Assembly (NCBI GenBank): GCA_002348365.1
Contig: DEBC01000137.1
Location: forward strand, 21,821 to 85,820
From: Alphaproteobacteria bacterium UBA2966
GTDB taxonomy: Bacteria; Pseudomonadota; Alphaproteobacteria; UBA2966
Length of the DNA: 64,000 nt
Direction of reading: 5' to 3'
In this document: positions 1-64,000 of the stretch, in pieces
Position numbering within the stretch: the stretch's first letter is position 1
Layout: every line of letters begins with the position of its first letter
Notes under the pieces: model-generated
Databases searched by the model: none
What the model was told of the DNA's origin: nothing
The model's input: only the letters and a program-made list of their open reading frames with translations
Made by a program: the position numbers and the translations under genes

Positions 1-89
1 CACCGACCGAGCCTCCCGCCCGGAGAATCGAACCCAGGGAAGATCCTGAATAATCTGGTCGCGCACGATGTCGGGGGTCGCACGGAAGC

Positions 90-683
90 GTGAACAAAAC
101 CGCAGAAAACACGCCTGTACCCGGTCCTGCCGCGGCATTGCTCATCGTCGATGTGCAGCGGGCGATTGACAATCCCAGCTGGGGCCCGCGCAACAACCCT
201 CAGGCCGAATCCAACATGTCCCGCTTACTGGCGGCGTGGCGGGCGCATGAAATGGCGGTGATTCATATCCGTCATGACTCGTTGGACCCACATTCAACTT
301 AACGGCCCGGGCAACCGGGCAATGCCTTCAAATCCGAGGTCCTGCCGATTGCGGGCGAAACCATAATCGCCAAGCGGACCAATTCCGCCTTTATCGGAAC
401 ACATCTCGAAGCTCACCTGAAGGAACACGGCCTAGGCCAGTTGGTGACAATAGGTGTAATTACAAATAACTCGGTGGAGGCGACTGTGCGAATGGCCGGA
501 AACCTCGGGTTTGAGACGTTCGTCGTCGCCGATGCGACCGCCACGGTCGACAAATCAGACCTGAGTGGGCACCTCTGGACAGCAGAAGAGGTTCATGCGC
601 TGTCGCTGGCCAACATGGCAGGCGAATATGCGACCGTGCTATCCACAGACGAGGCTCTGACAGCTGTATCCGCGACTGCATGA
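90..683 (+). pseudogene. Isochorismatase-family hydrolase interrupted by an in-frame TAA at 300-302. ORFs 90..302 and 441..683 are in the same frame and together give a full-length cysteine-hydrolase fold.
   Basis: Both ORFs share frame 0 (start positions 90 and 441 are both divisible by 3). Translation continues ...IHIRHDSLDPHST*RPGQPGNAFKSEV...VTIGVITNNSVEATV..., which is isochorismatase-like throughout. Confidence 0.55.
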
Positions 684-803
684 GCCTCACACCACGAATC
701 GAGTGAGAGCCTGCCATTCCGATTGCCTGTTTCAGACAGGACGCGATTCGCACATTTCGCAGCCTTTCAGCAGTTCGACGCCATCGAGTGACACATCGCT
801 TCG

Positions 804-1780
804 TCAGGAGTCGCCCATTACCTCTTTTACGGTCACAACCAGCTGATCGACGCTGGGGACTATCTTGTCCGCCAAGGGGGGCTGAAGGGCATGGGCACAT
901 CGAGAGCGGCCAACCGCCGGACCGGTGCAGACAGGTTCGAAAAGCAACGTTCCATCATCGCGCAAGCGATTTCCGCCGTGCACCCCGCCATCAAGGCATC
1001 CTCGGCGCATACCACCGCGCGCCCAGTCTTACGTGCTGATTCAGCTAAAATATCGACGTCGAGTGGCGAAAGGCTGCGTGGATCGACAACCTCGATATCG
1101 ATTCCCTCGTCCTCGAGCAAAATGCCCGCCTCTAAAGCCTTGTTGACCATCGGTCCGACGGCGACAACGATGACGTCCTCGCCCTCACGCTTGACTTCAC
1201 CCACACCGAGTGGGATGGGCTCGACGTCTTCAGGCACCGCGCCCTCCATACTGTACAGCCGCTTGTATTCCAGGAAGAGCACGGGGTCCGGTTCGCGGAC
1301 GGCCGTGCGGAACAACCCTTTCGCGTCGCGTGGCGTCGACGGCACGACAACATGCAAGCCCGGAACATGCATGAACCACGATTCGAGCGCCTAGCTGTGC
1401 TGCGCCGCCGTATACTGTGATAGACCGCAGGGAAGCCTGAGCACCATGGGAACGCTCGCCTGACCACCCGTCATGTAACGCATCTTCGCTGCCTGATTGA
1501 CCACCTCATCCATGGCACAGGTCACGAAATCGACGTACATGATCTCGGCAACCGGGCGCATGCCTGCCAGTGCAGCACCGACGGCAACACCCACAATGGC
1601 CGCTTCCGAATTGGGCGTCTCACGAATTCGATCAGGGAAGGCTTCGGCCATTCCTTTGGTCACCGCCAGGTTTCCGCCGTGGGTCGCGACGTCCTCGCCA
1701 ATTACAAATATGCTGCTATCGCGAGCCATCTCTTCGTGGAGTGCCTCGTTGAGTGCATCCCGGAAGGTCACGCTTCTCAT
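804..1780 (-). pseudogene. Pyruvate/acetoin/2-oxoacid dehydrogenase E1 component beta subunit (transketolase-like), disrupted.
   Basis: The N-terminal ORF 1391..1780 (MRSVTFRDALNEAL...) ends at an in-frame TAG (1391-1393) where homologues have Gln (…AAQHS*ALESWFMHVPGL…). A -1 frameshift at the G6 run 885-890 splits the C-terminus (…DVPMPFSPP | LADKIVPSVDQLVVTVKEV). Confidence 0.6.
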
Positions 1781-2608
1781 CGCGCCGCTCCGTCGGGTGC
1801 CGTGAACACGTCGGTCACGATCTCTGCGTCAGCCGGAAACGGGCTTGCCTCGGCGAACGCCACGGCAGCTCGAATCTCGGCCACGGCTGCGGACTGAATG
1901 GCCGCATCCTCATCCTCGCTGAGTTGCTTACGCTCCATAAGATAGGTCCCCAGAAGCTGGATCGGATCGAGTTCGTTGACCCAGTACGCCACCTCCTCTT
2001 TGTCGCGATACTCATGCAGATCGCCAAGGTTGTGACCATGGAAGCGGTATGTGACACATTCAATGAGCGTCGGCCCCTGGCCCGTGTGGGCGCGCTCGAT
2101 CGCGTCGCGGGCAACCTGGCTGACCGCCACTACATCCTGCCCATCAACCGACTCACCAGGAATGCCATAGGACGGGGCCATGTCCCTCACCGACGTAACC
2201 TTCGTCATGCGGGACTGGGGGATCCATTGCTGATACTGGTTGTTTTCACACACGTAAATGACCGGCAGCTTCCAGATGGCGCCCATGTTGATGGCTTCGT
2301 GGAACGTGCCGCGCTGCATGGCGCCGTCACCGAAAAAGCAGACGGTGACCCGATCCTCGCCCCTGAGCTGACTCGCTAGGGCCGCCCTTGGCAATGTAGT
2401 GACCGTGGCTGCGGTGGGTGCCCACCACATAGTCATCGGGCCGGAGGTGTGCACAGAAACCCACGGCCACCGCCTCTTCTCCGCAGTACATGTGGAATGC
2501 GCCCTGAACGTTGCCGAATGTGGCCTGCCGGTTCGCCTCTTCCTCGAACAGGCGGATACGCCACACCGTGCCGTACATCGCTTTGAGAGATTCCGGGCTC
2601 GGTTCCAA
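1777..2608 (-). pseudogene. ThDP-dependent 2-oxoacid dehydrogenase E1 alpha subunit (AcoA/PdhA-like), disrupted by an internal deletion and frameshift.
   Basis: The N-terminus has a TTG start at 2608 (…YGTVWRIRLFEE…THRSHGHYIAKGG). It then jumps frame directly to …ALASQLRGEDRVTVCFFGDGAMQRG…LPVIYVCENNQYQ… About 50 residues expected between IAKGG and the PLAxGAALA region are missing (junction ~2380-2400). The stop overlaps the E1β start as ATGA (1777-1780). Confidence 0.6.
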
Positions 2609-2704
2609 GGCTTGCCTCTGAGATTTTCGACCCCGCGCCAGGAGAACGTAAGGCGCGTGAGGTCGGTCCGTCCAGACCGGGCGCAGGCGTGGACGGGCGA
2701 GCCT

Positions 2705-3334
2705 CTACGCCTGGGCGCTGGGTCGGGCGCTGACGGACTCGTGCCAGCGCTGGACGTTGGGATGGCTGTCGAGGAGTCCCTCCACGACACGGGCGGCAAA
2801 GTCTACGGCTACCAATGCCGTGATATCGGCAACACTGAAATCCGCGCCCCCGACGTGCTCGCTTTCACCGAGACGCTCTTCGAGTAACTCCATGAAATAG
2901 GCGATACGTTTGCGTCCCCTTTCGGCCAAAGCGGGGATCTGCTCGTGGTCGACGGGTCCCGGCAAGGCACGCCCGGCAAAACGATGAATTGAGTTTCGAA
3001 GCACCTCGCCGACGGCGAGCATGGCGTCGACCTCAAGCTTGTGTTCCCACATCGAAATGGTTGCCTGTTCCACGGGTGTCGTTCCCAGGAGCGGCGGCTC
3101 CGGCTGAATGGCCTCGAGATACCGGATGATTGTCATGGCTTCACAGATGTGGGTCCCATCGTCGAGCTCGAGAACCGGCACCGTGCACCAGGGATTCACG
3201 GCACGGAACGCATCCTCGTGCTGCTCGCGCGCCATCAAATCGATCTCCTGTGTCGGCATGGAGATGCCCTTCTCCGCCATGTACATGCGCACACGCCGGG
3301 GATTGGGCGCGCCCTTGAAGTCATAGAGTTTCAT
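2705..3334 (-). CDS. Glutathione S-transferase.
   Basis: MKLYDFKGAPNPRRVRMYMAEKG…thioredoxin-like GST N-domain plus C-terminal helical domain. A strong RBS (AGGGAAGGAAAA) lies upstream of the ATG at 3332-3334. The longer ORF 2705..3445 only adds low-quality N-terminal read-through. Confidence 0.8.
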   Translation of the reverse strand: MKLYDFKGAPNPRRVRMYMAEKGISMPTQEIDLMAREQHEDAFRAVNPWCTVPVLELDDGTHICEAMTIIRYLEAIQPEPPLLGTTPVEQATISMWEHKLEVDAMLAVGEVLRNSIHRFAGRALPGPVDHEQIPALAERGRKRIAYFMELLEERLGESEHVGGADFSVADITALVAVDFAARVVEGLLDSHPNVQRWHESVSARPSAQA

Positions 3335-3364
3335 CTGGTTTTCCTTCCCTGTGTCACCGGCAAT

Positions 3365-3809
3365 TTCAGGCGGCATTCTGCCGGGCGCGTATCCAGTCGG
3401 CAAATGCGGACAGATGGGTCCCGATACGCTCCCGGGTAGGCTCATCCGTCAAATTGGTGTCGTCATCGAACAACCCCCCGGCACCTGAGATCATTACCTC
3501 CGGACGATTCATGATGAGGCCGTTGAGAAAAATGAACGGCTGCCGCAGCTGCTACTGACATCGCATTGTGCCGCTGCCGCCGGGACTGGCGCCCATGATG
3601 GCCATCGGTTTGGCATCGAACGGCTGATCCGGAGGGCGCGACGCCCAATCGATTGCGTTCTTGAGCACGCCGGGGATCGAGTAATTGTATTCCGGCGTCA
3701 CGATGAGCAGGCCGTCCGCCTCTCTGATTTGATCGCGGAGCCGGACCACCGCTTCGGGCATGCCATACTCAAGCCATTCGATGGCAGCGGTTTTACGCCG
3801 CAACTTCAA
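3365..3809 (-). pseudogene. NADPH-dependent FMN reductase (ChrR/YieF/ArsH-like) remnant. It is 5'-truncated, with an in-frame TAG and a +1 frameshift.
   Basis: …LIVTPEYNYSIPGVLKNAIDWASR…GSGTMRCQ* with TAG at 3552-3554 where homologues have Tyr. Translation then continues QLRQPFIFLNGLIMNRPEV…TRERIG and shifts at the C4/G4 run 3419-3422 into THLSAFADWIRARQNAA*. The N-terminal ~40 aa, including the GSxRxxSxN FMN loop, are absent, and only 89 nt separate this remnant from the next gene. Confidence 0.55.
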
Positions 3810-3898
3810 GGAGTTATCCCGACTTCTGCAAAATGATCTTCAGAAAATTACGCCTACAAACGCGAGAAGGCAAACGGCGTGCTGTTACGTTTCGCCGC

Positions 3899-4618
3899 CT
3901 AGCGCTTCTTCGAACGCTTTTTCGACTTTTCTCGTTGCTCGCGTGCCAGCGTATTGGCCAAGGCAGCCAGATTGGGCACGGTGTATGTCGGGGTGACACC
4001 AATGGGCAGCACCGGCTGGCGCGCACGATTTGTCCACGCCGTATCGAGGCCGGCGGTATCGGCACCAGTAATCTCCCAAAAATGCCCTGTCACCCAGAGG
4101 ATCTCACTCTTCTTGCAGCCTGCCTTCCGCGCCCCGAGGTTGAATACCTTTGGCGACGGCTTGAAGGCCTTGGCTTCCTCACCGCTTGAGATGATGTCAT
4201 CGAAATACTGCTGGATACCCGCATATTCCGTGTGATCCAGCAACATCTGCTTCGTCGGGTTTGCGACGATCTTGAGCTTAAGCCCGAGGCTCTTGAGTTT
4301 GCGCAGGGCACGCGGCACGTCCGGATAGGCGTGAAGCTTATGGTACTGGGACATCACGTCCTTGATGGCCTTCTCGGACAGCTTCACGTGATGGAGATCC
4401 AGGGCCCAGCGGAGCGCGGCTTCCGTCAATCCCGGATGCGGCACGAATCTGTCGCAAAGGGTCACGTAGAACATCGCCCACTTCTGCTGGAACCGCCAAT
4501 CGCGGGAGATCGCGTTCGACAGATTGCTTTCCCCGATGTAGGGCTCGAGCACTTCCGCGATGGAATAGTTGTCGACAAGCGTTCCCCAGCTGTCGAATAG
4601 CAGAACCTTATATTTCAT
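3899..4618 (-). CDS. HAD-superfamily hydrolase, type II 2-haloacid dehalogenase-like.
   Basis: MKYKVLLFDSWGTLVD… HAD motif I. It is intact and has a strong RBS (AAGGGAGGA) upstream. Confidence 0.8.
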   Translation of the reverse strand: MKYKVLLFDSWGTLVDNYSIAEVLEPYIGESNLSNAISRDWRFQQKWAMFYVTLCDRFVPHPGLTEAALRWALDLHHVKLSEKAIKDVMSQYHKLHAYPDVPRALRKLKSLGLKLKIVANPTKQMLLDHTEYAGIQQYFDDIISSGEEAKAFKPSPKVFNLGARKAGCKKSEILWVTGHFWEITGADTAGLDTAWTNRARQPVLPIGVTPTYTVPNLAALANTLAREQREKSKKRSKKR

Positions 4619-4984
4619 GCGGATCCTCCCTTAAGCCGCGATCCTGTCTCTGTGATTTGACCTGTTGCGCAAGGCCGGCTCCACCCGCGCGTGAATTCCC
4701 CGATGGCGGAGTCTGTACATTGGCAGGTCGCCTGTCTTCTCCGTTGCCTCGTGGCCGGGCTCAAAATCTTAGACCACGCCCAGTTAATCGAGGGACAGCG
4801 GCGCACAGACAGTTTGATTGCGCACGCCGCACTGCGCGCACATGTCGCCGAGTCCCACTTTGATTGATGGCTGTCCGGCCACAACCCACTCCCGTCGATT
4901 TTTCTGAACCTAACCTACGTTAAGGCTCACCGGCGAACAATCACCCAGATTTCCAGGCCAGGTAAAGCTTTCTACCAATCGAAA

Positions 4985-5365
4985 GTGATTGATGTGAGCC
5001 GTACAGCCCTCACCGTTCACGGATTTAGCCCAGACTCGCCGTTGTCGCCTTTCTTCGGGAAGGCACGTTATGTCCTGGTGGTCGATTCCGACGACAATCC
5101 GCTGTCCTTCACGCGAAACCGCACCTGGACCAGCAATTGGGTATGCAGCGCGATCGCGGAAGCTGATGTCGAGCGTTTGATCTGTGGCTTTATCGATGAC
5201 GAGTCACTGCATCAACTTCAGGAATCCAGTAACGATGTTCGCGTGGGACCCTGCTCGCGCCCTGCTATCAACCTGATCTGGGATTTTGTCGAGCTTCCAC
5301 GCGCATGCGGAACAAGATCTTCCGAAGTGCACCTCTATGTCGCGCAAGACAATACGGCCGAGTGA
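4985..5365 (+). CDS. Hypothetical small protein, possibly with a dinitrogenase FeMo-cofactor-binding-like (NifX/NafY-type) fold.
   Basis: The pattern …FFGKARYVLVVDSDDN…ICGFIDDESL… resembles the Nitro_FeMo-Co domain family. This is weak similarity judged by eye only. Confidence 0.35.
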   Translation: MIDVSRTALTVHGFSPDSPLSPFFGKARYVLVVDSDDNPLSFTRNRTWTSNWVCSAIAEADVERLICGFIDDESLHQLQESSNDVRVGPCSRPAINLIWDFVELPRACGTRSSEVHLYVAQDNTAE

Positions 5366-5450
5366 CCCCCACAAGAATCTGATCGCTGAACCCGAAAGCA
5401 TCGGGGCGCAACGCGAGTCTCCCACTGCAACAGCGGTCGTTCGACCTGGA

Positions 5451-5771
5451 TTAATGTCGCCAGGTCCAAGAACGTATCTTCTTGGTGCCATCGCCATCTA
5501 TCGCTTCGACGGCGAGAAGCGCTCCCATATCTTCTGAAACATAGATCTCCTTCGGGTGGCAAATGTTGTGCTCGTAGGACTCTGTGATCACTGCCAGCAC
5601 ATCATCCTGCGGGTCATAAGTCAGTCCGTTCAAGGGAATCCATTCAGCGGACACCTGTTGACCCAGATCGAGCGAACCAACTTCGATCTCAACTTCACGG
5701 GCTCCTAAACCCTTTGAAATGCTGTCGAAGTACCGTTGCCAGCTGCCCCGCTCAAGCTCTCTTGTCGACAT
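5451..5771 (-). CDS. Hypothetical protein, 106 aa.
   Basis: An internal ATG at 5769-5771 is preceded by a GAGGAG RBS. The longer ORF 5451..6287 runs antisense into the TauE gene and is rejected. Confidence 0.45.
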   Translation of the reverse strand: MSTRELERGSWQRYFDSISKGLGAREVEIEVGSLDLGQQVSAEWIPLNGLTYDPQDDVLAVITESYEHNICHPKEIYVSEDMGALLAVEAIDGDGTKKIRSWTWRH

Positions 5772-5979
5772 GAGATAACTCCTCAGAAAAATATATCTCT
5801 CTCGCCCGTCGTCCATGAGCGAGACTTTTAATTCCCTGCAAATTTCGACGACTCGTCGCCGGATTGCATTAATTGAGATTAGAGTCCGCCGGCTCTGGTT
5901 GAGGTGCAGCAAAGGACGCCACCATCCATTGACTTGACCTGGTAGAACGACGTCCTTAACGCTACCGGAACCATCAATC

Positions 5980-6738
5980 ATGCCAGATTCTCTCGCTCTT
6001 GTGATCATTGACGACCTACTGAATCTACGGCTTGTGACCGCTGCCATCATTGTCGCCGTGTCCGGAATCATGCGCGGGTTCACGGGCACTGGTTCCGCGC
6101 TGATCACGGCTCCACTCTTAACTCTGCTCTTCGGACCCCAGGCGGCCATCGGCACGGTTGCCCTCCTGGAGATCGGGATCGCCATCCAGCTCATGCCGGC
6201 TGCCGTCCGGCTGACACCGTGGCGGGTCGTCGCGCCGATGACGATTGCCGGCACGCTGCTCGTCCCTATCGGTGCTTGGGCACTCATCGTGGCCGACGCG
6301 GATGTGATGAAGCGAACAATCGCGCTGGTCGTCCTTGCGTCTTCCCTGGTCCTGCTGTCCGGCTGGCGCTATCCCGGACACCCGGCAGCAAAAGGTTCTG
6401 TGTCCATCGGCGCCCTCAGCGGTGTGCTGAACGGAGCAACGGCGATGGGGGGCCCACCGGTGACGCTTTATATCCTGGCCGCACCCTGGGCGATGGAAGT
6501 GGCACGCGCCGCACTGATCAGTCACGCCTGCCTGATCATGGTCCCCACCTTTGCGTCGCTGGCGATTGGAGGCGTTGTGACCTGGACGATCGTTGGACGG
6601 GCGCTTCTGCTGCTTCCCGTGTATGTCATCACGACCTGGATCGGCAGTCGGGCTTTTCGCAATGCCAATGAGGCCACATTTCGCCGAGCCGCCCTGTGGT
6701 TGCTGGTCGTGGTCGCAGTCGCTACGTTGGTGGCCTAA
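5980..6738 (+). CDS. TSUP-family anion exporter (TauE/SafE sulfite/sulfonate exporter, DUF81), copy 1.
   Basis: Polytopic membrane protein, …SGIMRGFTGTGSALITAPLL… with the internally duplicated 4-TM architecture typical of TauE/SafE. Confidence 0.8.
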   Translation: MPDSLALVIIDDLLNLRLVTAAIIVAVSGIMRGFTGTGSALITAPLLTLLFGPQAAIGTVALLEIGIAIQLMPAAVRLTPWRVVAPMTIAGTLLVPIGAWALIVADADVMKRTIALVVLASSLVLLSGWRYPGHPAAKGSVSIGALSGVLNGATAMGGPPVTLYILAAPWAMEVARAALISHACLIMVPTFASLAIGGVVTWTIVGRALLLLPVYVITTWIGSRAFRNANEATFRRAALWLLVVVAVATLVA

Positions 6739-6764
6739 CAGGATCACGAAAGAGTGTGGGTCGC

Positions 6765-7571
6765 GTGAAGGAAAATCCGCTAAGAGCTCTGTGGCGTGAA
6801 GATCGGACTGCCGTCAACGCGTGGTTGACCATCCCCAGTGGCCATTCGGCCGAGGTTATGGCCAACCAGGGATGGGACTCGGTTACCGTCGACACCCAGC
6901 ACGGGCTTATTCACTTCGATACTGCGCTCGAGTGCCTGCGGGCGATTTCAACCACAAATGCCGTCCCCATGGCGCGGGTACCCTGGAATGAACCGGGCAT
7001 CATCATGAAGCTGCTGGATTCCGGCGCCCTGGGGATCATCTGCCCCATGATCAACACCCCTGACGAGGCGGCCGAACTGGTTTCGTATTGCCGATTCGCG
7101 CACGATGGAGGGGCTCGCAGCTTCGGGCCAACACGCGCCCTGATGAGTGTCGGTCCGGACTACGTTAAGGACTCCAAGAATCTGGTTCTCGTGATCGGGA
7201 TGATCGAAACCCAGCAGGCCCTGGAAAATGTCGAGAGCATTGCGGCGACGCCTGGGCTCGACGGTCTCTATATCGGTCCTGGTGACCTCTCACTGTCTCT
7301 CGGCCTCACACCGCATCAGGATTCCCGGGAGCCGATCATGGTCGAGGCGCAGGAACGGATACTTGCGGCGGCGAAATCCAACGGTTTGATCGCCGGGATC
7401 CACAATGCCAGCGGACCATACGCACGTGAAATGGGCGAGAAGGGATTCGACCTTGTGACCGTCAGCAACGACACACGGCTGCTCGCTGCCGCCGCAAAAG
7501 CAGCAATTACGGCAGCACGCGGAGAAGATGGCTCCAACGCCGCCGATACCGGCTCCAGAGGTGGATACTGA
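6765..7571 (+). CDS. HpcH/HpaI-family class II 2-keto-3-deoxy-acid aldolase.
   Basis: …NAWLTIPSGHSAEVMANQGWDSVTVDTQHG… with the (βα)8 HpcH signature. A GTG start at 6765 is assumed; the ORF is open from 6696. Confidence 0.7.
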   Translation: MKENPLRALWREDRTAVNAWLTIPSGHSAEVMANQGWDSVTVDTQHGLIHFDTALECLRAISTTNAVPMARVPWNEPGIIMKLLDSGALGIICPMINTPDEAAELVSYCRFAHDGGARSFGPTRALMSVGPDYVKDSKNLVLVIGMIETQQALENVESIAATPGLDGLYIGPGDLSLSLGLTPHQDSREPIMVEAQERILAAAKSNGLIAGIHNASGPYAREMGEKGFDLVTVSNDTRLLAAAAKAAITAARGEDGSNAADTGSRGGY

Positions 7572-7585
7572 GGGAGATCACGGCG

Positions 7586-8569
7586 ATGAGCGGAAAGAAG
7601 GTGCTCGTCTGTGCCATGCAACTCCACAAGCGGCGTGGTCCCTGGCTGCAGAAATTGGAAGAGGCCGGATTTGAGGTCGAGTTCAATACATTGGGCCGAA
7701 AACTCACGCATGATGAGTTAATTGAACAATTGCCGGGTGCCTATGCCGCGATCGCCGGCAGCGAACCCTACGACGAGAGCTCCCTCTCGGTGGCCCCCGA
7801 ACTGCGAATTATCGCCCGCTGGGGCGTCGGCTATGATCAGGTCGACGTGGATGCGGCGACGCGTCACGGCGTCGCGGTTGCCATGGCGTTCGGCGCGAAC
7901 CACGAAGCTGTCGCCGATGCCGCCTTCGCGCTGACGTCAGCCCTGGCGAACGACGTCCTGCAATATCACAACCTGGTCGCCGGGGGCGGTTGGGGTGGTC
8001 GATATCACGTTGGACTTCATCGCAAGACCATCGGGATCGTGGGCCTGGGACGCATCGGGCGGGCCTTTGCCCGACGCTGCCGGGGGTTCGAGACGCGGAT
8101 CTTGGGCTACGACCCCCTCATTCCGCCTGACGCTGTGCAGGACCTCGGTGTCGAATTGGTAGCACTGGAAGAATTGCTCAAAGAATCCGACTTCATCTCC
8201 CTCCACGCGCCACGAGCACCGGAGACGGAAAATCTAATCAACCGGGAGACGCTCGCGCTGATGAAATCGAGCGCCTATCTCATCAATACATCCCGCGGCA
8301 ACGTCATCGACGAGGGTGCATTGGTCGAAGCGTTGACCAGCGGCGGGATCGCCGGCGCTGGGCTCGATGTGTTTGCGGCCGAACCTCCCGGCGACTCACC
8401 ACTGTTGAAGCTCGACAACGTTTTGTTGATGCCACACTCAGCCGGTGCGAGCGCCGATGCCGTAGAGGGCGTGTCGCAACGATGCGTCGATTCGATCATC
8501 GCCATCGATCGTGGTGAGAATCCGGGTGACGGCCTGGTTCTGAACCCCGAAGCACTGGCTGGTAGCTGA
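7586..8569 (+). CDS. D-isomer-specific 2-hydroxyacid dehydrogenase (NAD-binding).
   Basis: GxGxxG motif (IGIVGLGRIGRAF) and the catalytic R/E/H region (…LINTSRGNVIDEGAL…MPHSAGAS). The RBS is GAGGGAGA. Confidence 0.85.
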   Translation: MSGKKVLVCAMQLHKRRGPWLQKLEEAGFEVEFNTLGRKLTHDELIEQLPGAYAAIAGSEPYDESSLSVAPELRIIARWGVGYDQVDVDAATRHGVAVAMAFGANHEAVADAAFALTSALANDVLQYHNLVAGGGWGGRYHVGLHRKTIGIVGLGRIGRAFARRCRGFETRILGYDPLIPPDAVQDLGVELVALEELLKESDFISLHAPRAPETENLINRETLALMKSSAYLINTSRGNVIDEGALVEALTSGGIAGAGLDVFAAEPPGDSPLLKLDNVLLMPHSAGASADAVEGVSQRCVDSIIAIDRGENPGDGLVLNPEALAGS

Positions 8570-9601
8570 GTGGATCCCACATCAACCCGTGTGCTGGGCC
8601 GGTCGGGGTTGGAGCTGTCAACCCTGGGTCTCGGCAGCGCACCGCTCGGCGGATTTCGGGGCGCCATCCCTGAGGATGTTGCACTCGCCACCGTGCAATC
8701 AGCCTACGACGCGGGCATCACCTATTTCGATACCTCGCCATATTACGGCTACGGTCGTTCCGAACACCGGTTTGGCCAGATCCTTCGCCAGGTCGACCGA
8801 CAGAGCTTTGTCCTGTCGACCAAGATCGGTCGCGTGCTGAAGTCGATAGCGCCCAGCTCCGCTATTCCTGACGGTCATAGAGACGGCGGACTGCCATTCG
8901 CCGCGACGTATGATTACACCTACGACGGCACCATGCGCTCGATCGAGGATTCATACCAGCGCCTGGGTCTTCCCAGCATCGACATCGTCTTCATCCACGA
9001 CGTCGATCTCTATACGCACAAGGACCCGAGCCTGGTCGACCACTATTTCGGCCAAGCCATGGAGGGCGCCTATGTCGCCCTCGATGAACTTCGGCGTGCG
9101 GGAATAATTCGCGCCATTGGCGGGGGCCTGAACGATGCCGTGTCGTGTGCCCGGTTCCTACGCGCCGGAGATTTCGACTGCATGATGCTGGCAGGCCGCT
9201 ACACACTGCTCGACCAGCGTGCGCTCGATGACATGTTGCCACTCTGCGAAGAGCAAAGCGCTTCGGTCCTCATCGCCGGGCCCTTCAATTCGGGCATCCT
9301 GGCCACCGGCCCGGTCCCCGGTGCCAAGTACGACTATAGCGACGCTTCGGCCGATATCATGGCCAAGGCCGAGCGAATCAATGCGGTATGCCAGAAATTC
9401 GATGTGGCGCTGCAGGCAGCTGCCCTGCAATTTCCTCTGAGCCATCCGAGCGTCACTGCTGTAGTGCCCGGTGCCATGAAGCCTGAGGAGGTTCGCGCCA
9501 ACGTCGCCCACATGGAGGCATCCATCCCCTCGGAACTCTGGACTGAGCTCAAAGATGAGGGTTTGATCGCCGAAGCTTCGCCCCTTCCAGCGCCACAGTG
9601 A
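8570..9601 (+). CDS. Aldo/keto reductase (D-threo-aldose 1-dehydrogenase / pyridoxal reductase-like).
   Basis: …RVLGRSGLELSTLGLGSAPLGG…YFDTSPYYGYGRSEHRFG… AKR fold. The GTG start directly follows the upstream stop (tgaGTG). Confidence 0.8.
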   Translation: MDPTSTRVLGRSGLELSTLGLGSAPLGGFRGAIPEDVALATVQSAYDAGITYFDTSPYYGYGRSEHRFGQILRQVDRQSFVLSTKIGRVLKSIAPSSAIPDGHRDGGLPFAATYDYTYDGTMRSIEDSYQRLGLPSIDIVFIHDVDLYTHKDPSLVDHYFGQAMEGAYVALDELRRAGIIRAIGGGLNDAVSCARFLRAGDFDCMMLAGRYTLLDQRALDDMLPLCEEQSASVLIAGPFNSGILATGPVPGAKYDYSDASADIMAKAERINAVCQKFDVALQAAALQFPLSHPSVTAVVPGAMKPEEVRANVAHMEASIPSELWTELKDEGLIAEASPLPAPQ

Positions 9602-9613
9602 AGCCGGACCGTC

Positions 9614-10360
9614 GTGGGGTTCACTGTGCCGGCAGATGTTCTCGACGTGGATCTTGGTATCGCCGCATTGATTGCCACCACCTCGGGCTTGATCAGGGGG
9701 TTTGCGGGGTTTGGTTCCGCGCTGGTGAACGCCCCGCTGTTCGCCCTGCTGTTCGGCCCGCTGGCGGCCGTTCCCATGTCCGCGATATTCGAATTCGTTG
9801 CGACCGTACAGCTTCTGCCTTCGGTGATCCGCGATACAGACTGGCGATTGAATACCCTGATGGGCCTTGCGGGAATCTGTGGGATACCGGTTGGTGCCTA
9901 CATTCTCGTCAATGCCGACGAAGAAATCATGCGGCGCGTCATCGCCGTCATCGTACTGTTGTTGACCTTCATGGTCATGAAGGGTTGGCGGTTTCGAGGC
10001 CGGCCCAGCGACGTCACATCGCTAGGGGTGGGAGCCGTTACGGGATCCCTTCTGGGGTCCGTCGGCATTGGCGGCATGGTGCCCGGTCTTTATCTGCTGA
10101 CTGCAACGCCGACAGCCGTTATGGCACGCGCAACGGTTATCAGTCTCGGTGTGTTCCTGGCGCCGGTCGCGATCGCGGCCTTTGTCGCATTAGATGTCAT
10201 CGACGAGACCTTGATCTGGCGCATGGCGCTTCTGTTACCCGCGTTCATGATTGCGTCATGGATCGGTGCACGAAGCTTTCGCCTGGTCAGCGAACGCCGG
10301 TTCCGTCGCCTGGTTCTGACCTTCCTCACCGTTGTCGGTTTCGTCACGCTTATCGCGTGA
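9614..10360 (+). CDS. TSUP-family anion exporter (TauE/SafE), copy 2.
   Basis: Colinear paralogue of copy 1, with …SGLIRGFAGFGSALVNAPLF… and a matching C-terminus (…RRLVLTFLTVVGFVTLIA vs …RRAALWLLVVVAVATLVA). Confidence 0.8.
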   Translation: MGFTVPADVLDVDLGIAALIATTSGLIRGFAGFGSALVNAPLFALLFGPLAAVPMSAIFEFVATVQLLPSVIRDTDWRLNTLMGLAGICGIPVGAYILVNADEEIMRRVIAVIVLLLTFMVMKGWRFRGRPSDVTSLGVGAVTGSLLGSVGIGGMVPGLYLLTATPTAVMARATVISLGVFLAPVAIAAFVALDVIDETLIWRMALLLPAFMIASWIGARSFRLVSERRFRRLVLTFLTVVGFVTLIA

Positions 10361-10383
10361 GGATACCTGGCCTGTGCGGGCGG

Positions 10384-10572
10384 CTAGAAATCTTTGGCGA
10401 TCCCATTTCGCTCCCAATCGCCGTAACGAGTCGGCTCTGGCCCCACGGGGCCTCCCTCCTCATCGACCTGCTGCTTCGGTCTTTTCTTGGATGGCAGCGC
10501 TGCAGTTTCGTTCTTCTGATCGTCGTCGGCCTCGGGACTTTGCCCGGAAGGATTTTTCGGTGATGCCATCAT
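10384..10572 (-). CDS. DUF1674-family protein (SdhAF4-like).
   Basis: The C-terminal …GPVGPEPTRYGDWERNGIAKDF is the DUF1674 signature. The ATG-ATG start is at 10567-10572. Confidence 0.6.
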   Translation of the reverse strand: MMASPKNPSGQSPEADDDQKNETAALPSKKRPKQQVDEEGGPVGPEPTRYGDWERNGIAKDF

Positions 10573-10706
10573 TTGAATCTCTGTTGACCGATCGCGGCGT
10601 GGATCGTCGAAAACAAGTATCAGCAATATGCTCTGAAACAACAACAAACCAAGAATCACGAAGTGAGGAAATTGTGCTCAGCGTCGATCAACTCTAATGA
10701 AACACC

Positions 10707-12020
10707 ATGACGTCTGCCTCTGATCCGCGTGCCGCCGCGCTCAATGTCATTGCGGCCGTCTTAAACAAACATCGACAACTCGATGAGGCGCTCGAACACG
10801 CGCTGAACCGTCCCGACTCGCACACTGATCTCGACCGTCGTGATCGCGCGTTCGTTCGCCTGCTCGCCGCAACGGTGCTTCGCCGCCTGGGCCAGCTCGA
10901 TGATGTCCTCGATGCCCTCGTCGATCGCCCGCTACCTCCTCGTCTCACGAAAGTGAGAAACACGCTTCGCCTGGGCGCTGCTCAAATTTTGTTTCTCGAT
11001 ACGCCTCCGCACGCTGCCGTCAATCAGACGGTGGAATTGGCGGGCCGCAAGAGTCCATTCCGTGGTCTGGTGAATGCCGTGCTTCGCCGACTCACCAAGG
11101 AAGGTGAGGCATTGTTAAGGAGTCAGGACGCACCTCGCTTGAATACTCCGGGGTGGCTTTGGCAGTCCTGGTGTACTGCCTACGGAGACTCTCAGGCGCG
11201 GCTCATCGCCGAAGCCCACATGACCGAGCCCCCGCTGGACCTTTCGGTCAAATCGGATGGATCCCGTTGGGCGGCGCGATTGGATGCAGAGGTTCTACCA
11301 TCGGGAACCCTCAGACGAACCGGCGGAGGACTGGTCGAGCAGTTACCGGGTTACAGCGAAGGGGCGTGGTGGGTCCAAGACGTCGCATCGGCCCTGCCGG
11401 CCCCCCTGCTGCTCTCGTCAGTGGATGGAAATCCGAAGGATTTGAGAATTCTCGACGCCTGCGCCGCACCCGGGGGTAAAACCGCGCAGCTGGCCGTCTC
11501 CGGTGCTGCGGTCGATGCCCTGGATATCTCGTCAAAGCGGCTTGAGCGGCTTGAAAGCAATATGCGGCGCCTGAAACTGGATGTGAACCTCACCGAAGCC
11601 GACATGCGCTCGTGGCAGGCAGGGCGGCAATACGCTGCAATTCTCATCGATGCACCGTGCACCGCCACCGGGACAGTTCGACGGCATCCCGATATCCCCT
11701 ACCTGCGCGAACAGTCCGAAGTTGAGCGCCTGGCAACCCAGCAATCGCAAATGATCCATGCCGCGGCCGGAATGCTCCAGCCTGGTGGAGTCCTCGTCTA
11801 TTGCACGTGCTCACTACAGCCCGAAGAAGGGATCAATCAGATTCAGCGCACGCTTGCCACTGAAAAGCTGTTCGATCGATGGCCGATATCCAAGACCCTG
11901 GTGCCCGGATTTGAGGATGCCATCTTGCCCGACGGGGATGTCCAGGTCTTGCCCAGCCACATGCGCGACGCCGGCGGCACCGATGGATTCTTTATTGCGC
12001 GCCTGCGTCGCAGGACCTGA
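10707..12020 (+). CDS. rsmB: 16S rRNA (cytosine967-C5)-methyltransferase RsmB/Sun.
   Basis: NusB-like N-domain plus the SAM-MTase motifs …DACAAPGGKT… and …DAPCTATGTVRRHPDI… with catalytic Cys. Confidence 0.85.
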   Translation: MTSASDPRAAALNVIAAVLNKHRQLDEALEHALNRPDSHTDLDRRDRAFVRLLAATVLRRLGQLDDVLDALVDRPLPPRLTKVRNTLRLGAAQILFLDTPPHAAVNQTVELAGRKSPFRGLVNAVLRRLTKEGEALLRSQDAPRLNTPGWLWQSWCTAYGDSQARLIAEAHMTEPPLDLSVKSDGSRWAARLDAEVLPSGTLRRTGGGLVEQLPGYSEGAWWVQDVASALPAPLLLSSVDGNPKDLRILDACAAPGGKTAQLAVSGAAVDALDISSKRLERLESNMRRLKLDVNLTEADMRSWQAGRQYAAILIDAPCTATGTVRRHPDIPYLREQSEVERLATQQSQMIHAAAGMLQPGGVLVYCTCSLQPEEGINQIQRTLATEKLFDRWPISKTLVPGFEDAILPDGDVQVLPSHMRDAGGTDGFFIARLRRRT

Positions 12021-12069
12021 ACGATGGCTTGCTTGCAGGGGTCCGGGTAAGCTGGTAGGACACCATGAT

Positions 12070-12738
12070 ATGAAGAAAGATGTGCGCGTCGCCCCCTCGA
12101 TACTCGCCAGCGATTTCTCGCGCCTGGGGGAGGAAGTTCGAGCCATAACCAAGGCTGGCGCCGACTTCATTCATATCGATGTCATGGATGGCCATTTCGT
12201 CCCCAACATCACCGTTGGTCCGTCTATCGTGAGGGCCATCAGAGACCATAGTGATCTGCCTTTCGACGTTCATCTGATGATTTCTCCCGTCGATCTGTAC
12301 GTCGAGTCGTTTGCCGAGGCGGGTTCCGACATTCTCACGGCCCATCCCGAGGCCGGACCGCACCTCCACCGAACAATTCAGCTCATCAAGCGGTGCGACG
12401 CAAAGGCGGGTGTGTCGCTCAATCCATCCACACCAGCAGAAGCCATCGGTCCCGTAATCAATGACGTCGATCTGGTGTTGGTGATGAGCGTAAATCCGGG
12501 TTTTGGGGGCCAGATGTTCTTGCACAGTACCTTGGAGAAGATCGCTGCCATACGGCAGATGATCGACTCCTCTGAGCGCGACATCGACCTGGCGGTCGAT
12601 GGTGGAATCACGACCGAAACAGCGGCCCTCGCCGTGGAGGCGGGGGCGGACATGCTGGTGGCTGGCACGGCGATTTTCGAGGGTGGCCCCGAGCGCTATT
12701 CGGAGAACATTCGAGCGTTACGTGACAGCAGCCAATAG
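12070..12738 (+). CDS. rpe: Ribulose-phosphate 3-epimerase.
   Basis: MKKDVRVAPSILASDFSRLGEE…HIDVMDGHFVPN… The ATG at 12070 has a GGTAGGA RBS. The longer ORF from 11758 is read-through. Confidence 0.85.
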   Translation: MKKDVRVAPSILASDFSRLGEEVRAITKAGADFIHIDVMDGHFVPNITVGPSIVRAIRDHSDLPFDVHLMISPVDLYVESFAEAGSDILTAHPEAGPHLHRTIQLIKRCDAKAGVSLNPSTPAEAIGPVINDVDLVLVMSVNPGFGGQMFLHSTLEKIAAIRQMIDSSERDIDLAVDGGITTETAALAVEAGADMLVAGTAIFEGGPERYSENIRALRDSSQ

Positions 12739-12752
12739 ATGACGGGAGTGCC

Positions 12753-14447
12753 GTGTCGTGCGGTAACAGTGTTCGTACAAGCGTTGTTACTGAGGTATTG
12801 ATGGCTCTCAGCGGGTCATCGGCCGGCGTTGCACGCCGGCTCGCCAAACCGATCGCAGAACGGGCATTCACGACGCGGCTTTACGCCCGCAGTCTAAAGG
12901 GTGAGGCGCCGACATCCCTGAGGTGCGAACCCTTGGATCCGGCGCCCGGTGACCCCGACTTTGCCAATGCCCTGTTCCAAGGACGATATGTGTTTGGCGG
13001 CGAGCAGAAATCGGCTCTCAATGAACCTCCCTGGAATCTTCAGGACGCGAGCGAAGCTTGGCACGTTGAGGCCAACAGCTTTGAGTGGCTCGCCGACTTT
13101 CGTGCCACCGAGGCCGAGACGGCCCGGCTCCGCGCACGAGAACTGGTTCGGTCCTGGATTGACCTCAACGAGAAGTGGCAGCCGCTGTCGTGGCGTACCG
13201 ATGTCTTGGGACGCCGTCTGGTCTGGTGGGCTTGTCACGCTGGATTCCTTTGTGACGGGGCGGAACCTACGTTTCGGCGCAATTTCTTCGGCAGTTTCGC
13301 TGCACAGGCGCGACATCTGAACAGATCAGCGGGCTTCTTGATTGACGATGTTTGGAATCTGCCGGCGTTCGTCGGCAGGGTCGTTGCGGAGGGCGCGCTT
13401 TATGGCAAAACCAAGCGTTTTGTAACTGACATGCAGTCACTCCAGGAATTGATCTCACAGGAGGTCGCTCCTGACGGTACGCTGCCATCCCGGAACGCCG
13501 AGGTAGCTCTCAACTCGCTTCGCCTGCTCCTGGCGGCAAAATCGGTGATCGAGAGACTGAATATCGAACTGCCTTCTACGGTGGCGGACACCATCAAACG
13601 AATTGCGCTGGGCCTGAAGTGCTTTCGACATGGGGACGGTCGGTTCGGGGTCTTCAACGCCGGCAATGAAAGCGATCGCGGATATATCGACGCCATCCTT
13701 GCCGCCTCCAAAGCACGAGGTGCGACCCCTTCGGCGTTGCCGCAAGGAGGATTTCACCGCATGTCCGCGGGAAGGACCTTGCTTCTGCTGGATGTCGGCA
13801 AACCGGAGCAGATCCATCCAACAACGCACGCCGGATTGGCTAGCTTTGAGCTCAGCGTGAGTCGTGATCGTGTGATCGTCAATTGCGGTTCCAATGGCGG
13901 CGGTCAATGGCGTAAGGCAGGCCGGGCAACGGCAGCGCATTCGACGCTGGTCGTCTCTGACACCAATTCGATCGACCTCTCGGATCGGGGCACGAAGACC
14001 GAGACAAATCTCTCAATTCACTCAGAGCACCGTGAAGAGGCTGGAAATGCGCTCATCGAGTCCTGGCATGACGGGTATGTGACCCGATTTGGGCTGCGTC
14101 ACGGGCGCGCGATCTACTTGTCAGCCGACGGCAGCCAGATTCGCGGGGAGGACTCACTTACCGCCGTCGGCGAAAAGGGCCGGAACGCCCAGCCATTTGC
14201 CATTCGCTTCCACCTCCACCCTCAGGTAAACACGTCGATCGCCGCAGACGGTGTGTCGGCCCTCCTTCGGCTACCCCACGGCGGCGGCTTGCAATTGAGA
14301 TCGAGCACAAAGATTGCGCTGGAGGAAAGCATCTATCTGGGTTCGTCGGAGGGCGTTCGAGGGTCGCAGCAACTCGTCATTCACGGGCACACCGAGCCGG
14401 CTGGCCAGACCATCCTGAAGTGGGCATTTACGGTCTATTCCCGTTGA
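12753..14447 (+). CDS. Heparinase II/III-family protein, the conserved alphaproteobacterial neighbour of purH.
   Basis: The length and motifs (…GRYVFGGEQK…HAGLASFELSV…) fit heparinase II/III-like proteins. An alternative ATG start at 12801 has a TGAGGT RBS. Confidence 0.65.
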   Translation: MSCGNSVRTSVVTEVLMALSGSSAGVARRLAKPIAERAFTTRLYARSLKGEAPTSLRCEPLDPAPGDPDFANALFQGRYVFGGEQKSALNEPPWNLQDASEAWHVEANSFEWLADFRATEAETARLRARELVRSWIDLNEKWQPLSWRTDVLGRRLVWWACHAGFLCDGAEPTFRRNFFGSFAAQARHLNRSAGFLIDDVWNLPAFVGRVVAEGALYGKTKRFVTDMQSLQELISQEVAPDGTLPSRNAEVALNSLRLLLAAKSVIERLNIELPSTVADTIKRIALGLKCFRHGDGRFGVFNAGNESDRGYIDAILAASKARGATPSALPQGGFHRMSAGRTLLLLDVGKPEQIHPTTHAGLASFELSVSRDRVIVNCGSNGGGQWRKAGRATAAHSTLVVSDTNSIDLSDRGTKTETNLSIHSEHREEAGNALIESWHDGYVTRFGLRHGRAIYLSADGSQIRGEDSLTAVGEKGRNAQPFAIRFHLHPQVNTSIAADGVSALLRLPHGGGLQLRSSTKIALEESIYLGSSEGVRGSQQLVIHGHTEPAGQTILKWAFTVYSR

Positions 14448-14475
14448 ACCGTTCGGTCGAAATGCGGCGCGTTCG

Positions 14476-15741
14476 CTATAAGAGCCAATAGCGTAACGCC
14501 TCGGGCATCTCCACGTGCCGCCACATTCCCTTGATATCGGCGACGAGGCCTCCTCTTGCGACCAGTCGGCTGATCGCTACGGGGTCCAGTTGCGTGTATG
14601 CATCGTGCGCAACCGCACCCACCAGTGCGCCATACCCATCCCCAGAAAGATCCGGCAGTAGTTCCACCCCATAGCGCGCGACGGCTTCTTCTGGCGCGGC
14701 CATGATATCGTGGACGTCGACGGTGTGTCCGCGCGTCTCAAGTTGCCGAACAAGGTCGATAACCTTGGTGTTCCGAAGATCAGGTACGTTTTCCTTGAAC
14801 GTCAATCCCAAGACCAGGACCCGGCACGGCTCTGAAAGCAAATCGGCGATGCAATCGGCAATGAAGACGCCCATTCCGTCATTGATGCGACGCCCCGCAA
14901 GTATGACTTGAGGGTCGTACCCGATCTCCTGCGCGCGGTGGGCCAGGTAATAGGGATCGACGCCGATGCAATGCCCCCCCACCAATCCCGGCTTGAAAGG
15001 AAGGAAATTCCATTTGGTGCCCGCCGCCTCTAGTACGTCATGAGTGGAGATATCAAGCTTATGAAAGATCTCGGTAATCTCGTTGATGAACGCGATGTTT
15101 ATGTCGCGTTGAGCGTTTTCGATTACCTTGGCGGCTTCGGCAGTCCGTATGTCACGTGCGCGATGCAGATTACCGTTGGTGACGCGGCCGTATACCTCCA
15201 TCAGCCGGTCCGTGACCTCTTCGGTCTGCCCTGAAACCACTTTTGTGATCCGGTCGACGGTATGCTCACGGTCGCCGGGATTAATCCTTTCGGGGGAATA
15301 ACCAAGGAAGAAGTCCGCACCACACTTGAGACCAGCAGCCTCTTCCAGTGCGGGCCCACAGATCTCTTCCGTCGCACCTGGATAAACGGTGCTTTCCAGG
15401 ACAAATATGTCACCTGCTTTGAGCTGACTACCCACGAGATCACATGCCGCCCGCACGGCTGTGAGGTCGGGCACGTGGTCGGGCCCGACCGGAGTGGGCA
15501 CGGTTACGATGTGGATCGAACACGCAGCAATGTCCGACGGCTTCGATGTGAGCCGCAACTTCGCAGCGCGCAGAACTTCTGGAGTAATTTCACCCGTTCT
15601 GTCATAGCCATCGTCGAGCTCGGAAACACGGGTCTCATCGATGTCCAGTGCCACCACTGAAAAGTGTCTGGACAACCCGATCGCCAGTGGCAATCCGACA
15701 TATCCGAGGCCAATCACCGAAATCGCACTATCTGAGGTCAT
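14476..15741 (-). CDS. UDP-N-acetyl-D-glucosamine/galactosamine 6-dehydrogenase (TviB/WbpA/WbpO-like nucleotide-sugar dehydrogenase).
   Basis: N-terminal GxGxxG (ISVIGLGYVGLPLA), the catalytic Cys region (…GGHCIGVDPYYL…) and a UDPG-DH C-domain. Confidence 0.85.
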   Translation of the reverse strand: MTSDSAISVIGLGYVGLPLAIGLSRHFSVVALDIDETRVSELDDGYDRTGEITPEVLRAAKLRLTSKPSDIAACSIHIVTVPTPVGPDHVPDLTAVRAACDLVGSQLKAGDIFVLESTVYPGATEEICGPALEEAAGLKCGADFFLGYSPERINPGDREHTVDRITKVVSGQTEEVTDRLMEVYGRVTNGNLHRARDIRTAEAAKVIENAQRDINIAFINEITEIFHKLDISTHDVLEAAGTKWNFLPFKPGLVGGHCIGVDPYYLAHRAQEIGYDPQVILAGRRINDGMGVFIADCIADLLSEPCRVLVLGLTFKENVPDLRNTKVIDLVRQLETRGHTVDVHDIMAAPEEAVARYGVELLPDLSGDGYGALVGAVAHDAYTQLDPVAISRLVARGGLVADIKGMWRHVEMPEALRYWLL

Positions 15742-15873
15742 GACACCGCTTCGTCAGTGACAGGAAATGGCTCAACCCCAACTGATCGGAGCCGCCGCAT
15801 ACTGAGGCGCGCATTCCCAAGATGTCAACGACCAGAAAGGCCAGAAAAGTCGCAGATTCAAAGGAATAATGGC

Positions 15874-15919
15874 TTGACGTTCATCATATGAACAATATAG
15901 CGTTCGCGGCGTGAACGCT
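15874..15919 (+). promoter_or_regulatory. Promoter/operator-like motif TTGACG-N17-ATAGCGTTC-N5-GTGAACGCT, immediately upstream of the locus regulator gene.
   Basis: A -35-like TTGACG (15874-15879) is followed 17 nt later by ATAGCG. The AGCGTTC/GAACGCT inverted repeat (15899-15919) ends 8 nt before the ATG at 15927. A near-identical motif recurs at 37744-37791. Confidence 0.35.
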
Positions 15920-15926
15920 CGCCCAA

Positions 15927-16610
15927 ATGAATTGTGAGCAGAAGGATCAAGTCCTGAACGAAGAGACTTCAGCAGACGGACAACCGATCGACGCAGAGAG
16001 TCGTATCACTCTCGGCCTGCTAAATGCCGTCCATGAGAACAGTGGCGTCTCGCAGCGGTCCCTCTCGAACGAGCTGGGCATCGCGCTCGGACTCACAAAC
16101 GCCTACCTCAAAAGATGTGTTCGTAAAGGCTTGGTCAAAATGGCTCAAGCACCTGCGAACCGGTATGCCTATTACCTTACCCCACAAGGATTTGCGGAGA
16201 AGAGCCGGCTGACTGCCCGCTACCTGAGGCGATCATTCGATTTCTACAGAGAGGCTCGAAATGAATGTGAAGACCTTCTGCGTCATTGCGTGACCAGGGG
16301 CTGGCGGCGGATCGCGCTGGGCGGATTGGGAGAACTTGCAGAAATTGCAGTACTTTGCAGCCTGCAGCATGACGTTCAGCTGATCGCGGTAATTGATGCT
16401 CGCGTTGACCATGGTGAGTTCATGAAGGTGCCGATCAAGTCTTCGGTTGATGCTGCCAGTGAGTTGGATGCAATTGTCCTTACTGACGTGGCTAAACCAC
16501 AACAAACGTACGACACCTTGGCAAGCAAAGTCCCGCCAGGTCGCATTCTGACGCCTCCGCTTCTCAAGGTGTCGCGCACGCAGGGCGCCGAGGGTTCTTC
16601 AGAACAATGA
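15927..16610 (+). CDS. Winged helix-turn-helix (MarR-like) transcriptional regulator with a C-terminal Rossmann-like domain.
   Basis: …ITLGLLNAVHENSGVSQRSLSNELGIALGLTNAYLKRCVRKGLV… wHTH. It is the first gene of the plus-strand glycan operon. Confidence 0.6.
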   Translation: MNCEQKDQVLNEETSADGQPIDAESRITLGLLNAVHENSGVSQRSLSNELGIALGLTNAYLKRCVRKGLVKMAQAPANRYAYYLTPQGFAEKSRLTARYLRRSFDFYREARNECEDLLRHCVTRGWRRIALGGLGELAEIAVLCSLQHDVQLIAVIDARVDHGEFMKVPIKSSVDAASELDAIVLTDVAKPQQTYDTLASKVPPGRILTPPLLKVSRTQGAEGSSEQ

Positions 16611-17113
16611 ACTGCTGGTACGCCGTTTACACCAAAATGCAGCTCGAGGTCTGGGCGAAGAACAACCTCGAGGAGCGCGGATTTGAAGTGTACCTCCCGC
16701 GTTATCTCAAGCAACGCCGGCATGCACGGCGTACCGAAATTGTTCCACATCCCCTGTTTTCGAGATACCTCTTCGTGAACGTCGATATCGACGCAGGACA
16801 CCGGCCACGTGTGAATACGGCGCCCGGCGTCGCATATCTTGTGAGTTTTGGTGACCGTCCGGCGGCCGTCGCGGATGCGATCATTGAAGAAATCAAAAGC
16901 CGCGAGAATGAGGATGGATACGTTCGGTTAGGCCGTGGTCAAAAATTCGCCAAAGGCGACCGGGTGAAAATCAGTGATGGCGCGCTTTGTGATCACGTCG
17001 GTCTCTTTCAAACCGGCACCGATAATGAGCGCGTTGTCATATTGCTCGATCTCCTGGGCCGTTTGACGCGGGTTAAAGTGCCGCTCGATTCGCTCGTTCC
17101 GGGCGATTTTTGA
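16607..17113 (+). CDS. NusG-family transcription antiterminator paralogue (RfaH/UpxY/LoaP-like), locus-specific.
   Basis: NGN domain (WYAVYTKMQLEVWAKNNLEERGFEVYLP) plus a C-terminal KOW-like region (…KGDRVKISDGALCDHVGLF…). The ATGA overlap with the regulator gene is at 16607-16610. Confidence 0.7.
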   Translation: MNCWYAVYTKMQLEVWAKNNLEERGFEVYLPRYLKQRRHARRTEIVPHPLFSRYLFVNVDIDAGHRPRVNTAPGVAYLVSFGDRPAAVADAIIEEIKSRENEDGYVRLGRGQKFAKGDRVKISDGALCDHVGLFQTGTDNERVVILLDLLGRLTRVKVPLDSLVPGDF

Positions 17114-17180
17114 GTGGCATGTCGAATGAAGGCCAGGCCGGGATTCAACCGAATGCACCCGGCGTGCGGCAGCATGAGGA

Positions 17181-18146
17181 ATGATACTCTGCCGCCCAAT
17201 GAAACAGAATGATTTCGTGAATTCGCACTTCGACACCAAACTCGAAACTTTTGGCGCCTGTGAAATCTGCGGCTCAGATGACTGGACGATCGTGTACAAT
17301 GGGCCGGTCCGAGACGGTGAGTTTGGCTCACTAACCGAATCATCGACAATTGCTAGATGCGGAAACTGCACTGCCGACCGGCTTTCGGAAGACGATTGCA
17401 AAGATGAGGCTTTCTATGTCGGAGCGGACTATCGCAAGTCGCTCGGCCAGGAAGCTGACGCGGCGGCATTTCTGCAGAAGCACGAATCCATGCAATTAGA
17501 GAGATTGGAGGTACTGGATCCAAGTCTTCTGCGGAATAAGAAAATTGCCGACATCGGATGCGCGGCGGGAAGCTACCTCAATTATGCAAAGGGATTTGCC
17601 AGGGAAATCATAGCGATTGAGCCGGGAACCGCGTATCACGCATCCCTGCAAGATCGGGGATTCAAGACTTATGGCTTCACGTCAGATGCATTAGAAGAAC
17701 ATAAAGGGACCGTCGACTGGGCGATTAATTTTGAGACCATCGAACACATCGACAACCCTCGCACTTTCTTGACGGAAATTGTGGACCTGTTGAGGCCTGA
17801 AGGTCGCATAGCGATTAGTACCCCCAATAGAGATGATGCCATGCTCGAACTTGCGGGGGAATCGTATCGTCAGTTTTTCTATCGAGTTCACCACAGGTGG
17901 TATTTCGATAAGAATTCGCTGACGGAATGTGCTCGGCTCTGCGGCCTGGAATTGGAGTCTTATAGGTTCATCCAACGCTACAGCATTTCCAACGCGATGG
18001 TTTGGATCAGGGATGGCAGGCCCGGCGGCAACGTGAATATTCCTTGCGTCGATCATCCAATTCTCGATGCAGCGTGGCGACGCCACTTCGAGTCCAACGA
18101 AACTTCGGATTGGCTGTATGCAATATTCAAGCGCGCAGGATCTTGA
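17181..18146 (+). CDS. Class I SAM-dependent methyltransferase with an N-terminal Cys4 zinc ribbon.
   Basis: CEICGSDDW…CGNC ribbon, then …IADIGCAAGSYL… (motif I) and …LLRPEGRIAISTPN… An alternative ATG start is at 17199. Confidence 0.7.
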   Translation: MILCRPMKQNDFVNSHFDTKLETFGACEICGSDDWTIVYNGPVRDGEFGSLTESSTIARCGNCTADRLSEDDCKDEAFYVGADYRKSLGQEADAAAFLQKHESMQLERLEVLDPSLLRNKKIADIGCAAGSYLNYAKGFAREIIAIEPGTAYHASLQDRGFKTYGFTSDALEEHKGTVDWAINFETIEHIDNPRTFLTEIVDLLRPEGRIAISTPNRDDAMLELAGESYRQFFYRVHHRWYFDKNSLTECARLCGLELESYRFIQRYSISNAMVWIRDGRPGGNVNIPCVDHPILDAAWRRHFESNETSDWLYAIFKRAGS

Positions 18147-19090
18147 CCACCAACCTCATAATTTACGTTGGTGCCCCGGAAGGATATGAAGCCGTGCAAG
18201 ACGTGATGCATTGCTTTGGAAAGACGGAGCACGTGCCCGCACTTCAGAAGACAATTGAATCCCATCTGGAGCAAGCGACGGCGCTATTGGATGCTTCGAT
18301 GAAAGTTCGAATATCAGACGGGATGGTACGGAGCGCTCCTGAGCTTCGTGTGATCAGCTGCGCCACGACCGGCTCGGATCATATCGAACGGGCAGAGCTG
18401 AACAGGCGCAAGATTCCTGTGCACACCCTTCGCGAGGATCCCGAGCTGCTGCAGAACATCACACCGGCTGCCGAACTCTCTTGGGCGCTCGTGCTGGCCT
18501 CGGCTCGACGACTCGCGCCGGCGCTCATGCACACCGCAGGGGGCCAATGGAATCGGGAGGAGTTTCCCGGTCTCATGCTCAACGGCAGACAACTCGGTCT
18601 CATCGGATGCGGACGTATCGGGGGCTGGATGTCACGATACGGTCACGCATTCGGCATGAATGTAGTCGGTTATGATCCCCATATCGATCCGTGGCCAGCG
18701 GGTATTGAGCGGCTGACCATCGAGCAAGTGTTTGAGACCTCGGACGTGATCAGCATCCACGTTCATTTATCGGAGGAGACCCGGGGTCTGGTTTCGCCTG
18801 ATTTGATCCAACGCGTTAAGCGGGGCGCAATCCTTATCAACACTTCGCGCGGCGGCATTGCCGACGAAACATCCATTCTTCGGGCACTTGAATCCGGCCA
18901 GCTGGGAGCGGCCGGTCTCGATGTACTCGAAGGCGAGCCCGATATCGGTGATCATCCGCTCGTGGCCTACGCACGCAAGCATGACAATCTGCTCATCACG
19001 CCACATTGCGGTGGATTCAGCCCGGACGCCGTCCGCAGGGTCTGCCATCGCGCCGCCGAGAAAATTCTTCCCTATCTGGACAACGATTGA
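18143..19090 (+). CDS. D-isomer-specific 2-hydroxyacid dehydrogenase family protein.
   Basis: …LGLIGCGRIGGWMS… NAD motif, …LINTSRGGIADE…, …ITPHCGG… The start is uncertain (TTG 18143, overlapping the upstream stop). The first ~45 codons of ORF 18002 are read-through. Confidence 0.65.
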   Translation: MTTNLIIYVGAPEGYEAVQDVMHCFGKTEHVPALQKTIESHLEQATALLDASMKVRISDGMVRSAPELRVISCATTGSDHIERAELNRRKIPVHTLREDPELLQNITPAAELSWALVLASARRLAPALMHTAGGQWNREEFPGLMLNGRQLGLIGCGRIGGWMSRYGHAFGMNVVGYDPHIDPWPAGIERLTIEQVFETSDVISIHVHLSEETRGLVSPDLIQRVKRGAILINTSRGGIADETSILRALESGQLGAAGLDVLEGEPDIGDHPLVAYARKHDNLLITPHCGGFSPDAVRRVCHRAAEKILPYLDND

Positions 19091-20628
19091 CCCGGCCCGT
19101 CATTCCTTCGATTGAATCGCTCGCAGACGAGCTCACGGACAAGGCTGTGGGGCCCGTGTTCGGGATTCCCGGCGGGGGACCGAGCCTTGAGCTTCTTGAC
19201 GCTCTGGAGCGACGAGGGGTCGCATATGTCCGTACGCATTTCGAAGGGTGTGCGGCCCTCATGGCGGGGACGATGGGGAGGTTGAGTGGGGAACCGGGGA
19301 TGTGCCTCTCGATCAAGGGCCCCGGCTTGGCCAACATGGTTTCGGGTTTGGCCGCGAGCGCGCTGGAGGGGTTTCCATTGCTGGCCGTCTGCGAGGCCTT
19401 TCCGCGCGATACCGACTGGACAGTTCGACACAAAGGCATGGATCATCCGGGTCTGACGTCGGCTGTGAGCAAGGGTTGTTTCGGAATCGCAGGGAAAAGA
19501 GTCGTCGAAAACGCCGTCGCACTTGCGAAGGCAGAAGTTCCCGGGCCCGTCGTTCTCAATCTGAATGACGAACAGGCCCCACCAACGCCGGTCACTCCTG
19601 AAACGAGTGTCCTCGGCCCGGTGATCAAACAAATCGAAATAGCTAAGAGGCCCGTTGTCATTGTCGGTTCACTGGCTGCCCGTTCCGTGTGGGCTAGCCG
19701 ACTGGAGAGTTTGGCGGTGCCGGTCTTTGTCACCGCCGCGGCTAAAGGTGCACTCGATGAAGGCCTGCGATATTCCGCTGGTGTCTTCACGGGAGTCGGG
19801 CTGGAGCACACCCCGGAGGCCAAAATCGTTCCACAGTCTGACCTGGTAATTGGCCTAGGGTTGCGCGCAGGAGAAGTGTTGGCAGCCAAGCCATTCGAAT
19901 GCTCCGCTGTGAACGTCGATACCATTGGATCCGATCAAGGTTTCGAGTTCCTGGCATCGGCTCAGTGCCAAATTCTGGATTCCGTGTTCGACGCGCTGGA
20001 CGCGTTCGATTGGGGGTCGGATCTTGTCGCTGACGTCGTCACGAGCCTGGACAACAGACTTCGATCGAGCGGCTTTCTCCCCGCACACGCGCTTGCCGCG
20101 ATCCAGCGCCGCTTTGCGGGACAGGTCCGAGGCGTGTTCGATACGGGAAACTTCTGCACAATTGCCGAGCATATTTGGCGCCCCGCGCACCCGAACCACT
20201 GTTTGATGTCGGGAAAGGGCCGCTATATGGGTACCGCGCTACCGATGGCAATCGCGGCCGCCGAATATGACCCCTCGGTTCCAACGGTCGCGGTGCTTGG
20301 CGACGGGGGCATCGGCATGTTTCTGGCTGAAGCCAGACTAGCCGTGGAGCGAACCCTCCCGCTCCTGATCGTTCTCATGTCCGATGGTGGTTTTGGATCC
20401 GTCCGCGGCCGCGCGCTGAAGGATGGCCTCACCCAAGCCCCCTTGATCATCAACGATCCATCCTGGCTGATCGTGCTGGAGGGCATGGGCATACCGGGTG
20501 TCGCCGTCAACAAGGAAGAAGACCTGAGCACCGCGCTTGAGGCCTGGGTCCCGGATTCCGGTCCCAGTTACGTGGAGATTTCTTTCGATCCGGACGCCTA
20601 TCAGGAAATGATCATCGGCATTCGATAG
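19087..20628 (+). CDS. Thiamine-diphosphate-dependent enzyme (acetolactate-synthase/benzoylformate-decarboxylase-like fold).
   Basis: N-terminal …VGPVFGIPGG… Pyr domain and C-terminal ThDP-binding …LGDGGIGMFLAEARLAVE…LMSDGGFGSV… (GDG-X24-NN-like). The TTG start at 19087 overlaps the upstream stop. Confidence 0.7.
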   Translation: MTRPVIPSIESLADELTDKAVGPVFGIPGGGPSLELLDALERRGVAYVRTHFEGCAALMAGTMGRLSGEPGMCLSIKGPGLANMVSGLAASALEGFPLLAVCEAFPRDTDWTVRHKGMDHPGLTSAVSKGCFGIAGKRVVENAVALAKAEVPGPVVLNLNDEQAPPTPVTPETSVLGPVIKQIEIAKRPVVIVGSLAARSVWASRLESLAVPVFVTAAAKGALDEGLRYSAGVFTGVGLEHTPEAKIVPQSDLVIGLGLRAGEVLAAKPFECSAVNVDTIGSDQGFEFLASAQCQILDSVFDALDAFDWGSDLVADVVTSLDNRLRSSGFLPAHALAAIQRRFAGQVRGVFDTGNFCTIAEHIWRPAHPNHCLMSGKGRYMGTALPMAIAAAEYDPSVPTVAVLGDGGIGMFLAEARLAVERTLPLLIVLMSDGGFGSVRGRALKDGLTQAPLIINDPSWLIVLEGMGIPGVAVNKEEDLSTALEAWVPDSGPSYVEISFDPDAYQEMIIGIR

Positions 20629-20639
20629 ATTCGACCGTC

Positions 20640-22178
20640 GTGCTTTTCAACTCATTCCATTTCATTCTCGGCTTCTTGCCAGTCGTGATTCTGTTGACAT
20701 GGTTTGCTACCTCGCGAATTGGGCGAACCACGGCTATTGGAAGTTTGATCTTGGCTTCACTGTTCTTCTACGGATGGTGGAACCCGTCTTTCCTGGCCTT
20801 GTTGGTCGCCTCTGTATCCGGGAACTACGCTCTTGGCGTTGTGCTCAGAACCTTGGCACGGCAGAAGCGACATCTGGTGGCGCGCATCGTCCTGATCACG
20901 GGTATCAGCGCCAATCTGGGTACGATCGGATACTTCAAGTATGCCGGGTTCCTTACCGAAATTATTTCGTCGCTGATTGCCATCGACTGGACTCTGGGTG
21001 CCATCGTCCTGCCGCTCGGAATTTCATTTTTTACGTTTCAACAGATCGCCTACATCGTCGACTGCGCGCACGAAAACGTCGATTCACACGGCTTCTTTGA
21101 CTATGCCCTGTTCGTCACATTCTTCCCTCAGCTGATTGCGGGACCGATCGTCTATCACCGTGACATACTGCCCCAAATTCGCAGTGGTGAGGCCGCATTC
21201 ATGTTCCGCACCTCGGACTTGGGAATAGGCGCCAAGATCTTCGCCTTCGGCCTGATCAAGAAAGTCGTCCTTGCGGACGGCATGGCCGTCTACGCCACGC
21301 CCGTGTTCGAAGCGGCTGACGCCGGCGCTACGCTGACCTTCATTGAGGCATGGGGCGGCGCGCTGGCTTACACACTCCAGCTATACTTCGATTTCAGCGG
21401 TTATTCGGACATGGCAATCGGACTCGGCCGGATGTTCGGACTGCGCCTGCCGATTAACTTTCGGGCACCCTACAAGGCGACGAGCATCATCGACTTCTGG
21501 CGCCGGTGGCACATCACGCTTTCGATGTTCCTGCGCAACTACCTCTACATCCCTCTCGGCGGAAACCGGCACGGCAAGTCGCGACGTTGGATCAATCTCA
21601 TGATCACAATGCTGCTGGGGGGACTGTGGCACGGAGCCGGATGGACCTTCGTCGTCTGGGGTGGGCTGCACGGTGCTTATCTCTGCCTCAACCATTTGTG
21701 GCGTCACGTCGCAAGGCGCGCCGGAATCAATCTGAAGGCATCGGCTGCCGGGCGGGTCGTCAGTTGGGGGGTGACGTTTCTCGCCGTCGTCATTGCATGG
21801 GTCTTTTTTCGAGCTGAGACATTCCACGGAGCGATCGGCGTGCTCTACGGTATGGCTGGGCTCAACGGCATTATTCTACCGGAGGCCTGGGCGGGTCGCC
21901 TCGCCTCTCTCCCCGCAGCACTGACGGTTTTCGGTCTCGGACCGACACCATATTTCACTGGTGCCGTGCAGGTGCTGATGACCGGATTGATCCTGATGAT
22001 CGCACTCTTTGCCCCAACGACCCAGCAATGGGTGAGGTGGCAATTTGATGGCGGCAGCACAGTCGGGCGATGGCGGTTGGGGACTGTCGTCGCAACAGGT
22101 TTCGGACTAATCGGCGGTTACACCATGATCAGGCTCTTTGTGGGTGGATACAGTGAATTCCTCTACTTCCAGTTCTAA
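20640..22178 (+). CDS. MBOAT-family membrane-bound O-acyltransferase (AlgI/DltB/PatA-like).
   Basis: ~10 TM helices plus the conserved His region …WRRWHITLSMFLRNYLYIPLGGNR…. Confidence 0.85.
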   Translation: MLFNSFHFILGFLPVVILLTWFATSRIGRTTAIGSLILASLFFYGWWNPSFLALLVASVSGNYALGVVLRTLARQKRHLVARIVLITGISANLGTIGYFKYAGFLTEIISSLIAIDWTLGAIVLPLGISFFTFQQIAYIVDCAHENVDSHGFFDYALFVTFFPQLIAGPIVYHRDILPQIRSGEAAFMFRTSDLGIGAKIFAFGLIKKVVLADGMAVYATPVFEAADAGATLTFIEAWGGALAYTLQLYFDFSGYSDMAIGLGRMFGLRLPINFRAPYKATSIIDFWRRWHITLSMFLRNYLYIPLGGNRHGKSRRWINLMITMLLGGLWHGAGWTFVVWGGLHGAYLCLNHLWRHVARRAGINLKASAAGRVVSWGVTFLAVVIAWVFFRAETFHGAIGVLYGMAGLNGIILPEAWAGRLASLPAALTVFGLGPTPYFTGAVQVLMTGLILMIALFAPTTQQWVRWQFDGGSTVGRWRLGTVVATGFGLIGGYTMIRLFVGGYSEFLYFQF

Positions 22179-23124
22179 TACTGAACTCGAAACCGATACC
22201 GGAGCTGAGCCGACCGCTCACTCACCGCGCTACACGCTCTTATGGCTGGCAACCCTAGCGGCAACTTTCGCCATCTTCCTCGGCACCAGCGAAGCGTTGA
22301 TCCGCCTTCATGTGGAGCCAAACGATCTCCTGCTGAAACATGCATCCCTCATGTCATCGTCTACCTCCGCGAATGCCGTTTTTGGCGATTCACATGCCTC
22401 TCTCGGCTTCACAGGTCAGCCGGAATTCGTCAATCTAGCGTTTCCCGGGGAAAACCTTCGCACAATCGCCAGCAAGGTTGAACACTACTTTTCCGAAAGA
22501 TCGCCCGGCAAAGTGATATTCCAATTGGGCCCGCATCAATTCTCGGAACGGCGTAATAGCGAGTTCGGCCTCGACTACCGAAACGCCGACTGGAAACCGG
22601 GGGCATCTCGGGCGCTGTCGGCCTGGTACCGCCCAAAAGTGCTGAATTTCTGGAAGGTGTACCTCACAGGGGACGAGTTTCGCGTAAACCGCGCGTTGCA
22701 GACGGACGGGGCCCAGACTGTCGACACAAGTCTCGCCGAAATGCCGCCCAGTGACAGACGTACGCAGGCGGAACGTACCGTGACAGACCAGCTTCCAGCG
22801 GCAGAACCGGCGACCAGCACGGCCGCGCAAACCGCAAAGTCCATACTGTCTGCTTTGATCAGTCGCGGTGCGGAAGTATGCCTGGTGACATTTCCGGTCG
22901 CTCCGGATCAGGTCGCCTACGCAAAGCGTCATCCGGAAATCGCAGCGACTCGGCGTTACATCGACGAACTCGCACATAGCCTGACGCTCAAGCGGGTGGA
23001 CTACTGGAGCGCCATCCAAGATTACGCACTGTTCACGAACTCCGATCATTTGAACGCCCTTGGCGCGAGCCAGCTAGCCTCAATGGCTGTCGCTGATTGC
23101 GGCTTTGGCCAGACGGAGGGGTGA
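22138..23124 (+). CDS. SGNH/GDSL-type hydrolase-fold protein, the likely MBOAT partner (AlgJ/AlgX/PatB-like polysaccharide O-acetyltransferase).
   Basis: N-terminal TM anchor, then …NAVFGDSHASLGF… (GDS(H) block I). It overlaps the 3' end of the MBOAT gene. The start could be TTG 22138, GTG 22144 or GTG 22153. Confidence 0.5.
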   Translation: MWVDTVNSSTSSSNTELETDTGAEPTAHSPRYTLLWLATLAATFAIFLGTSEALIRLHVEPNDLLLKHASLMSSSTSANAVFGDSHASLGFTGQPEFVNLAFPGENLRTIASKVEHYFSERSPGKVIFQLGPHQFSERRNSEFGLDYRNADWKPGASRALSAWYRPKVLNFWKVYLTGDEFRVNRALQTDGAQTVDTSLAEMPPSDRRTQAERTVTDQLPAAEPATSTAAQTAKSILSALISRGAEVCLVTFPVAPDQVAYAKRHPEIAATRRYIDELAHSLTLKRVDYWSAIQDYALFTNSDHLNALGASQLASMAVADCGFGQTEG

Positions 23125-23164
23125 ACAAGTTCATGCCTCTCTCATGTAATCGCCGCGGGGCACT

Positions 23165-23899
23165 GTGACCTACCAAGGTCTCGCAGTGCTGGCGGTTGTC
23201 CCTGCGCGCGGCGGATCAAAATCGATTCCCCGGAAGAATCTGCGCGTGGTTCACGGCAACTCCCTGATCGGCCATGCGGCGAGTATTTGCCGACAACTGG
23301 ATTGGATCGATGTCGCGGTTATCTCAACCGATGATGAGGAGATCGCAGAGGAGGCCGCACGCCATGGCCTGGAAAAACCATTCCTGAGACCTCCAGAACT
23401 GGCGGATGACACTGCACTGTCCATTGACGCCTGGCGCCATGCTCTGCTGACGTCCGAAGATCACTACAACCAACAATTCGATCTGACCGTCCTGCTCGAA
23501 CCGACGAGCCCGCTTCGTGTTCCCGAAGATGTTGAGCGGGCCGTCGCAGAAATTGCCAGTGGCAAGTTTCAAGCAGCCGCAACCGTGAGCAAAACCTCGC
23601 CGTCCTACACGCCCCACAAGACCCTCGTGCGGTCGAATCACGGCCGCCTGAAGTTTTACCTTGAGGATGGAGGCCAGTATTCCATCCGCCAGCGCATCCC
23701 GGACTACTATCATCGCAATGGCATCTGCTATGCGCTGCGTCGTGAGGCGCTGCTCGATCCTGACAATCGCTATATTGTGGATTACGACTGCTGCGCGGTC
23801 GTCATCGACCGGCCGTTGGTGAATATTGACGAGCCCTTTGATTTGGAACTCGCGGAATGGCTGATGGCGCGCGAAGCCAGGGAAGGCAGTTTCGAATGA
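23165..23899 (+). CDS. Acylneuraminate (nonulosonic acid) cytidylyltransferase, CMP-sugar synthetase copy 1.
   Basis: …AVVPARGGSKSIPRKN… CTP_transf_3 signature. Confidence 0.8.
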   Translation: MTYQGLAVLAVVPARGGSKSIPRKNLRVVHGNSLIGHAASICRQLDWIDVAVISTDDEEIAEEAARHGLEKPFLRPPELADDTALSIDAWRHALLTSEDHYNQQFDLTVLLEPTSPLRVPEDVERAVAEIASGKFQAAATVSKTSPSYTPHKTLVRSNHGRLKFYLEDGGQYSIRQRIPDYYHRNGICYALRREALLDPDNRYIVDYDCCAVVIDRPLVNIDEPFDLELAEWLMAREAREGSFE

Positions 23900-24726
23900 C
23901 GACCACACCGATCTTCATCGGCGGCCTTTTCAAGTCTGGAACCAGCCTGCTCAGGGCGATGTTGGGCCAACATTCCCACATCGCGGCCGGCCTCGAGACA
24001 TATTGGTTTGAGGTCGATTGGGACGCCCGATTGGGTCGTGACGGGGAGCCACTCGCCGACTATGTCGAGCGCATGGCGGGGTTTTTCGACATCGAGATCG
24101 AGTGGGCGCATTCAGCGGCGGAAAAGGCGGAAAGCGCTTCTGCATTCGTAACATCTATTCTGAACGAGTTCGCAATCCGGCAAGGCAAACCTCGCTGGGC
24201 CGAAAAAACGCCCGGCAACATTCTTCATGTGTCACGCATCAAGGAGAACTGGCCGGGGGCGAAAATCATTCACATCATTCGCGATCCCCGGGACGTTTAT
24301 GCCTCGCTCCGACAGGCCAAAAAATGGGATTCAGTCGAAATGTTCGGAAACCTCTGGTGTGACTTCATGGGTGCGGGAACCAGAGCAGCCAGTGTCGTTC
24401 ATGAAATGCGCTACGAAGATTTGACCCTGACCCCCGAGGAGTGCATGCGGAAGGCCATACAGTTCGTCGGCGAGCCCTGGGAACCAGGCGTCGCGGAGTT
24501 CTCGGGAAGATCAGAGGACTACGACAAAGTTATGACTTTATCCGGGCATGCGAGTTCAACACTGGACCGCCTGCGCCATCCCCTCACCAACAACCGGATT
24601 GGTATCTGGCGTGATCTGATTGCTGCAGACGAACTCAAGTCGCTCCGCGACTTCGTCGCGGATTGTGGCCTGGGTGATGCCTATGACCATATCACAGAAG
24701 CCGCGGTCACTTCGACTTCACGATGA
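23896..24726 (+). CDS. PAPS-dependent sulfotransferase, copy 1.
   Basis: 5'-PSB loop …GGLFKSGTSLL… and 3'-PB motif …IIHIIRDPRDVYASL… The ATGA start/stop overlap is at 23896-23899. Confidence 0.75.
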   Translation: MTTTPIFIGGLFKSGTSLLRAMLGQHSHIAAGLETYWFEVDWDARLGRDGEPLADYVERMAGFFDIEIEWAHSAAEKAESASAFVTSILNEFAIRQGKPRWAEKTPGNILHVSRIKENWPGAKIIHIIRDPRDVYASLRQAKKWDSVEMFGNLWCDFMGAGTRAASVVHEMRYEDLTLTPEECMRKAIQFVGEPWEPGVAEFSGRSEDYDKVMTLSGHASSTLDRLRHPLTNNRIGIWRDLIAADELKSLRDFVADCGLGDAYDHITEAAVTSTSR

Positions 24727-24750
24727 TCGCGCTGGAAAAACAGGCCTGCC

Positions 24751-25752
24751 TTGGCAAATAATTTCTCTGATACAGCCAGTCCCGCCCTTCTGTTCGTCAA
24801 CTACCATTACATTCGGGACCCGGCGCAGTACATCTATCCGGGGATCCACCCTATAGCGCCGGATGACTTCACGGCACAGGTCGATTGGCTGTCCGATCGT
24901 TTTCATATGGCATCACCGGAAGAGGCGCAGGCTTACATCTCGGGGCAGGCGAGCTTGCCATCCGACAGCGTGGTTCTGACTTTCGATGACGGCCTGATGG
25001 ATCAGTACCGGATTGCGGTCGACGTCTTGGACCCACGTGGCATCAAGGGCATCTTTTTCGTGACATCGCAGCCCTTGACCGAAGGGCACGCCAACACCCT
25101 CCAGAAGACGCACTGGCTCCGCGCGATGACGGAGCCTGGAGAGTTTCAAGTTCAGCTCCTCGACATGCTTCAGGCGGAGTGGCGAATGGCGATGGATGAA
25201 CCGGCGTCGCAAGCTGCTGCGGAGGGAATCTATATCTACGACGACCCTGACGTCGGTCGCGTCAAGTACCTCATCAATTTCCTTCTACCCGAATCGCTGA
25301 TGGATGAACTGTCCAGCGGGATGCTCGCCGATCGGGGTGTCGCTGAAGCTGACTTCTGCACCGACATGTACATGTCCGAGAGAAACGTTCAGGAACTTCA
25401 CCGCAGCGGACACATAATCGGCGCTCACGGGCACAGACACATACCATTCACGCGCATTCCCGACGGTGATACGACGGAAATCGAGACGAACACAGCATTT
25501 CTCTCCTCTCTCGTCGGCAAACAGCCGGAATGGGTGTCCTATCCCTTCGGACGGGACTGGGCGATTCCTGACGATCCGGAGTCGTTCTGTAGACATCATG
25601 GATTCAGGTTTGGTCTCACCCTCACCCAAGGGTGGAATGTCGGAACGGAGTCGCCTTACCTGCTCAAGCGCGTCAACACCAATGAAGTCGAGATGACGGC
25701 CCAGGAACGCCTTCAAATTCATTCACAAGAAAACGCTGCTGGAGTCGGTTGA
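24751..25752 (+). CDS. Polysaccharide deacetylase (NodB-homology, CE4).
   Basis: …VVLTFDDGLMDQY… (TFDDG motif) and later His motifs (…IIGAHGHRH…). The TTG start is at 24751. Confidence 0.7.
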   Translation: MANNFSDTASPALLFVNYHYIRDPAQYIYPGIHPIAPDDFTAQVDWLSDRFHMASPEEAQAYISGQASLPSDSVVLTFDDGLMDQYRIAVDVLDPRGIKGIFFVTSQPLTEGHANTLQKTHWLRAMTEPGEFQVQLLDMLQAEWRMAMDEPASQAAAEGIYIYDDPDVGRVKYLINFLLPESLMDELSSGMLADRGVAEADFCTDMYMSERNVQELHRSGHIIGAHGHRHIPFTRIPDGDTTEIETNTAFLSSLVGKQPEWVSYPFGRDWAIPDDPESFCRHHGFRFGLTLTQGWNVGTESPYLLKRVNTNEVEMTAQERLQIHSQENAAGVG

Positions 25753-25770
25753 TCGTCGAAAAGGCTTGCC

Positions 25771-26700
25771 ATGACCACACAAGATTCGATTGATCTCCTC
25801 GACATTGCACTGGTTGGTTTTGCCAAGCGGATGGGAGCACCCAATAAGCTCGCCCATGGCCTGGTGAAAGCCCGGCGATCGGTGGTGCACGTGGGCGACG
25901 TAATGCGTCGCCGCCGCCAAGGTGCGGCCCTCTTGGAAAACTCCAACTGGGGAACCTTTATTGATCAGGCTTCGGGATATCGAACGTTCAACCCCAACAC
26001 GTTCCCCATGGCGAGTGCTGCGGTGGCCGCCAGTCTGCGCATATTCGAGTCTAAGGGCGGGATTGAAGGGCTGACCCGAGGCAAGAAACCGTTCTTTACG
26101 AACATTCTCGACGCCCACGACGTTGAAGAACATCCCGAATTACTGGACCTGATCCTGAGTCCTGAAATCGTCGAATCCGTGACCGGTTATTTCGGAACGC
26201 TACCCCGACTCAAATGTATGGGCGTTTTCGTTTCGGCCGCCAATGATTCGACGGAGTCGAGCCAACTATTTCATGTCGACAACGACGACTTCCGACAGAT
26301 CAAATGCTTCATCAATCTGGTGGAAACGGGGCCGGGCCAGGGGCCCTTCACGTTCCTCCCCGCGCAGTCAACGGCTACGGCGCTTAGTGCGCTTGGTCAT
26401 TCCTGGGGTTTTGGCAGGTTCTCCGACGAAGAAGTGGCCAGCGTCACCAACATGTCGGAGTCAATTGCGCTAACGGGCGGCATGGGAAGCGGAGCTTTTG
26501 TCGACACGTCACGGTGTCTGCACTACGGGAGCCGGGCGCGGCAGGGATACCGGCTGGTTCTGATGTTCAATTTTATGCCCTTCCCTGATCTCAAGATGAA
26601 CAAGGGCATGTTCGACATGCCCGGCATGCCGCTGTTTCGGATTCCGGCGTCCCGGTACGAATGCGATCCGCTGCGTCGAACCTTGCTCGGGGTATCGTAA
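25771..26700 (+). CDS. Hypothetical protein, possibly a PhyH-like Fe(II)/2-oxoglutarate-dependent oxygenase.
   Basis: H-x-D (…LFHVDND…) followed ~80 aa later by …RCLHYGSRARQGYR… (His + Arg), which is consistent with a 2OG-oxygenase facial triad. This is weak evidence. Confidence 0.45.
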   Translation: MTTQDSIDLLDIALVGFAKRMGAPNKLAHGLVKARRSVVHVGDVMRRRRQGAALLENSNWGTFIDQASGYRTFNPNTFPMASAAVAASLRIFESKGGIEGLTRGKKPFFTNILDAHDVEEHPELLDLILSPEIVESVTGYFGTLPRLKCMGVFVSAANDSTESSQLFHVDNDDFRQIKCFINLVETGPGQGPFTFLPAQSTATALSALGHSWGFGRFSDEEVASVTNMSESIALTGGMGSGAFVDTSRCLHYGSRARQGYRLVLMFNFMPFPDLKMNKGMFDMPGMPLFRIPASRYECDPLRRTLLGVS

Positions 26701-26710
26701 AGACCAGGAA

Positions 26711-27661
26711 TCAAACGGTCTCGGACGCCACGATGGCGACACCCATGGCAATCTTGGCTGGAATATCCTTGCGCACATAGGTCGGCTTCAACCCGAACCG
26801 TGGCAGGTCATCGACGGCAGCGTCAAAATAGGCATGCGCTCGAATACGATGCTGGCGCATACTTTCCGCATTGCAATCCGCAAATGGCTCCGTCATCACG
26901 ATCGCTCTTCGGGCCACCCGGCGAATCTCCCGCAAAGCTGAATGCTGTACTGCCTTCATCTGCTCAAGAGCGAGGCATGTGAAGACAAGATCGACCTGGC
27001 CGTCCTGGAAAGGCAACTCTGCGGCGCTCGCCTGTTGAACGTGCACACGCTTGAACGCAGACGTGTCTCGCGGTGGCAGGGGTGAGTACGAACTCAACAC
27101 TTCTGGAAGCGTGCTTTCCTCCTGAAATGTTTGCACCGCGGCAGCGCCTTGGGCCGTGAGTTCGATCCCCGAGAACTCGATGTCGGGAAATCTCGACGCC
27201 AACACGAAAAGGTTCACGCCGGTTCCGCAACCTGCCTCCAATACGGATACCGGCTTTAGGGCTTCGATCAGACGCATGAGAAAGAGGAGATAGATTCGCT
27301 TGAGGCCATTCGCGTCCATCAAGAATCCATGATTGCGCCAAATAACTGCGCTGGAGCCGTCCTTGGGCGATAAAATGTCTAGAGCAGTTCGGCCGCCCCA
27401 TTGGCGACCATACTCCTTCTTTACATGCCCCTGGCCGCGGGCTGGCAACCCGACAAAGGTTCGCAACCGGCTCTTGCGGTATGCACGTCGCCACTTCCTC
27501 TCTTGATCGTCAACAAGCTTGCGCCATTCGGGATCGTCAGCATAGAAACGTCGGCGAATATATGGTGCGATGAGTGCCTCGATCTCATCGTCTCCAACCT
27601 CGATCGCCAGTTCCAATGCGTTCGCCTCGTCGACTCGATCAGTGGCGGCCTTGACAGACAT
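26711..27661 (-). CDS. Class I SAM-dependent methyltransferase.
   Basis: …VLEAGCGTGVNL… motif I and …VDLVFTCLALEQM…. Confidence 0.75.
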   Translation of the reverse strand: MSVKAATDRVDEANALELAIEVGDDEIEALIAPYIRRRFYADDPEWRKLVDDQERKWRRAYRKSRLRTFVGLPARGQGHVKKEYGRQWGGRTALDILSPKDGSSAVIWRNHGFLMDANGLKRIYLLFLMRLIEALKPVSVLEAGCGTGVNLFVLASRFPDIEFSGIELTAQGAAAVQTFQEESTLPEVLSSYSPLPPRDTSAFKRVHVQQASAAELPFQDGQVDLVFTCLALEQMKAVQHSALREIRRVARRAIVMTEPFADCNAESMRQHRIRAHAYFDAAVDDLPRFGLKPTYVRKDIPAKIAMGVAIVASETV

Positions 27662-28220
27662 AATAAATTTTTTGGTACCCCCGGCCCTTTCTGAGAACGG
27701 GGAAAAGGTACATCAGGCCGGCAATGATCGGGGAAAAAACCGTGCTGGGTGCCGAGAGCGCGCCGTACCTCTCGATCTTGATCGTATCGAATGAACGCTT
27801 CAGCAGAGCGAATATGTCCTCTTCGAACGAAAAGGCTCGCTTGCTGATGTTGAAAATGAGAACTCCTCCCGGGCGAACCATACGTATCAGGGCCTCAGTT
27901 CCCGCAATGGTGTCGGCAACGTCGAAATAGCGATTGTTCATGACCTGTACACAGAGAACAAAGTCACCGGTTACATCCGACGTCTCTTCGAGCTTCGCGC
28001 ATATCGTCTCGGCGTCGGGATGCTTCGCTTGTGCAGCGGCAAGCCGTTCACGATCAACATCGATACCGATATATCGTTTCGTCCGAAACCAGCGCTTGTT
28101 TTCCATGTGGCCGCAGCCGGCATCAATCCCGATCTCCCGGTCCTCGCTGAGACCCATGTCCCGCATCAAGAAGTACCAGAGCAGTTGCTTTGCGGGTTTT
28201 TCAGAGTATCGAAAACTCAA
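27639..28220 (-). CDS. Class I SAM-dependent methyltransferase (Methyltransf_11/25-like).
   Basis: …IGIDAGCGHMEN… motif I and …VRPGGVLIF… The TTG start is at 28220. The 3' end overlaps the next methyltransferase gene start by 23 nt. Confidence 0.65.
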   Translation of the reverse strand: MSFRYSEKPAKQLLWYFLMRDMGLSEDREIGIDAGCGHMENKRWFRTKRYIGIDVDRERLAAAQAKHPDAETICAKLEETSDVTGDFVLCVQVMNNRYFDVADTIAGTEALIRMVRPGGVLIFNISKRAFSFEEDIFALLKRSFDTIKIERYGALSAPSTVFSPIIAGLMYLFPVLRKGRGYQKIYYVCQGRH

Positions 28221-28292
28221 TGAACGGCCCTCGAGTGAAAAGTTGCTGTTATCATAGGATCAACGGAACCACCACATGAAGCGGAATTCGAT

Positions 28293-29687
28293 TTGAGTAC
28301 CCCAACATATGCCCAACGCATCAAGCGTAAGGTCGGCACCACTATCCTGGGTCCTATCCTGACCCGGCTGGCGGCGGAGGGCAGGGCGCCGCTCGTAGGC
28401 AAGCTCATCCGCAGCCAGCTTGTTACGCTGAAGCAGCCACAAGTCCACGAGTCGCAGGCGATTAGCACGCTCATTCTTCCCAAGCCTGGATTCTCTGAAG
28501 ATATCCAAGCCAGCCTCGGTCGCGACGGTCGCTTTCGCATCGTCTCACTCGATCGTACCTATACCAAGTTCGTCTATAGAGCGTTCCTCCCGAAAACGGT
28601 CGATGACAACAACTATCGCTCCGCTCCACCGGAAACCGCCGACAAGAAGCTCCAATTGCGAGATTTCTGGCAAGCCGCTTGGCCCCACGTCAGCCGTGGA
28701 CAGATTGATGTCCTGTTGACCGGGAATTTCAGTTATCACGCCGAACAGGAACTCACGGCGGCGCTTGAGGTGCATGGCACACCGGTCGTCGCGTTGCACA
28801 AGGAATGCCTGAAAAGCCCAGCGCTCGAGACGTTCTACGAACACGTCTACCGTGAACGGAAGATCCCATTCCAGGGCAGTTTCATCTCGACCTACAATGA
28901 GATCGAGCGTGACATTCAGGTTCGTGCCGGGACCGTTTCCCCCGACAGGGTGGTCGTGTCCGGCATGGCGCGTCTCGATAAAATACATCACTGGCGGGAG
29001 AAGTTTGGAGGTACGATCCGTCGAACCGGTGAGCGGCCTACCGTATTGTTCATGTCGTTCAATGCGCGCACCGGCGCCCCTTTGATTTCGCGGAAGCTTC
29101 CGGGACGGAGGGAGATTCTCGACGAGGCTCAGGAAGCGGTCGGTTGGGACAGGCTGGTCGTTGAATGTCATGCGGCGATGGTCGACCTCGCCCGGCAAGA
29201 GCCGGATATCGACGTTGTCATCAAAGCCAAGGATCACGCCCGGGCTTTGGCGGTGATCGAGGAAAGCTTTGGACATGATTTCAAGACACCTGCGAATCTG
29301 AAGATCATCTGCGGCGGCGATCCGTTCTCGCTCATAACGCAGGCAGACGTTCTTTGCGGATTTAACAGCACCAGCCTGTTCGAGGCATTGGCGGCCAACG
29401 TCCCGATCGTCTCACCGCATTTTGTGGAAGCGGCGGCGGAGGATACGAAGGGCTATGTCATTGACCTCGGCGACGCGGCAGAACGGGCGCACAGCCGACA
29501 GGAGTTGATTGCTCGCCTCGCCGCGCGCGCCCGATCCACGCACGCATCGGGCCATGCAACGACCCTGGCTGACGCACAACTTCGGGCGCTCGATCACTGG
29601 CTCGGCAATGCCGATGGAAAAGCGGGTGAGCGCGTTGCATCGCTTGTCAGCGAAATCGTCCGGTCTGAGCAGCGAGCGGCTGCCTGA
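28293..29687 (+). CDS. Putative GT-B-like glycosyltransferase, tandem paralogue 1 of 3.
   Basis: Colinear with paralogues 2 and 3 (…VLLTGNFSYHAEQELTAALEVHGTPVVALHKECLK… and …QADVLCGFNSTSLFEALAANVPIVSPHF…). The TTG start is at 28293. Confidence 0.55.
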   Translation: MSTPTYAQRIKRKVGTTILGPILTRLAAEGRAPLVGKLIRSQLVTLKQPQVHESQAISTLILPKPGFSEDIQASLGRDGRFRIVSLDRTYTKFVYRAFLPKTVDDNNYRSAPPETADKKLQLRDFWQAAWPHVSRGQIDVLLTGNFSYHAEQELTAALEVHGTPVVALHKECLKSPALETFYEHVYRERKIPFQGSFISTYNEIERDIQVRAGTVSPDRVVVSGMARLDKIHHWREKFGGTIRRTGERPTVLFMSFNARTGAPLISRKLPGRREILDEAQEAVGWDRLVVECHAAMVDLARQEPDIDVVIKAKDHARALAVIEESFGHDFKTPANLKIICGGDPFSLITQADVLCGFNSTSLFEALAANVPIVSPHFVEAAAEDTKGYVIDLGDAAERAHSRQELIARLAARARSTHASGHATTLADAQLRALDHWLGNADGKAGERVASLVSEIVRSEQRAAA

Positions 29688-29703
29688 TTCCCAGCACTCA
29701 CCC

Positions 29704-31098
29704 ATGAACGACAAGATCCGCCGCCACGTTTGGTGGTTCGCGTTTCGCACTGTCGCGCGTCTCAACTTGGCGCGTGCTGCTGCCTGGCTCATGGTTCGCG
29801 CCTTGGGGGGTGCTCAAACTGGATCTTCAGGTCAGGATGCAAAGAAGCTTCTGCTGTTGTCCAAACGAGGCCTGTTCGAGGATGCCGCGTCGGCTTTTGA
29901 AGGCGATCAGAGATTCGAGCCCTGGTATCTCGACATGGTCGAGATCAAACCTTTCAAGGCAATGGTCTCAGCCTTCCTGCCCCCCGAAATAGATGATTTC
30001 AACTATCTCTCAGATGACTCAGAAGTGGAGGCGGGCAAACGCGCGTACCGTGATTTCGCGGTTCAGGTGCTGAAGCACTTCCTCGCCCAAATGCCCTTTG
30101 ATGCAGTTCTGACAGCGAGCTTTTCCTACTATGCGGAACGAGAAGTGGCGGCTGCTTTCGAGCAATTGGGTGTGCCGTTCATCGCGTTACATAAGGAAAA
30201 CCTGAAAACCCCCGGCATCTTCAAATTCTACGAAGAGGTCTATCGCACGCGTCGCGGTCCGTTCCATGGCAGACGAATTCTCGTCTACAACGGAATTGAG
30301 AAGAATCTGCAGGTTGCGGCCGGCGTCGCGCCGGAAGGGAACATCACCGTGACCGGAATGCCCCGGCTCGACCGAATACATGAATGGCGTCAAGCGCAGG
30401 CCGGGCTGCGACCTGACACGAGTGGTCAAGCGACTACCGCTCATCAGGCGCTCTTCTTCGCGTTCGGACCGAAGACAGGGCTGCCACGCATGGCTCGCAA
30501 GCTCGGGTTCGGGATGCCGGAAGGCCTCGAGCAATTCGGTGACGAGCGGGATCAATTTTCCTGGGATGAGCTTGCCCGTTCGTATCACCGGGCAGCCGTC
30601 GAAGTCGCTCGACAAATGCCCGACATTCGAGTGATCGTGAAGGCCAAGCCGGTTCCCTTCGAAGTCGCAGCGATTCGAGAACTTCTTGGTGATGGCGATG
30701 ACCTTCCCGAGAACCTCACTCTGATCTCAAGTGGCGACCCGATGGAATTGATCCTTAAGAGCAATGTCGTATGCGGATTTCGGACGACCGCGCTCCTTGA
30801 GGTCATCGCGGCGGGTAAACCCCTCATCGTTCCTCATTTTGCCGAAGCCGCGACACCACAGCTGTCTGAATTCATTTTCGATGTTGAGTCGGCCGCAGAG
30901 TATGCCGACTCCGAAGAGGACATTGTCCGCAGAGTCTGCCATCACCTGACAAACAGCGAAGGGACAAGGGTCGCGCTTGAGTCGAGTGAGATGACCGTTC
31001 TCGAGAAGTGGACGGGAAATGTAGACGGCAAGTCGGGTGCGCGGGTGGCCAATGCGGTTCACGCAGAGATTTTGGGCGCACCGGTGGAGCACGACTGA
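29704..31098 (+). CDS. Putative GT-B-like glycosyltransferase, tandem paralogue 2 of 3.
   Basis: …AVLTASFSYYAEREVAAAFEQLGVPFIALHKENLK… and …KSNVVCGFRTTALLEVIAAGKPLIVPHF… The ATG at 29704 follows the paralogue-1 stop by 16 nt. Confidence 0.55.
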   Translation: MNDKIRRHVWWFAFRTVARLNLARAAAWLMVRALGGAQTGSSGQDAKKLLLLSKRGLFEDAASAFEGDQRFEPWYLDMVEIKPFKAMVSAFLPPEIDDFNYLSDDSEVEAGKRAYRDFAVQVLKHFLAQMPFDAVLTASFSYYAEREVAAAFEQLGVPFIALHKENLKTPGIFKFYEEVYRTRRGPFHGRRILVYNGIEKNLQVAAGVAPEGNITVTGMPRLDRIHEWRQAQAGLRPDTSGQATTAHQALFFAFGPKTGLPRMARKLGFGMPEGLEQFGDERDQFSWDELARSYHRAAVEVARQMPDIRVIVKAKPVPFEVAAIRELLGDGDDLPENLTLISSGDPMELILKSNVVCGFRTTALLEVIAAGKPLIVPHFAEAATPQLSEFIFDVESAAEYADSEEDIVRRVCHHLTNSEGTRVALESSEMTVLEKWTGNVDGKSGARVANAVHAEILGAPVEHD

Positions 31099-31102
31099 AC
31101 CT

Positions 31103-32467
31103 ATGTCATCACGACCGTGGCTTCTTCTCCCCATCGAAACCAAGCACCGGGAATTTTATGGCAAGATATTGTTGTCACTCGCCGCAGCCGAACGGGGTTT
31201 CGAAGTACTGCTCGGCGAACAGAACGCCATGCTTTCCCAACTCGATAACCTCCCCCAAGGCATATATCTCGACAAGAGCGTCGGCCGCACGAAGACCAAG
31301 TATTTCAAGAGACTTGATGCGCGAGGTTGCCGGATCGTGGCGTGGTGCGAAGAGGGCCTCGTCTATCGCGACCGCGACGCCTATCTGCACGAGCGTGTTT
31401 CCAACGCATCTCTGGCGCTAGCCAACAGGTTCTTCGCCTGGGGCGATGTGCAGGCCAATGATATTCACAAGCAAGCCCCAGAGGCGGATGCCAAGGTGCG
31501 GATCACCGGCAACCCACGCTTCGACATGTTGCGACCCGAATTCCGCAGTGTCTTCACGCCCGCGGCCGACAAGATTCGACAGTGCTACGGTCCATACATC
31601 CTCATCAATTCGAACTTCAGCCGGTACAACCACTTCATGGGCTACGACTTCTGGATCGAGGCCCTAAAACAGCGCGGCACGATCACGAACGATGAACAGC
31701 TCGCCTTCTACCATCGCTGGCGCGACTTCCTGGGAAAGGTCTTTCACGGCTTCATCCGTGTCATGCCGGCTCTCTCATCTGCATTCCCCGATCGGACGTT
31801 ACTGGTACGGCCACATCCGTCTGAAGATCACGCTACCTGGCTCCGCGAAACGGCTGCACTCAACAATGTCACCGTTGTGCATGAGGACAGCGCAATCCCC
31901 TGGATCGCAGGTGCCGATGCCGTCATACACAACAGCTGCACCACCGGTCTTGAGGCGTACCTTCTGGGTATTCCTGTTGCTGCATTCCGGCCTGCTGTCG
32001 ATGAGACATTTGATTCCCACCTCCCGAATGCGGTCAGTCACGAAGCGGTGGACGGCGAGGGCCTTATTGAAACCCTGCGCGAGCTCCTGGCGGGCACCGC
32101 GACCCCGCCGCCTTCCGCACAATCGGAGGTGAATAGATATGTAGCCGCGCTCGATGGCTCACTCGCGGGAGACCGTGTCGCGGATGCGTTGATCGAAATC
32201 TCTTTACGCTGTGAACCCCAGAAAATGGGACCGATACGACGCGCGAGAATTGCCCGGGAAAACACTGTCTCGGCGCTTAAGCCTATGCTCAGACGGATAC
32301 GCCGCAGCCATAAAGCGACGTCCTACGCGAAGCAAAAGTTTCCCGGAATTGAGCTCTCAGAGGTCGAACACGCCATAAACCAATTGAGAGACGTCTCGGG
32401 TCGCTTCGCCGGCATCACTTCGACGCGTTCACCGTTCCGTCACTGTTTTCGGATTTGCAAGACCTAA
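31103..32467 (+). CDS. Putative sialyltransferase-like glycosyltransferase, tandem paralogue 3 of 3.
   Basis: Contains …IVAWCEEGLVYRD… (D/E-D/E-G-type motif) and …LLVRPHPSEDH… (HP motif) ~160 aa apart. This matches the spacing of the two bacterial sialyltransferase motifs. The C-terminus …GADAVIHNSCTTGLEAYLLGIPV… parallels paralogues 1 and 2. Confidence 0.5.
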   Translation: MSSRPWLLLPIETKHREFYGKILLSLAAAERGFEVLLGEQNAMLSQLDNLPQGIYLDKSVGRTKTKYFKRLDARGCRIVAWCEEGLVYRDRDAYLHERVSNASLALANRFFAWGDVQANDIHKQAPEADAKVRITGNPRFDMLRPEFRSVFTPAADKIRQCYGPYILINSNFSRYNHFMGYDFWIEALKQRGTITNDEQLAFYHRWRDFLGKVFHGFIRVMPALSSAFPDRTLLVRPHPSEDHATWLRETAALNNVTVVHEDSAIPWIAGADAVIHNSCTTGLEAYLLGIPVAAFRPAVDETFDSHLPNAVSHEAVDGEGLIETLRELLAGTATPPPSAQSEVNRYVAALDGSLAGDRVADALIEISLRCEPQKMGPIRRARIARENTVSALKPMLRRIRRSHKATSYAKQKFPGIELSEVEHAINQLRDVSGRFAGITSTRSPFRHCFRICKT

Positions 32468-32486
32468 CTGGGAACAGGTACCCCAA

Positions 32487-33656
32487 TCAGCCTGCCTCTA
32501 CACCACCGCCCACCCATTTGATACGCGGCTCCATCGTGTCGAGATTCACGTTGTCCCGGTACCGTTCGACACGATCCATCATCGATCCCACGACCTCGCT
32601 GGTCAGAAGATGGGGTTGCAGCCCCAGGTCTGTCAGCTTGGAATGTTTGGCATTGTAGTAGTGCGACTCCTGCTCCACCCGCGGGTTCGCCACGTTCTCG
32701 ATTACGACATCCAGGCCACGCGTCCTGCCGGTCTCTTGCACGAGGTTGGCGAGATTGAGGATTGAATACTCCTCGGTGAACTGGTTGAAGACACGGAACT
32801 CTCCGGGCTTAGCCGGATTCCGCGCCGCCAACTCGACGCATTGAAGGGTATCGCGAATATTCAGAATTCCCCGGGTTTGACCGCCCTTCCCATACACGGA
32901 CAGCGGTTGCCCCATCACGGCCTGAACGACGAAACGGTTCAGCACTGTCCCGAACACATGGTCGTAGTGAAAGGATGTCGCCAACTCATCGTCGAGAAGC
33001 GTTTCCGTCGTGTCGATGCCGTAGACCACGCCCTGGTTCAGATCGGTCGCACGGACACCCCAGATTCGACAGGTAAACGCGATGTTGTTCGAATCATGAA
33101 CCTTTGACAGGTGATAAAAGCTGTGCGGCTTCTTCGGGTAGAGCACGGTGTCGGTCCGCCCGTTGTGGGTGACCGTCAGATAACCTTCCTCTATGTCGAT
33201 GTTAGGGGTGCCGTACTCACCCATGCTCCCGAGCTTGACCAGGTGGGCGTCCGGGCAATGACGTCGAAGCGCGAACAGAACGTTCAACGTGCCGGTCACA
33301 TTGCCCATTTGGGTCAGGACAGCTGTAGTCCGGCCCTGCATGGAATAGGGGGCCGAAGGCTGTTCGGCGTAATGGATGATGACTTCGGGCTGCGCGGCCT
33401 GAAACAGGTTGTAAACGAACCGGTGATTGGTCAGATCGCCGACGCGCAACTCAATGGTTTTACCCGTTAGTTCTTTCCATCGACGGACTCGGCGATGCAA
33501 CGTGGGCACGGGCGCGATCGGCTCGACACCTTCTTCCAGCTCCCACTGGCGCTTGGCGAAATTGTCCGCCACCCAAACTTCGTCCCCCGCAGAAGAGAAA
33601 TGCATGGCGGTGGGCCAACCGAGATAGCCGTCACCACCCAAGACCAATACGCGCAT
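32487..33656 (-). CDS. sqdB: UDP-sulfoquinovose synthase (SqdB/SQD1/Agl3 family).
   Basis: MRVLVLGGDGYLGWPTAMHFS… and …HYAEQPSAPYSM…, …HLVKLGSMGEYGTPNIDIEEGY…, …FYHLSKVHDSNNIAFTCRIWGVRATDLNQGVVYG…, …LNRFVVQAVMGQPLSVYGKGGQTRG…IRDTLQCVELA… These blocks match SQD1/SqdB closely. Confidence 0.8.
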   Translation of the reverse strand: MRVLVLGGDGYLGWPTAMHFSSAGDEVWVADNFAKRQWELEEGVEPIAPVPTLHRRVRRWKELTGKTIELRVGDLTNHRFVYNLFQAAQPEVIIHYAEQPSAPYSMQGRTTAVLTQMGNVTGTLNVLFALRRHCPDAHLVKLGSMGEYGTPNIDIEEGYLTVTHNGRTDTVLYPKKPHSFYHLSKVHDSNNIAFTCRIWGVRATDLNQGVVYGIDTTETLLDDELATSFHYDHVFGTVLNRFVVQAVMGQPLSVYGKGGQTRGILNIRDTLQCVELAARNPAKPGEFRVFNQFTEEYSILNLANLVQETGRTRGLDVVIENVANPRVEQESHYYNAKHSKLTDLGLQPHLLTSEVVGSMMDRVERYRDNVNLDTMEPRIKWVGGGVEAG

Positions 33657-33748
33657 GAGAATTCCGAGCTAGTAGTTTGCTGTCGTAGGTGACAGGAATG
33701 CCGTCTGCAACGGCGGCGGCGTCCTTGTCTCATGAATGGAGCCTGGCA

Positions 33749-34489
33749 TCAAGCAGACTGCTCGATGTGTGGAAGCGAGACAAAACCGGCCCGAAGCAAC
33801 AAGTCACCCAGCCTGAAATCGTCAGGACCGTCGCAATCGAATCCATAAACGGCGGGCACTTCGACGGCTATGGAGGGGTCAGCGAAAACCGCCCCGGATT
33901 GAAGAATACTCTCCGATCGAAAAACAACCAGATTTCCGAACAGGTGATGCTTTGGCTTTGACTGTTTGTTGTAAGCCTGGAGTCGCTCTTCCGCGAAACG
34001 CCAACTCACGTAACCATCCGAGACCAAGCGTTGATTGTAGGCATGATGATTATGCGGACAGTCGATGACCGTCTGCGCCGATCCCGCCGAGGGATCGGCC
34101 AGAAGCTCTTTCACGCAGGTATCGATCTGCTCCGGCAAGATGAATGGCGAAGTTGGCTGCAACAACGCGATACATTCGGGCACGCCTCCCGAATCGGTCC
34201 CGCTGGTACGAAGAAAGTCCACTATGACATCAGCAACCGCAACCGAGTCGCCCGAAAGCGCAGCCGGCCGGGCACTCACTTCAACCTGCAATTCGCGGCA
34301 TCGCGCTTCAATTGGCTGAGAATCCGTGCTGCAGATGATTCGCGCCACCGAGGCACTCTGTTGCGCTGCGAGAGCGCAGTAATCGAGAAGCGGCCGCCCG
34401 CCCAGATCTGCGATGTTCTTGAGCGGTACGCTTCTTGAGCCGCCGCGCGCGGGGATCAGTCCCCAGCACACTCCAGGCAGAACGTTCAT
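33749..34489 (-). CDS. Acylneuraminate (nonulosonic acid) cytidylyltransferase, CMP-sugar synthetase copy 2.
   Basis: …GLIPARGGSRSVPLKN… CTP_transf_3. The ATGA overlap with the upstream 2-HADH gene is at 34486-34489. Confidence 0.8.
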   Translation of the reverse strand: MNVLPGVCWGLIPARGGSRSVPLKNIADLGGRPLLDYCALAAQQSASVARIICSTDSQPIEARCRELQVEVSARPAALSGDSVAVADVIVDFLRTSGTDSGGVPECIALLQPTSPFILPEQIDTCVKELLADPSAGSAQTVIDCPHNHHAYNQRLVSDGYVSWRFAEERLQAYNKQSKPKHHLFGNLVVFRSESILQSGAVFADPSIAVEVPAVYGFDCDGPDDFRLGDLLLRAGFVSLPHIEQSA

Positions 34490-35466
34490 GTTTCACCACC
34501 GCCCTTGCCTGAAAAGTACTCGACCGCCATGTCAACGACCCGCCTCTGGGTATCTCGCCAAGCATCAACCGTCGACCCACCGATGTGCGGTGTGATCAAC
34601 AGGTTGGAATGCGATCGGGCGTAATCCACAAGAGGATGCGCCGAAGCTTGAAATCCGGGATCGTATTCTCCGTCCAGCACATCGGTGGCGGCACCCGCAA
34701 TGGCGTTGCTCTTGAGCGCGTTCAAAAGGGCACTTTCATCAACAATTTCGCCGCGTGCTGTGTTTATCAAAACCGCTGATTTCTTCATGTGACCCAGTGA
34801 CTCGCGGTCAATCAGATGATGAGTCGAGTCATTGGCGGGCACATGAATCGATACGACGTCCGATTGCGCCAAGAGGTCTTTGAGGTTGTCGACCCGAAGG
34901 TACTCTGGGGACGGCGCCTCGACGTTGGGGTCAAAGTAACAAACCTGCATGCCGAACGCGCGGCCGTAACTTGCCAGTTTCTTCCCGAGCCGCCCCAGTC
35001 CGACAATGCCCAGTGAAAGCCGAGACAGCATGGCCGGTGCGCCGAAGTCGAATCGATTCCACGACCCATCCAGCACTGCGCCGTAGCTCCATGGAGTCCG
35101 CCGCAGCAGCGCCAACATCAGACCGAATGCGTGCTCCGCCGTAGGTGTGATCGTGTCGAGGAACGCCTGCTCGTCCTTCAGCGAAAACACCCGAATGCCA
35201 CGAGACGCCGCAGCTTCCATATCGATGTGGGGAACGCCGGTCGTGTTGCTTATGATGGCGCGCAGGTGAGAACACCGGACCATTTTTTTGGCGTCGAACA
35301 GATAGCCAAGGGGCGCGAAGCAGGCATCTACCTGCGAGAGGATCTCATCCGAATCCTCTGCAGGCGTGGGCAGCGCAATGACTTCGAACTCTTTCTCCAG
35401 CAAGGCCAAGTTCTCGGGCTGGTAGGAAAGCAGGTCGTAGTAGAGAACGCGAGGCTTGTCCGGCAA
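34486..35466 (-). CDS. D-isomer-specific 2-hydroxyacid dehydrogenase family protein (third copy in the window).
   Basis: …LGIVGLGRLGKKLA…, …LINTARGEIVDE…, …ITPHIGGST… It sits between the neuC-like and CMP-transferase genes. Confidence 0.8.
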   Translation of the reverse strand: MPDKPRVLYYDLLSYQPENLALLEKEFEVIALPTPAEDSDEILSQVDACFAPLGYLFDAKKMVRCSHLRAIISNTTGVPHIDMEAAASRGIRVFSLKDEQAFLDTITPTAEHAFGLMLALLRRTPWSYGAVLDGSWNRFDFGAPAMLSRLSLGIVGLGRLGKKLASYGRAFGMQVCYFDPNVEAPSPEYLRVDNLKDLLAQSDVVSIHVPANDSTHHLIDRESLGHMKKSAVLINTARGEIVDESALLNALKSNAIAGAATDVLDGEYDPGFQASAHPLVDYARSHSNLLITPHIGGSTVDAWRDTQRRVVDMAVEYFSGKGGGET

Positions 35467-35467
35467 T

Positions 35468-36613
35468 TCAGTAGGTCATTTGCTTGTTGAGAAGATTCTG
35501 GTCCACAACAACCGTTGCCAGCACATCCGTTATGCGGCGGTATGCAGTGCCGTCCCCGAACGGGGGCTGGACGTCGCGAAGGCGTTGGCGGAACTCCTCG
35601 TCGGAGACACAACGTTCGATGGCCGTTCGTATGGCATCTCGATCGTAATCGACGTCCATAACGTTTGCCGCGCGTTCTCGGCCTTTCTGTCGCTCCCCGA
35701 TATTCACGGAGGGGAGCCCAAAGTAAGGCGCTTCTATCAGGGCTGCCGATGAGTTCCCCACAATACACGCCGCCAACTTTTCCAGGCCGATGAAGTCAGC
35801 CGCCGGAATGTTGCGATGTACTGAAAGACCGGGTGAGTCGGCGACTCGTTCGATCTCTGAAATGATGCCTTCGAAACCTTGATCAGAGCAGGGGTAAACC
35901 AGCATGGCGCGATGACCCGTGGCAACCACGGCGGCGACGGTTTCGGCCATCTGGTCAGCCGCTCTGTGAGACACAGTCGAATCCGAATGCTGGAGGACAA
36001 GCATGAACGGCGCTTCCTCACTCAGATCATACTTCGCGCGGAGTTCGTCCGCGGGCGTTATGTCGCCGAGAAACACCTGATCAATATGGGTATCGCCTAC
36101 GACATGCACACGCCATGGCTCCTCCCCCATCGCGACAATTCGATCTGCGGAGGCCTGCGTTGAAGGAAAATGAATATGGGCAAGCTTGGTGATCGCATGC
36201 CGAACGGGTTCGTCCAGGCTTCCGGAAATATCGCCGCCCTGCACGTGCGCGATTGCCACCCGCATGTTGTGCGCGGCAATACAGGCGGCAAACACTTCGC
36301 CTCTGTCTCCAATGACCAGAAGAATATCGGGCTGCAGGTCCCCGAGAACCTGAGCGGCTTTTGTCAGGCAGCGCCCTATCGCTCCCGCCCGGTCCCGATT
36401 GGAATCGCCTTCCTGTTCCATGTCGATTGTCGCCGACACCGGGAATCGGGCTTGAACTTCGGTCACCGTCTTACCGAACCGGTCATACAGGTGTTGATCG
36501 GTGACCACGAGTTGAAGCGACAAGTCTGGGCTTTGTTGGATGGCATCCATGGTAGGCGCCAAGGCGCCAAATCCCCCGCGCTTGCCGTTCCACACACAGA
36601 CACGACGCATCAC
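35468..36613 (-). CDS. neuC: UDP-N-acetylglucosamine 2-epimerase (hydrolysing), NeuC/LegG-type, copy 1.
   Basis: Epimerase_2 fold: …DLLLVIGDRGEVFAACIAAHNMRVAIAHVQGGD…VRHAITKLAHIHFPST…. Confidence 0.85.
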   Translation of the reverse strand: MMRRVCVWNGKRGGFGALAPTMDAIQQSPDLSLQLVVTDQHLYDRFGKTVTEVQARFPVSATIDMEQEGDSNRDRAGAIGRCLTKAAQVLGDLQPDILLVIGDRGEVFAACIAAHNMRVAIAHVQGGDISGSLDEPVRHAITKLAHIHFPSTQASADRIVAMGEEPWRVHVVGDTHIDQVFLGDITPADELRAKYDLSEEAPFMLVLQHSDSTVSHRAADQMAETVAAVVATGHRAMLVYPCSDQGFEGIISEIERVADSPGLSVHRNIPAADFIGLEKLAACIVGNSSAALIEAPYFGLPSVNIGERQKGRERAANVMDVDYDRDAIRTAIERCVSDEEFRQRLRDVQPPFGDGTAYRRITDVLATVVVDQNLLNKQMTY

Positions 36614-37641
36614 ACGAGGTCCTCGAACGACAAAGCTTCATCGGCGACGACATCTCTGGCCAGCGTCCGACCGATGAATTCGGGCAGACGGTTGGACAGA
36701 ACTCCAGTGCCGGGCCGCTTCGTCGCCAGATCTTCTCTGGAAATGATGAGCCCTTCGGCAAGGTCCCGTGACGCGACCACCGACTTCAAAGCCCATGCCT
36801 GAGCGTCCACTTCCGAGGGCGCGGGTTCCTTTCTGCCGTGTCCGAGCAACGTCTCGATCCGCCGGATGTCTCGAACGAGACCCGGAAAGTCGTCCGGACC
36901 TGCGGATACCCTCCAGTCCTGGGCATCTGGAATGTCACGCAGGATCGTAATGTGTTTCTCAACGATCGATGCGCCGCGCGCCACGGCAGACAAAATGGCC
37001 AGATGATCTTCGGTATGGTCGGAATATCCGACAGGTCCCGGAAAAATTGATTGGAGCGCATCCATGGCCGAGAGATTCACATCAGATTCAGGTGTCGGAT
37101 AACTCGTCACGCAGTGCAGCAGCGCGACTTCGTCCATTCCGGCGTTGGAGAGGGCATCGAGCGCTTCCGTTACATCGGATTCCCGGTACATGCCCGTCGA
37201 GACGATCATTGGCTTTCCGAGCTGGGCCAACTGGGAGAGAAACTCGGGATTGTTCCGTTCACCCGAACCCACTTTAACCGCCGGAACATCAAGCTCCCGC
37301 AACCAATCAATTCGCGAGGCATCATGCGCCGTCGCCATGAACAGAAGGCCCGCTGCATCGCAGCGTTCCTTCAGTTCCTGAAACTGGGGCAACGACAAGT
37401 TTCTCGGCCGGAGGCGGTCGCGCCAGTCGGGCGCCGACTCCGCGATGAGCTCATCCACGTCGAACACCTGTGTTTTAAAGATATCGGCACCCGCTTCCGC
37501 GGCGAGATCCACGAGTTGGCGGGCGAGATCCATATCGCCAAAGTGTGCAACGCCGGCCTCCGCAATCACGAAGACAGGCGCGTCCGCCCCGACTTCTCGA
37601 TCGCCGATTCGAAAGCGCGATTTGAATTTCGAGGCGGGCAT
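36610..37641 (-). CDS. neuB: N-acylneuraminate (nonulosonic acid) synthase, NeuB/LegI/PseI family, copy 1.
   Basis: …PVFVIAEAGVAHFGDMDLARQLVD…DIFKTQ… NeuB TIM barrel plus a C-terminal SAF/antifreeze-like domain (…ATKRPGTGVL…). The ATGA overlap with neuC is at 36610-36613. Confidence 0.85.
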   Translation of the reverse strand: MPASKFKSRFRIGDREVGADAPVFVIAEAGVAHFGDMDLARQLVDLAAEAGADIFKTQVFDVDELIAESAPDWRDRLRPRNLSLPQFQELKERCDAAGLLFMATAHDASRIDWLRELDVPAVKVGSGERNNPEFLSQLAQLGKPMIVSTGMYRESDVTEALDALSNAGMDEVALLHCVTSYPTPESDVNLSAMDALQSIFPGPVGYSDHTEDHLAILSAVARGASIVEKHITILRDIPDAQDWRVSAGPDDFPGLVRDIRRIETLLGHGRKEPAPSEVDAQAWALKSVVASRDLAEGLIISREDLATKRPGTGVLSNRLPEFIGRTLARDVVADEALSFEDLV

Positions 37642-37743
37642 TCGGCTAGAAACCTTGCAATTTGGTGCGCATCTGCACGTTCGGATGCAGGCCCTTCACG
37701 CCTTCGAGGGGTTCGAATTCTGACATGATTCAAGCCTAAACCC

Positions 37744-37798
37744 TTGACGAACCTTCGATTAACAGCATAGCGTTCACACGATGAACACGCTGGCGGTA
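37744..37798 (+). promoter_or_regulatory. Second copy of the TTGACG-N17-ATAGCGTTC…TGAACACGCT motif, plus a sigma70-like TTCACA-N18-TATGAT promoter facing the ABC exporter gene.
   Basis: TTGACG is at 37744-37749, ATAGCGTTC at 37767-37775 and TGAACACGCT at 37782-37791. TATGAT (37794-37799) lies 18 nt downstream of TTCACA (37770-37775). The motif sits in the divergent neuB1 / ABC-exporter intergenic region. Confidence 0.35.
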
Positions 37799-37945
37799 TG
37801 ATGCGTCACTTGGCCCAGGCTGTAAAGCGTCGATGAGTGGTGCGGCGGGTGGTCGAGAGCACCATCGAGTTTGCTCCCAGCGCCCGCGGTATCGCCTCCA
37901 TAGGACCTATGTACCGCACCCGGAACACCAAGAGAGAGAGAATTC

Positions 37946-39691
37946 TTGAACCGACGGTTCGAAACACTTGGAAAAATCCGCCACCTCATCGCTAGGCGCG
38001 AATGGATCATTCTCGGACTCTGTTGCCTGATGCTCCTTGCCTCAGTCGCTGAGAGCATGGGACTGGCTCTTGTTCTCCCGCTGATCTCCAGTCTCACCGG
38101 TGTATCCGAGGGTTCCGGCACGGTTGCTGAGATTAGTGTAAGACTGCGGGAACTGATCCCTGATGGGGTTGAGCTTGAAGGCCTGGTGTTATTGGTGGCC
38201 CTGGCGTTTCTGCTCAAAGGCGTTCTTCTGGTGATGTCTCGTGGCGCCGCCGACTATTTCTCCTTCCGTCTGCGTGAAGACTGGGCCGCAAAGATTTTTG
38301 ATCACTACCTGCGCGCCCGCTATGCCTACGCGACGTCGCAGCGGCAGGGCGAGATGGTGAACAACATCACGATCGAGCCTTATCGGGCCGCCCGGGCGAT
38401 CACCGTCCTTCTCGATTTCTTGAATCGGATAATTCTGGCGACCGTGCTGCTTACAGTCCTGCTCTTCACCAACTGGCAGGCGACACTGACTATTTCGCTG
38501 GTTGGCGCGCTTCTGTTCTTTGCCGTTCGCAAGTCCACATTCAACTACTCCCTTCACTTCGGCAAGCTGCGCCAGAAGCTCTACCAGCAAATTTCATCCA
38601 TAGGAGCCGAAGCCACCGGGGCGGCCCTTCAGGTGAAGCTGTTCGGAATCTACGACCAGGTGACGGGAGAATTGACCGCCAGGCTCAAACGACACACGCG
38701 TGCTGAGACACTCTTTCGAATTCTCAATGAGATCCCTCTCCAGTCGACCGAATTCCTCATCGTCCTTTTCCTGAGCGTTGCGCTGATCACCCTCAAACAG
38801 GTGGGCGACGTCGCACCGGAAAGCATTGCGGCAATGTTGGGCTTTTATGTTGTGCTCGGTCAGCGGCTTCTCACCAACGTCAATTTCATCATTTCGCGAC
38901 GGATGAAGATTGCCTCACAGATCCCGTCACTGATGCTGATGCATGAGCTGATTGAGAACATTCCCGACCGCGAAGACATCGAAACAGGTCAGGAACTCGC
39001 AACCCTTGACGACGACATTGTCTTCGAGAATGTGACCTTCAGCCATGAGAACGGCAAGCGCGTTTTCCGCGATCTCAACCTGCGTATACCCAAAGGGAAA
39101 ATCACCGGAATCGTTGGCCCATCCGGCACCGGCAAGTCAACGTTCGCCGACCTCATCCTGGGTCTATATGCTCCCGATCACGGGAGTGTCAGCGTCGGGG
39201 GTCATGTGCTCTCGACATATAATCTCCGATCGGTCCGCCAGCGAATTGGGTACGTGAGCCAAGCCCCCGAAATCTTCAATACTTCGATCCGAGAGAACAT
39301 ACGGATTGGCAATCCCAGCGCATCTGAGGATGAAGTGGTTGCAGCTGCCCGCGATGCCCATGCCTTCGATTTTGTTGCCGAACTGCCCGACGGTTTCGAT
39401 ACCGTTGTCGGAGATCGTGGCGTGAAGTTGTCGGGCGGACAGAGGCAGCGGATCGCGATCGCGCGGGTCATTCTGCGCGCACCCGATCTTTACATTTTCG
39501 ACGAGGCGACAAGCGCCCTCGACACTGAATCGGAACGCCTCATTCAAGACTCGATCCAACGTCTTGCGCACAACGCGACAATTGTCATCATCGCGCACCG
39601 CCTCTCCACGGTGCAATCAGCCGACGTGATTTACGAACTCGATGACACCGGAAAAGCGACAGCGCGCGAATTTTCCGAGATTGCTGTATAG
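37946..39691 (+). CDS. ABC transporter, fused permease/ATPase (MsbA/PglK/NdvA-like type I exporter).
   Basis: Six N-terminal TM helices, Walker A GPSGTGKST, the signature LSGGQRQRIAIAR and Walker B IFDEATSALD. The TTG start at 37946 has an AGAGAGAGA RBS. Confidence 0.85.
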   Translation: MNRRFETLGKIRHLIARREWIILGLCCLMLLASVAESMGLALVLPLISSLTGVSEGSGTVAEISVRLRELIPDGVELEGLVLLVALAFLLKGVLLVMSRGAADYFSFRLREDWAAKIFDHYLRARYAYATSQRQGEMVNNITIEPYRAARAITVLLDFLNRIILATVLLTVLLFTNWQATLTISLVGALLFFAVRKSTFNYSLHFGKLRQKLYQQISSIGAEATGAALQVKLFGIYDQVTGELTARLKRHTRAETLFRILNEIPLQSTEFLIVLFLSVALITLKQVGDVAPESIAAMLGFYVVLGQRLLTNVNFIISRRMKIASQIPSLMLMHELIENIPDREDIETGQELATLDDDIVFENVTFSHENGKRVFRDLNLRIPKGKITGIVGPSGTGKSTFADLILGLYAPDHGSVSVGGHVLSTYNLRSVRQRIGYVSQAPEIFNTSIRENIRIGNPSASEDEVVAAARDAHAFDFVAELPDGFDTVVGDRGVKLSGGQRQRIAIARVILRAPDLYIFDEATSALDTESERLIQDSIQRLAHNATIVIIAHRLSTVQSADVIYELDDTGKATAREFSEIAV

Positions 39692-39721
39692 CTGGATAAC
39701 AGCCCCCCTACGAACACCCGC

Positions 39722-40777
39722 ATGACACACCCCACCATTGAAATCGCAGGCAAGACCATCGGCATTGGCCAGCCGGCGTTCCTGATCGCCGAAGTCGCCC
39801 AAACTCATGACGGATCGCTTGGCCTCGCTCATGCGTTCATCGATGCAGCGGCTGATACCGGGGCAGATGCCATCAAGTTTCAGACCCACATCGCCGATGC
39901 CGAATCCACGCTCGATGAAGAGTTCCGGGTTGCATTCAGCAAACAGGACAAGACGCGGTACGACTACTGGAAGCGCATGGAATTTACGCCTGAGCAGTGG
40001 TCGGGTCTGGCCGAACATGCCAGCGCGCGAGGCGTGGTGTTTCTCAGTTCGGCCTTTTCGGTGGCAGCCATCAATCTTCTGGAAGCGATTGGCATCCCGG
40101 CGTGGAAGGTAGGTTCCGGAGAATTCAGGTCGGACGACCTTCTGGCACGCCTGTGCGAGACCGGATTTCCGGTCATTTTCTCTACGGGGATGAGCACGTG
40201 GCAGGAAATTGAAACCGCTGTCGCAGCGTTTCAGGAGCAGAAGTCGCCGCTTGCGCTCCTTCAGTGCACGAGCCGTTACCCAACGCCTCTTGAGGAAGTC
40301 GGGCTGAATGTCATCGACGACCTTCGAAACCGCTTTGACGTCCCAGCCGGACTGTCGGATCACTCAGGGAGTATTTATCCATCGCTTGCCGCACTCGCGC
40401 GCGGTGCCAATCTCATCGAGGTCCACCTGACACTCGACAGGCGATTGTTTGGTCCCGATGTCCCGGTATCGCTGACACCTGACGAGATGCGAACGGTGTG
40501 CGAGGCGCGTGACGCCTTTGCGGTCATGGACGCCAATCCTGTCGACAAGGAGACCATGGCCAAGAACCTCAGCACCATGCGTGATCTCTTCACCAAGAGC
40601 CTGGCGGTGACGCGTCCTCTCGCAGCGGGTACCAGGCTGACACCAGATATGTTGACCTCGAAAAAGCCCGGCACCGGCATACCCGCTGGGGATCTGGGGG
40701 GCTTTGTGGGTCGAACCCTCGCGCGTGACGTATCACCTGACCGTTTGCTTTCTCTCGAGGATATTGATGGCGGATAA
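39722..40777 (+). CDS. neuB: N-acylneuraminate (nonulosonic acid) synthase, NeuB/LegI/PseI family, copy 2.
   Basis: …PAFLIAEVAQTHDGSLGLAHAFIDAAADTGADAIKFQTH… and a C-terminal SAF domain (…SKKPGTGIP…). Confidence 0.85.
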   Translation: MTHPTIEIAGKTIGIGQPAFLIAEVAQTHDGSLGLAHAFIDAAADTGADAIKFQTHIADAESTLDEEFRVAFSKQDKTRYDYWKRMEFTPEQWSGLAEHASARGVVFLSSAFSVAAINLLEAIGIPAWKVGSGEFRSDDLLARLCETGFPVIFSTGMSTWQEIETAVAAFQEQKSPLALLQCTSRYPTPLEEVGLNVIDDLRNRFDVPAGLSDHSGSIYPSLAALARGANLIEVHLTLDRRLFGPDVPVSLTPDEMRTVCEARDAFAVMDANPVDKETMAKNLSTMRDLFTKSLAVTRPLAAGTRLTPDMLTSKKPGTGIPAGDLGGFVGRTLARDVSPDRLLSLEDIDGG

Positions 40778-42002
40778 ACGCAAGATTTGCATCGTGGTGA
40801 ACAGCCGGGCCAATTACGCCCGAATCAAATCCGTCATGCGCGCCATCGAAGAGCACGAGGCTTTGGACCTCAAGCTTATCGTCGGTGCTTCGGCGCTGCT
40901 CCACCGGTTTGGCGCGGTTCGCGACATCATCGAAGCTGATGGCTTTACTCCGGTATCGACCGTTTACTCCATCGTCGAAGGTGAAACACCAACGACAATG
41001 GCAAAGTCGACAGGTATGGGCATCATCGAGCTCGCGACTCAATTCGAAAACATTCAGCCCGATATCGTCCTGACTGTCGCCGACAGGTTCGAGACGATCG
41101 CGACCGCCATCGCCGCCAGCTATATGAATATTCCCGTTGCGCACACACAAGGCGGGGAAGTCACAGGTTCCATCGACGAAAGCGTGCGCCATGCCGTAAC
41201 CAAGCTCGCGCATATTCATTTTCCTGCGACGGGTCGGGCTCGGGACAACGTCGTGCGTATGGGTGAGGACCCGGAAATGGTGTTTCTCACCGGATGTCCA
41301 TCAATCGACCTTATTGCGGATCTCGATCTACGAATGCCGCCCGATATGTTTGAGCGGTATCGCGGTGTCGGCGCACAAATTGACCCGTCGCAGCCTTACC
41401 TGGTCGTCCTCCAGCATCCCGTGACAACAGAGTACGGCTCAGGGTTAGATCAGATCTGGGAGACGCTGACCGCGGTCGAAAAAGTTGGTTTGCAGGCCGC
41501 ATGGCTATGGCCAAACGTGGATGCAGGGTCCGACGACATTTCAAAGGGACTGCGTGTTTACCGGGAGCGCAACAATCCCGACTGGCTCCACTTTTATCGT
41601 CACTTTGGCGCGGAGGATTACGCGCGCCTGATAAACAACGCGGCCTGCCTGGTCGGCAACTCAAGCTCTGGGCTGAGGGAGGGCGCATACCTCGGTGTTC
41701 CCGCAGTCAATATCGGGACCCGCCAACAAGGTCGGGAACATGGGGAGAACGTCATCCACGTCGACTATGACGCGGCGCAGATTGAAGCGACGGTCAACCA
41801 GCAAATATCTCACGGCCGGCACCAGAGCGCGCATTTATTCGGTGATGGAAATGCGGGCAGGAAAATTGCAGACGTTCTCGCCTCTGTCGAACCCAACGTT
41901 CAAAAGCGACTCACGTATGACCAGTCGCATGACCAGGGAATCCAACAGCTGGCAGAACGCGCGCGCCTGAGACGACATCTCACCGGGAACGGCACTCGAT
42001 GA
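40767..42002 (+). CDS. neuC: UDP-N-acetylglucosamine 2-epimerase (hydrolysing), NeuC-type, copy 2, with a C-terminal extension.
   Basis: …DIVLTVADRFETIATAIAASYMNIPVAHTQGGE…VRHAVTKLAHIHFPAT… The ATG at 40767 overlaps the neuB2 3' end by 11 nt. Confidence 0.8.
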   Translation: MADKRKICIVVNSRANYARIKSVMRAIEEHEALDLKLIVGASALLHRFGAVRDIIEADGFTPVSTVYSIVEGETPTTMAKSTGMGIIELATQFENIQPDIVLTVADRFETIATAIAASYMNIPVAHTQGGEVTGSIDESVRHAVTKLAHIHFPATGRARDNVVRMGEDPEMVFLTGCPSIDLIADLDLRMPPDMFERYRGVGAQIDPSQPYLVVLQHPVTTEYGSGLDQIWETLTAVEKVGLQAAWLWPNVDAGSDDISKGLRVYRERNNPDWLHFYRHFGAEDYARLINNAACLVGNSSSGLREGAYLGVPAVNIGTRQQGREHGENVIHVDYDAAQIEATVNQQISHGRHQSAHLFGDGNAGRKIADVLASVEPNVQKRLTYDQSHDQGIQQLAERARLRRHLTGNGTR

Positions 42003-43003
42003 CTTCGGTTAACAAGCACATCCTCGTCGTTGGAAGCGGCAGCGCTGGCAAGCGGCATGCTCGCAACCTCGCGTCCCGGGGCTGCACCATCTCGAGCATG
42101 GATCCGCGTCAGGACCGCCTCGCGGAGCTGGCCGAAGAGACTCCGGTGGAGCGGGGGTTCGACTCCATCGAAGCGGCTCTCGAAAACTCGGAGCGTCTAG
42201 ACGGCGTGGTCATCACATCGCCCCCCTTCTTTCACGTGGATCAAGCAATTGCGGCGATCGAGGCGAGGTTGCCGGTCCTGCTGGAGAAACCGGTCTCGCC
42301 CGATGCGACAAGCGCCCGCAAGCTAGCCCGGACTTGCGAGTCCCATGAGGTGGCACTCCTGCTGGGATACACTTGGCGCTGGTGGCCGCCCCTTCGAGAC
42401 GTCAAAACCAAGCTCGAATCGGGCGCTGTCGGGCGCCTGCGGCATGTTCGCTTCACCATGTCCGCACATCTAGCCGACTGGCATCCCTGGGAGCGCTATC
42501 AAGACTTCTTCATGTCCAGTCGAGAATTGGGTGGTGGCGCAATCCTCGACGAAAGCCATTGGATCGATCTGGCACTGTGGTTCTTCGGCATGCCGCGTTC
42601 CGTCTCGGCCCGAATCGAGAAGATCAGTGATCTCGAGATCGATGCGGACGACAATGTCGACATGATCCTGGAGTTCGATGACGGCCTGCGTGCCACCTTG
42701 CACCTCGATCTCTTCGGCAGACCTCACGAAAAGAGCATCCGATTCGTTGGCGAAGAGGGCAGTTGCTTGTGGACGGAATCACCCAATCGCGTCGCGTTTT
42801 CCGGCAGTGCCTCCGAGGACTGGGACGAGACCACATACACCTGCGAACGGAATGACATGTTTATGGGTGTGACCGAGGAATTCCTCGATGTGCTCGATGG
42901 GCAGAGCGTCACCACCTGCTCCATCGAGGATGGCGTCCGCGTACTCGACGTGATCGAGGCCGCCCGGCGCAGTCACGAAGAAGAGCGCCGCATCCCGCTA
43001 TAG
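41999..43003 (+). CDS. Gfo/Idh/MocA-family NAD(P)-dependent oxidoreductase.
   Basis: N-terminal Rossmann (…ILVVGSGSAGKRHARNL…) and a GFO_IDH_MocA C-domain. The ATGA overlap with neuC2 is at 41999-42002. Confidence 0.8.
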   Translation: MTSVNKHILVVGSGSAGKRHARNLASRGCTISSMDPRQDRLAELAEETPVERGFDSIEAALENSERLDGVVITSPPFFHVDQAIAAIEARLPVLLEKPVSPDATSARKLARTCESHEVALLLGYTWRWWPPLRDVKTKLESGAVGRLRHVRFTMSAHLADWHPWERYQDFFMSSRELGGGAILDESHWIDLALWFFGMPRSVSARIEKISDLEIDADDNVDMILEFDDGLRATLHLDLFGRPHEKSIRFVGEEGSCLWTESPNRVAFSGSASEDWDETTYTCERNDMFMGVTEEFLDVLDGQSVTTCSIEDGVRVLDVIEAARRSHEEERRIPL

Positions 43004-43819
43004 CTCAACGGCCGACTGGTCGGCATCCGCCCCGGCTTTACGCGAGTGGATGCTTGTCCGAGGGCGCCGCATGTTTGCCCAGCCTTGCCCCAGCAGCGCC
43101 GCCCCCACGATGACGGCACCGATCACCTGGACTGGTAACAGAACCCAAAGAAAATAAGACAGGCCGTCATGCAACAGCAGCAGCAACGGGGACAAAAAGG
43201 TAACGTTGTAGACCAACGCGGTCGTGCGCTGCTCGACGCGCAGCCAGCCCGACTGCCGTTCGGTTTCATCACCGGTCAATGGACCGGTTTCGCGAATCAT
43301 CCATTCGCGATGGTGGCTCACCCGTGATTTCGTCAGCTCTGCGTACACGGCGAGAAGGGTCACGGCGAAACCGGCAATCACAATCCGCACGTCGCCAGCG
43401 AGATGCCAGTATGCGAATCCCGCGGCGGCCGGGGTGAGTAGAGACAAGAACCTGTCCGCGAAGCCATCAAAGAATTTGCCCCAGTAGGTCACAGATTCCG
43501 ACATGCGGGCGATGTTGCCATCCAGGCAGTCGAGCACGAGATTGAGATATACGTGCACCATGAAGGCGAGAATCAGGTGCCGACTTCCACTGGCCAATGC
43601 CGCCAGGGCAAGCACGTTCAACAGGCACCGGACGACAGTCACCGTATTGGCCGATACACCCGCGTTGTAGACTGCCGGGGTGAGGTAGATGGCGAGTGGC
43701 CGGGCAAACAGCCTTACGAAAATTTGCGGTCGAACGTGGCTATTGAAGGAAGCTTTGACATCGTCGACAGTGATACGATCCGCCGGACGAGTTTCATGAT
43801 TGGGTGCTTCAGAGGTCAT
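42998..43819 (-). CDS. CDP-alcohol phosphatidyltransferase-family membrane protein.
   Basis: Signature …LDCLDGNIARMSESVTYWGKFFDGFADR… (D-G-x2-A-R…G-x3-D-x3-D) and multiple TM helices. Confidence 0.75.
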   Translation of the reverse strand: MTSEAPNHETRPADRITVDDVKASFNSHVRPQIFVRLFARPLAIYLTPAVYNAGVSANTVTVVRCLLNVLALAALASGSRHLILAFMVHVYLNLVLDCLDGNIARMSESVTYWGKFFDGFADRFLSLLTPAAAGFAYWHLAGDVRIVIAGFAVTLLAVYAELTKSRVSHHREWMIRETGPLTGDETERQSGWLRVEQRTTALVYNVTFLSPLLLLLHDGLSYFLWVLLPVQVIGAVIVGAALLGQGWANMRRPRTSIHSRKAGADADQSAVEL

Positions 43820-43952
43820 CAGGTGCCCGGCACTCTTATGAGGTAACGATCTTGTCGTCTAGGAACGGATCGCAAGCATACTCCCCCAGCGACGGGTGTC
43901 ACGGTTCCAACTCACGTCGTCGCGCGGTATAGCGGTACGGACACGGCGGCGT

Positions 43953-44786
43953 ATGGCAAGCTTCACACAACGGCTCGATCGCGGACTGAAGACCACGGCA
44001 TTGCGTTCGTTGCGATTCAATTTGCGCGCCAAACGCTTGTTCACCAAGCGGCGGAACTGCCTGTTCGTCACCTGTTTTCCAAAATCTGGTTCGACGTTTC
44101 TCGTTTCGGTGCTTGCCGAGTCATCGGGATACATTCGGCAGTTTCTCGGATACGACCATCTCAACGAGCAGGATCTGTACCTGCCCAACCTCATCGACGC
44201 CTACAACATGAACATCGTCTGCCATCAGCATACCAGGGCAACCTCGCCCAACCTCGAACTCATCAAGGAGTTCGGCATACGCCCGGTGGTGCTGGTGCGC
44301 GATGTTTTCGATTGCCTCGTTTCTCTACGCGATCATCTGGACAGGGAATCGCGACGCACACCGGTGTTCACCGCGACCGACGACTTTTTCTCCAAGTCCC
44401 AGACGGAGCAATTCGATGAACTGATCGATTTCGCGCTTCCTTGGTATGTAAATTTCGTGGTGTCGTGGAAGTCTGCTCAAAGTGAAGGCGTGCAAACACT
44501 GTGGCTCTCCTACGAAGACATGATGGCGGACAAGGCCGAAGCAGTGAGACAGGTTCTCAGGTTCTATGGTCTCGATCAATTTGGCAGTCGTGTCGACGCC
44601 GCCATAGCAAAGGTCGATGCGGGTGACGGCACGCGCTTCAATCGCGGCGTCAGGGGCCGGGGCCGGTCACTGCTTTCTGCCGAGCAGCAGCAGCGCGTCA
44701 TGGATCGTTTCGGACATTTCCCTGACGTGGACTTCTCTATGATCGGAATCGCGCCGAGCGCCGACCCCGTGGCATCACAGGCGTGA
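43953..44786 (+). CDS. PAPS-dependent sulfotransferase, copy 2.
   Basis: 5'-PSB …LFVTCFPKSGSTFLVSVL… and 3'-PB-like …VVLVRDVFDCLVSLRDH… An alternative GTG start is at 43896. Confidence 0.6.
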   Translation: MASFTQRLDRGLKTTALRSLRFNLRAKRLFTKRRNCLFVTCFPKSGSTFLVSVLAESSGYIRQFLGYDHLNEQDLYLPNLIDAYNMNIVCHQHTRATSPNLELIKEFGIRPVVLVRDVFDCLVSLRDHLDRESRRTPVFTATDDFFSKSQTEQFDELIDFALPWYVNFVVSWKSAQSEGVQTLWLSYEDMMADKAEAVRQVLRFYGLDQFGSRVDAAIAKVDAGDGTRFNRGVRGRGRSLLSAEQQQRVMDRFGHFPDVDFSMIGIAPSADPVASQA

Positions 44787-45652
44787 TGTCCGGGGCACCG
44801 CCTTACCCTGCGCAGCCTACACCTGGCTTGGGCTCTTCCTTTCTGACCGCCACGGACATAGCGGAATTTCTGGACCTTTGGCTCAGCAATGAGTTGCTCG
44901 ACGGTGAGGCCGCGCGAACTTTCGCCGCATACTACGGCAGCTACGCAAAATCCTTCTCACCCCGGATGCGTCGACTCTATGCCGGACAGATCCGCGAAGC
45001 TGAAAAAGTCCTCGAGAACAACCCGTCTGCATCAGTTCTTGAGGTGGGTTGCGGCCTCGGAACGGAGTCACTCTGGCTCGCCTTGAAAGGTGGAGATGTT
45101 CGCGCCGTCGATGTGCGGCAGGATCGTGTTAACACCGCAGTCGCGCGTCAAAGAGTCCTCGAAACCGAGATTGGGCGACCCGTCGATTGTGCGTTCTTCT
45201 GCGGCTCGTTCCTCGAATTGAACGACGATGAGGCGTTCGATCTGATCTGGATGGAACAGGCCTTTCATCACCTGGAACCGCGCCGAGACGTCGTGCAAAA
45301 AACGGCCACGTTGCTGAAACCGGGGGGACACCTGGTCATTTCCGAGGCGAATGCCCTTAACCCTCTACTTCAGTTGGAGCTGTTCATCCGCCGCGGCGTT
45401 CCCCGTGTGGCGATGCAACAAGGGCCGGATGGAACGGATCATCCGTATGGCGTCGAACGCGTCACGTCGGCAATGAATCTTGTTAAGATGTTTGAGAGGG
45501 TCGGCATACGCCGCGTCGGTGTCCGGCATTACCGAATGTTTCCCAACAGTCCCCTGTTCGACCGGCTGGCAGGCGTCGAAGATGTTTTGGCTCGGAATGC
45601 TCTGGCCCCATTGCTCACACACTTCAACTACGTGGGCGAAAAAGCGGTATGA
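44783..45652 (+). CDS. Class I SAM-dependent methyltransferase.
   Basis: …VLEVGCGLGTESLWLA… motif I and …LLKPGGHLVISE… The GTGATG start overlaps the upstream stop. Confidence 0.75.
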   Translation: MMSGAPPYPAQPTPGLGSSFLTATDIAEFLDLWLSNELLDGEAARTFAAYYGSYAKSFSPRMRRLYAGQIREAEKVLENNPSASVLEVGCGLGTESLWLALKGGDVRAVDVRQDRVNTAVARQRVLETEIGRPVDCAFFCGSFLELNDDEAFDLIWMEQAFHHLEPRRDVVQKTATLLKPGGHLVISEANALNPLLQLELFIRRGVPRVAMQQGPDGTDHPYGVERVTSAMNLVKMFERVGIRRVGVRHYRMFPNSPLFDRLAGVEDVLARNALAPLLTHFNYVGEKAV

Positions 45653-46833
45653 GCGAAGAGTTCTCAGCCAAGCGTCGACTGCTGTTCATCCTGAATGACG
45701 CACCGTTCTTCGTCTCCCATCGCCTCTCTCTCGCCGCAGCAGCGAGACGTGCGGGATTCGACGTCCATGTCGCTGTCGCGCATGACGCCGATGCCGTCGC
45801 AATCATTGAGTCTGCGGGCATTCATCATCACGACATTCCATTGAAGCGGGGCGCACGCGGCCCATTGGGTGAATTGCGGCTGATCTTCAGGCTCGCAAAC
45901 ATCATCCGCTCGCTGCGCCCCGATCTGATTCACACCGTGACGATGAAGCCAGTGCTCTACGGAGGAAGTCTGGCGCGACTGATGAAGGTGCCCGCAGTCG
46001 TGAACGCGGTTACGGGACTGGGCTACCTGTTTCTGATCGAGGGCACCCTCGCGAGACTGCAACGAGGAATCATCAAGCGGATTTACCGGTTCGCTCTCGG
46101 TCAACCGAACGGCCGTGCCATTTTTCAGAACCCTGACGATTTGCGGCTGTTCCTCGACGAAGGGCTGGTGGCACCGGATGACAGCATCATCATCAAAGGT
46201 ACCGGCGTAGACATGAACCTGTTCCAGTTCCTTCCCGAGCCCGCCGATGAGCCCATCGTCATGTTTCCGGCTCGGGTGATCGGCGACAAGGGTATTCACC
46301 AGTTTGTCTCTGCCGCCAGGACCCTCAAGGGTGAGGGTCTTTCGGCTCGCTTTGTCATTGTTGGTCGGACCGACCCGGATAACCCAACTGATGTTGGTGA
46401 GTCGAAAATCCGGGAGTGGGAACGGGATGGCCTGGTGGAGTGGTGGGGTTTCTCGAATGATATGGCGAGCACCTTGCCCAAGGCACACATCGTCTGCATG
46501 CCCTCTTACCGGGAAGGTCTGCCGCGGGTCTTGATTGAAGCCGCGGCCTCCGGTCGCCCTATCGTTACGGCCGATGTTCCCGGGTGCCGAGAGATCGTCA
46601 AGCACGGCGAGAATGGCTTCCTCGTGCCGGTCAGAGATGGCGCCGCCACGGCGGAAGCGATCGCCAGGCTGCTTGCGGATGATGAACTCAGGCACCAGAT
46701 GGCGCAGCGTTCACGGGAGATGGCGGAACGGGATTACGCGATGGATAAGTTCATCGCAAAGACCTTCGCAGTCTACGAAAAACTGATCCCAAATTCCCTG
46801 CAAGCGGCGGCAGCGAACAGCGTCACGGCATGA
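45649..46833 (+). CDS. Glycosyltransferase family 4 (GT-B, retaining).
   Basis: C-terminal …CMPSYREGLPRVLIEAAASGRPIVTADVPGCREIV…GENGFLV… EX7E-type region. The ATGA overlap is at 45649-45652. Confidence 0.85.
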   Translation: MSEEFSAKRRLLFILNDAPFFVSHRLSLAAAARRAGFDVHVAVAHDADAVAIIESAGIHHHDIPLKRGARGPLGELRLIFRLANIIRSLRPDLIHTVTMKPVLYGGSLARLMKVPAVVNAVTGLGYLFLIEGTLARLQRGIIKRIYRFALGQPNGRAIFQNPDDLRLFLDEGLVAPDDSIIIKGTGVDMNLFQFLPEPADEPIVMFPARVIGDKGIHQFVSAARTLKGEGLSARFVIVGRTDPDNPTDVGESKIREWERDGLVEWWGFSNDMASTLPKAHIVCMPSYREGLPRVLIEAAASGRPIVTADVPGCREIVKHGENGFLVPVRDGAATAEAIARLLADDELRHQMAQRSREMAERDYAMDKFIAKTFAVYEKLIPNSLQAAAANSVTA

Positions 46834-48023
46834 GACATCTTCACGCAGGCCACTGGCTGGGATTTGCCGTATTTCTTACCGTGCCCCTTGCAGTCATCGC
46901 ACCCAAGGGCGGGGTGATTCTTGTCGCCCTGATGGCGCTGCCTTTGCTGGCGCGCACCGTCTCTCGAGGGTTTCATCGTCAGGTGCTGAAATCACCGACT
47001 GCAGCCACTCTGGCGTTGATGTTGATATGGGGCTGTACCAGCGCCCTATGGGCGTTGGAACCGGAAACAGCGCTGCGGCGCTCGGGCTCTCTCGCGTTGC
47101 TCGCGGCGGCTGCGGTGTCCCTGTTTCTGGCGTGCGACGCTCTGGTCGCGGAGGAACGCTGGGTGGCACGGCGGGCAACCGTCGTTGGATTGACCACCGG
47201 CTGCCTCCTGTTGATCGTAGAGTTGTCAGCCGGCCTTCCCGTCAACACACTCGTTCGTGGTGCGGAGAATGTAACCAAACCAACGATTCTCAACGGCGCG
47301 TTGAGCATTGTGGCAATCATGGCGTGGCCCGCGGCGCTGATCCTGAGGCAGCAAAAGAGGCTTTGGCTCGCCATCGGTGTTTTGTTTCTCGCGGTCATTG
47401 TTCTGCTTCTGGGAGATGGGAACTCCGCGCGCGTTGCCTTCGGCCTCGCGGCTCTGGTCGCCGCCGCGGCGCTGCACTGGCCAGACATGTCGAGACGGGC
47501 AATGGTCATCGTCTCGACATTGGGAATTTTGACGGCGCCCCTCGTGCCCGGGACGTTTCTGTCGCCTGACCGCTGGACGGATGCGCTGTCGGGAACCACC
47601 GACTCAGCAATTCATCGGCTGCATATCTGGAACTTCTCGGCCGAGCGCATCGCAGAAAAACCTCTGGCCGGCTGGGGATTGGACGCCTCCAGGACCATTC
47701 CGGGCGGTGACGTTGAGGTCATTCAGGATGGCGCCAGCATGCAACTCCATCCTCACAATGCCCCTTTGCAAATCTGGCTGGAGCTTGGAGTCCCCGGCGC
47801 CGCAGGACTGGCCGCAATCGTGATAATCGCCCTGATGAGCGCCCGACATCTGCCGCGCGAAGCACAGGCTGCCTCACTGGCGACGACCACGGCTGCCCTT
47901 GCCGTCGCTTCCCTGTCGTTTGGAATCTGGCAGCATTGGTGGCTTGCCACCCTCGCGCTCGCAACCGTCGCGGTGAAAATCGCGGTGGCAGACTCCGAAC
48001 CGTCAAACGCCCAGTCGGTGTAG
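46830..48023 (+). CDS. O-antigen ligase/Wzy_C-family protein (WaaL-like ligase, O-antigen polymerase, or PglL/PilO-type O-oligosaccharyltransferase).
   Basis: ~10-12 TM helices plus the Wzy_C signature …MQLHPHNAPLQIWLELGVPG… The ATGA overlap is at 46830-46833. Confidence 0.7.
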   Translation: MRHLHAGHWLGFAVFLTVPLAVIAPKGGVILVALMALPLLARTVSRGFHRQVLKSPTAATLALMLIWGCTSALWALEPETALRRSGSLALLAAAAVSLFLACDALVAEERWVARRATVVGLTTGCLLLIVELSAGLPVNTLVRGAENVTKPTILNGALSIVAIMAWPAALILRQQKRLWLAIGVLFLAVIVLLLGDGNSARVAFGLAALVAAAALHWPDMSRRAMVIVSTLGILTAPLVPGTFLSPDRWTDALSGTTDSAIHRLHIWNFSAERIAEKPLAGWGLDASRTIPGGDVEVIQDGASMQLHPHNAPLQIWLELGVPGAAGLAAIVIIALMSARHLPREAQAASLATTTAALAVASLSFGIWQHWWLATLALATVAVKIAVADSEPSNAQSV

Positions 48024-48061
48024 CGGCGCGGCCCAAGGGCGCCGCGCCGCCTGCAACCTTT

Positions 48062-48604
48062 CTACGGATTGATGAGCGGATAGGACCGCTTCACCACCAT
48101 GGCAACGGCGGCAGCCACGATAGCCTTGATCACGTCGCCCGGAATGAAAATCGTGGAGCCCGCGAGCGCCTTCCCGAATTCCATGTTGGCGACCACGGCA
48201 AGCCAGGGAATGCCGATTACGTAAACGACGATGACGCCGCCGATGACGTTAAACAGCAAGAGATTCCAGAAGTTCAAGCGGTTCCAGTACCTCTCAACGA
48301 ACCAGCCGACGACGAAGGCCGCGGGTATCCATGAGAGGATGAATCCGCCGGTCGGGCCCAGAATTACGCCAAAGCCACCCTTCCAACCTGTCAACAGCGG
48401 CAATCCGACGGCGACCAGTATGACGAACAACAGGAGCGACAGACCGCCGCGTCTGGCGCCAAGGATTGAACCGGCCAACATCACGCCGATGTTTTGCACG
48501 ATGATGGGGGCCGGAACGAACGGCGCTTGAAATGGCGGGAAAACAGCGCACGCTGCGGTCAGTGCTGCAAACAGCGCGACAAATACCATGTCTCGTGTAG
48601 TCAT
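48062..48604 (-). CDS. bioY: Biotin ECF transporter S component BioY.
   Basis: Six-TM BioY pattern (…APIIVQNIGVMLAGSILGARRGG…). The ATG at 48604 follows a G-rich RBS. Confidence 0.8.
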   Translation of the reverse strand: MTTRDMVFVALFAALTAACAVFPPFQAPFVPAPIIVQNIGVMLAGSILGARRGGLSLLLFVILVAVGLPLLTGWKGGFGVILGPTGGFILSWIPAAFVVGWFVERYWNRLNFWNLLLFNVIGGVIVVYVIGIPWLAVVANMEFGKALAGSTIFIPGDVIKAIVAAAVAMVVKRSYPLINP

Positions 48605-48729
48605 GATGCCCCCCAAAGGCGTATTGCGAACCGATTTCGGGAATTGCCGGACGCGAGGCCAGCTGAAATGGAACTCTCTTATAGTCCGTCGGGACCCGTC
48701 GCATCAACGCCGCGACGTCGCTGCAATTC

Positions 48730-49359
48730 CTACCCTCTGCGTTTCCAAACTGGGACCACCGGCTCGGGATCATAGCCCCGGGCCTCAATGGACTCAGACA
48801 AATCATCCGCCATTTTCAACGTCTTGATCAGAAGCGGCATCAACAAGGCGATCGCGTTGCGATCAAGCCCTCGTGCCCGCTGGGCTTCGAGTATCTCCTG
48901 AGCCTCACGCATCATCATGGGAATGAATCGTATGACCATGGACAGCATCATGCTCACCTTGGACGGATTGACCCCCAGATGTTTAAGCGGGCGCACGACG
49001 CGCTCCAGGACATCCATCATGTCCGAGACTTTTGTTGTGAGCGTGACCAGAACGGCGAGCAGCAGCAGAACCAGGATGCGAAGGACAGTTTCGAGACCCA
49101 GCATCCAGTCCGTCAGAAACACATGGAACAGAAAGATCGGAACCATGAAGATCAGCGCCGTCCGTAGTTGTCGCAAGGTGTCTTTCCAGGGAAGACGCGC
49201 AACTTGGAACAGGGCCGCGATGATCAGGAGCTCGGCAACGTGTACCGGAATGTTGGAAATGACGAACAGCGCCATGCTTCCGATCACCAAGATCAGAAGT
49301 TTGATCCCCGCCGGTATGCGGTGAACAATCGTGTCACCCGGTACATACAGCGACAGCAT
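48730..49359 (-). CDS. bioN: ECF transporter transmembrane T component (BioN/EcfT/CbiQ family).
   Basis: CbiQ-like TM protein with a conserved C-terminal …ARGYD… motif. It has a 1-nt TAATG overlap with bioM. Confidence 0.8.
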   Translation of the reverse strand: MLSLYVPGDTIVHRIPAGIKLLILVIGSMALFVISNIPVHVAELLIIAALFQVARLPWKDTLRQLRTALIFMVPIFLFHVFLTDWMLGLETVLRILVLLLLAVLVTLTTKVSDMMDVLERVVRPLKHLGVNPSKVSMMLSMVIRFIPMMMREAQEILEAQRARGLDRNAIALLMPLLIKTLKMADDLSESIEARGYDPEPVVPVWKRRG

Positions 49360-50033
49360 TAGGCCATCGCCTGAGTGTAGTAGCGGATCGCGTCGTCGGG
49401 AGCACCGTCTGCCACGACCTGCCCGTCTTCGAACACGATCACACGCTCGAACTCCTCAAGGTGTTCCAGATCATGGGTGACCAGAATGATCGGCTGCTCG
49501 ATGGCGTGTATCGTGTCGAGAACGAGCTTCTTGTTACGCAGGTCCAAGAGTGTCATCGGCTCATCGAACACGACATAACTCGGCTCCATCACCAGCACTG
49601 CCGAGATCGCCAGCATCTGTTTTTCGCCCCCGGACAAAAGATGAGCCGCGCACTGTCTGAGATGTTCCAGCTTGTACTTCCCGAGAATCGAATCAATCCG
49701 GGAAGCGATCTCTTGCTTGGACAACTTGAGATTCTTGAGGCCGAACTCGAGGTCCTCTTCGACCACAGGAAAGACGATCTGGTTGTCCGGATTCTGAAAG
49801 ACGAATCCGACCTTGCGTCTCACCGCCTTGACATCGGTTCTCGTGTCAATCCCATCGACGGTGACAGTCCCCTCGTCCGGAATCAGGAGGCCGTTCAACA
49901 GGCGCACAAATGTGCTCTTCCCCGACCCGTTGGCGCCGATGACACCGACTCGGCGCTCGCCGATTCGCAAGCTGATGTCTTTGAGGACGTGGCGTTCACC
50001 GAAACGCTGGCTGACGTTGGAAATTTCGAACAT
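49359..50033 (-). CDS. bioM: ECF transporter ATPase component (BioM/EcfA/CbiO family).
   Basis: Walker A GANGSGKST, signature LSGGEKQMLAI and Walker B VVFDEP. The internal ATG at 50031-50033 is taken as the start. Confidence 0.8.
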   Translation of the reverse strand: MFEISNVSQRFGERHVLKDISLRIGERRVGVIGANGSGKSTFVRLLNGLLIPDEGTVTVDGIDTRTDVKAVRRKVGFVFQNPDNQIVFPVVEEDLEFGLKNLKLSKQEIASRIDSILGKYKLEHLRQCAAHLLSGGEKQMLAISAVLVMEPSYVVFDEPMTLLDLRNKKLVLDTIHAIEQPIILVTHDLEHLEEFERVIVFEDGQVVADGAPDDAIRYYTQAMA

Positions 50034-50102
50034 GATTCGCTGGATTCTCGCCGCCGGACGCGACCACGCGTATGCTAGCGGCAGGGACATGCAGATGCGA
50101 CC

Positions 50103-51176
50103 TTGGGATCGCGATTACCAGTTAACCCATTGATAGACGGATATCTAATCAACTACCTGTTGCTGGCCTTCCTGGTCACCTATCCGCTGTCGCGGTTCGC
50201 CACCGGCAAACTGGTCAAAGTCCTAAACCGGCACGCGGTGCTCGACCAGCCCAACCACCGGTCCAGCCATGCTCGTCCGGTGCCCCGAGGCGGGGGCATT
50301 GTCGTGATCGGCTTGTTGGTTCTGGCCTGGGGCCACTTCGGAGTCCTGGTGCCTCACGTCGCGCCCGCACTGTTCACTATTCTTGGGCTTGCGCTGGCTC
50401 TCGCCGCGGTCTCCTGGATCGACGACCTCCGAGGGCTCAATCCATTCGCCCGTCTGTTCTGCCATGCCATCGCTGTTGCCATTGGGCTGTGGACGCTTCC
50501 GGACGCCCCCGTGTTTCAGGGACTCGTCGCTCCGTGGATCGACGACCTGATGGCCGCGCTGCTCTGGCTCTGGTTTGTCAACTTGTTCAACTTCATGGAT
50601 GGCATCGACGGCATTACCGGTGCCGAGACCGTCGCCATCGGTCTCGGCGTCACGGTGATCGCGGCACTGGCAAATCTCGGTCCCGATATCGCCCTCTATG
50701 GCCTGACTCTGGTGACGATAACGTTCGGGTTCCTGCGCTGGAACTGGCAGCCCGCCAAGATATTCCTCGGAGATGTGGGAAGTGTCCCCCTCGGCTACCT
50801 TGTCGGTTGGCTCTTGCTGACGTTGGCCGCCGAGGGTCATTGGGCCCCGGCCATCATCCTGCCGCTGTATTATCTGGCCGATGCGACGATTACTTTGTTG
50901 CAGCGCCTGGTGCGCGGCGAAAAGATTTGGTTGGCACACCGCAGTCACTTCTATCAGAGGGCAACCCAAAGCCCGGGAACCCATGCCGGCGCCGTCCGTC
51001 GAGTCAATGCGGCCAATATCGCTCTCGTTATTCTGGCAGTCGTCGCAGCCATGTATCCCGAAATTGCACCACTCCTACTATTATTCGCCGGGCTGATCGT
51101 CGCCGTGTTGCTGTGGACGTTCGCCAATCGCCCGATCAAGGTACCCACGTCCCTCAGCACGCCAGACAAGGATTGA
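50103..51176 (+). CDS. Polyprenyl-phosphate HexNAc-1-phosphate transferase (WecA/WbpL/MraY-family, GT4 of the PNPT superfamily).
   Basis: …NLFNFMDGIDGI… (DDxxD-like Mg site), …IFLGDVGSVPLGY… and ~10 TM helices. The start is uncertain (TTG 50103 or TTG 50130). Confidence 0.75.
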   Translation: MGSRLPVNPLIDGYLINYLLLAFLVTYPLSRFATGKLVKVLNRHAVLDQPNHRSSHARPVPRGGGIVVIGLLVLAWGHFGVLVPHVAPALFTILGLALALAAVSWIDDLRGLNPFARLFCHAIAVAIGLWTLPDAPVFQGLVAPWIDDLMAALLWLWFVNLFNFMDGIDGITGAETVAIGLGVTVIAALANLGPDIALYGLTLVTITFGFLRWNWQPAKIFLGDVGSVPLGYLVGWLLLTLAAEGHWAPAIILPLYYLADATITLLQRLVRGEKIWLAHRSHFYQRATQSPGTHAGAVRRVNAANIALVILAVVAAMYPEIAPLLLLFAGLIVAVLLWTFANRPIKVPTSLSTPDKD

Positions 51177-51180
51177 TCGT

Positions 51181-53148
51181 TTGAGTTTTAACTCACGCAT
51201 TCTCATCGTCGCTGTCCACGACGTCATCATGGCGGCGTTGAGTTTCGAGGCCGCAGTAGCCCTGCGCTATTTCACGTACGGCGCGCCGCAGGAGTTCCTG
51301 TTCCTCTGGGAAGGCACTCTGATCTTTTCCGTGGTTTGCGCCATTACGTTCTGGCGCATCGGTCTCTATCGCGGCATCTGGTACTACGCGTCGCTCAACG
51401 ATCTGATCGCGATATTCAAAGCTGCAACCCTGGCGATCCTTATTTTTCTTCCTGTGCTGTTCGTTCTGACCCGCCTCGAGGACTTCCCACGCACATCGCT
51501 GATCATCAATTGGCCGCTTCTGATCGTCATGCTGGCGGGTCCGAGATTTCTGTACAGGGCCCTCAAGGATGGGAACCTCCAGGCCGCTTTCCAGCGTTTT
51601 GAGATGGACCAGAGCCGAGTCCCGGTACTGCTGGCCGGCGCCGGTGATCAGGCCGATTCTTTCATCCGCGAAATGGCTCGCTCAGGCCTTGGAACCTACC
51701 GCGTGGTGGGAATCGTCGATGACAAGATGGGACGTATTGGCCGTGACATCCGCGGTGTGCGAATTCTCGGCTCCCTCAGCGCCATCAACGATGTCGTCGC
51801 CCGCCTCGAACGCGAGGGCATGCGCCCCCAAAGGCTGATCATCGCTGGCGGCAGCTTTGGCGGAGAGAAGATCCAGGATCTTCTTCAACGTTGTGAGAAC
51901 CTCGGGATGAGTCTTGCCCGGCTTCCCCGCCTCACCGACTTCGATAGCGGACGAGACGTCAATGCGGATGCCACGACCAGCACGGTCCGAAGTTTCGAAC
52001 CACGACCCGTCGATGTTGAAGATCTTCTGGGACGACCTCAGAAGGTCCTCGACCGCGACGCCATGCGGGAATTGGTCTCAGACCGGCGCGTTCTCGTTAC
52101 CGGCGCCGGCGGTACCATCGGGGCAGAACTAACCCGTCAAATCGCCGACTTTCAACCAGCCTGTCTGACGCTCGTCGACAATGCTGAATACAACCTCTAT
52201 CGCATCGATCTTGAGATCAGTGAGCGCCATCCGGACCTGCCACGACGGGCTGCACTTGCCGATGTCAGGGACCCGGAACGACTTGAGGACATATTCAGTT
52301 CCGAGACTCCCGATCTGGTATTTCACGCAGCTGCCTTCAAGCACGTCCCGCTCGTTGAAGCCAATGCCGAAGAAGGCGTACTGACCAATGTGATCGGGAC
52401 TCGCAACGTCGCGGAAGCATGCCGTCGCAATGGCGTTGGTGCGATGGTCCTGATCTCGACTGACAAGGCCGTGTCGCCATCAAATATCATGGGCGCCACG
52501 AAGCGCATTGCCGAACGCTACTGCCAGGCGCTGAGTGCTCAGCCCGGGGGACCGCCCAGCGAAACCCGTTTTGTTACCGTCCGCTTCGGAAACGTTCTGG
52601 GTTCAACCGGGTCCGTCGTACCGTTGTTCAGCCGACAGATTGCCTCAGGGGGCCCGGTGACCGTGACAGATGAGGCGGTCACCCGATTTTTCATGACAAC
52701 CCGCGAGGCCGTCGAACTCGTGCTTCAGGCTTGTGCGTTGAATGGCTCAGACTCGGATGCACGCGGCAAGATTTACGTCCTCGACATGGGAGAGCCTGTA
52801 TGCATCGCTGATCTTGCACATCAAATGATCCGATTGGCCGGGTTGCGGCCGGGCAAGGACATCGACATTCAATTCACTGGCCTTCGGACGGGTGAAAAAC
52901 TGCACGAAGAGCTTTTCGATTCCGACGAAGTCATTTCAGCGACGGCACACCCGTCCATCCGACTCGCGTCGTCGCCAGCGATGGACATTGAACTCCTCCG
53001 GGCTCAAATTGAGAAACTCGGTGAGGTCGCAAAGCATCATAAAACTGCGGACATTCTCGATCTCATCGCGACTCTTGTTCCAGAATTTCGAGCGCCCGAC
53101 GCGACAACTCGAAGCGCTGACTCGATCGCGGTCGCCGGTTCCGAGTAG
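51181..53148 (+). CDS. Membrane-anchored UDP-N-acetylglucosamine 4,6-dehydratase (WbpM/CapD/PglF family).
   Basis: Four N-terminal TM helices, a Rossmann …VLVTGAGGTIGAEL… and the catalytic region …LISTDKAVSPSNIMGATKRIAE…. Confidence 0.85.
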   Translation: MSFNSRILIVAVHDVIMAALSFEAAVALRYFTYGAPQEFLFLWEGTLIFSVVCAITFWRIGLYRGIWYYASLNDLIAIFKAATLAILIFLPVLFVLTRLEDFPRTSLIINWPLLIVMLAGPRFLYRALKDGNLQAAFQRFEMDQSRVPVLLAGAGDQADSFIREMARSGLGTYRVVGIVDDKMGRIGRDIRGVRILGSLSAINDVVARLEREGMRPQRLIIAGGSFGGEKIQDLLQRCENLGMSLARLPRLTDFDSGRDVNADATTSTVRSFEPRPVDVEDLLGRPQKVLDRDAMRELVSDRRVLVTGAGGTIGAELTRQIADFQPACLTLVDNAEYNLYRIDLEISERHPDLPRRAALADVRDPERLEDIFSSETPDLVFHAAAFKHVPLVEANAEEGVLTNVIGTRNVAEACRRNGVGAMVLISTDKAVSPSNIMGATKRIAERYCQALSAQPGGPPSETRFVTVRFGNVLGSTGSVVPLFSRQIASGGPVTVTDEAVTRFFMTTREAVELVLQACALNGSDSDARGKIYVLDMGEPVCIADLAHQMIRLAGLRPGKDIDIQFTGLRTGEKLHEELFDSDEVISATAHPSIRLASSPAMDIELLRAQIEKLGEVAKHHKTADILDLIATLVPEFRAPDATTRSADSIAVAGSE

Positions 53149-53249
53149 GAATCTGCGACAGTCCTGACGAAACGCCGCAGATCATGGTATAGCCGCAGGG
53201 CAACAACTTCCTCTCACGTCGAACCCATCTGAACCAGTCGAGCAACACC

Positions 53250-54824
53250 ATGATCCGCCGCGCCATTCTGTCCGTTTCCAATAAATCGGGTCTGGAGGAA
53301 TTGGGAGCCTTCCTCGCCGGCCGAGGGATCGAAATGCTATCGACTGGCGGGTCGGCCCGGACCCTCCAAGCGGCGGGATTGGATGTGAAGGAGGTCGCCG
53401 ACTACACCGGTTTCCCGGAAATGATGGACGGCCGGGTCAAGACCCTTCATCCCAAGGTGCACGGCGGTATCCTCGCTCTCCGCGACGTCGCTGCCCACCG
53501 CGACGCCATGGAGACACACGGCATCGCGGACATCGATCTCGTGGTGGTGAATTTGTACCCCTTTGAGGAAACCGTTGCGAAGGGCGCACCGTTCACCGAT
53601 TGCATCGAGAACATCGACATCGGCGGCCCGGCCATGATCCGTTCGGCCGCCAAGAACCATGCCCATGTCACGGTTGTGGTGGACCCCGAGGATTATCAAG
53701 CCGTGATGAAGGATATCGAGGCGAATGACGGCGCCGTCGGTGACGATCTCCGGCGACAATTAGCCGCCAAGGCCTATGCCCACACGGGCGCGTATGATGC
53801 CGCGATATCAAACTGGTTTGCCCGAGAGCTGGGGGCATCGTTTCCCGAGCGTCTCGTGCTGTCGGGTCAGCGCCGGGAGGTCTTGCGATATGGAGAGAAT
53901 CCGCACCAGGAAGCCGCCTTTTACGTCGGCGGAGAGCCGCGGCCGGGCATCGCCACGGCACAGCAGGTTCAGGGAAAGGCGCTCTCATTCAACAATCTGA
54001 ACGACACGGATGCAGCGTACGAACTTGTGGCCGAATTCGACCCGCAAAAGCACGGGCCTGCCGTCGCAATCATAAAGCACGCCAATCCATGCGGTGTTGC
54101 GGTCGGTGAAACTCTCGCCGAAGCCTACCGAAAAGCCTTCGCCTGCGATCCGGTGAGCGCATTTGGCGGCATCATTGCGCTGAACAGCTCGCTGGACAGT
54201 GAAACCGCCGAAGAAATCTCCGGAATCTTCACGGAGGTCATTGTCGCGCCGGACGCGGATGAAACGGCCAAAGAGGTGCTCGCCCGGAAGGAGAATTTGA
54301 GACTCCTGTTGACCGGATCGCTCCCGGATCCGTCTTCACGTGGGTCAACGGTACGTTCGCTGGCCGGGGGCTATCTTGTCCAGACCCGGGATGATCAGCT
54401 TACCCGCGGAGACGTCAGGGTCGTTACGAAGAAGTCGCCGAGCGAATCGGAGATGGCCGATCTCACGTTCGCTTTCACCGTCGCAAAACACGTCAAGTCA
54501 AACACGATCGTCTATGCGAAGGACGGCGCGACGGTTGGCGTTGGCGCCGGACAGATGAGCCGTGTGGATTCCGCTCGACTCGCGGTCCGCAAGGCAGTGG
54601 ACGTGGCTGACGCCGCCGGACACTCGGAGCCCGCCACGATTGGCTCCGTCGCCGCCTCGGATGCATTCTTCCCCTTCGCCGACGGTCTGCTCGCCGCCGT
54701 TGAAGCAGGGGTCACCGCCGTCATTCAACCGGGCGGATCGATGCGTGATGACGAAGTGATCGCTGCTGCGGACGACGCCGGTGTCGCCATGGTCTTCACA
54801 GGCATGCGCCATTTCCGTCACTAA
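53250..54824 (+). CDS. purH: Bifunctional AICAR transformylase / IMP cyclohydrolase.
   Basis: [17 protein letters not shown]… MGS-like N-domain and AICARFT C-domain, full length. Confidence 0.9.
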
Positions 54825-54848
54825 CCACCTGACACAGGAAGTAGCACC

Positions 54849-55169
54849 ATGATCGTTTCCACAACCCCAACTCTCCAAGACAAACGCATCCTGGCCTACA
54901 AGGGCCTGGTGTCAGGAGAGGCCATCATGGGTGCCAACATCTTCCGCGACCTGTTTGCGGCGGTTCGCGATATCGTGGGTGGTCAGGCCGGTGCTTACGA
55001 GAAAGTTCTCAAGGACGCCCGTGATGTCGCCATTCAGGAGATGACCGACGAAGCCGCGGCTCGGGGTGCCAATGCCGTCGTGGGAGTGGATCTCGACTAT
55101 GAAGCCATCGGCGACAAGTCCAGTATGCTCATGGTAACCGCGAGTGGGACGGCTGTTGTCGTAGAGTAA
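54849..55169 (+). CDS. ybjQ: YbjQ/UPF0145-family protein.
   Basis: 106-aa heavy-metal-binding-like domain protein. The RBS is CAGGAAG. Confidence 0.8.
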
Positions 55170-55192
55170 ACACCGAATACGCCCTGTTCGCT

Positions 55193-55222
55193 CGGCCGGG
55201 CATCGCCCGGCCGTTTTTTATT
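55193..55222 (+). terminator. Rho-independent terminator downstream of ybjQ.
   Basis: Perfect 8-bp GC stem CGGCCGGG / CCCGGCCG with loop CATCG, followed by TTTTTTATT. Confidence 0.55.
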
Positions 55223-55225
55223 GGA

Positions 55226-56506
55226 TCATGGATTTGTTCGAACGGTGAACAATACGCAGAGACCGATCACGAAGAACGCCACGGCCGTACCCAGTCCCAT
55301 GCTTTGACTACCGCTCCACGCCGTGACCGTCGCCGCTACGATCGGACCCAGAAACGCGGTCGCCTTCCCCGACAAGGCGAACAGTCCGAAAAACTCCGTG
55401 CGGAGTTCAGGCGGTGCAAGGCGCGCCATGAATGAGCGGCTGGCCGCCTGGGTCGGTCCGACAAAGATCCCAAGCGCAGCACCCCAGACCCAGAACCAGG
55501 TGACGTCGTCGACGATGACGGCTCCGAGACTGGCACCTGAAAGTCCGATTAAGGCGGCGATAATGGCGAATTTCGAGCCCTGCCAATCGTCTATCCAGGC
55601 GAACACGATGGCGCCCAGTCCAGCCGTCACGTTCAGTACGATCCCGAACTGAATCAGTTCCGCCTGCTCCATATTGAACTTGCCCGCCGCATACACGCCA
55701 CCAAGAGCAAATACGATTACAAGGCCGTCGTTGTAGAACATGCGCGCGATGAGGAATCGCAATGCGTTGGCGTGCTCGCCGGTCAATCCCTTTATCGTTG
55801 TCTCTAATGCCGAGAGACCCCGCTGAACCCGAACACCGATCGGGAGACTGGCAGCCGGCCGGTCCGGCGTGAACAGGAAGAGCGGAATCACGAATATCGC
55901 AAACCAGACGGCAACCAGCGGCCCCACAATCCGAATATTGGCGGCATTTTCGGTACTTACGCCGAACAGCGGCGTTTCCGTCTGAATGAATCCGAACAGC
56001 ATGACGAACAGCGCGGCCAGGCCGCCCGCATATCCGACACCCCAGGCCCATCCAGACCACCGGCCCAGACGTTTCGGTGAAACAATGTCTCCCAGCATCG
56101 CATTGTTGAAAACGATCCCGAACTCGAACCCGATGTTTCCTAGAATGACCAGCACCATTGCCAGGATGACGGCGCTTGGAGTCGGCTCGGCGAACCAGAG
56201 AAGGGCAGAACAGACGATACACAACCCACTGAACGCCAGTATCCAAGGCTTACGCCGGCCGCCCGCGTCGGCGATCGCGCCCAACACAGGGCTCAATACG
56301 GCAATCACCACGGCGCTGATGCCAGCCACATAGCCCCACAGCGCCTGGCCCTGGACTTCATCGCCGACAATGCCGCGGCTGAAGTAAGCTGCAAACACAA
56401 AGGTGATAATCAAAGTGGTGAACGGAGAGTTCGCCCAGTCATAGAGCGCCCAACCGACCATACCGCGTCGCGTCGTGGGGACTTTTGGGTCGGAGACGTC
56501 GCTCAT
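55226..56506 (-). CDS. MFS transporter (UMF1/Atg22-like family).
   Basis: Twelve TM helices and an N-terminal …GWALYDWANSPF… motif. The ATG at 56504-56506 is taken as the start. Confidence 0.8.
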   Translation of the reverse strand: MSDVSDPKVPTTRRGMVGWALYDWANSPFTTLIITFVFAAYFSRGIVGDEVQGQALWGYVAGISAVVIAVLSPVLGAIADAGGRRKPWILAFSGLCIVCSALLWFAEPTPSAVILAMVLVILGNIGFEFGIVFNNAMLGDIVSPKRLGRWSGWAWGVGYAGGLAALFVMLFGFIQTETPLFGVSTENAANIRIVGPLVAVWFAIFVIPLFLFTPDRPAASLPIGVRVQRGLSALETTIKGLTGEHANALRFLIARMFYNDGLVIVFALGGVYAAGKFNMEQAELIQFGIVLNVTAGLGAIVFAWIDDWQGSKFAIIAALIGLSGASLGAVIVDDVTWFWVWGAALGIFVGPTQAASRSFMARLAPPELRTEFFGLFALSGKATAFLGPIVAATVTAWSGSQSMGLGTAVAFFVIGLCVLFTVRTNP

Positions 56507-56555
56507 CACTTCAGAACCTGGCAATTCTTTGCCTAACAGCGACCGTCTCAGGCCT

Positions 56556-59500
56556 TCAGGTGATCAACATACTGCGCATGTGGCGGTTAACGATCGCGAG
56601 TTGCGCGATGTCGACAGCACCACTGAGACGAAATTCACTGATCAGGCCTGATGTCCGGGAGACCGTCGAATGATTCGCTTCCGCCCATTCCGTGATCGCC
56701 TGCTCATCGAGAGAGCCGTTCGCCCTGTCCATGACTCGCGTCACCAACGTCCGCTGCTGACCGTAGAGATCTTCGATGATCGCGCCCACGGCCAGTCGCT
56801 CCCAATGGTTTTGAATCTCGATCCCTTCGGCTGCTGAGCGCAGCCAATCGAGACCAAGACGCGCGCCGATGGCGAAGTACGTCGGACCAATTTCGTCGAT
56901 GGGACGGCCTGAACTATTTGCGACGTGGACGATGTGACAGACCGACCGCATGGCCTCGAGACCTGCCACACGTTTGGCCAGACCGGCCGGAACGCCCTGC
57001 TCGACATAGTTCGCCTGCTTGGCCTTTAACTCCGCGGCCTCGAGATCCGCGAGCTGTCCATCCAAATTCTTGGCCATGGTCGCGATTCCTGGCGCATACG
57101 ACGCAACAACTTTGGAGATGTCCATTGGCTGCGGCACGTTCTTGAGAAACCACATCGCCGCATGGCGGATTAGATCCTCGACCGCAATCATCATGTCTGT
57201 CTGCAAACCAGCATCGACTTTGTTGTCGAGATCAGCAATGTCTTGCCAGAGAGCACGCAAATCGAAGGCATCACGCGTCGCGACATAAGCCCGCGCGATA
57301 TCCGCCACGGAAATCTCCGTGTCCTCGATGACGTCGTTGACAAATGTCAGGCCGGCCCGGTTGACGATGGAGTTTGCGATCTGCGTGGCAACAATTTCCC
57401 GACGGAGACTGTGGCGCTCGATAGATTTGACGAACTTCTTGCGCAACGCCGTCGGGAAATACGAGACCAGATCGGCCGCAAAGTAAGAGTCTTCCGGCAA
57501 ATCGGTTCCGAGAAGCTCCTCGTAAAGGGTCATCTTGCTGTAGGCCAGGAGAACCGAAATCTCAGGCCTCGAGAATCCCAGGCCCTTCGCCTCGCGTTCC
57601 GCGATCATCTCCTCGTCAGGCAGAAACTCGACGGCACGATCAAGATCACCAGCGCGCTCCAGCGCCCGCATGAAGCGGACTTCCGGTTCCATGAAGGCTG
57701 TGCCGCGGCTCTGCACTGTCGTGATCGCCTGAGTTTGCAGGTAGTTGTTTCGCAGGACGAGATCCGCGACTTCGTCCGTCATGTCGACAAGCAATTTTGA
57801 TCGTTGCTTCGTCGTCATGTCCCCCGCACCAACCACGGAGTCAACCAGCACCTTGATGTTGACCTCATGATCCGAACAGTCGACACCAGCGGAGTTGTCG
57901 ATGGCATCCGTATTGATGCGACCACTCGCGAAGGCGTACTCCACGCGACCCCGTTGCGTCACCCCGAGGTTTGCACCTTCTCCAACAACGCGCGCGCGCA
58001 ACTCTTTGCCGTTGATACGCAGTGAATCGTTGGCCCGATCACCAACATCAAGGTTTGTTTCGTCTTCCGACTTCACGTAGGTCCCGATTCCACCGAACCA
58101 TAACAAGTCGATTTCCGACGTGAGCATGGCGCGAATCAGTTCGGTGGGAGTCAGCGAATCGGCCTTGATGCCGAACGCCTGCTTGATCTGGGGTGTCAGG
58201 GATATTGATTTTGCCGCGCGATCGAAGATGCCCCCGCCCTTGGATATGAGCTTCTTGTCGAAATCCGTCCACATCGAACGCGGCATATCGAACATGCGCT
58301 TGCGCTCGTCCCACGTCTTGGCGGGGTCCGGGTCCGGATCGATAAAGATGTGCATATGATTGAACGCACCGATCAGCTTGATGTGTTTGGACAGCAGCAT
58401 GCCGTTCCCGAATACATCGCCGGACATGTCGCCAACACCAACGACCGTAAAGTCGCTCGTTTGCGCATCATGACCAATCTCGCGGAAATGGCGCTTGACG
58501 GACTCCCATCCTCCGCGCGCCGTGATTCCCATGCCTTTATGGTCGTAACCCTCTGAACCACCTGAGGCGAAAGCATCACCGAGCCAGAACCCGTAATCGA
58601 TGGCGACACCGTTGGCGATGTCCGAGAAGGTCGCCGTGCCCTTATCGGCGGCAACCACCAGGTAGGGATCATCATCGTCGAAGCGGACGACATCCTTCGG
58701 CGGGACCACTTTGCCTTCGACATTGTTGTCGACCAAATCGAGAAGGCCGCGGATCAGGGTTTTGTAGCACTCGACGACCTCGGCCTGCACGGCCTTGCGC
58801 CCACCCGTTGAAGGTAACCGCTTGGCCACGAAACCACCTTTCGCTCCAACCGGCACGATCACGGCGTTCTTCACCATCTGGGCTTTCATCAATCCCAGAA
58901 TCTCCGTCCGGAAATCCTCGGGCCGGTCGGACCATCGCAGCCCGCCCCGCGCGACCTTACCGCCCCTGAGATGAATGGCTTCGGCCCGAGGCGAATAGAC
59001 GAAAGTCTCTACGAACGGACGCGGCAGGGGGAGTTCGGAGATATTCTGGCTGTCAATCTTGAACGACACATAGGATTTGACGCTGCCGTCCTCGGCTGGC
59101 TGATAGAAGTTCGTGCGCAGAATGCTCTGAACCAGATTCAGGAAGCGTCGAAGAATCCGGTCCTCGTCGAGGTTCGCCACGGCATCGAGTGCCGTCTCGA
59201 TACCCTGAACCAGCGTGACTTCGTTGCGGGCTGCGCGCTTGCGGTCGTGAGGATCGAACCTGGTGTGAAATAGGTTGACGATATCGCGCGCGATACCGGG
59301 ATTTGCCGCAAGCGTGTTCTCCATGTACGCCTGACTGAACGTGATTCCCGTTTGGCGAAGGTATTTGCAAAACGCCCGGAGAATCACGACCTGGCGCCAC
59401 TCGAGTCCGGCTTGTATCACGAGCCGATTGAAACCGTCGTTCTCCAGTTCGCCGTACCAGACGCGACCGAAAGCCTCTTGCAGATTCTCTTTGACTTCGT

Positions 59501-61406
59501 GCAGATCGAAAGCGACGCCGGCGGAGACTTCGAGACCGTAATCGTGGATCCAAATCGATGATTCCTCTCCATAGAGCCGGATATCAAAGGGGTGCTCTTC
59601 AATGACCCGGAACCCCATGTTCTCCAGCATCGGCAGGGTATCCGAGAGCGGCAACGGCGCGCCGTGATGAAATAGTTTGAAGCGCAGGGCATTTTCCGGC
59701 GCTTCGATCGCTTGATAGAGATTCATGCCGACCCGTCCGGTCGCCATGACCTCTTCCATCTTCTCGACATCGAACGTGGCTTCCTGGGCCGAGAACGCCT
59801 CGGCGTAGCCGGCAGGAAACGCGTTTCCATACCTGTGCCATAGCTGATTACCGCGCCCCTCACCACATTGCTCGAGGAGTTCGTCGTGAAGGTTCTCTCC
59901 CCACGTACGCGCGACGACATGGAGCAATTCCTCCAGCTCTTCGCGCGGCGGCTCCGGTTTTTCTTTTTCCTTGGTCGCGATGATGTACTGAATTCGTGCC
60001 AGCGGAGAGTCACCGACATGAATGAAGGATACTGACACGTACCCGTTGAATGCCTGGGAGACGGCTTTCCCGATCAGTTCAGTAAGTTCCGTGCTGTGCC
60101 GGTAGGTCGGAACGTAAACCAGGCACGATACATAGCGACTGAACGGGTCGCGTCGATAGAAGACACTGATCCTGGGGCGCTCAAGCACTTCGAGGATGCC
60201 GATCGCCGTATCGTGAAGCTGTTGCTCCGAAATCTGGAACAACTCATCGCGGGGGAAGGTGTCGAGAATATTGGCAAGTGCCTTGCCATCGTGGCTCGCC
60301 TCTCCGAGTCCCGACATTTCAATGGTGCGTCGAACCTTGCGCCGGAGAAACGGGATTTGTTCGGGAGTCTGGTTGTAGGCCACGGACGTGAAGAGACCGA
60401 CAAATCTTCGCTCACCGTTGACCTTGCCTTTGGAATCAAATGTCTTGATGCCGATGTAGTCCATGTGCACCGCGCGGTGCACGGTCGAGCGAACATTAGC
60501 TTTGGTGACGATGACGGGCTCGGACATACCCAGGAAGTATTTTACTTCGTCCGACAGTTCCGTCAGGCCGCCTTTGGTGTTCGCGAGAACGTGAAAGTCC
60601 GGATTGCGCAATACCCCCAGCCCGGAACCTTCGACGGCTTTGTGGGTTGCGCGTTTGGCCGTCGCTTTGTGTGTGTGCTCGCGATAACCCAAGAACGTGA
60701 AATGATTGTCCGCCAGCCATTCGAGAAATGAGATGGTTTCCTGGGCCTCCTCCTCTGCCACGGGTGGCGGGTTGTCCCGCAATTCTGCGACCGCCTCGTC
60801 CACCTTGGTCAGCATGGTGCGCCAGTCCTGGACGGCATATTGCACGTCGATGAGAACGGCCTGGATCGTCTCCTGGATCTCTTGCAGCACGTCAGGCGAT
60901 GACTGCGCACCGACCTCCACATGCATATGGGATTCAGTGACGATGTCGCTCTTCTTGGCACGCGACTTGCCGCTGATCACTTCCAGAAGATGACCCTTGT
61001 CGTCACGTTTCACGCGGACGATGGGATGGATGACGAGATGGACCGTGTAGCCCTTGCGGTTGAGGTTGGAAGTCACGGAGTCCACGAGGAACGGCATATC
61101 GTCGTGGACTATCTCGATGACGGTGTGGGAGGACCTCCACCCCTGCTCGTCCACCCGGGGATTGATGACCCTGACTTTCGGGGTTCCCGGCTCGCGTTGT
61201 TCGGCAAATTTCCACAGACTCAGAGCGGAGCCATAGAGATTTTCCGCCGTGCTCTCCGCCAGGTCTTCCGCTGTTGCACGCTGGTAAAAGAGGCGCACAA
61301 ACTGTTCAACTGATGCGGCCCGCTTCTTGTCCATTCGCGCGCGGAGGTGGTCAACAATTTGCTCGATGCGCTCCGACTTCAGATCACCCACTTTCTCCAA
61401 CATCAA
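56556..61406 (-). CDS. gdhB: NAD-specific glutamate dehydrogenase, large (~180 kDa) bacterial type.
   Basis: 1616 aa with a central ELFV-dehydrogenase catalytic core (…GGKVARGGLRWSDR…) flanked by the long N- and C-terminal regions characteristic of Bac_GDH. Confidence 0.9.
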   Translation of the reverse strand: MMLEKVGDLKSERIEQIVDHLRARMDKKRAASVEQFVRLFYQRATAEDLAESTAENLYGSALSLWKFAEQREPGTPKVRVINPRVDEQGWRSSHTVIEIVHDDMPFLVDSVTSNLNRKGYTVHLVIHPIVRVKRDDKGHLLEVISGKSRAKKSDIVTESHMHVEVGAQSSPDVLQEIQETIQAVLIDVQYAVQDWRTMLTKVDEAVAELRDNPPPVAEEEAQETISFLEWLADNHFTFLGYREHTHKATAKRATHKAVEGSGLGVLRNPDFHVLANTKGGLTELSDEVKYFLGMSEPVIVTKANVRSTVHRAVHMDYIGIKTFDSKGKVNGERRFVGLFTSVAYNQTPEQIPFLRRKVRRTIEMSGLGEASHDGKALANILDTFPRDELFQISEQQLHDTAIGILEVLERPRISVFYRRDPFSRYVSCLVYVPTYRHSTELTELIGKAVSQAFNGYVSVSFIHVGDSPLARIQYIIATKEKEKPEPPREELEELLHVVARTWGENLHDELLEQCGEGRGNQLWHRYGNAFPAGYAEAFSAQEATFDVEKMEEVMATGRVGMNLYQAIEAPENALRFKLFHHGAPLPLSDTLPMLENMGFRVIEEHPFDIRLYGEESSIWIHDYGLEVSAGVAFDLHEVKENLQEAFGRVWYGELENDGFNRLVIQAGLEWRQVVILRAFCKYLRQTGITFSQAYMENTLAANPGIARDIVNLFHTRFDPHDRKRAARNEVTLVQGIETALDAVANLDEDRILRRFLNLVQSILRTNFYQPAEDGSVKSYVSFKIDSQNISELPLPRPFVETFVYSPRAEAIHLRGGKVARGGLRWSDRPEDFRTEILGLMKAQMVKNAVIVPVGAKGGFVAKRLPSTGGRKAVQAEVVECYKTLIRGLLDLVDNNVEGKVVPPKDVVRFDDDDPYLVVAADKGTATFSDIANGVAIDYGFWLGDAFASGGSEGYDHKGMGITARGGWESVKRHFREIGHDAQTSDFTVVGVGDMSGDVFGNGMLLSKHIKLIGAFNHMHIFIDPDPDPAKTWDERKRMFDMPRSMWTDFDKKLISKGGGIFDRAAKSISLTPQIKQAFGIKADSLTPTELIRAMLTSEIDLLWFGGIGTYVKSEDETNLDVGDRANDSLRINGKELRARVVGEGANLGVTQRGRVEYAFASGRINTDAIDNSAGVDCSDHEVNIKVLVDSVVGAGDMTTKQRSKLLVDMTDEVADLVLRNNYLQTQAITTVQSRGTAFMEPEVRFMRALERAGDLDRAVEFLPDEEMIAEREAKGLGFSRPEISVLLAYSKMTLYEELLGTDLPEDSYFAADLVSYFPTALRKKFVKSIERHSLRREIVATQIANSIVNRAGLTFVNDVIEDTEISVADIARAYVATRDAFDLRALWQDIADLDNKVDAGLQTDMMIAVEDLIRHAAMWFLKNVPQPMDISKVVASYAPGIATMAKNLDGQLADLEAAELKAKQANYVEQGVPAGLAKRVAGLEAMRSVCHIVHVANSSGRPIDEIGPTYFAIGARLGLDWLRSAAEGIEIQNHWERLAVGAIIEDLYGQQRTLVTRVMDRANGSLDEQAITEWAEANHSTVSRTSGLISEFRLSGAVDIAQLAIVNRHMRSMLIT

Positions 61407-61764
61407 AACCTCTGCCCCTTGGGTGCAAAAAACCCCGCAATTACAAGGAGTAGCTTGCCCCTATTGAGGAATCATGACAAGAGATTGCGAACCCCGGGAT
61501 ACGCGTGATTTGGCTTACCTCCCACATGAAATCCTGGTTTGTTCGCCGGCAGCCTCCGAAAGTCGGCGTGTCGACACGGTCTTGAGACCCATGCAAACGA
61601 CATCCAGACGGCTGGTGCGGGCCGTCCAGCCGTTGACGCGGAGCGCATTAAGGACCAAGCTCCGGCAACCACCACCGCGATTGACGACGGCCTGAACACG
61701 CATTGGCACTGCTCCGTCGGGGCCGTTACGGCCTCGCCAATTCCGCAGAGAGAGAATGGTAATC

Positions 61765-63138
61765 ATGTCGAAGAAGCACGCCAACGACGCAAAATCCAAG
61801 GAGTATCTCGACCGCTACATGGCGGGCGTGGAAAAGCGGAATCCGGGCGAACCGGAGTTCCAGCAGGCGGTCTTCGAAGTAGCGTCCACGATATTTCCCT
61901 ACATTGCCGATAAGCCCGAGTATCACGAGAATCAGATTCTTGAGCGGATGGCCGAGCCCGATCGGGTCGTGTACTTCCGTGTTCCCTGGACGGACGATGC
62001 CGGCAATGTGCGCACCAATCGGGGTTTCCGCGTTCAATTCAACAACGCGATCGGACCTTACAAGGGTGGTCTGCGATTCCACCCGAGCGTCAATCTGAGC
62101 ATTCTGAAATTCCTCGGCTATGAGCAGACCTTCAAGAACAGCCTGACCGGATTGCCCATTGGCGGTGGCAAGGGAGGCGCCAATTTCAATCCAAAAGGCA
62201 AGTCCGACAACGAGGTCATGCGATTCTGCCAGTCCTTCGTGACCGAGCTTTATCGTCACATCGGTGAAGACACGGACGTGCCGGCCGGAGACATCGGCGT
62301 CGGCGCCCGAGAGATCGGTTACATGTTCGGTCAATACAAACGCATCACCAATCGCTTCGTCGGGGTCCTGACCGGCAAAGGCCTCGAATTTGGCGGGTCG
62401 AAGATGCGTACGGAAGCGACCGGCTACGGCGCCATGTTCTTCCTGCGCAACATGCTCGAGCACGCCGGAGGAGGAATGGAGGGCATGCGAATTTCCATAT
62501 CTGGTTCGGGGAACGTCGCGACCCATGCGGCGGAGAAGGCCCTTCAGCTTGGTGCAAAACCCCTGACGCTGTCTGATTCGGGTGGCTTCGTGTATTGCGC
62601 CGACGGCTTCAATCAGGAGCAGATCGACTGGGTCAAGGAACTCAAGAACGTGCGTCGGGGCCGCATTTCGGAGACCGCCGACGAATTCAGCAACGTGGAG
62701 TATCACGACGGCAAACGGCCCTGGGGCGTTGAGGTTGACTGTGCGGTGCCATCGGCGACACAGAACGAGGTGAACGGTGAAGAGGCCGCAATGATGGTCA
62801 AGAATGGCGTCAAGGCCGTCGCAGAGGCCGCCAACATGCCATGCGAGCAGGCCGCTGTAGATGCATTCATCGAGGCCGGCGTGATGTTTGGCCCCGCGAA
62901 GGCCGTCAACGCCGGGGGCGTCGGCGTATCCGGCTTAGAAATGAGCCAGAACAGCGCCCGAATTGCCTGGGATGAGGATCATCTTCGCGGTTTGCTTGAG
63001 AACATGATGGGCGATATCCACGAAAGCTGCGTCCGGTACGGGACCGAGAAAATCGGACCGGTAAATTATCTGCGCGGTGCCAACATCGCGGGCTTCGTGA
63101 AGGTCGCCGACGCCATGATATCCTACGGCCATGTGTAG
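61765..63138 (+). CDS. gdhA: NADP-specific glutamate dehydrogenase.
   Basis: …LPIGGGKGGANFNPKGKSDNEV… GDH signature and an NAD(P) Rossmann. The alternative ATG at 61756 adds three codons. Confidence 0.85.
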   Translation: MSKKHANDAKSKEYLDRYMAGVEKRNPGEPEFQQAVFEVASTIFPYIADKPEYHENQILERMAEPDRVVYFRVPWTDDAGNVRTNRGFRVQFNNAIGPYKGGLRFHPSVNLSILKFLGYEQTFKNSLTGLPIGGGKGGANFNPKGKSDNEVMRFCQSFVTELYRHIGEDTDVPAGDIGVGAREIGYMFGQYKRITNRFVGVLTGKGLEFGGSKMRTEATGYGAMFFLRNMLEHAGGGMEGMRISISGSGNVATHAAEKALQLGAKPLTLSDSGGFVYCADGFNQEQIDWVKELKNVRRGRISETADEFSNVEYHDGKRPWGVEVDCAVPSATQNEVNGEEAAMMVKNGVKAVAEAANMPCEQAAVDAFIEAGVMFGPAKAVNAGGVGVSGLEMSQNSARIAWDEDHLRGLLENMMGDIHESCVRYGTEKIGPVNYLRGANIAGFVKVADAMISYGHV

Positions 63139-63175
63139 AGATCTTTGATTGCGCCGAGTACTGCGCACTCCGAAC

Positions 63176-64000
63176 ATGTCCGGCTTTCTCTCCCGAAGAT
63201 TGCGAACAGTCGCCCTCATGGCCACGTGCCTGGCGGTCTGCCTTGGACCCGCCGTTGCGAGAGAGGGGCGACCCCTGTTCGAGCTGGGTGTCATGGCGGG
63301 TGGCGGATACATTCCCGATTATCCAGCTGCAGACGAGAGCCGCTTTCGCGGATTGGCGCTGCCCCATATCGCCTACCGGGGCGAGATACTGCGGTCGGAT
63401 GAAAAGGGCTTGCTGCGGAGTCGGCTGATTCACACCGAAGATCTCGAGTTCGATATCAGTCTCAACGGGTCATTTCCCGTGGATTCAGATGACAACGACG
63501 ACAGAAACGGTCTGCCCGATCTGGACTGGCTTGGCGAAATCGGCCCACGCGTGCAGCTCACCGTAGCGCGCGCACCCGCCGGCGGAGCGAAAGTCGATCT
63601 GGAATTGCCGGTGCGGGCCGTGTTCTCGACTGATCTTTCGGATTGGAATTATCAGGGAATCGTCGTGGCACCCGAGATCGCCTATCAGCACGAGAATTTC
63701 CTGGGCGAGAAAATCCAAGTCAAGTTTGGGCTGGGAGCCAGTTTCGCCACCGTTCAACTGACCGAATACTTCTACGAAGTCGCGCCGCAATTCGCGACCG
63801 CAACACGTCCGGCATTCTCCGCGGAGTCTGGTTATCTTGGGACGAAGGTCCAGCTCGCGGCCTTCAAGTCGTTCAGTTCCCGCTGGCGAGGCTTTGCCGG
63901 ACTCAAGGTGGATTTGCACCACGGCGCCGCCAACGAAGACAGCCCTCTGTTCAAGGATAAGACGACGTTCTCCGCAGGCCTCGGGATTATCTGGTCCTTC
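63176..64000 (+). CDS. MipA/OmpV-family outer-membrane protein (3'-partial, runs off the window).
   Basis: Not in the ORF track because there is no stop within the window. The ATG at 63176 has a signal peptide MSGFLSRRLRTVALMATCLAVCLGPAVA, then a β-barrel-like alternating pattern ending …TTFSAGLGIIWSF. Confidence 0.55.
   Translation, partial: MSGFLSRRLRTVALMATCLAVCLGPAVAREGRPLFELGVMAGGGYIPDYPAADESRFRGLALPHIAYRGEILRSDEKGLLRSRLIHTEDLEFDISLNGSFPVDSDDNDDRNGLPDLDWLGEIGPRVQLTVARAPAGGAKVDLELPVRAVFSTDLSDWNYQGIVVAPEIAYQHENFLGEKIQVKFGLGASFATVQLTEYFYEVAPQFATATRPAFSAESGYLGTKVQLAAFKSFSSRWRGFAGLKVDLHHGAANEDSPLFKDKTTFSAGLGIIWSF

Follow-up and report, generated by a model that had tools for sequence, protein, structure and literature searches.

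An SQD1/SqdB-type UDP-sulfoquinovose synthase homologue encoded at the end of a nonulosonic acid operon

Arrangement of the locus

The minus-strand run at 32487-37641 of the window (the whole 64,000-nucleotide stretch that was analysed) consists of five genes: neuB, neuC, a D-2-hydroxyacid dehydrogenase gene, a CMP-sugar synthetase gene and sqdB. These and the neighbouring features are as follows.

28293..31098, plus strand: a pair of paralogues, each of about 460 aa (28293-29687 and about 29704-31098), distant relatives of TIGR04396/BFO_1060
31103..32467, plus strand: TIGR04396 'surface carbohydrate biosynthesis' GT-B protein, candidate nonulosonic acid transferase
32487..33656, minus strand: SQD1/SqdB-type UDP-sulfoquinovose synthase homologue, 389 aa, of the nonulosonic-acid-linked clade
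33657..33748, minus strand: 92-nt spacer with a conserved sequence block seen in diverged relatives
33749..34489, minus strand: CMP-nonulosonic acid synthetase-like cytidylyltransferase (CTP_transf_3), 246 aa, 4-nt overlap
34486..35466, minus strand: D-isomer 2-hydroxyacid dehydrogenase, accessory cassette member, 326 aa, 1-nt spacer
35468..36613, minus strand: NeuC-type hydrolysing UDP-HexNAc 2-epimerase, 381 aa, 4-nt overlap with neuB
36610..37641, minus strand: NeuB-type nonulosonic acid synthase, 343 aa, of the SqdB-associated subtype
37642..37945, no strand: gap between the divergent neuB and ABC transporter genes, where the operon probably starts
37946..39691, plus strand: fused ABC exporter (MsbA/PglK/HepA-like) with ABC_tran and ABC_membrane domains

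The open reading frames match exactly those described in an earlier note on this DNA, which had placed sqdB as the terminal gene of the operon. The run indeed ends at 32487, the convergent gene stops at 32467, 19 nt from sqdB, and the 92 nt upstream of sqdB are the sole real gap. All promoter-like sites in 32000-38200 fall in the gap that separates neuB from the divergent ABC transporter gene, one per strand, and the operon is likely to start there. There is a block, TTG(C/A)(A/T)..AT(A/T)TC..GAGACA, in the 92-nt spacer that is common to loci L092, L007, L009, L098 and L176; the spacer gave no Rfam match and no consensus RNA fold, and neither a sigma-70-like nor a terminator-like site was called in it. 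Independent contigs from marine metagenomes, the longest of 311 kb, carry the identical five genes in identical order, which excludes an assembly artefact.

The GT-B protein encoded at 31103..32467 matches TIGR04396 with 389 bits (cut-off 125) and the BFO_1060 family with 81 bits. BFO_1060 and the Tannerella Pse/Leg transferase Tanf_01245 are orthologues (PMC5420450). In 43 homologues, the bacterial sialyltransferase motifs E105-E106-G107 and H260-P261 hardly vary, and the AlphaFold model of the protein (pLDDT 91) has the GT-B fold. The EEG and HP motifs are absent from the two paralogues of about 460 aa, which have no Pfam match and weak NCBIfam matches (E about 1e-7); homologues of the pair lie beside the cassette in L007, L009, L090, L092 and L176. 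The ABC exporter scores 328 bits with HepA, 291 with MsbA and 259 with PglK, each under its cut-off. A homologue adjoins the cassette in L013, L014, L098, L108, L172, L173, L176 and L178, and the protein is probably the flippase for a lipid-linked glycan.

The SqdB-like protein

The product of sqdB aligns with Arabidopsis SQD1 (structure 1qrr) end to end and without gaps (520 bits, E 2.5e-155, about 58% identity), and shares fold and length with the sulfolipid enzymes SQD1 and bacterial SqdB (1qrr, 1i24). NF041015 (UDP-sulfoquinovose synthase) matches over the full length with 440 bits, which does not reach the equivalog cut-off of 575. GxxGxxG, [ST]MG (here S144-M-G-E-Y), YHxxK (here Y-H-L-S-K), His95 and His183 are all present. 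Additionally, H96, [ST]145, M146, G147, E148, Y149, Y182, H183 and K186 are kept in 116 of the 120 closest homologues, and alanine at certain of these positions inactivates or impairs Agl3 (PMC4388408). By its sequence, then, the gene encodes a genuine SQD1/SqdB-type enzyme, and the description of it as a clear SqdB homologue holds. The SQD1-specific residues are retained; Arg101 of SQD1 is replaced by proline. K36, N78, S229 and H231 form the signature of the clade and differ from SQD1/SqdB, as do lid positions 109 and 112.

The sugar-proximal motifs SMGEYG, YHLSK, LNQGVVYG and PRVE..HYYNAKH are those of UDP-glucose-specific SQD1, and we see in them no evident change that would accommodate a 2-acetamido group. 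Proline stands throughout the group at the position of Arg101, which is essential in Agl3. We know of no characterised member of this Pro101 group and of no SQD1 homologue that uses UDP-GlcNAc.

Agl3 of Sulfolobus acidocaldarius is likewise a sulfo-sugar synthase that serves a surface glycan (the N-glycan) and not a lipid, and its essential residues His95, Met145, Tyr182 and Lys186 are kept in our protein. The host here, however, is a marine alphaproteobacterium and not an archaeon, and the SqdB-like protein is closer to plant SQD1 (about 58% identity) than Agl3 is (roughly 40%, as stated in PMC4388408). Further differences from Agl3 are the NF041015 score below the equivalog cut-off, the missing equivalent of Arg101, the want of an Agl16-type transferase and the linkage to nonulosonic acid genes, which is absent for Agl3.

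In the absence of sulfite both SQD1 and Agl3 release UDP-Glc-5,6-ene (PMC8987622). Together with the loss of Arg101 and an operon position resembling that of LegB/PseB, this would fit a Pro101 group that adds no sulfite and acts, like LegB/PseB, as a UDP-hexose 5,6- or 4,6-dehydratase feeding a 9-deoxy nonulosonic acid. We consider this very unlikely. The SQD1-specific residues M146, E148, Y149, H183 and H96 are strongly conserved, genes for sulfate activation and sulfite formation lie beside sqdB in L037 and next to the cassette in L089 and L177, and the basic loop of the partner NeuB (see below) suits an anionic rather than a methyl substituent at C6.

Linkage of sqdB to nonulosonic acid genes

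Counting only SqdB loci flanked by 3 kb or more, NeuB/NeuC/cytidylyltransferase genes lie within 6 kb in 24/24 loci with the N78 signature and in 0/114 loci outside the clade (12 sister-clade and 102 SQD1-like). The clade is monophyletic in neighbour-joining trees (bootstrap 98/100 for Alphaproteobacteria alone, 75/100 with the CPR sequence added). The linked loci belong to Alpha- and Gammaproteobacteria, one CPR bacterium and unassigned contigs; in the CPR bacterium and in all 8 closest genome loci, which are alphaproteobacterial, the nonulosonic acid genes adjoin sqdB. Gene order is variable and differs in L096, L122, L172, L177 and L178, so the linkage outlasts rearrangement. Reciprocally, when loci were picked through NeuB homologues, SqdB was encoded in the same gene string in six of seven. 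In one genome (L175/L180), the same cassette with this NeuB subtype has no SqdB within 8 kb, and the NeuB beside SqdB in L094 is of a different type. The linkage is conserved, recurring in dozens of loci and several phyla, and dozens of uncultured bacteria share the arrangement.

The NeuB subtype is constant across loci, and it is the types of NeuC and cytidylyltransferase that are exchanged. In L008 and L089 the genes for NeuC and SqdB are still neighbours although no NeuB is encoded within 10 kb. There are minimal NeuB-NeuC-cytidylyltransferase-SqdB cassettes in L101, L104, L108 and L173, with no further enzyme able to modify the precursor at C4-C6. In the CPR locus (L037), cysH, cysD and cysN, which serve sulfite supply, are located on one strand between the cytidylyltransferase gene and sqdB-neuB; in L089 and L177, cysNC and cysD border the cassette. 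In a sister clade from Chloroflexota, the partners of SqdB are a GT4 protein and a Wzx-like flippase, an arrangement that fits UDP-sulfoquinovose as an ordinary donor.

The SqdB family is best known for the sulfolipid SQDG, and the window does encode a GT4 glycosyltransferase (45649-46833), which belongs to the family of SqdX, SQD2 and Agl16. The earlier note had seen no sulfolipid glycosyltransferase nearby; this is borne out for the genes around sqdB, which are glycan genes, and needs qualifying for the GT4 gene, a generic match 12 kb off. That gene sits in a sulfotransferase-methyltransferase-GT4-Wzy_C string, which speaks against a sulfolipid role. It is scarcely credible that sqdB here serves SQDG synthesis and that its position is functionally meaningless, given linkage that survives rearrangement, crosses phyla and is confined to one clade. 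Moreover, identity to lipid-type alphaproteobacterial SqdB is only about 38%, and the gene for that enzyme is directly followed by its own glycosyltransferase gene, as in S. meliloti; no SQDG glycosyltransferase adjoins sqdB here.

Partner enzymes and a possible route

The NeuB-like protein has PF03102 (215 bits) and a SAF domain, and scores 308 bits with TIGR03569, under the cut-off of 400. It retains the catalytic residues of N. meningitidis NeuB and Arg314, and lacks Asn74. In NeuB, Arg314 binds the N-acetyl group of ManNAc and the Asn binds its C6-OH (PMC11339185, PMC7371886). Its beta2-alpha2 loop, with the sequence WRDRLRPR, is shortened by 12 residues, and an Arg stands two residues past Asp247. 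In the SqdB-linked subtype the loop has the form W-R/K-x-R..L-R/K-x-R/K, with the same shortening and a Lys or Arg next to Asp247. The window carries a second neuB/neuC/cytidylyltransferase set, which duplicates the first unless the two use different precursors. The second NeuB also has basic residues in the corresponding loop, so the argument from a basic pocket is only moderate.

The NeuC-like protein matches PF02350 (Epimerase_2, 262 bits) and TIGR03568 (NeuC_NnaA, 356 bits, cut-off 236); the wecB profile gives only 120 bits, under its cut-off of 210. For the cytidylyltransferase (PF02348, CTP_transf_3, 76 bits) the best NCBIfam match is PseF at 83 bits, far under the cut-off of 206, and neuA is therefore a loose label. 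The dehydrogenase (PF02826, 2-Hacid_dh_C, 173 bits) has phosphoglycerate dehydrogenase and glyoxylate reductase as its nearest solved relatives; between about half and two thirds of related cassettes have it, and the others lack it.

The pathways to legionaminic and pseudaminic acid run through LegB/PseB, then LegG/PseG, LegI/PseI and LegF/PseF. The operon logic is the same here: an extended SDR that would work via a 4-keto-5,6-ene at C6 of a nucleotide-HexNAc, followed by NeuC- and NeuB-type enzymes and a cytidylyltransferase, with a Tannerella-type GT-B transferase nearby. In contrast with those pathways, the SDR is an SQD1-type sulfite adder and not a dehydratase, the cassette has no aminotransferase or acetyltransferase, and NeuB, which scores below the cut-offs for NeuB and PseI alike, has a C4-C6 loop of its own.

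Starting from the family assignments, the conservation of SQD1 residues, the reciprocal linkage, the sulfite-supply genes in one operon and the altered C6 region of NeuB, we infer a substrate for SqdB, an order of steps and a product. The reading that we tentatively prefer, at a little under even chances, is that SqdB takes the first step towards a 9-deoxy-9-sulfo nonulosonic acid, as a sulfite-dependent, C6-sulfonating enzyme within the pathway. In the role of the 4,6-dehydratase LegB/PseB, it would oxidize C4 of a UDP-hexose, most likely UDP-GlcNAc, the 6-OH would be eliminated and sulfite instead of hydride would be added at C6, giving a UDP-6-deoxy-6-sulfo-hexosamine. The NeuC-type enzyme would remove UDP with 2-epimerization, the specialized NeuB would join the 6-sulfo sugar to PEP, and the cytidylyltransferase would form the CMP-sugar. 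The neighbouring GT-B proteins (TIGR04396/BFO_1060-like) might then transfer it to a lipid-linked glycan, to be flipped by the adjacent ABC exporter. The animal Neu5Ac-9-phosphate synthase route (ManNAc-6-P and PEP) likewise joins a C6-anionic hexosamine to PEP, as would the proposed one. The anion here would be a C-linked sulfonate present from the nucleotide-sugar stage; the cassette has no kinase or phosphatase, and the bacterial-type Arg314 is kept. We know of no NeuC, NeuB or CMP-synthetase that accepts a 6-sulfo sugar and of no natural C-sulfonated nonulosonic acid.

A strong rival, which we hold to be a real though lesser possibility, is that SqdB makes ordinary UDP-sulfoquinovose from UDP-glucose for a separate residue beside the nonulosonic acid; with both sugars in a single repeat unit, their genes would be kept side by side. 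The active-site motifs identical to those of SQD1 and the Chloroflexota pairing agree with this, the GT4 protein and the two GT-B-like paralogues without sialyltransferase motifs could use such a donor, and Agl3/Agl16 provide an archaeal precedent (PMC4388408). The Agl16 profile, however, gives the GT4 protein only 29 bits (cut-off 575), and in L001, L172, L173 and L177 the 8-10 kb around the cassette hold no GT2 or GT4 gene. A separate donor also leaves unexplained the co-variation of SqdB with a NeuB subtype lacking the C6-OH-binding Asn, the NeuC-SqdB adjacency where NeuB is missing, and the cys genes within the CPR operon. It also speaks against this reading that the conserved partners of SqdB are nonulosonic acid biosynthetic enzymes, above all one NeuB subtype, and not a Leloir glycosyltransferase.

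The earlier proposal that UDP-sulfoquinovose feeds a glycan rather than SQDG thus stands in part. The linkage in several phyla bears out a role in glycan synthesis, and a place for SqdB within the nonulosonic acid pathway fits at least as well as a separate donor. A partner NeuB without the C6-OH Asn and with a short Arg/Lys-rich loop argues for glycan over sulfolipid, and on these comparisons the glycan role is well supported. In the literature that we searched there was, as the note had supposed, no paper describing sulfoquinovose in a bacterial polysaccharide, nor one on a link between sqdB and neuB, on a route to a sulfonated nonulosonic acid or on the separate-donor route. Taken together, the repeated arrangement of sqdB points to an undescribed sulfonated surface sugar and not to the usual sulfolipid.

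The nonulosonic acid cassette

The five genes at 32487-37641 form a tight run on the minus strand in which sqdB comes last, after a 92 nt gap. The earlier note had proposed this layout, and it is borne out by the ORFs, by Pfam and NCBIfam, and by several independent marine metagenome contigs (up to 311 kb) that carry the same gene string. The junctions from neuB to the cytidylyltransferase (CT) gene are a 4 nt overlap, a 1 nt spacer and a 4 nt overlap. Promoter-like sites are found only in the gap between neuB and the divergent ABC transporter, and GC content is uniform over the region. The RsmB, PurH and GST genes in the window mark it as bacterial, and proteins near-identical to those of its housekeeping genes are annotated to an Alphaproteobacteria MAG.

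Genes of the cassette, and a TviB-like gene of the same glycan locus (coordinates, strand, assignment)
36610-37641, minus: neuB-like (ORF, Pfam and NCBIfam)
35468-36613, minus: neuC-like (ORF, Pfam and NCBIfam)
34486-35466, minus: D-2-hydroxyacid dehydrogenase, 2HADH (ORF, Pfam and NCBIfam)
33749-34489, minus: CTP_transf_3 cytidylyltransferase (ORF and PF02348)
32487-33656, minus: sqdB-like, preceded by the 92 nt spacer (ORF, Pfam and NCBIfam)
14476-15741, minus: TviB-like nucleotide-sugar dehydrogenase (400 bits to TviB, a UDP-GlcNAc C6 dehydrogenase, vs at most 147 to UDP-glucose dehydrogenase)

The module for nonulosonic acid biosynthesis is complete in the cassette, with a NeuB-type synthase, a NeuC-type hydrolysing 2-epimerase and a CMP-sugar synthetase. 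The NeuC-like protein scores 356 bits on TIGR03568, over the equivalog cut-off of 236. The NeuB-like protein has PF03102 plus an SAF domain; by score and by sequence it falls outside Neu5Ac synthases proper: it does not reach the TIGR03569 cut-off (308 bits vs 400) and Asn74 (N. meningitidis numbering) is absent. The CT matches PF02348 and reaches no curated cut-off (PseF, 83 bits vs 206). The 2HADH has generic relatives only (phosphoglycerate dehydrogenase, glyoxylate reductase), and it is an accessory gene, present in about half to two thirds of the cassettes.

The spacer before sqdB (33657-33748, minus strand) contains a block, TTG(C/A)(A/T)..AT(A/T)TC..GAGACA, that is conserved as far out as relatives with just 70-73% identity in SqdB. 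No terminator or sigma-70 promoter was called in the spacer, and a riboswitch or other structured RNA was rejected, as Rfam gave no hit and no consensus fold emerged. A search for the block in the rest of the window found nothing, but its pattern was one base too long and missed even the spacer's own copy, so that this search says little. The block may act as a promoter inside the operon or as a binding site for a regulator.

Linkage of an SQD1-type enzyme with nonulosonic acid genes

The SqdB-like protein aligns with the Arabidopsis SQD1 structure (1qrr) at 520 bits, residues 2-387 on 3-388, with no gap. It is ~58% identical to SQD1 and only ~38% identical to lipid-type alphaproteobacterial SqdB. 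It carries GxxGxxG, S144-M-G-E-Y and Y-H-L-S-K, with a His after the catalytic Tyr. The motif [ST]MG...Yx3K is listed as the SQD1/Agl3 signature (PMC8987622); of the 120 closest database homologues, 116 keep it. The SQD1 catalytic residues are conserved in these homologues, and all but a few of the 120 also show the complete clade signature described below (K36/N78/S229/H231). By sequence and signature the enzyme is a member of the SQD1/SqdB family, as the earlier note had said of its homology, although it falls under the curated equivalog score (440 bits over the full length of NF041015, cut-off 575) and is without Arg101. Substitution of His95, Arg101, Met145, Tyr182 or Lys186 by Ala inactivates Agl3 (PMC4388408). 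The window protein keeps four of these five (His95, Met145, Tyr182 and Lys186) and has Pro in place of Arg101. A large group spanning Chloroflexota, Actinomycetota and Alphaproteobacteria shares this Pro, while SQD1 and S. meliloti SqdB have Arg. We know of no characterised member of the Pro101 group, and Pro101 is a caveat on the chemistry predicted for the enzyme.

The eight nearest relatives of this SqdB, at 63-74% identity, come from alphaproteobacterial MAGs and all lie beside NeuB, NeuC and CT homologues, as does the SqdB of a CPR Falkowbacteria genome. The other ~70 SqdB loci (Acidobacteriota, Chloroflexota, Actinomycetota) of the genome scan, which took one genome per species, have no such neighbours. 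A metagenome scan and look-ups extended the linked set by L089-L101, L104, L107-L109, L122 and L157 (handles for related loci), including one Gammaproteobacteria MAG. In the phylogeny the linked SqdB form one clade, with neighbour-joining bootstrap support of 98/100 for Alphaproteobacteria and of 75/100 once the CPR sequence is included. Its marker is N78 against a background of K36/S229/H231. Among loci with a flank of at least 3 kb, nonulosonic acid genes lie within 6 kb in 24/24 of the N78 clade, compared with 0/12 of the sister clade and 0/102 of the SQD1-like loci. The ORF caller gave antisense shadow ORFs in high-GC loci, and neighbour statistics there were obtained by tblastn with the window proteins; for Acidobacteriota and Chloroflexota only a few Pfam checks supplement tblastn.

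Three candidate sequence markers were considered. Pro101 was rejected as a marker of the linked clade because many Chloroflexota and Actinomycetota proteins with Pro101 have no nonulosonic acid genes nearby, and K36/S229/H231 because the sister clade has them too. D78N tracks linkage perfectly, yet position 78 lies in what we take, by homology with GalE and RmlB, to be the NAD-binding DxxD segment; D78N was for this reason kept as a lineage marker only and not as a specificity determinant.

Gene order varies among the linked loci: SqdB-NeuB-NeuC-2HADH-CT in L096, NeuB-2HADH-CT-x-MT-rSAM-SqdB-NeuC in L172, NeuB-NeuC-GFO-GFO-x-CT-SqdB in L177 and NeuB-2HADH-CT-SqdB-x-NeuC in L178. The linkage has therefore been kept through rearrangement. 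When loci were picked reciprocally, through their NeuB homologues, SqdB was found in the same gene string in six of seven; the exception, L175, has no SqdB, and neither does a glycan cluster elsewhere on its contig. The plasmid collection held lipid-type and actinobacterial SqdB relatives, which served as controls, and no cassette. A cultured carrier was sought and none was identified. The enzyme type is found in over 100 distinct protein clusters from uncultured bacteria, among them abundant ocean Alphaproteobacteria and a CPR bacterium with a minimal genome.

The predicted product and its transfer

Taken together, these comparisons, which cover the 64 kb window and 10 kb flanks of related loci, make it very probable that SqdB serves a surface glycan as its dedicated sulfo-sugar synthase, in functional coupling with nonulosonic acid synthesis and not with sulfolipid. 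Neither SqdD (GT8) nor SqdX/SQD2 (GT4) adjoins sqdB; the sole GT4 of the window lies 12 kb off in a polysaccharide gene string and has generic matches. In S. meliloti, the positive control, a glycosyltransferase directly follows sqdB. The earlier note had likewise seen no sulfolipid glycosyltransferase nearby. Ordinary sulfolipid synthesis is very unlikely. The note had also suggested that UDP-sulfoquinovose feeds the glycan rather than SQDG. The glycan role is well supported, given the complete linkage in the clade and the lack of an adjoining lipid glycosyltransferase; a separate UDP-sulfoquinovose donor is retained as the main rival.

Our preferred model, which we hold tentatively, is a route to CMP-9-deoxy-9-sulfo nonulosonic acid. 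SqdB would take the place of LegB or PseB of the legionaminic and pseudaminic acid pathways, whose operon logic the cassette shares, and would sulfonate C6 of a UDP-HexNAc. NeuC, a specialised NeuB and the CT would then yield the CMP-activated sulfo sugar, and neighbouring GT-B proteins would transfer it. The route would resemble the animal ManNAc-6-P route through its anionic C6 group.

The partner NeuB is of one constant subtype across the proteobacterial cassettes (43-82% identity), while NeuC and CT types are exchanged. It retains the catalytic residues of N. meningitidis NeuB and Arg314. In that enzyme Arg314 binds the N-acetyl carbonyl of ManNAc and Asn74 its C6-OH, and the beta2-alpha2 loop is reported to set C4-C6 specificity (PMC11339185, PMC7371886); Asn74 is conserved in Neu5Ac synthases (PMC11339185). 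The window protein lacks the Asn74 region and has WRDRLRPR in its place. The loop of the partner NeuB is 12 residues shorter, with the consensus W-R/K-x-R..L/M-R/K-x-R/K, and a Lys or Arg stands two residues after Asp247. Different NeuB subtypes lie beside SqdB in the CPR locus, L107 and L157, and these also have short basic loops. Minimal NeuB-NeuC-CT-SqdB cassettes contain no further enzyme able to alter C4-C6 of the precursor.

Instead of this route, SqdB could make ordinary UDP-sulfoquinovose as a separate donor, the main rival, which we hold to be somewhat less likely. The sugar-proximal motifs of the SqdB-like protein are indistinguishable from those of UDP-glucose-specific SQD1, SqdB goes with a flippase and a GT4 in the Chloroflexota sister clade, and two GT-B-like paralogues without sialyltransferase motifs lie close to sqdB. 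The window has no Agl16-type sulfoquinovosyl transferase (its GT4 scores only 29 bits on NF041010, cut-off 575) and in this it differs from the archaeal Agl3/Agl16 N-glycan system, as it does in its bacterial host.

A sulfite-independent role as a dehydratase is improbable. In the Falkowbacteria locus (L037, 2732-12182) the genes for a TagB-like glycosyltransferase, NeuC, a methyltransferase, CT, CysH, CysD, CysN, SqdB and NeuB lie on one strand, so sulfate-to-sulfite genes are inside the operon, directly before sqdB. In L089 and L177, too, the cassette has cysNC and cysD as neighbours. These cys genes give indirect support to a sulfite-dependent sulfonation over plain dehydration. A minimal-genome CPR bacterium has, then, its own sulfate-to-sulfite genes within a sialic-acid-like operon.

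Three ~460 aa proteins without a Pfam match are convergent with sqdB. The nearest to it, at 31103-32467, scores 389 bits on TIGR04396 (cut-off 125) and 81 bits on the BFO_1060 model, under its cut-off of 200. The BFO_1060/Tanf_01245 type is the Tannerella Pse/Leg transferase, with a GT-B fold and D/E-D/E-G and HP motifs (PMC5420450). In the window protein, E105-E106-G107 and H260-P261 are near-invariant over 43 homologues, and the AlphaFold model (pLDDT 91) has a GT-B fold. By fold and by its EEG and HP motifs, the protein as modelled has the features of a bacterial sialyltransferase-like nonulosonic acid transferase. These motifs are absent from the two paralogues at 28293-31098. Comparison of the 31103-32467 protein sequence with solved structures gave noise only, and a fold search with the model gave generic GT-B matches (UDP-GlcNAc 2-epimerases, TagF) and no specific sialyltransferase.

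The surrounding glycan locus and wider significance

About 12.7-53 kb of the window is one large surface-glycan locus. Its plus-strand operon starts with an HTH regulator and a NusG-like protein, the latter a candidate antiterminator of the RfaH/UpxY type (15927-17113); this pair also precedes the cassette in L176. The locus holds an MBOAT protein, two sulfotransferases, a deacetylase, several methyltransferases, a fused ABC exporter, one GT4, a Wzy_C protein, a WecA-like initiating transferase and a PglF-like dehydratase. A homologue of the TviB-like protein is encoded directly after SqdB in L098 (11192-12457) and L176 (14168-15433).

The window contains a second nonulosonic acid set: neuB2, neuC2, a GFO oxidoreductase, a second CT, a second 2HADH and a TPP enzyme. 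These belong to a conserved module (17181-26700 and 39722-43003; counterpart in L179) that comprises a methyltransferase, 2HADH, TPP enzyme, MBOAT, unknown protein, CT, sulfotransferase and polysaccharide deacetylase together with neuB2-neuC2-GFO oxidoreductase. In Pseudorhodoplanes sinuspersici, a cultured alphaproteobacterium, this set is contiguous beside a TIGR04396 protein, with no SqdB within 10 kb. The gene content suggests an O-sulfated or re-acylated nonulosonic acid as the predicted product.

An ECF-type biotin transporter (BioY, CbiQ and ATPase; 48062-50090, minus) splits the locus between the Wzy_C and WecA-like genes. A CDP-alcohol phosphatidyltransferase (42998-43819, minus; weak best matches to phosphatidylinositol-phosphate and archaetidylinositol-phosphate synthases) lies inside the locus, is kept in L092, and may provide a decoration with a phospho-alcohol or a lipid anchor. 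A 1616 aa ORF (56556-61406, minus) lies downstream of the locus.

SQD1-like genes also occur in other non-classical contexts: in L015-L019, L022, L029 and L063 (Chloroflexota and related), in L017, L033, L060 and L085 (Solirubrobacterales), and in L020 and other Acidobacteriota loci. In one Chloroflexota locus sqdB is followed by a Wzx-like flippase and a GT4, and Acidobacteriota sqdB neighbours include, by eye, ArnT/PMT-type, GT2/GT21-type and AsnB-type proteins. Judging by such gene contexts, sulfoquinovose glycoconjugates may be commoner among bacteria than has been supposed.

Sulfoquinovose chemistry is known from the sulfolipid of photosynthetic membranes and from a few archaeal N-glycans, and to our knowledge the only glycan precedent is archaeal (Agl3). 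A full-text literature search turned up no paper that connects sqdB or sulfoquinovose either with nonulosonic acids or with a bacterial polysaccharide, in agreement with the earlier note for the latter. In the present case, operons of sialic-acid-like type have a plant-type enzyme as a fixed member. It is plausible, if short of probable, that marine and other environmental bacteria share an undescribed, widespread pathway in which an SQD1-type first step leads to a sialic-acid-like sugar that is C-sulfonated and exposed at the cell surface. Either reading would be new, as a bacterial glycan with sulfoquinovose or as a C-sulfonated nonulosonic acid; the latter, if real, would itself be a new class of sugar and of natural sulfonate and would open another branch of sialic acid chemistry. 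Both would mean a new surface sugar that is anionic and free of phosphorus. The marine sulfur cycle would gain a source of organosulfonate that has so far gone uncounted, and phage and grazers would have a new epitope to recognise.

What the first reader, a model, noticed from the sequence alone, without database searches (positions are those of the whole stretch)
32487..37641. UDP-sulfoquinovose synthase is the terminal gene of a neuB-neuC-2HADH-neuA operon
sqdB/SQD1-family enzymes normally sit with sulfolipid genes such as sqdD/SQD2. Here a clear SqdB homologue follows a nonulosonic-acid module on the minus strand, and the only gap in the operon is 92 nt, upstream of sqdB. No sulfolipid glycosyltransferase is visible nearby. 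This suggests UDP-sulfoquinovose feeds the glycan rather than SQDG. To my knowledge sulfoquinovose in a glycan is known from Sulfolobus N-glycans (Agl3) but has not been described for a bacterial polysaccharide.
Basis: partly seen in the sequence, partly recalled or inferred. Interest (0 to 1): 0.8.

Follow-up and report, generated by a model that had tools for sequence, protein, structure and literature searches.

The report
Sulfo-sugar synthase tied to sialic-acid-like genes
A marine bacterium carries the enzyme that normally makes the sulfur sugar of plant membrane lipids inside a gene set for sialic-acid-like surface sugars, and this pairing recurs across many uncultured bacteria, which suggests an undescribed sulfonated cell-surface glycan rather than a sulfolipid.

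Summary
Five minus-strand ORFs (neuB, neuC, 2-hydroxyacid dehydrogenase, CMP-sugar synthetase, sqdB) lie at exactly the stated coordinates, and the only spacer is 92 nt. The last ORF is a genuine SQD1/SqdB-family enzyme: 520 bits to Arabidopsis SQD1, with the [ST]MG...YHxxK fingerprint.

The linkage is not chance. All 32 SqdB homologues found next to nonulosonic-acid (NulO) genes form one clade (SH-aLRT 99), drawn from Alphaproteobacteria, a Falkowbacteria genome and metagenome contigs. None of 117 assessable homologues outside that clade is NulO-linked. Their NeuB partners also form a clade of their own (SH-aLRT 98), with four sugar-pocket residues replaced invariantly. In the Falkowbacteria operon, cysH-, cysD- and cysN-like genes sit directly before sqdB-neuB.

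The window genome has no GT8/SqdD, no SqdC and no photosynthetic reaction centre. An SqdX-type GT4 could not be excluded.

The locus is an undecaprenyl-type surface-glycan island with three Pse/Leg-transferase-like genes, sulfotransferases and an ABC flippase. The five same-genus genomes searched lack both sqdB and the partner NeuB type.

Unresolved: either sulfoquinovose is a separate glycan residue, or the sulfo-sugar is the precursor of a 9-sulfonated nonulosonic acid.

The parts
36610..37641 (-). neuB-S: NeuB-family nonulosonic-acid synthase of the sqdB-associated clade; first gene of the operon.
   Evidence: Pfam NeuB+SAF; TIGR03569 308 bits, below the 399 cut-off. About 175 bits to N. 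meningitidis NeuB 1XUU. Falls in the sqdB-linked NeuB clade, SH-aLRT 98. Clade-invariant W73, H106, T179 and W283 sit at NmNeuB pocket positions N74, F112, N184 and F288.
35468..36613 (-). neuC: hydrolysing UDP-N-acetylglucosamine 2-epimerase type.
   Evidence: TIGR03568 356.5 bits, above the 235.9 cut-off; Pfam Epimerase_2. Forms a two-gene module with sqdB in G008 (L098).
34486..35466 (-). D-isomer-specific 2-hydroxyacid dehydrogenase; role in the pathway unknown.
   Evidence: Pfam 2-Hacid_dh_C 172.6 bits; no NCBIfam model above its cut-off. Conserved in most sqdB-NulO cassettes.
33749..34489 (-). CMP-nonulosonic-acid synthetase (NeuA/PseF-like cytidylyltransferase).
   Evidence: Pfam CTP_transf_3 75.7 bits; TIGR03584 PseF 83 bits, below the 205.7 cut-off.
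33657..33748 (-). 92-nt spacer between the cytidylyltransferase gene and sqdB. Contains a GAGACAA motif shared with four related loci.
   Evidence: Sequence. Alignment with L110, L004, L006 and L116. No promoter- or terminator-like site in it and no Rfam family.
32487..33656 (-). sqdB-N: UDP-sulfoquinovose-synthase-family enzyme of the NulO-associated clade; terminal gene.
   Evidence: 520 bits, E 2.5e-155 to SQD1 1QRR over residues 2-387. GGDGYLG, SMG and YHLSK motifs. NF041015 440 bits. In a clade of 32 NulO-linked SqdBs, SH-aLRT 99.
31100..32467 (+). Putative nonulosonic-acid transferase, convergent with sqdB.
   Evidence: TIGR04396 'surface carbohydrate biosynthesis protein' 389.7 bits, above the 125 cut-off. 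NF046086 BFO_1060-family glycosyltransferase 81.5 bits, below the 200 cut-off. Atlas neighbours. The BFO_1060 family is the T. forsythia Pse/Leg-derivative transferase (PMC5420450).
29509..31098 (+). Paralogous TagF-like/BFO_1060-like putative transferase. Its start is probably later than the first in-frame start codon.
   Evidence: Weak NF046086 (32.4 bits) and TIGR04396 hits. No Pfam hit. Homologues lie beside the operon in L004, L006, L105 and L110.
28293..29687 (+). Paralogous TagF-like/BFO_1060-like putative transferase.
   Evidence: Atlas score 0.99 to a 'CDP-glycerol:poly(glycerophosphate) glycerophosphotransferase family' cluster. Weak NF046086/TIGR04396 hits. A homologue lies directly upstream of sqdB in L114.
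37946..39691 (+). Fused TMD-NBD ABC exporter (HepA/MsbA/PglK-like), divergent from neuB-S; candidate lipid-linked-glycan flippase.
   Evidence: Pfam ABC_tran and ABC_membrane. NCBIfam HepA 328, MsbA 291 and PglK 259 bits, all below their cut-offs. Lies next to neuB-S in 9 loci.
39722..43003 (+). Second NulO set: neuB2 (39722-40777), neuC2 (40704-42002) and a Gfo/Idh/MocA oxidoreductase (41999-43003).
   Evidence: NeuB2 lies outside the sqdB-linked NeuB clade.
23165..23899 (+). Second CMP-NulO synthetase-like gene. This type replaces the neuA type next to sqdB in some loci.
   Evidence: Pfam CTP_transf_3; PseF 108.7 bits, below the cut-off. Homologues are adjacent to sqdB in L008, L009, L103, L119 and L126.
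23857..24726 (+). Sulfotransferase (PAPS-dependent family); the locus also makes sulfate esters.
   Evidence: Pfam Sulfotransfer_3 110 bits.
43896..44786 (+). Second sulfotransferase.
   Evidence: Pfam Sulfotransfer_1 32 bits.
45649..48023 (+). GT4 glycosyltransferase (45649-46833) and a Wzy_C-domain protein (46830-48023; O-antigen ligase, polymerase or O-oligosaccharyltransferase type).
   Evidence: The GT4 matches no NCBIfam model above its cut-off.
15927..17113 (+). HTH_24 regulator (15927-16610) plus a NusG paralogue (16607-17113); likely locus regulators.
   Evidence: The pair lies next to sqdB or the neu operon in L096, L097, L100 and L102; the HTH gene alone was matched next to the neu operon in L116.
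50103..53148 (+). Glycos_transf_4 (WecA/WbpL-type initiating phosphoglycosyl transferase, 50103-51176) and a Polysacc_synt_2 PglF/WbpM-like dehydratase (51181-53148).

Best explanation
The 389-aa product is a working UDP-sulfoquinovose-synthase-type enzyme. By the established SQD1/Agl3 chemistry it oxidises C4 with bound NAD+, dehydrates across C5-C6, adds sulfite at C6 and reduces C4 again. It belongs to a distinct, previously unremarked subfamily (called SqdB-N here) that occurs only in cassettes with a dedicated NeuB-type nonulosonic-acid synthase (NeuB-S), a NeuC, a CMP-sugar synthetase and usually a 2-hydroxyacid dehydrogenase.

In this marine, non-phototrophic alphaproteobacterium the cassette sits in a variable surface-glycan island. 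The five same-genus genomes searched lack sqdB and NeuB-S. The island also encodes three Pse/Leg-transferase-like enzymes, a second NulO set, two sulfotransferases, several methyltransferases, an MsbA/PglK-like ABC exporter, a GT4, a Wzy_C protein and an initiating phosphoglycosyl transferase.

The sulfo-sugar nucleotide is therefore consumed in building a strongly anionic, NulO-containing glycan on a polyprenyl carrier, not in making SQDG. My committed reading of the last step is that UDP-sulfoquinovose is a glycosyl donor, so that sulfoquinovose sits beside the nonulosonic acid in the glycan.

Shown: family membership, the conserved linkage, the clade structure and the absence of SqdD. Inferred: enzyme activity, use of sulfite, and the fate of the product.
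For: Family:
- 520 bits to SQD1 over the full length.
- GxxGxxG, the [ST]MG...Yx3K fingerprint of SQ synthases and the His after the catalytic Tyr are all present (fingerprint from PMC8987622).

Linkage:
- The same or a permuted cassette occurs in 8 genome loci (L004-L011), 7 relatives' genomes and about 17 metagenome contigs.
- sqdB is last in most, first in L114, convergent in L100/L102, and paired with neuC alone in L098.
- All 32 NulO-linked SqdBs form one clade (FastTree 99; IQ-TREE SH-aLRT 99). None of 117 assessable homologues outside it is NulO-linked.

Co-occurrence in 61 related genomes:
- sqdB is in 7 relatives and NeuB-S orthologues are in the same 7 plus G011. The other 52, including the 5 same-genus genomes, have neither.

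Sulfite:
- In Falkowbacteria locus L034, CysH-, CysD- and CysN-like genes lie between neuA and sqdB-neuB.

Not SQDG:
- No PF01501/GT8 match. No SqdD or SqdC homologue using S. meliloti and Marinovum references. No PufL/M.

Glycan context.

Precedent: SQ occurs in Sulfolobus N-glycans through Agl3 (PMC4388408).

Expression: metatranscriptome contigs cover sqdB, which is a weak hint only.
Against: - No chemistry was measured, so activity, substrate and product are all inferred.
- No Leloir-type glycosyltransferase is consistently linked to sqdB. In the compact island of G010 the only transferases are two BFO_1060-like (CMP-sugar-type) enzymes. A dedicated SQ transferase is therefore not identified.
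- Cassette-like packing with neuB/neuC/neuA, and the remodelled NeuB-S pocket, fit the rival better, in which the sulfo-sugar is the NulO precursor.
- NF041015 scores below its cut-off (440 against 575).
- SQD1 Arg101 is Pro here. An Arg101 is essential in Agl3, but its equivalence to the SQD1 residue was not verified, and Pro also occurs in 35 of 137 homologues outside the clade.
- The ten GT4s of the genome could not be tested against a named SqdX.
Confidence: 0.45

Rival explanations
1. The sulfo-sugar is the precursor of the nonulosonic acid. SqdB-N takes the place that the 4,6-dehydratase PseB/LegB holds in the pseudaminic and legionaminic pathways. It would make a UDP-6-deoxy-6-sulfo-2-acetamido-hexose, NeuC would release the 6-sulfo-ManNAc analogue, NeuB-S would condense it with PEP, and the cytidylyltransferase would activate a 9-deoxy-9-sulfo nonulosonic acid. 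The BFO_1060-like enzymes would then transfer it.
For: - SqdB-N and NeuB-S are each monophyletic and occur together across phyla through many rearrangements.
- There are tight four-gene cassettes neuB-neuC-neuA-sqdB, with 3- to 11-nt gaps in L122 and a similar layout in L119/L126. There is an sqdB-neuC pair (L098) and an sqdB-neuB pair with a 5-nt gap, preceded by cysHDN-like genes (L034).
- NeuB-S keeps all catalytic, PEP and metal residues and Arg314. Four sugar-pocket positions are replaced invariantly by W, H, T and W.
- No Leloir GT is conserved with sqdB, and the compact island in G010 holds only NulO-type transferases.
- The cassettes in the window and its close relatives hold no other nucleotide-sugar-modifying enzyme and no aminotransferase; L125 does carry a second SDR next to sqdB.
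Against: - The SqdB-N active-site motifs are essentially those of UDP-glucose-specific SQD1. The clade-specific residues (N77, R79, Y82, C134) lie on a surface helix and a loop (placement inferred from the general SDR fold, not modelled). Only Q107 and P100 fall in the active-site loop.
- NeuC chemistry needs a 2-acetamido sugar (established mechanism). SqdB would therefore have to accept UDP-GlcNAc, for which there is no precedent.
- NeuC and cytidylyltransferase partners are of at least two types that have been swapped, as expected for generic steps.
- G011 has neuB-S, the 2HADH gene and neuA without a detectable sqdB or neuC1, though its assembly is only 92% complete.
- No C-sulfonated nonulosonic acid is known.
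Confidence: 0.3
2. Ordinary sulfolipid synthesis. SqdB makes UDP-SQ for SQDG, or another SQ lipid, through an unlinked GT4 or an unknown transferase. Its position behind the NulO genes would be hitch-hiking within a mobile island.
For: - SQDG is the only established bacterial fate of UDP-SQ (PMC13436972).
- The genome has ten GT4 genes, including one in the locus, and SqdX/SQD2 are GT4 enzymes.
- sqdB and sqdX are unlinked in some cyanobacteria.
- The 92-nt spacer could hold a promoter of its own.
Against: - The linkage survives inversion, reordering and transfer between phyla, and it defines a clade. Hitch-hiking does not predict that.
- No GT8, SqdD or SqdC.
- The genome's own GT4s match sqdB-adjacent GT4s of Chloroflexota and Syntrophaceae only over part of their length, at 25-36% identity and at most 85 bits.
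- The organism has no reaction-centre genes.
- Alphaproteobacterial SQDG-type SqdB (S. meliloti, Marinovum) is only 38-39% identical and forms the outgroup.
Confidence: 0.1
3. The enzyme does not sulfonate here. It would act as a UDP-hexose 5,6- or 4,6-dehydratase, as Agl3 does without sulfite and as Pen does in the Bacillus pseudaminic-acid route, and would feed a 6-deoxy sugar or a NulO variant.
For: - Agl3 gives UDP-glucose-5,6-ene when sulfite is absent.
- Pen is a 5,6-dehydratase of a Pse pathway (PMC8987622; PMC4388408).
- SQD1 R101 is replaced by Pro.
Against: - Sulfate-activation and sulfite-forming genes sit immediately before sqdB in L034.
- Sequence conservation with SQD1 is very high, including the SQ-synthase-specific [ST]MG and YH motifs.
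- Pro at position 101 also occurs in other clades.
Confidence: 0.05

Closest known systems
SQD1 (Arabidopsis) / SqdB (cyanobacteria): UDP-sulfoquinovose synthase of SQDG synthesis
   Same: Full-length homology to SQD1 (520 bits). The NAD-binding motif, the [ST]MG...YHxxK catalytic signature and the UDP-sugar-binding motifs (DLNQGVVYG, FGT.LNRF, NPRVE..HYYNAKH) are all kept. The chemistry is presumably the same, with sulfite as sulfur donor.
   Different: It is linked to nonulosonic-acid genes and not to sqdX/SQD2/sqdD. It belongs to a separate clade with its own invariant surface residues (N77, R79, Y82, C134) and loop changes (P100, Q107). The host is a non-phototroph with no GT8.
Agl3 of Sulfolobus acidocaldarius: UDP-SQ synthase feeding an N-glycan
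   Same: This is the only documented case in which UDP-SQ goes into a glycan and not a lipid (PMC4388408). It is the functional analogue of the committed reading.
   Different: Agl3 is archaeal, works in a dolichol/AglB N-glycosylation system and has no NulO genes. The window protein scores 440 bits against NF041015, below its 575 cut-off. Its relation to Agl3 itself could not be measured, because no Agl3 sequence was available.
Pse/Leg nonulosonic-acid pathways (PseB/LegB dehydratase, PseG/LegG, PseI/LegI, PseF/LegF)
   Same: The cassette logic is the same: one SDR acting on a nucleotide sugar at C4/C6, a NeuC-type hydrolysing epimerase, a NeuB-type synthase and a cytidylyltransferase. Transferases of the BFO_1060 family lie nearby.
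   Different: The cassette has no aminotransferase or N-acetyltransferase. The SDR is a sulfite-adding SqdB and not a 4,6-dehydratase. The NeuB partner forms a clade outside the other NeuB-family sequences sampled here, whose specificities are unknown.
sqdBDC operon of Rhodobacter/Sinorhizobium (alphaproteobacterial SQDG)
   Same: The host class (Alphaproteobacteria) and the enzyme family are the same.
   Different: Identity is only 38-39%, and these sequences form the outgroup of the tree. Their neighbours are a GT8 SqdD and an SDR SqdC, neither of which is found in this genome.

Membership tests
UDP-sulfoquinovose synthase (SQD1/SqdB/Agl3, EC 3.13.1.1) | Extended-SDR fold with an N-terminal GxxGxxG NAD site and full-length homology to SQD1 | tested here: met
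   GGDGYLG at residues 7-13. Matches 1QRR over residues 2-387, E 2.5e-155, 520 bits; the next best PDB family scores 40 bits.
UDP-sulfoquinovose synthase (SQD1/SqdB/Agl3, EC 3.13.1.1) | Catalytic signature [ST]MG...Yx3K specific to SQ synthases, with His after the Tyr | tested here: met
   The sequence reads GSMGEYG...SFYHLSK. Thr145 of SQD1 is Ser in the window protein only, and the other 31 clade members have Thr (fingerprint from PMC8987622).
UDP-sulfoquinovose synthase (SQD1/SqdB/Agl3, EC 3.13.1.1) | Score above the curated NCBIfam equivalog cut-off (NF041015, 575 bits) | tested here: not met
   440.4 bits over model positions 1-383. Only 1 of the 14 control genomes scores above the cut-off, although at least two of them are known from the literature to make UDP-SQ. 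The cut-off is therefore narrow.
UDP-sulfoquinovose synthase (SQD1/SqdB/Agl3, EC 3.13.1.1) | Arg101 in the active-site loop (Ala replacement inactivates Agl3) | tested here: inconclusive
   The window has Pro at the SQD1 Arg101 position (EQPSAPYSM). Pro is present in all 32 clade members and in 35 of 137 other homologues. Equivalence of Agl3 R101 and SQD1 R101 was not verified.
UDP-sulfoquinovose synthase (SQD1/SqdB/Agl3, EC 3.13.1.1) | Converts UDP-glucose plus sulfite to UDP-SQ | not testable with these tools
   Indirect evidence only: CysH/CysD/CysN-like genes lie directly upstream of sqdB in L034.
SQDG (sulfolipid) pathway | SqdD-type GT8 sulfoquinovosyltransferase and SqdC present in the genome | tested here: not met
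   No PF01501 match in the 97.7%-complete genome. tblastn with SqdD of S. meliloti and Marinovum found nothing at E 1e-3. SqdC gave only generic SDR hits.
SQDG (sulfolipid) pathway | SqdX/SQD2-type GT4 sulfoquinovosyltransferase present in the genome | tested here: inconclusive
   Ten GT4 genes. None passes an NCBIfam cut-off except SenB. Best likeness to sqdB-adjacent GT4s of L041/L047/L055 is 25-36% identity over 85-280 residues and at most 85 bits. No named SqdX sequence was available.
Nonulosonic-acid biosynthesis (NeuB/NeuC/NeuA type) | Hydrolysing UDP-GlcNAc 2-epimerase above the curated cut-off | tested here: met
   TIGR03568 356.5 bits against a 235.9 cut-off.
Nonulosonic-acid biosynthesis (NeuB/NeuC/NeuA type) | NeuB with catalytic residues (E25, K53/Q55, T110, K129, Y186, S213, H215, E234, H236, R314) and the canonical sugar pocket (N74, F112, N184, F288) | tested here: inconclusive
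   Every catalytic, PEP, metal and Arg314 position is kept. The four pocket positions read W73, H106, T179 and W283, invariant in 24 of 24 clade members (residue list from PMC6795526). TIGR03569 scores 308 bits, below the 399.65 cut-off. It is a NeuB-family enzyme, but its product cannot be assigned.
Nonulosonic-acid transferases (BFO_1060 / TIGR04396) | Score above the curated cut-off | tested here: met
   The ORF at 31100-32467 scores 389.7 bits against TIGR04396 (cut-off 125). Against NF046086 it scores 81.5 bits, below the 200 cut-off. The two paralogues score only 26-32 bits against these models. The donor sugar is not testable here.

The most novel reading that the evidence does not exclude
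The cassette makes a new class of sugar, a C9-sulfonated nonulosonic acid (9-deoxy-9-sulfo-Neu5Ac-like, carrying carboxylate and sulfonate on one residue). A sulfite-adding SqdB would replace the 4,6-dehydratase of the Pse/Leg pathways, and a NeuB subfamily with a remodelled pocket (W73/H106/T179/W283) would accept the 6-sulfo-hexosamine. The sugar would be displayed on marine Alphaproteobacteria and on a candidate-phyla-radiation bacterium.
Probability: 0.3. Interest if true: 0.92.

Novelty: new variant of a known kind. Interest (0 to 1): 0.78.

Why it matters
Sulfoquinovose is treated as a product of phototrophs that enters the sulfur cycle as the lipid SQDG. A 2026 review of aquatic SQ cycling does not mention glycan-bound SQ in heterotrophs.

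A conserved SqdB-nonulosonic-acid cassette in marine heterotrophs and a Falkowbacteria genome would add three things:
- a second, glycan-bound source of C-sulfonated sugar in the sea;
- the first bacterial counterpart of the archaeal SQ glycans;
- or, in the bolder reading, a new sialic-acid-like sugar.

It also gives a clean experimental handle. There are four or five soluble enzymes with cheap substrates, and the predicted products have masses that are easy to detect. The sequence signature (the SqdB-N and NeuB-S clades) can be used to mine genomes.

Surface sugars of this kind usually decide phage adsorption, grazing and particle attachment.

Tried and rejected
- Named SqdX/SQD2 reference: none could be obtained. 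NCBIfam has no such model. PLSDB held only SqdD-type operons. The GT4 test therefore stays inconclusive.
- Mulichak 1999 (PMC23906) is not held. The SQD1 residues that contact the glucose C2 hydroxyl could not be looked up, so a Glc versus GlcNAc preference could not be read from the sequence.
- Specificity-determining positions in SqdB-N: none falls in a known catalytic motif. This does not settle the substrate.
- Rfam on the whole window: no family. Promoter and terminator scan: nothing in the 92-nt spacer, and counts for the region are at shuffle level.
- Literature: no paper links sulfoquinovose with nonulosonic acids, and no sulfoquinovosamine or bacterial SQ glycan turned up. The hit in a Salmonella vaccine paper was not opened.
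- T. forsythia NulO paper: searched for a role of a 2-hydroxyacid dehydrogenase in N-glyceroyl formation and found nothing. The 2HADH role stays unknown.
- The 'AIR-synthase-like' gene at the edge of the G010/L004 island is SelD. I take it as a flanking gene, not part of the cassette.
- Read laying: all runs are contigs. Parts of the operon without RNA-library cover (33796-36974) carry no meaning. DNA may also be present in the RNA library.
- Complex prediction, structure prediction and fold search were not used. No claim here rests on binding or fold, and the tools return no ligand geometry.
- The NeuB-S group tested was defined from the clade seen. Three long-branch NeuB-family rows (L175 x2, L125_1851) were left out of that run. 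L112 has a non-S NeuB next to sqdB. These are the exceptions to the pairing.

Full report
**1. The observation**

The five minus-strand ORFs exist at the stated coordinates: 36610-37641, 35468-36613, 34486-35466, 33749-34489 and 32487-33656. They are joined by a 4-nt overlap, a 1-nt gap and a 4-nt overlap. A 92-nt spacer then precedes the last ORF.

Profile searches name them as follows:
- NeuB+SAF: TIGR03569 308 bits, below its cut-off.
- NeuC: TIGR03568 356 bits, above its cut-off.
- A D-2-hydroxyacid dehydrogenase.
- A CTP_transf_3 cytidylyltransferase.
- An SDR whose only strong model is UDP-sulfoquinovose synthase: NF041015 440 bits over the full length, below the 575 cut-off.

The last protein aligns with Arabidopsis SQD1 over residues 2-387 (E 2.5e-155, 520 bits). 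GalE-type proteins score about 30-40 bits. It carries GGDGYLG, the SQ-synthase fingerprint [ST]MG...Yx3K as SMG...YHLSK, and the His after the Tyr (fingerprint from PMC8987622). It is therefore not 'an ordinary UDP-glucose 4-epimerase'. Two departures were noted. Thr145 of SQD1 is Ser, in this protein only. Arg101 of SQD1 is Pro, which is also the case in 35 of 137 homologues outside its clade.

A promoter-like site for the operon lies in the divergent spacer at 37826-37798. Nothing promoter- or terminator-like lies in the 92-nt gap. That gap shares a GAGACAA motif with four related loci.

**2. The surroundings**

The window is G000:C161:21821-85820, from a 4.08-Mb assembly that is 97.7% complete. 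The genes around the operon form a surface-glycan island. The genes identified are:
- heparinase II/III-like gene and UDP-glucose dehydrogenase;
- an HTH regulator plus a NusG paralogue;
- a methyltransferase, a second 2HADH, a ThDP enzyme and an MBOAT;
- a second cytidylyltransferase;
- a sulfotransferase, a deacetylase and two methyltransferases;
- three 455-530-aa proteins without Pfam hits;
- the operon itself;
- an MsbA/PglK/HepA-like ABC exporter, neuB2-neuC2 with a Gfo/Idh/MocA gene, a CDP-alcohol phosphatidyltransferase, a second sulfotransferase, a methyltransferase, a GT4 and a Wzy_C protein;
- after a bioY/cbiQ pair, a WecA/WbpL-type initiating transferase and a PglF/WbpM-like dehydratase.

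The three unnamed proteins are TagF-like. The one convergent with sqdB is a member of TIGR04396 (389.7 bits) and resembles the BFO_1060 family (81.5 bits). The other two hit the same models weakly. BFO_1060 is the Tannerella forsythia family in which deleting Tanf_01245 or TFUB4_00887 removes the terminal Pse or Leg derivative from the O-glycan (PMC5420450). The locus therefore has three candidate nonulosonic-acid transferases and one GT4.

**3. The linkage is conserved and defines a clade**

A scan of one genome per species returned 80 SqdB loci. The eight closest are alphaproteobacterial MAGs at 63-74% identity, and all have NulO genes beside sqdB.

Among 60 relatives of the window genome, sqdB occurs in seven. 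Close orthologues of the operon's NeuB (at least 62% identity) occur in the same seven plus G011. The other 52 genomes have neither, including the five of the same genus, several of them closed.

A metagenome scan added about 17 more linked loci, including a near-syntenic one (L110, 88% identity).

The arrangements differ:
- sqdB is last in most loci and first in L114.
- It is convergent with the neu genes, next to the HTH regulator, in L100/L102.
- It is split off as an sqdB-neuC pair beside a transposase in L098.
- It sits in tight neuB-neuC-neuA-sqdB cassettes in L122, L119 and L126.

In a tree of 169 SqdB homologues, all 31 NulO-linked sequences plus one short contig form one clade (SH-like 99). 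No assessable sequence outside it (0 of 117) is NulO-linked. IQ-TREE with a site-heterogeneous model gives the same split on 91 sequences (SH-aLRT 99). The clade includes a Candidatus Falkowbacteria genome (L034). SQDG-type SqdB of S. meliloti and Marinovum (38-39% identity, followed by GT8 sqdD and sqdC) is the outgroup.

**4. The partner NeuB is special too**

Twenty sqdB-adjacent NeuBs form one clade with four orthologues that lie on separate contigs (in three sqdB-bearing genomes and in G011). Support is SH-like 98 and SH-aLRT 98. The clade excludes NeuB2 of the same loci, the third NeuB of this genome, and 20 NeuBs from other relatives' loci that are not next to sqdB. The exceptions are L112 and three very divergent sequences (L175 x2, L125_1851).

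Aligned to N. meningitidis NeuB, the clade keeps E25, K53/Q55, T110, K129, Y186, S213, H215, E234, H236, D247 and R314. Four of the listed pocket residues are replaced: N74, F112, N184 and F288 become W73, H106, T179 and W283. These are invariant in 24 of 24 clade members and rare or absent in the other NeuBs (pocket list from PMC6795526 Table 3).

By contrast, the NeuC and cytidylyltransferase partners come in at least two types each.

**5. Sulfite**

In L034 the operon reads as follows:
- hisF-like and hisH-like genes;
- an N-acetyl-sugar amidotransferase;
- a TagF-like transferase;
- neuC, a methyltransferase and neuA;
- a CysH-like, a CysD-like and a CysN-like gene;
- sqdB, then neuB after a 5-nt gap.

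A WbaP/PglC-like initiating transferase lies opposite. Genes that activate sulfate and reduce it to sulfite, placed directly before sqdB inside a NulO operon, are the best indirect evidence that the enzyme sulfonates in this context.

**6. Not a sulfolipid operon**

- The genome has no GT8.
- It has no SqdD or SqdC homologue.
- It has no PufL/M.
- Its ten GT4s include none that resembles the GT4s next to sqdB in Chloroflexota or Syntrophaceae beyond generic partial similarity.
- No named SqdX reference could be obtained, so that test is inconclusive.

In the 169 homologues sampled, SQDG-type neighbours are in any case rare:
- Acidobacteria: GT21/GT2-like, AsnB-like and PMT_2 genes.
- Actinobacteria: a GT2 with DUF2304.
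- The Chloroflexia sister clade: an SDR epimerase and a flippase.

**7. How it most likely works**

Shown:
- membership of the SQD1 family;
- conserved, clade-defining linkage to a dedicated NeuB;
- the glycan-locus context;
- the absence of SqdD.

Inferred:
- SqdB-N adds sulfite at C6 of a UDP-hexose.
- The product ends up in a NulO-containing anionic glycan that is assembled on a polyprenyl carrier, flipped by the ABC exporter and further sulfated and methylated.

I put about 0.75 on that general statement. Two routes fit the last step.

Route (i), 0.45: UDP-SQ is a donor and SQ is a residue next to the NulO. The precedent is Sulfolobus Agl3 (PMC4388408). In L034, the initiating transferase plus one NulO-type transferase would suffice for two sugars.

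Route (ii), 0.3: the sulfo-sugar is the NulO precursor and yields a 9-deoxy-9-sulfo nonulosonic acid. For it:
- the cassette packing;
- the sqdB-neuC and sqdB-neuB pairs;
- the remodelled NeuB pocket with Arg314 retained;
- the lack of any conserved Leloir transferase. In G010 the whole island is two BFO_1060-like genes, a methyltransferase and the five operon genes, flanked by SelD/MarR and sarcosine-oxidase-like genes.

Against route (ii):
- the SQD1-like active site;
- the requirement of NeuC chemistry for a 2-acetamido sugar;
- the interchangeable NeuC and cytidylyltransferase types;
- G011, which has neuB-S, the 2HADH gene and neuA without a detectable sqdB or neuC1 in a 92%-complete assembly.

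SQDG synthesis (0.1) and sulfite-independent dehydratase activity (0.05) are minor rivals.

**8. Habitat and expression**

- The stretch is held by marine metagenomes of several studies.
- Contigs from one metatranscriptomic library cover most of sqdB and part of neuB at 95% identity or more. This is a weak hint only, because DNA carry-over is possible.

**9. Novelty**

The enzymes belong to known families. The combination has not been described in the held literature. What is new:
- the two co-occurring subfamilies;
- the implied sulfonated bacterial glycan.

I rate it a new variant of a known kind, with a real chance (0.3) of a categorically new sugar.

Noticed in passing
L034:7054-12182 (Candidatus Falkowbacteria contig PFAR01000027.1): CysH-like (PAPS_reduct, 225 aa), CysD-like (PAPS_reduct, 301 aa) and CysN-like (GTP_EFTU, 418 aa) genes lie inside a nonulosonic-acid operon directly before sqdB-neuB. 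This is a private sulfite supply in a candidate-phyla-radiation genome.
   Followed up: partly
L017, L024, L025 and about 25 other Acidobacteriota loci, within 4 kb of sqdB: The acidobacterial SqdB clade is flanked by a GT21/GT2-like transferase (about 390 aa), an asparagine-synthase-like amidotransferase (about 640 aa) and a PMT_2/ArnT-like GT-C (about 670 aa). Actinobacteria have a GT2 with DUF2304, and the Chloroflexia sister clade has an SDR epimerase and a flippase. None of these is sqdX or sqdD, so UDP-SQ may have further non-SQDG fates in soil bacteria.
   Followed up: partly
G000:C171:4263-5354 (own genome, outside the window); L004:1051-2115: The genome encodes a SenB selenoneine selenosugar synthase (TIGR04348, 408 bits, above its cut-off). 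A SelD selenophosphate synthetase borders the sqdB island in L004, L006 and L105.
   Followed up: no
window 15927-17113: An HTH_24 regulator and a NusG paralogue (a candidate operon-specific antiterminator) form a pair. The pair also lies next to sqdB or the neu operon in L096, L097, L100 and L102; in L116 only the HTH gene was matched.
   Followed up: partly
window 17181-22178: A methyltransferase, a second 2-hydroxyacid dehydrogenase (41% identical to the operon's), an acetolactate-synthase-like ThDP enzyme (weak likeness to sulfoacetaldehyde acetyltransferase) and an MBOAT acyltransferase lie in a row. This may be a side-chain or acyl-modification module of the same glycan.
   Followed up: no
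L007:7714-9912, also L010 and L104; an unannotated 2.3-kb gap at the same place in L117; L034:13648-15276: A B12-binding radical-SAM protein (732 aa) is inserted inside the neuB...sqdB operon in some loci. A radical-SAM gene lies beside the Falkowbacteria operon.
   Followed up: no
L098:2901-5195; L009:17909-19828; L011: Asparagine-synthase-like amidotransferases recur near sqdB in alphaproteobacterial loci as well as in Acidobacteriota. In L098 a DDE transposase follows, which may explain why the sqdB-neuC module assembles on its own short contig.
   Followed up: no
window 33657-33748: The spacer before sqdB shares a GAGACAA motif and GC-rich inverted repeats with L110, L004, L006 and L116. 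No Rfam family matches, and no promoter or terminator consensus is present.
   Followed up: partly
window 56556-61406: A 1616-aa large NAD-specific glutamate dehydrogenase (Bac_GDH family) lies on the minus strand. It is unrelated to the glycan locus.
   Followed up: no
G000:C114:2350-3348: The genome has a third NeuB-family gene (37% identical to neuB-S) on another contig, so up to three nonulosonic-acid synthases are encoded.
   Followed up: partly

Follow-up and report, generated by a model that had tools for sequence, protein, structure and literature searches.

The SqdB homologue described here belongs to the same family as the SQD1/SqdB enzymes of the SQDG pathway (plants, cyanobacteria, Rhodobacter, Sinorhizobium), with which it shares the fold and the [ST]MG...YHxxK signature. 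In contrast to those enzymes, it is encoded without an adjacent sqdX/SQD2 or sqdD partner and lies in a nonulosonic acid (NulO) operon. A second related enzyme, Agl3 of Sulfolobus acidocaldarius, is a UDP-sulfoquinovose synthase that feeds an archaeal N-glycan and not a lipid (PMC4388408). Whereas Agl3 is accompanied by a glucokinase, a nucleotidyltransferase and a glycosyltransferase (agl1, agl2, agl4) and its sulfoquinovose is transferred unchanged, the partners here are NeuC, NeuB and NeuA.

The pathways to legionaminic and pseudaminic acid (LegB/PseB or Pen, followed by LegG, LegI and LegF) share the same logic: an SDR dehydratase acting on UDP-GlcNAc modifies C6 (and C4) of the UDP-HexNAc, and NeuC-, NeuB- and NeuA-like enzymes, handling 6-deoxy intermediates, then lead to a 9-deoxy NulO (PMC8987622, together with established knowledge). 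Unlike these pathways, the present cassette contains neither an aminotransferase nor an N-acetyltransferase, and its SDR belongs to the SQD1 type, which adds sulfite; consequently, C9 would bear a sulfonate instead of hydrogen. With the NeuCBA/Neu5Ac pathway of N. meningitidis and E. coli K1 it has in common a NeuC above the TIGR03568 cut-off and, in the synthase, the metal and PEP residues as well as Arg314, but the synthase itself, NeuB1, is divergent. The animal-type Neu5Ac-9-phosphate synthase, a user of ManNAc-6-phosphate, shows that a NeuB-family enzyme can take a C6-anionic substrate; the cassette, however, has no ManNAc kinase or phosphatase, and NeuB1 carries the bacterial Arg314 that is absent from the mammalian enzyme (PMC11339185).

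The reading that we prefer, and to which we give about an even chance, is a joint one: the five genes would form a mobile cassette for the biosynthesis of a single activated sugar, and this sugar, a 9-deoxy-9-sulfo (C-sulfonated) nonulosonic acid, would end up in a surface glycan. If this is true, the SqdB reaction would serve a sulfonated nine-carbon surface sugar, hitherto undescribed, instead of the usual membrane sulfolipid.

Operon layout and neighbouring genes

The window is a stretch of 64,000 nt from Alphaproteobacteria bacterium UBA2966 (assembly GCA_002348365.1, contig DEBC01000137.1, positions 21,821-85,820 of the forward strand), a marine alphaproteobacterium whose genome is 97.7% complete. 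The ORF list and family scans reveal five co-directional genes on the minus strand, neuB, neuC, 2HADH, neuA and sqdB (Table 1). Of these, neuB and neuC overlap by 4 nt, 1 nt lies between neuC and 2HADH, 2HADH and neuA again overlap by 4 nt, and 92 nt separate neuA from sqdB. The first-pass annotation had placed sqdB last in this run, behind the 92-nt gap, and both points hold, the convergent plus-strand gene stopping at 32467. Within the gap, no promoter-like or terminator-like site and no Rfam match was found; it is poorly conserved (mean column identity of 53% over seven syntenic loci), and in relatives the corresponding gap is 85-112 nt long or absent. The two sigma-70-like sites in the divergent region upstream of neuB1 (37826-37798, minus; 37773-37802, plus) compare with a shuffle mean of 2.3, i.e. 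chance level, and are weak candidates for promoters.

Table 1. Features of the operon and its surroundings (positions in the window)
Feature	Position	Strand	Basis or remark
Two more BFO_1060-like paralogues	ORFs 28293-29687, 29509-31098	+	weak NF046086/TIGR04396 matches
TIGR04396/BFO_1060-like putative nonulosonic acid transferase	31037-32467	+	convergent with sqdB; 389 bits vs cut-off 125
SqdB/SQD1-type sulfite-adding SDR, 389 aa	32487-33656	-	match to SQD1 1qrr
Intergenic gap 5' of sqdB, 92 nt	33657-33748	-	
NeuA-type CMP-ulosonic acid synthetase (CTP_transf_3), 246 aa	33749-34489	-	PF02348, 75.7 bits
D-2-hydroxyacid dehydrogenase (2HADH), 326 aa, accessory	34486-35466	-	PF02826, 172.6 bits; PF00389
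NeuC-type hydrolysing UDP-HexNAc 2-epimerase, 381 aa	35468-36613	-	TIGR03568, 356.5 bits
NeuB1, divergent nonulosonic acid synthase, 343 aa	36610-37641	-	PF03102 + SAF
Divergent intergenic region 5' of neuB1	37642-37945		sole sigma-70-like sites near the operon
Fused TMD-NBD ABC exporter	37946-39691	+	divergent from neuB1; PF00664 + PF00005
Second NulO module: NeuB2, NeuC2, GFO/IDH/MocA oxidoreductase	39722-43003	+	
GT4 glycosyltransferase	45649-46833		same glycan cluster

The earlier statement that no sulfolipid glycosyltransferase is visible nearby is borne out as well: the only glycosyltransferase-type gene adjoining sqdB encodes the TIGR04396/BFO_1060-like protein, and the one GT4 lies 12 kb away. 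Two paralogues of the former, whose true starts are probably farther downstream than the ORFs indicate, accompany the cassette in L004, L006, L009 and L011. A BFO_1060-like homologue or distant relative adjoins SqdB in L004, L006, L012-L016 and L039 and is found about 2.2 kb from it in L130, while in L122 the matching position is occupied by a 463-aa gene without a family match on record or a Pfam match. This putatively NulO-specific family (TIGR04396/BFO_1060) is the sole transferase family that recurs next to the cassette, and no UDP-sugar transferase conserved with it was found among the compared loci. The minimal cassettes L013, L121 and L122 consist of the NulO genes and SqdB, with one adjoining gene in L013 and L122 at the position of the BFO_1060-like transferase, that of L013 being weakly BFO_1060-like; the sequence of L121 stops within the next gene.

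These surroundings bear on a different interpretation, less likely but a serious competitor, in which SqdB produces UDP-sulfoquinovose and a glycosyltransferase of the cluster adds a sulfoquinovose residue to a NulO-bearing surface glycan, NeuC, NeuB1 and NeuA making an ordinary NulO and the genes being linked only via the common repeat unit. Agl3 shows that sulfoquinovose can enter glycans (PMC4388408), and a candidate enzyme is available in the GT4, a type that recurs in three of the larger clusters (the window, L006 and L128, in the last adjoining NeuB1-2HADH-NeuA). The composition of the minimal cassettes argues against it, and so does the lack of a UDP-sugar transferase conserved with the cassette. 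A conserved glycan containing both sulfoquinovose and an ordinary NulO could be an alternative source of co-inheritance.

SqdB and its association with nonulosonic acid genes

The SqdB homologue aligns end-to-end with Arabidopsis SQD1 (PDB 1qrr; 520 bits, E 2.5e-155, about 60% identity), and this full-length alignment rejects an ordinary GalE, in agreement with the first-pass annotation, which had called a clear SqdB homologue. Residues S144-M145-G146 and Y181-H182-x2-K185 agree with the SQD1/Agl3 signature, [ST]MG...Yx3K (PMC8987622); the NF041015 score, 440 bits, falls below the cut-off of 575. Unlike SQD1 and Agl3, the protein has a proline, P100, at the position of R101, and the alanine mutant of the equivalent arginine in Agl3 is inactive.

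The loss of this arginine would suit a sulfur-free enzyme, a Pen/TunA-like 5,6-dehydratase whose 6-deoxy-5,6-ene or 6-deoxy product would be converted to a 9-deoxy NulO, and Agl3 without sulfite does yield UDP-glucose-5,6-ene (PMC4388408). This explanation is nevertheless improbable: P100 is shared with 22 of 71 SqdBs that have no NulO linkage, the SQD1-specific motifs are all retained (the YH pair, and MG where dehydratases have their acid/base pair), the arginine-rich NeuB1 pocket described below speaks for an anionic group, and genes for sulfite formation adjoin sqdB in two relatives. In L039 (Candidatus Falkowbacteria, candidate-phyla-radiation, 0.9 Mb genome) the cassette genes form a single co-directional run in the order BFO_1060-like GT, NeuC, methyltransferase, NeuA, CysH-like, CysD, CysN, SqdB and NeuB, and sulfite supply is therefore part of the NulO operon there; in L008 the adjoining genes encode a fused CysN/APS-kinase and a PAPS_reduct-domain protein.

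The association of SqdB with NulO genes is far beyond chance and is conserved across distant genomes, including different classes and phyla. Of the carriers of NeuB1-like synthases, 18 of 30 in the 40-59% score band and 6 of 12 in the 60+% band have SqdB no more than 6 kb away, as do 24 of the 42 genera tried for this rare clade overall; for more distant (ordinary) NeuBs the count is fewer than 3 out of 75 and fewer than 3 out of 180, and at random places it is fewer than 3. In the reverse census, NeuB was found near SqdB in 0/99, 6/123 and 6/75 carriers by score band. Every fetched SqdB of at least 63% identity (L004-L016, L121-L122 and L127-L130) is accompanied by NeuC, NeuA or NeuB. In a 401-genome class sample, NeuB1 occurs in four genomes, all four with SqdB, and neither gene occurs in two genomes of the same family. 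In the tree, all 12 proteobacterial SqdBs beside NulO genes form one clade (SH-aLRT 99), into which the window SqdB falls.

The expectation that SqdB normally sits with sqdD/SQD2 proved too narrow: in the fetched relatives its neighbours include GT21 genes at 27 loci (nearly all Acidobacteriota), GT2/DUF2304 genes (Actinomycetota) and a flippase (Chloroflexota). Such sister-lineage neighbours favour the transfer of an intact sulfoquinovose residue, as does the close match of SqdB to SQD1 in motifs and identity, which suits the canonical UDP-glucose reaction.

In textbook accounts UDP-sulfoquinovose is converted to SQDG, and marine bacteria under phosphate limitation substitute other lipids for phospholipids. 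By way of a transferase encoded elsewhere, the product could end up in SQDG or a different sulfoglycolipid, and it would be incidental that sqdB follows neuA; the genome holds 12 GT4-domain matches, among which an SqdX/SQD2-type member is possible. The genome search that had been proposed for sqdD, however, found neither GT8 (sqdD-type) nor GT21, and the protein shares only about 38% identity with the lipid-type enzyme of Sinorhizobium meliloti, an SqdB encoded beside an sqdD-type transferase; for these reasons SQDG is an unlikely destination. With the conserved NulO linkage and the paired absence in the two same-family genomes also against it, the chance of this lipid route is very slim. The part of the first-pass annotation that directed the SqdB product to a glycan and away from SQDG is thereby strengthened, the surface-glycan setting of the cluster adding to it.

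NeuB1 and its sugar pocket

NeuB1 scores 308 bits on TIGR03569, below the cut-off of 399.65, and retains the catalytic, metal and PEP residues E25, Q55, T110, K129, Y186, S213, H215, E234 and R314 (N. meningitidis NeuB; PMC6795526). The Asn74 loop, which in the N. meningitidis enzyme contacts the C6-OH of ManNAc (PMC11339185), is instead 13 residues shorter and arginine-rich, W[RK][DE]RLRxRNL. F112, the second changed residue of the two lining the sugar tail, is replaced by His. Six more positions are Arg or Lys in 9/9 members of the NeuB1 clade and basic in at most 20% of the 30 comparison NeuBs above the TIGR03569 cut-off, and a Glu frequent in above-cut-off NeuBs (HCTTEYP) is missing from the clade. 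NeuB2 of the window does not show the loop replacement. The pocket changes fit an anionic C6 substituent, as judged by residue comparison. The transfer of sulfoquinovose as such would leave unexplained why SqdB linkage is limited to this one rare clade with an arginine-rich sugar-tail pocket. In one source, the automatic name of one clade member is 'N-acylneuraminate-9-phosphate synthase'.

Split cassettes and the candidate pathway

In two genomes the cassette is split, G581 (L010 and L124) and G188 (L127 and L128, whose contigs measure 214 and 90 kb), and in both {NeuC-SqdB} is found at one locus and {NeuB1-2HADH-NeuA} at the other. The splits look independent, since the NeuCs involved belong to different lineages. 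A separation along this line would be expected with SqdB and NeuC performing the first two steps and the remaining genes steps three to five, while an ordinary NulO alongside sulfoquinovose leaves unexplained why NeuC stays with SqdB and not with NeuB and NeuA. Because of these splits, the remodelled NeuB pocket and the lack of a conserved UDP-sugar transferase, we favour the SqdB product as the first intermediate of a NulO pathway, and the earlier proposal of sulfoquinovose as a glycan residue loses ground to it.

The substrates, products and step order that we infer for the sulfonated NulO are as follows. SqdB would add sulfite to C6 of a UDP-hexose by the SQD1 mechanism (4-oxidation, 5,6-dehydration, sulfite addition, 4-reduction), the substrate being UDP-GlcNAc if the NeuC chemistry is conventional and UDP-glucose otherwise. 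The NeuC-type enzyme would then cleave off UDP and invert C2, releasing 6-deoxy-6-sulfo-ManNAc (or 6-sulfo-mannose). We know of no NeuC-family enzyme that acts on a 2-hydroxy sugar, and the scheme therefore requires either a hypothetical UDP-GlcNAc specificity of SqdB or new NeuC chemistry. No clade-specific SqdB change that could be placed at the sugar C2 was found, and the core motifs are those of UDP-glucose-using enzymes. NeuC passes TIGR03568 (cut-off 235.9) like an ordinary UDP-GlcNAc 2-epimerase, which suits an ordinary NulO; the cassette NeuCs form two lineages paralleling two SqdB subclades, and sequence comparison gave no convincing gain of basic residues in them. These SqdB motifs and the lack of such a gain in the NeuCs count against the sulfonated NulO, as do P100 in place of the arginine essential in Agl3 and the recurrent GT4 of the larger clusters.

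NeuB1 would next condense the free sugar with PEP to a 9-deoxy-9-sulfo nonulosonic acid. Modification by 2HADH would follow in cassettes having one; the gene is present in L004, L006, L009, L011, L015, L016, L124, L128 and L130 and absent from L013, L014, L121, L122 and L039. NeuA, whose best NCBIfam match is PseF (83 bits, under its cut-off), would form the CMP-sugar, and the BFO_1060/TIGR04396-like transferase would place it on the glycan. The adjacent ABC transporter may have a role in glycan export or flipping; an ABC exporter also adjoins NeuB1 in L014, L015, L016, L121, L122 and L129.

Operon structure and the enclosing glycan cluster

The five-gene minus-strand run reported in the first-pass annotation, with a 92-nt gap before sqdB, was reproduced by ORF listing and family scans. 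From neuB1 to sqdB, the first and third junctions of this cassette are overlaps of 4 nt, the second is a 1-nt gap and the last is the 92-nt gap, and the sqdB end of the run meets a convergent gene stopping at 32467. The cassette is enclosed in a cluster of glycan genes that spans about 39 kb, from roughly 14476 to 53148. The genome comprises 4.08 Mb in 172 contigs and is 97.7% complete; the 90%-identity cluster mates of its housekeeping proteins occur in marine metagenomes, those of Tara included, and in one MAG named 'Alphaproteobacteria bacterium', and DNA of the region was also found in marine metagenomes from 11 studies.

Genes of the cassette and contents of the surrounding glycan cluster (window coordinates)
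Feature	Position	Strand	Basis
NeuB1	36610-37641	-	ORF listing, family scans
NeuC1	35468-36613	-	ORF listing, family scans
D-2-hydroxyacid dehydrogenase (2HADH)	34486-35466	-	ORF listing, family scans
NeuA-type cytidylyltransferase	33749-34489	-	ORF listing, family scans
SqdB homologue	32487-33656	-	ORF listing, family scans
BFO_1060-like putative nonulosonic acid transferase	31037-32467		
UDP-sugar dehydrogenase			
HTH and NusG-like regulator pair	15927-17113		
Several methyltransferases			
Two sulfotransferases			
Polysaccharide deacetylase			
MBOAT			
Second NeuB/NeuC/oxidoreductase module	39722-43003		
Second cytidylyltransferase			
ABC exporter			
GT4			
Wzy-like protein			
WbpL/WecA-like initiating transferase			
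PglF/WbpM-like dehydratase			

The regulator pair, possibly involved in antitermination, opens the plus-strand part of the cluster, and a heparinase II/III-like protein (12753-14447) is located just outside it. At 18002-23124, a second 2-hydroxyacid dehydrogenase overlapping a TPP-dependent enzyme (19006-20628) is followed by an MBOAT acyltransferase and then by a 328-aa protein without family; an MBOAT gene is also found immediately upstream of NeuC-SqdB in the relative's locus L008. In the window (23857-25752; 43896-44786), in L004 and in L122 (14528-16314), the cassette is accompanied by a sulfotransferase gene with a polysaccharide deacetylase gene directly after it. This pairing resembles the logic of N-deacetylase/N-sulfotransferases, and by this analogy the glycan may be N- or O-sulfated as well. 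A third NeuB-family synthase is encoded on another contig of the genome (G000:C114:2368-3309; 312 bits on TIGR03569), and three BFO_1060-like genes are present in the window; these genes may provide for up to three different nonulosonic acids (NulOs) in the organism.

Sigma-70-like sites near the operon occur only in the divergent region 37642-37945, where their count is no more than expected by chance. The 92-nt gap shows no promoter-like or terminator-like site, no Rfam match and poor conservation, on which grounds a regulatory RNA or conserved element was ruled out; the featureless gap is compatible with a single transcript. In the metagenome X6, a variant of the gap at 33674-33724 differs by about 20 substitutions and four short deletions between almost unchanged flanking coding sequences, indicating that the gap evolves fast. 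Contigs of the marine metatranscriptome X18, possibly carried-over DNA, cover sqdB (32420-33645) and part of neuB1 (37027-37325), none of them bridging the gap or any cassette junction.

Identity of the SqdB homologue and its linkage to nonulosonic acid genes

The terminal gene had been described as a clear SqdB homologue, and its product indeed aligns over its full length with SQD1, the Arabidopsis UDP-sulfoquinovose synthase (1qrr; 520 bits, residues 2-387 vs 3-388). Regarding the possibility of an ordinary epimerase, the SQD1 signature is kept as S144-M145-G146 ... Y181-H182-x2-K185, [ST]MG...Yx3K being the signature of the UDP-sulfoquinovose synthase family (PMC8987622); S144, Y181, H182 (the His beside the Tyr) and K185 correspond to T145, Y182, H183 and K186 of SQD1. 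The NF041015 score of 440 bits lies under the cut-off of 575, which leaves the protein outside the curated equivalog. This model finds matches in 12 of 14 control genomes and passes its own cut-off in just one of the 14, and is thus a narrow one.

Ser144, at the position of the catalytic Thr145 of SQD1, is confined to the window SqdB, Thr being present in the other 12 NulO-linked SqdBs and in all 71 others. In Agl3, the Sulfolobus acidocaldarius counterpart, the T144A mutant is fully active, and the Ala mutations that inactivate the enzyme are those of H95, R101, M145, Y182 and K186 (PMC4388408). Four of these five residues are kept in the window SqdB, R101 being replaced by P100. Since Pro occupies this position in 13/13 NulO-linked SqdBs and also in 22/71 SqdBs with no NulO link, it is evidently tolerated and not clade-defining, and P100 was ruled out as a marker of altered specificity. 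The clade-specific SqdB positions (window numbering) are 25, 77, 108, 111, 243 and 355, none of which could be mapped to the sugar C2.

A sulfur-free role of SqdB as a Pen/TunA-like 5,6-dehydratase is very improbable, given the preserved SQD1 motifs and the cys genes that adjoin sqdB in relatives. CysH-like, CysD and CysN genes directly adjoin it in the Falkowbacteria locus L039, as do a fused CysN/APS-kinase gene and a PAPS_reduct-domain gene in L008. The presence of these sulfate-activation and reduction genes lends indirect support to sulfite use. In L008, which holds NeuC-SqdB only, the gene after SqdB encodes a GmhA-like sugar-phosphate isomerase (11191-11769 and flanks), and a KpsF-like gene is located nearby, as are the fused CysN/APS-kinase and PAPS_reduct-domain genes.

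In the phylogeny that had been proposed as a check, the 12 proteobacterial NulO-linked SqdBs group in a single clade (SH-aLRT 99), to which the Falkowbacteria copy is adjacent. In S. meliloti, the lipid-type SqdB, whose gene is directly followed by an sqdD-type transferase, is only about 38% identical to the window protein and sits on a very long branch. Locus L004 is fully syntenic with the window (SqdB 88% identical); in L006 and L007, from gammaproteobacterial MAGs, a 74%-identical SqdB retains the order NeuB-NeuC-2HADH-NeuA-SqdB with different flanks. At the 80 loci taken from species-representative genomes, all SqdBs with 63% identity or more follow NeuC, NeuA or NeuB. In the more distant remainder (Chloroflexota, Acidobacteriota, Actinomycetota), no SqdB follows NulO genes, with the exception of one Candidatus Falkowbacteria locus.

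The linkage is also evident from a census of about 36,000 genera, in which proximity was defined as within 6 kb and similarity bands as percentages of the best score. SqdB was found in 2406 genera, with NeuB nearby in 0/99 (20-39% band), 6/123 (40-59%) and 6/75 (60+%) carriers. NeuB-family proteins were found in 9150 genera; SqdB lies close to fewer than 3/75 and fewer than 3/180 of them in the distant bands, to 18/30 and 6/12 in the bands near NeuB1, and to fewer than three random places. This concentration marks NeuB1 as a rare clade tied to SqdB. Within the class, NeuB1 is carried by 4 of 401 sampled genomes, all four with SqdB; both genes are absent from two genomes of the same family. The NeuB1 clade is common in metagenomes (at least 120 protein clusters at ≥63% identity), and for at least 15 of these clusters the longest contig equals in length that of top SqdB matches. 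Further linked loci are present in a Nitrospiraceae MAG and two long ENA contigs, where NeuB1 is directly followed by SqdB or the order is ABC-NeuB1-NeuC-NeuA-SqdB-unknown-sulfotransferase-deacetylase. In L012 (7714-9912) and L015 (7028-9169), a B12-binding radical SAM protein of about 720 aa lies between the NulO genes and SqdB, which suggests further modification of the product, possibly C-methylation.

Split cassettes, the NeuB1 pocket and the proposed pathway

Several observations favour one joint pathway over two that are simply adjacent. In genome G581, the cassette is divided into NeuC-SqdB (L010) and NeuB1-2HADH-NeuA (L124). The same division is observed in G188 on two long contigs (L127 and L128), and the NeuC-SqdB arrangement of L010 recurs in L008, from a 7.3-Mb genome. 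The NeuCs of G581 and G188 belong to different lineages, so that the two splits look independent. A NeuC acting merely as ManNAc supplier would be expected to stay with NeuB; in both splits it stays with SqdB. Furthermore, the two cassette NeuC lineages correspond to two SqdB subclades, which indicates long co-inheritance. From this co-segregation we infer that the product of the SDR would be the substrate of the NeuC-like enzyme, with UDP-GlcNAc as the putative substrate of the SDR. In L039, from a 0.9-Mb genome, the run reads BFO_1060-like GT, NeuC, methyltransferase, NeuA, CysH-like, CysD, CysN, SqdB, NeuB. Several cassettes lack the 2HADH gene, and where present it stays linked to NeuB1 and NeuA; judged from this distribution, it is an accessory gene of the cassette. 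Roles as a C2-keto reductase or as an acyl-side-chain supplier were discarded, neither fitting both the chemistry and CMP activation.

NeuC1 belongs to the hydrolysing UDP-GlcNAc 2-epimerase family TIGR03568 (356.5 bits vs a cut-off of 235.9), and comparison of the cassette NeuCs for a gain of basic residues revealed nothing convincing. NeuB1 has the Pfam NeuB and SAF domains and scores 308 bits on TIGR03569 (N-acetylneuraminate synthase), under the cut-off of 399.65. From the 13 active-site residues listed for N. meningitidis NeuB (PMC6795526), it keeps E25, Q55, T110, K129, Y186, S213, H215, E234 and R314, those binding the metal, PEP and the N-acetyl carbonyl. The Asn74 loop, which contacts the ManNAc C6-OH (PMC11339185), is replaced by a loop 13 residues shorter, W[RK][DE]RLRxRNL; F112 is replaced by His, and an Arg follows GSGE. 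Six positions are basic in 9/9 members of the NeuB1 clade and in at most 20% of 30 NeuBs above the TIGR03569 cut-off, and the Glu of HCTTEYP, common in NeuBs passing that cut-off, is Ser, Ala or Cys in the clade. Published work is reported to place the altered positions along the sugar's distal end, and the changes would make the pocket more positive.

Wherever a transferase adjoins the cassette, it is TIGR04396/BFO_1060-like, the family name deriving from a putative transferase of legionaminic acid; the tabulated window copy and that of L006 match strongly, those of L013-L016 and L039 weakly. Among the loci compared, the cassette has no conserved UDP-sugar transferase.

Mechanistically, SqdB is a member of the sugar-nucleotide dehydratase class. 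In the legionaminic and pseudaminic acid pathways, such an SDR acts first on UDP-GlcNAc, and NeuC-, NeuB- and NeuA-like enzymes then act on 6-deoxy intermediates (PMC8987622; partly established knowledge). There the SDR is accompanied by a C4 aminotransferase and an N-acetyltransferase, whereas neither occurs in the window cassette or in the minimal cassettes. In the pathway proposed here, SqdB would convert UDP-HexNAc (or UDP-Glc) and sulfite into a UDP-6-deoxy-6-sulfo sugar, from which NeuC would release a free 6-sulfo-ManNAc-type sugar; NeuB1 would combine this with PEP into a 9-deoxy-9-sulfo nonulosonic acid, NeuA would convert the acid into the CMP-sugar, and the BFO_1060-like transferase would pass it to the glycan, with the ABC transporter joining in export or flipping. 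An N-acetylated substrate is favoured by the retained Arg314 equivalent and by the chemistry of NeuC, an elimination to a 2-acetamidoglycal, in which case the SqdB of this clade would have to accept UDP-GlcNAc. We see an even chance that this mobile cassette of marine Alpha- and Gammaproteobacteria, Nitrospirota and the candidate phyla radiation builds, starting with SQD1-type sulfite addition to a UDP-hexose, a surface-displayed C-sulfonated sialic-acid-like sugar, namely a 9-deoxy-9-sulfo analogue of Neu5Ac or KDN.

The first-pass annotation had instead suggested that UDP-sulfoquinovose feeds the glycan rather than SQDG, which would make sulfoquinovose a separate residue. The part concerning the sulfolipid is probably right. 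As for the residue itself, SqdB looks canonical and GT4 genes occur in three of the larger clusters; the reading is a serious but less likely alternative, as it leaves unexplained the split cassettes keeping NeuC with SqdB, the remodelled NeuB1 pocket and the recurring BFO_1060-like transferase.

Sulfolipid genes, novelty and other SqdB partnerships

The search for sqdD, extended from the neighbourhood to the 97.7%-complete genome, yielded no PF01501 (GT8) match, and GT21 is likewise absent from the genome. These absences, the distance of the window SqdB from the lipid-type enzyme and the joint loss of SqdB and NeuB1 in close relatives make SQDG an unlikely destination of the SqdB product, although an SqdX-type GT4 is possible among the 12 GT4-domain matches of the genome, none of which adjoins sqdB.

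The SQD1-type C-S bond is known from the sulfolipid SQDG and a few archaeal N-glycans. Consistent with the novelty claimed initially, full-text literature searches turned up no description of bacterial polysaccharides containing sulfoquinovose, of sqdB in NulO clusters or of sulfonated nonulosonic acids, and nothing relevant on sulfoquinovosamine-type names; a 2026 review on sulfoquinovose cycling treats SqdB solely as an SQDG (lipid) enzyme (PMC13436972). If the C-sulfonated product is real, it would extend the sialic-acid family by a new member and open a new class of natural nonulosonic acids, explain what a widespread 'orphan' NeuB clade does, and offer an enzyme source for sulfo-sialic-acid analogues. 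It would also constitute a new ocean sink for sulfite-derived organosulfur and point to an organosulfur pool on marine heterotroph cells that has gone unrecognised at their surfaces. Such an acid would be permanently anionic; its C-S bond, as opposed to a sulfate ester, should resist sulfatases, and it might be a poor substrate for known sialidases.

At other SqdB loci, different partners are observed. The GT4 that adjoins SqdB in L060 is without relatives at the remaining SqdB loci. A GT21 (ceramide-glucosyltransferase-like) accompanies SqdB in 27 loci, almost all from Acidobacteriota (e.g. L036), a GT2 with a DUF2304 domain in Actinomycetota (L025 and related loci), and a GalE-like epimerase with a Wzx-like flippase in Chloroflexota (L020). 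These partnerships in non-phototrophs suggest several undescribed sulfoquinovose glycoconjugates.
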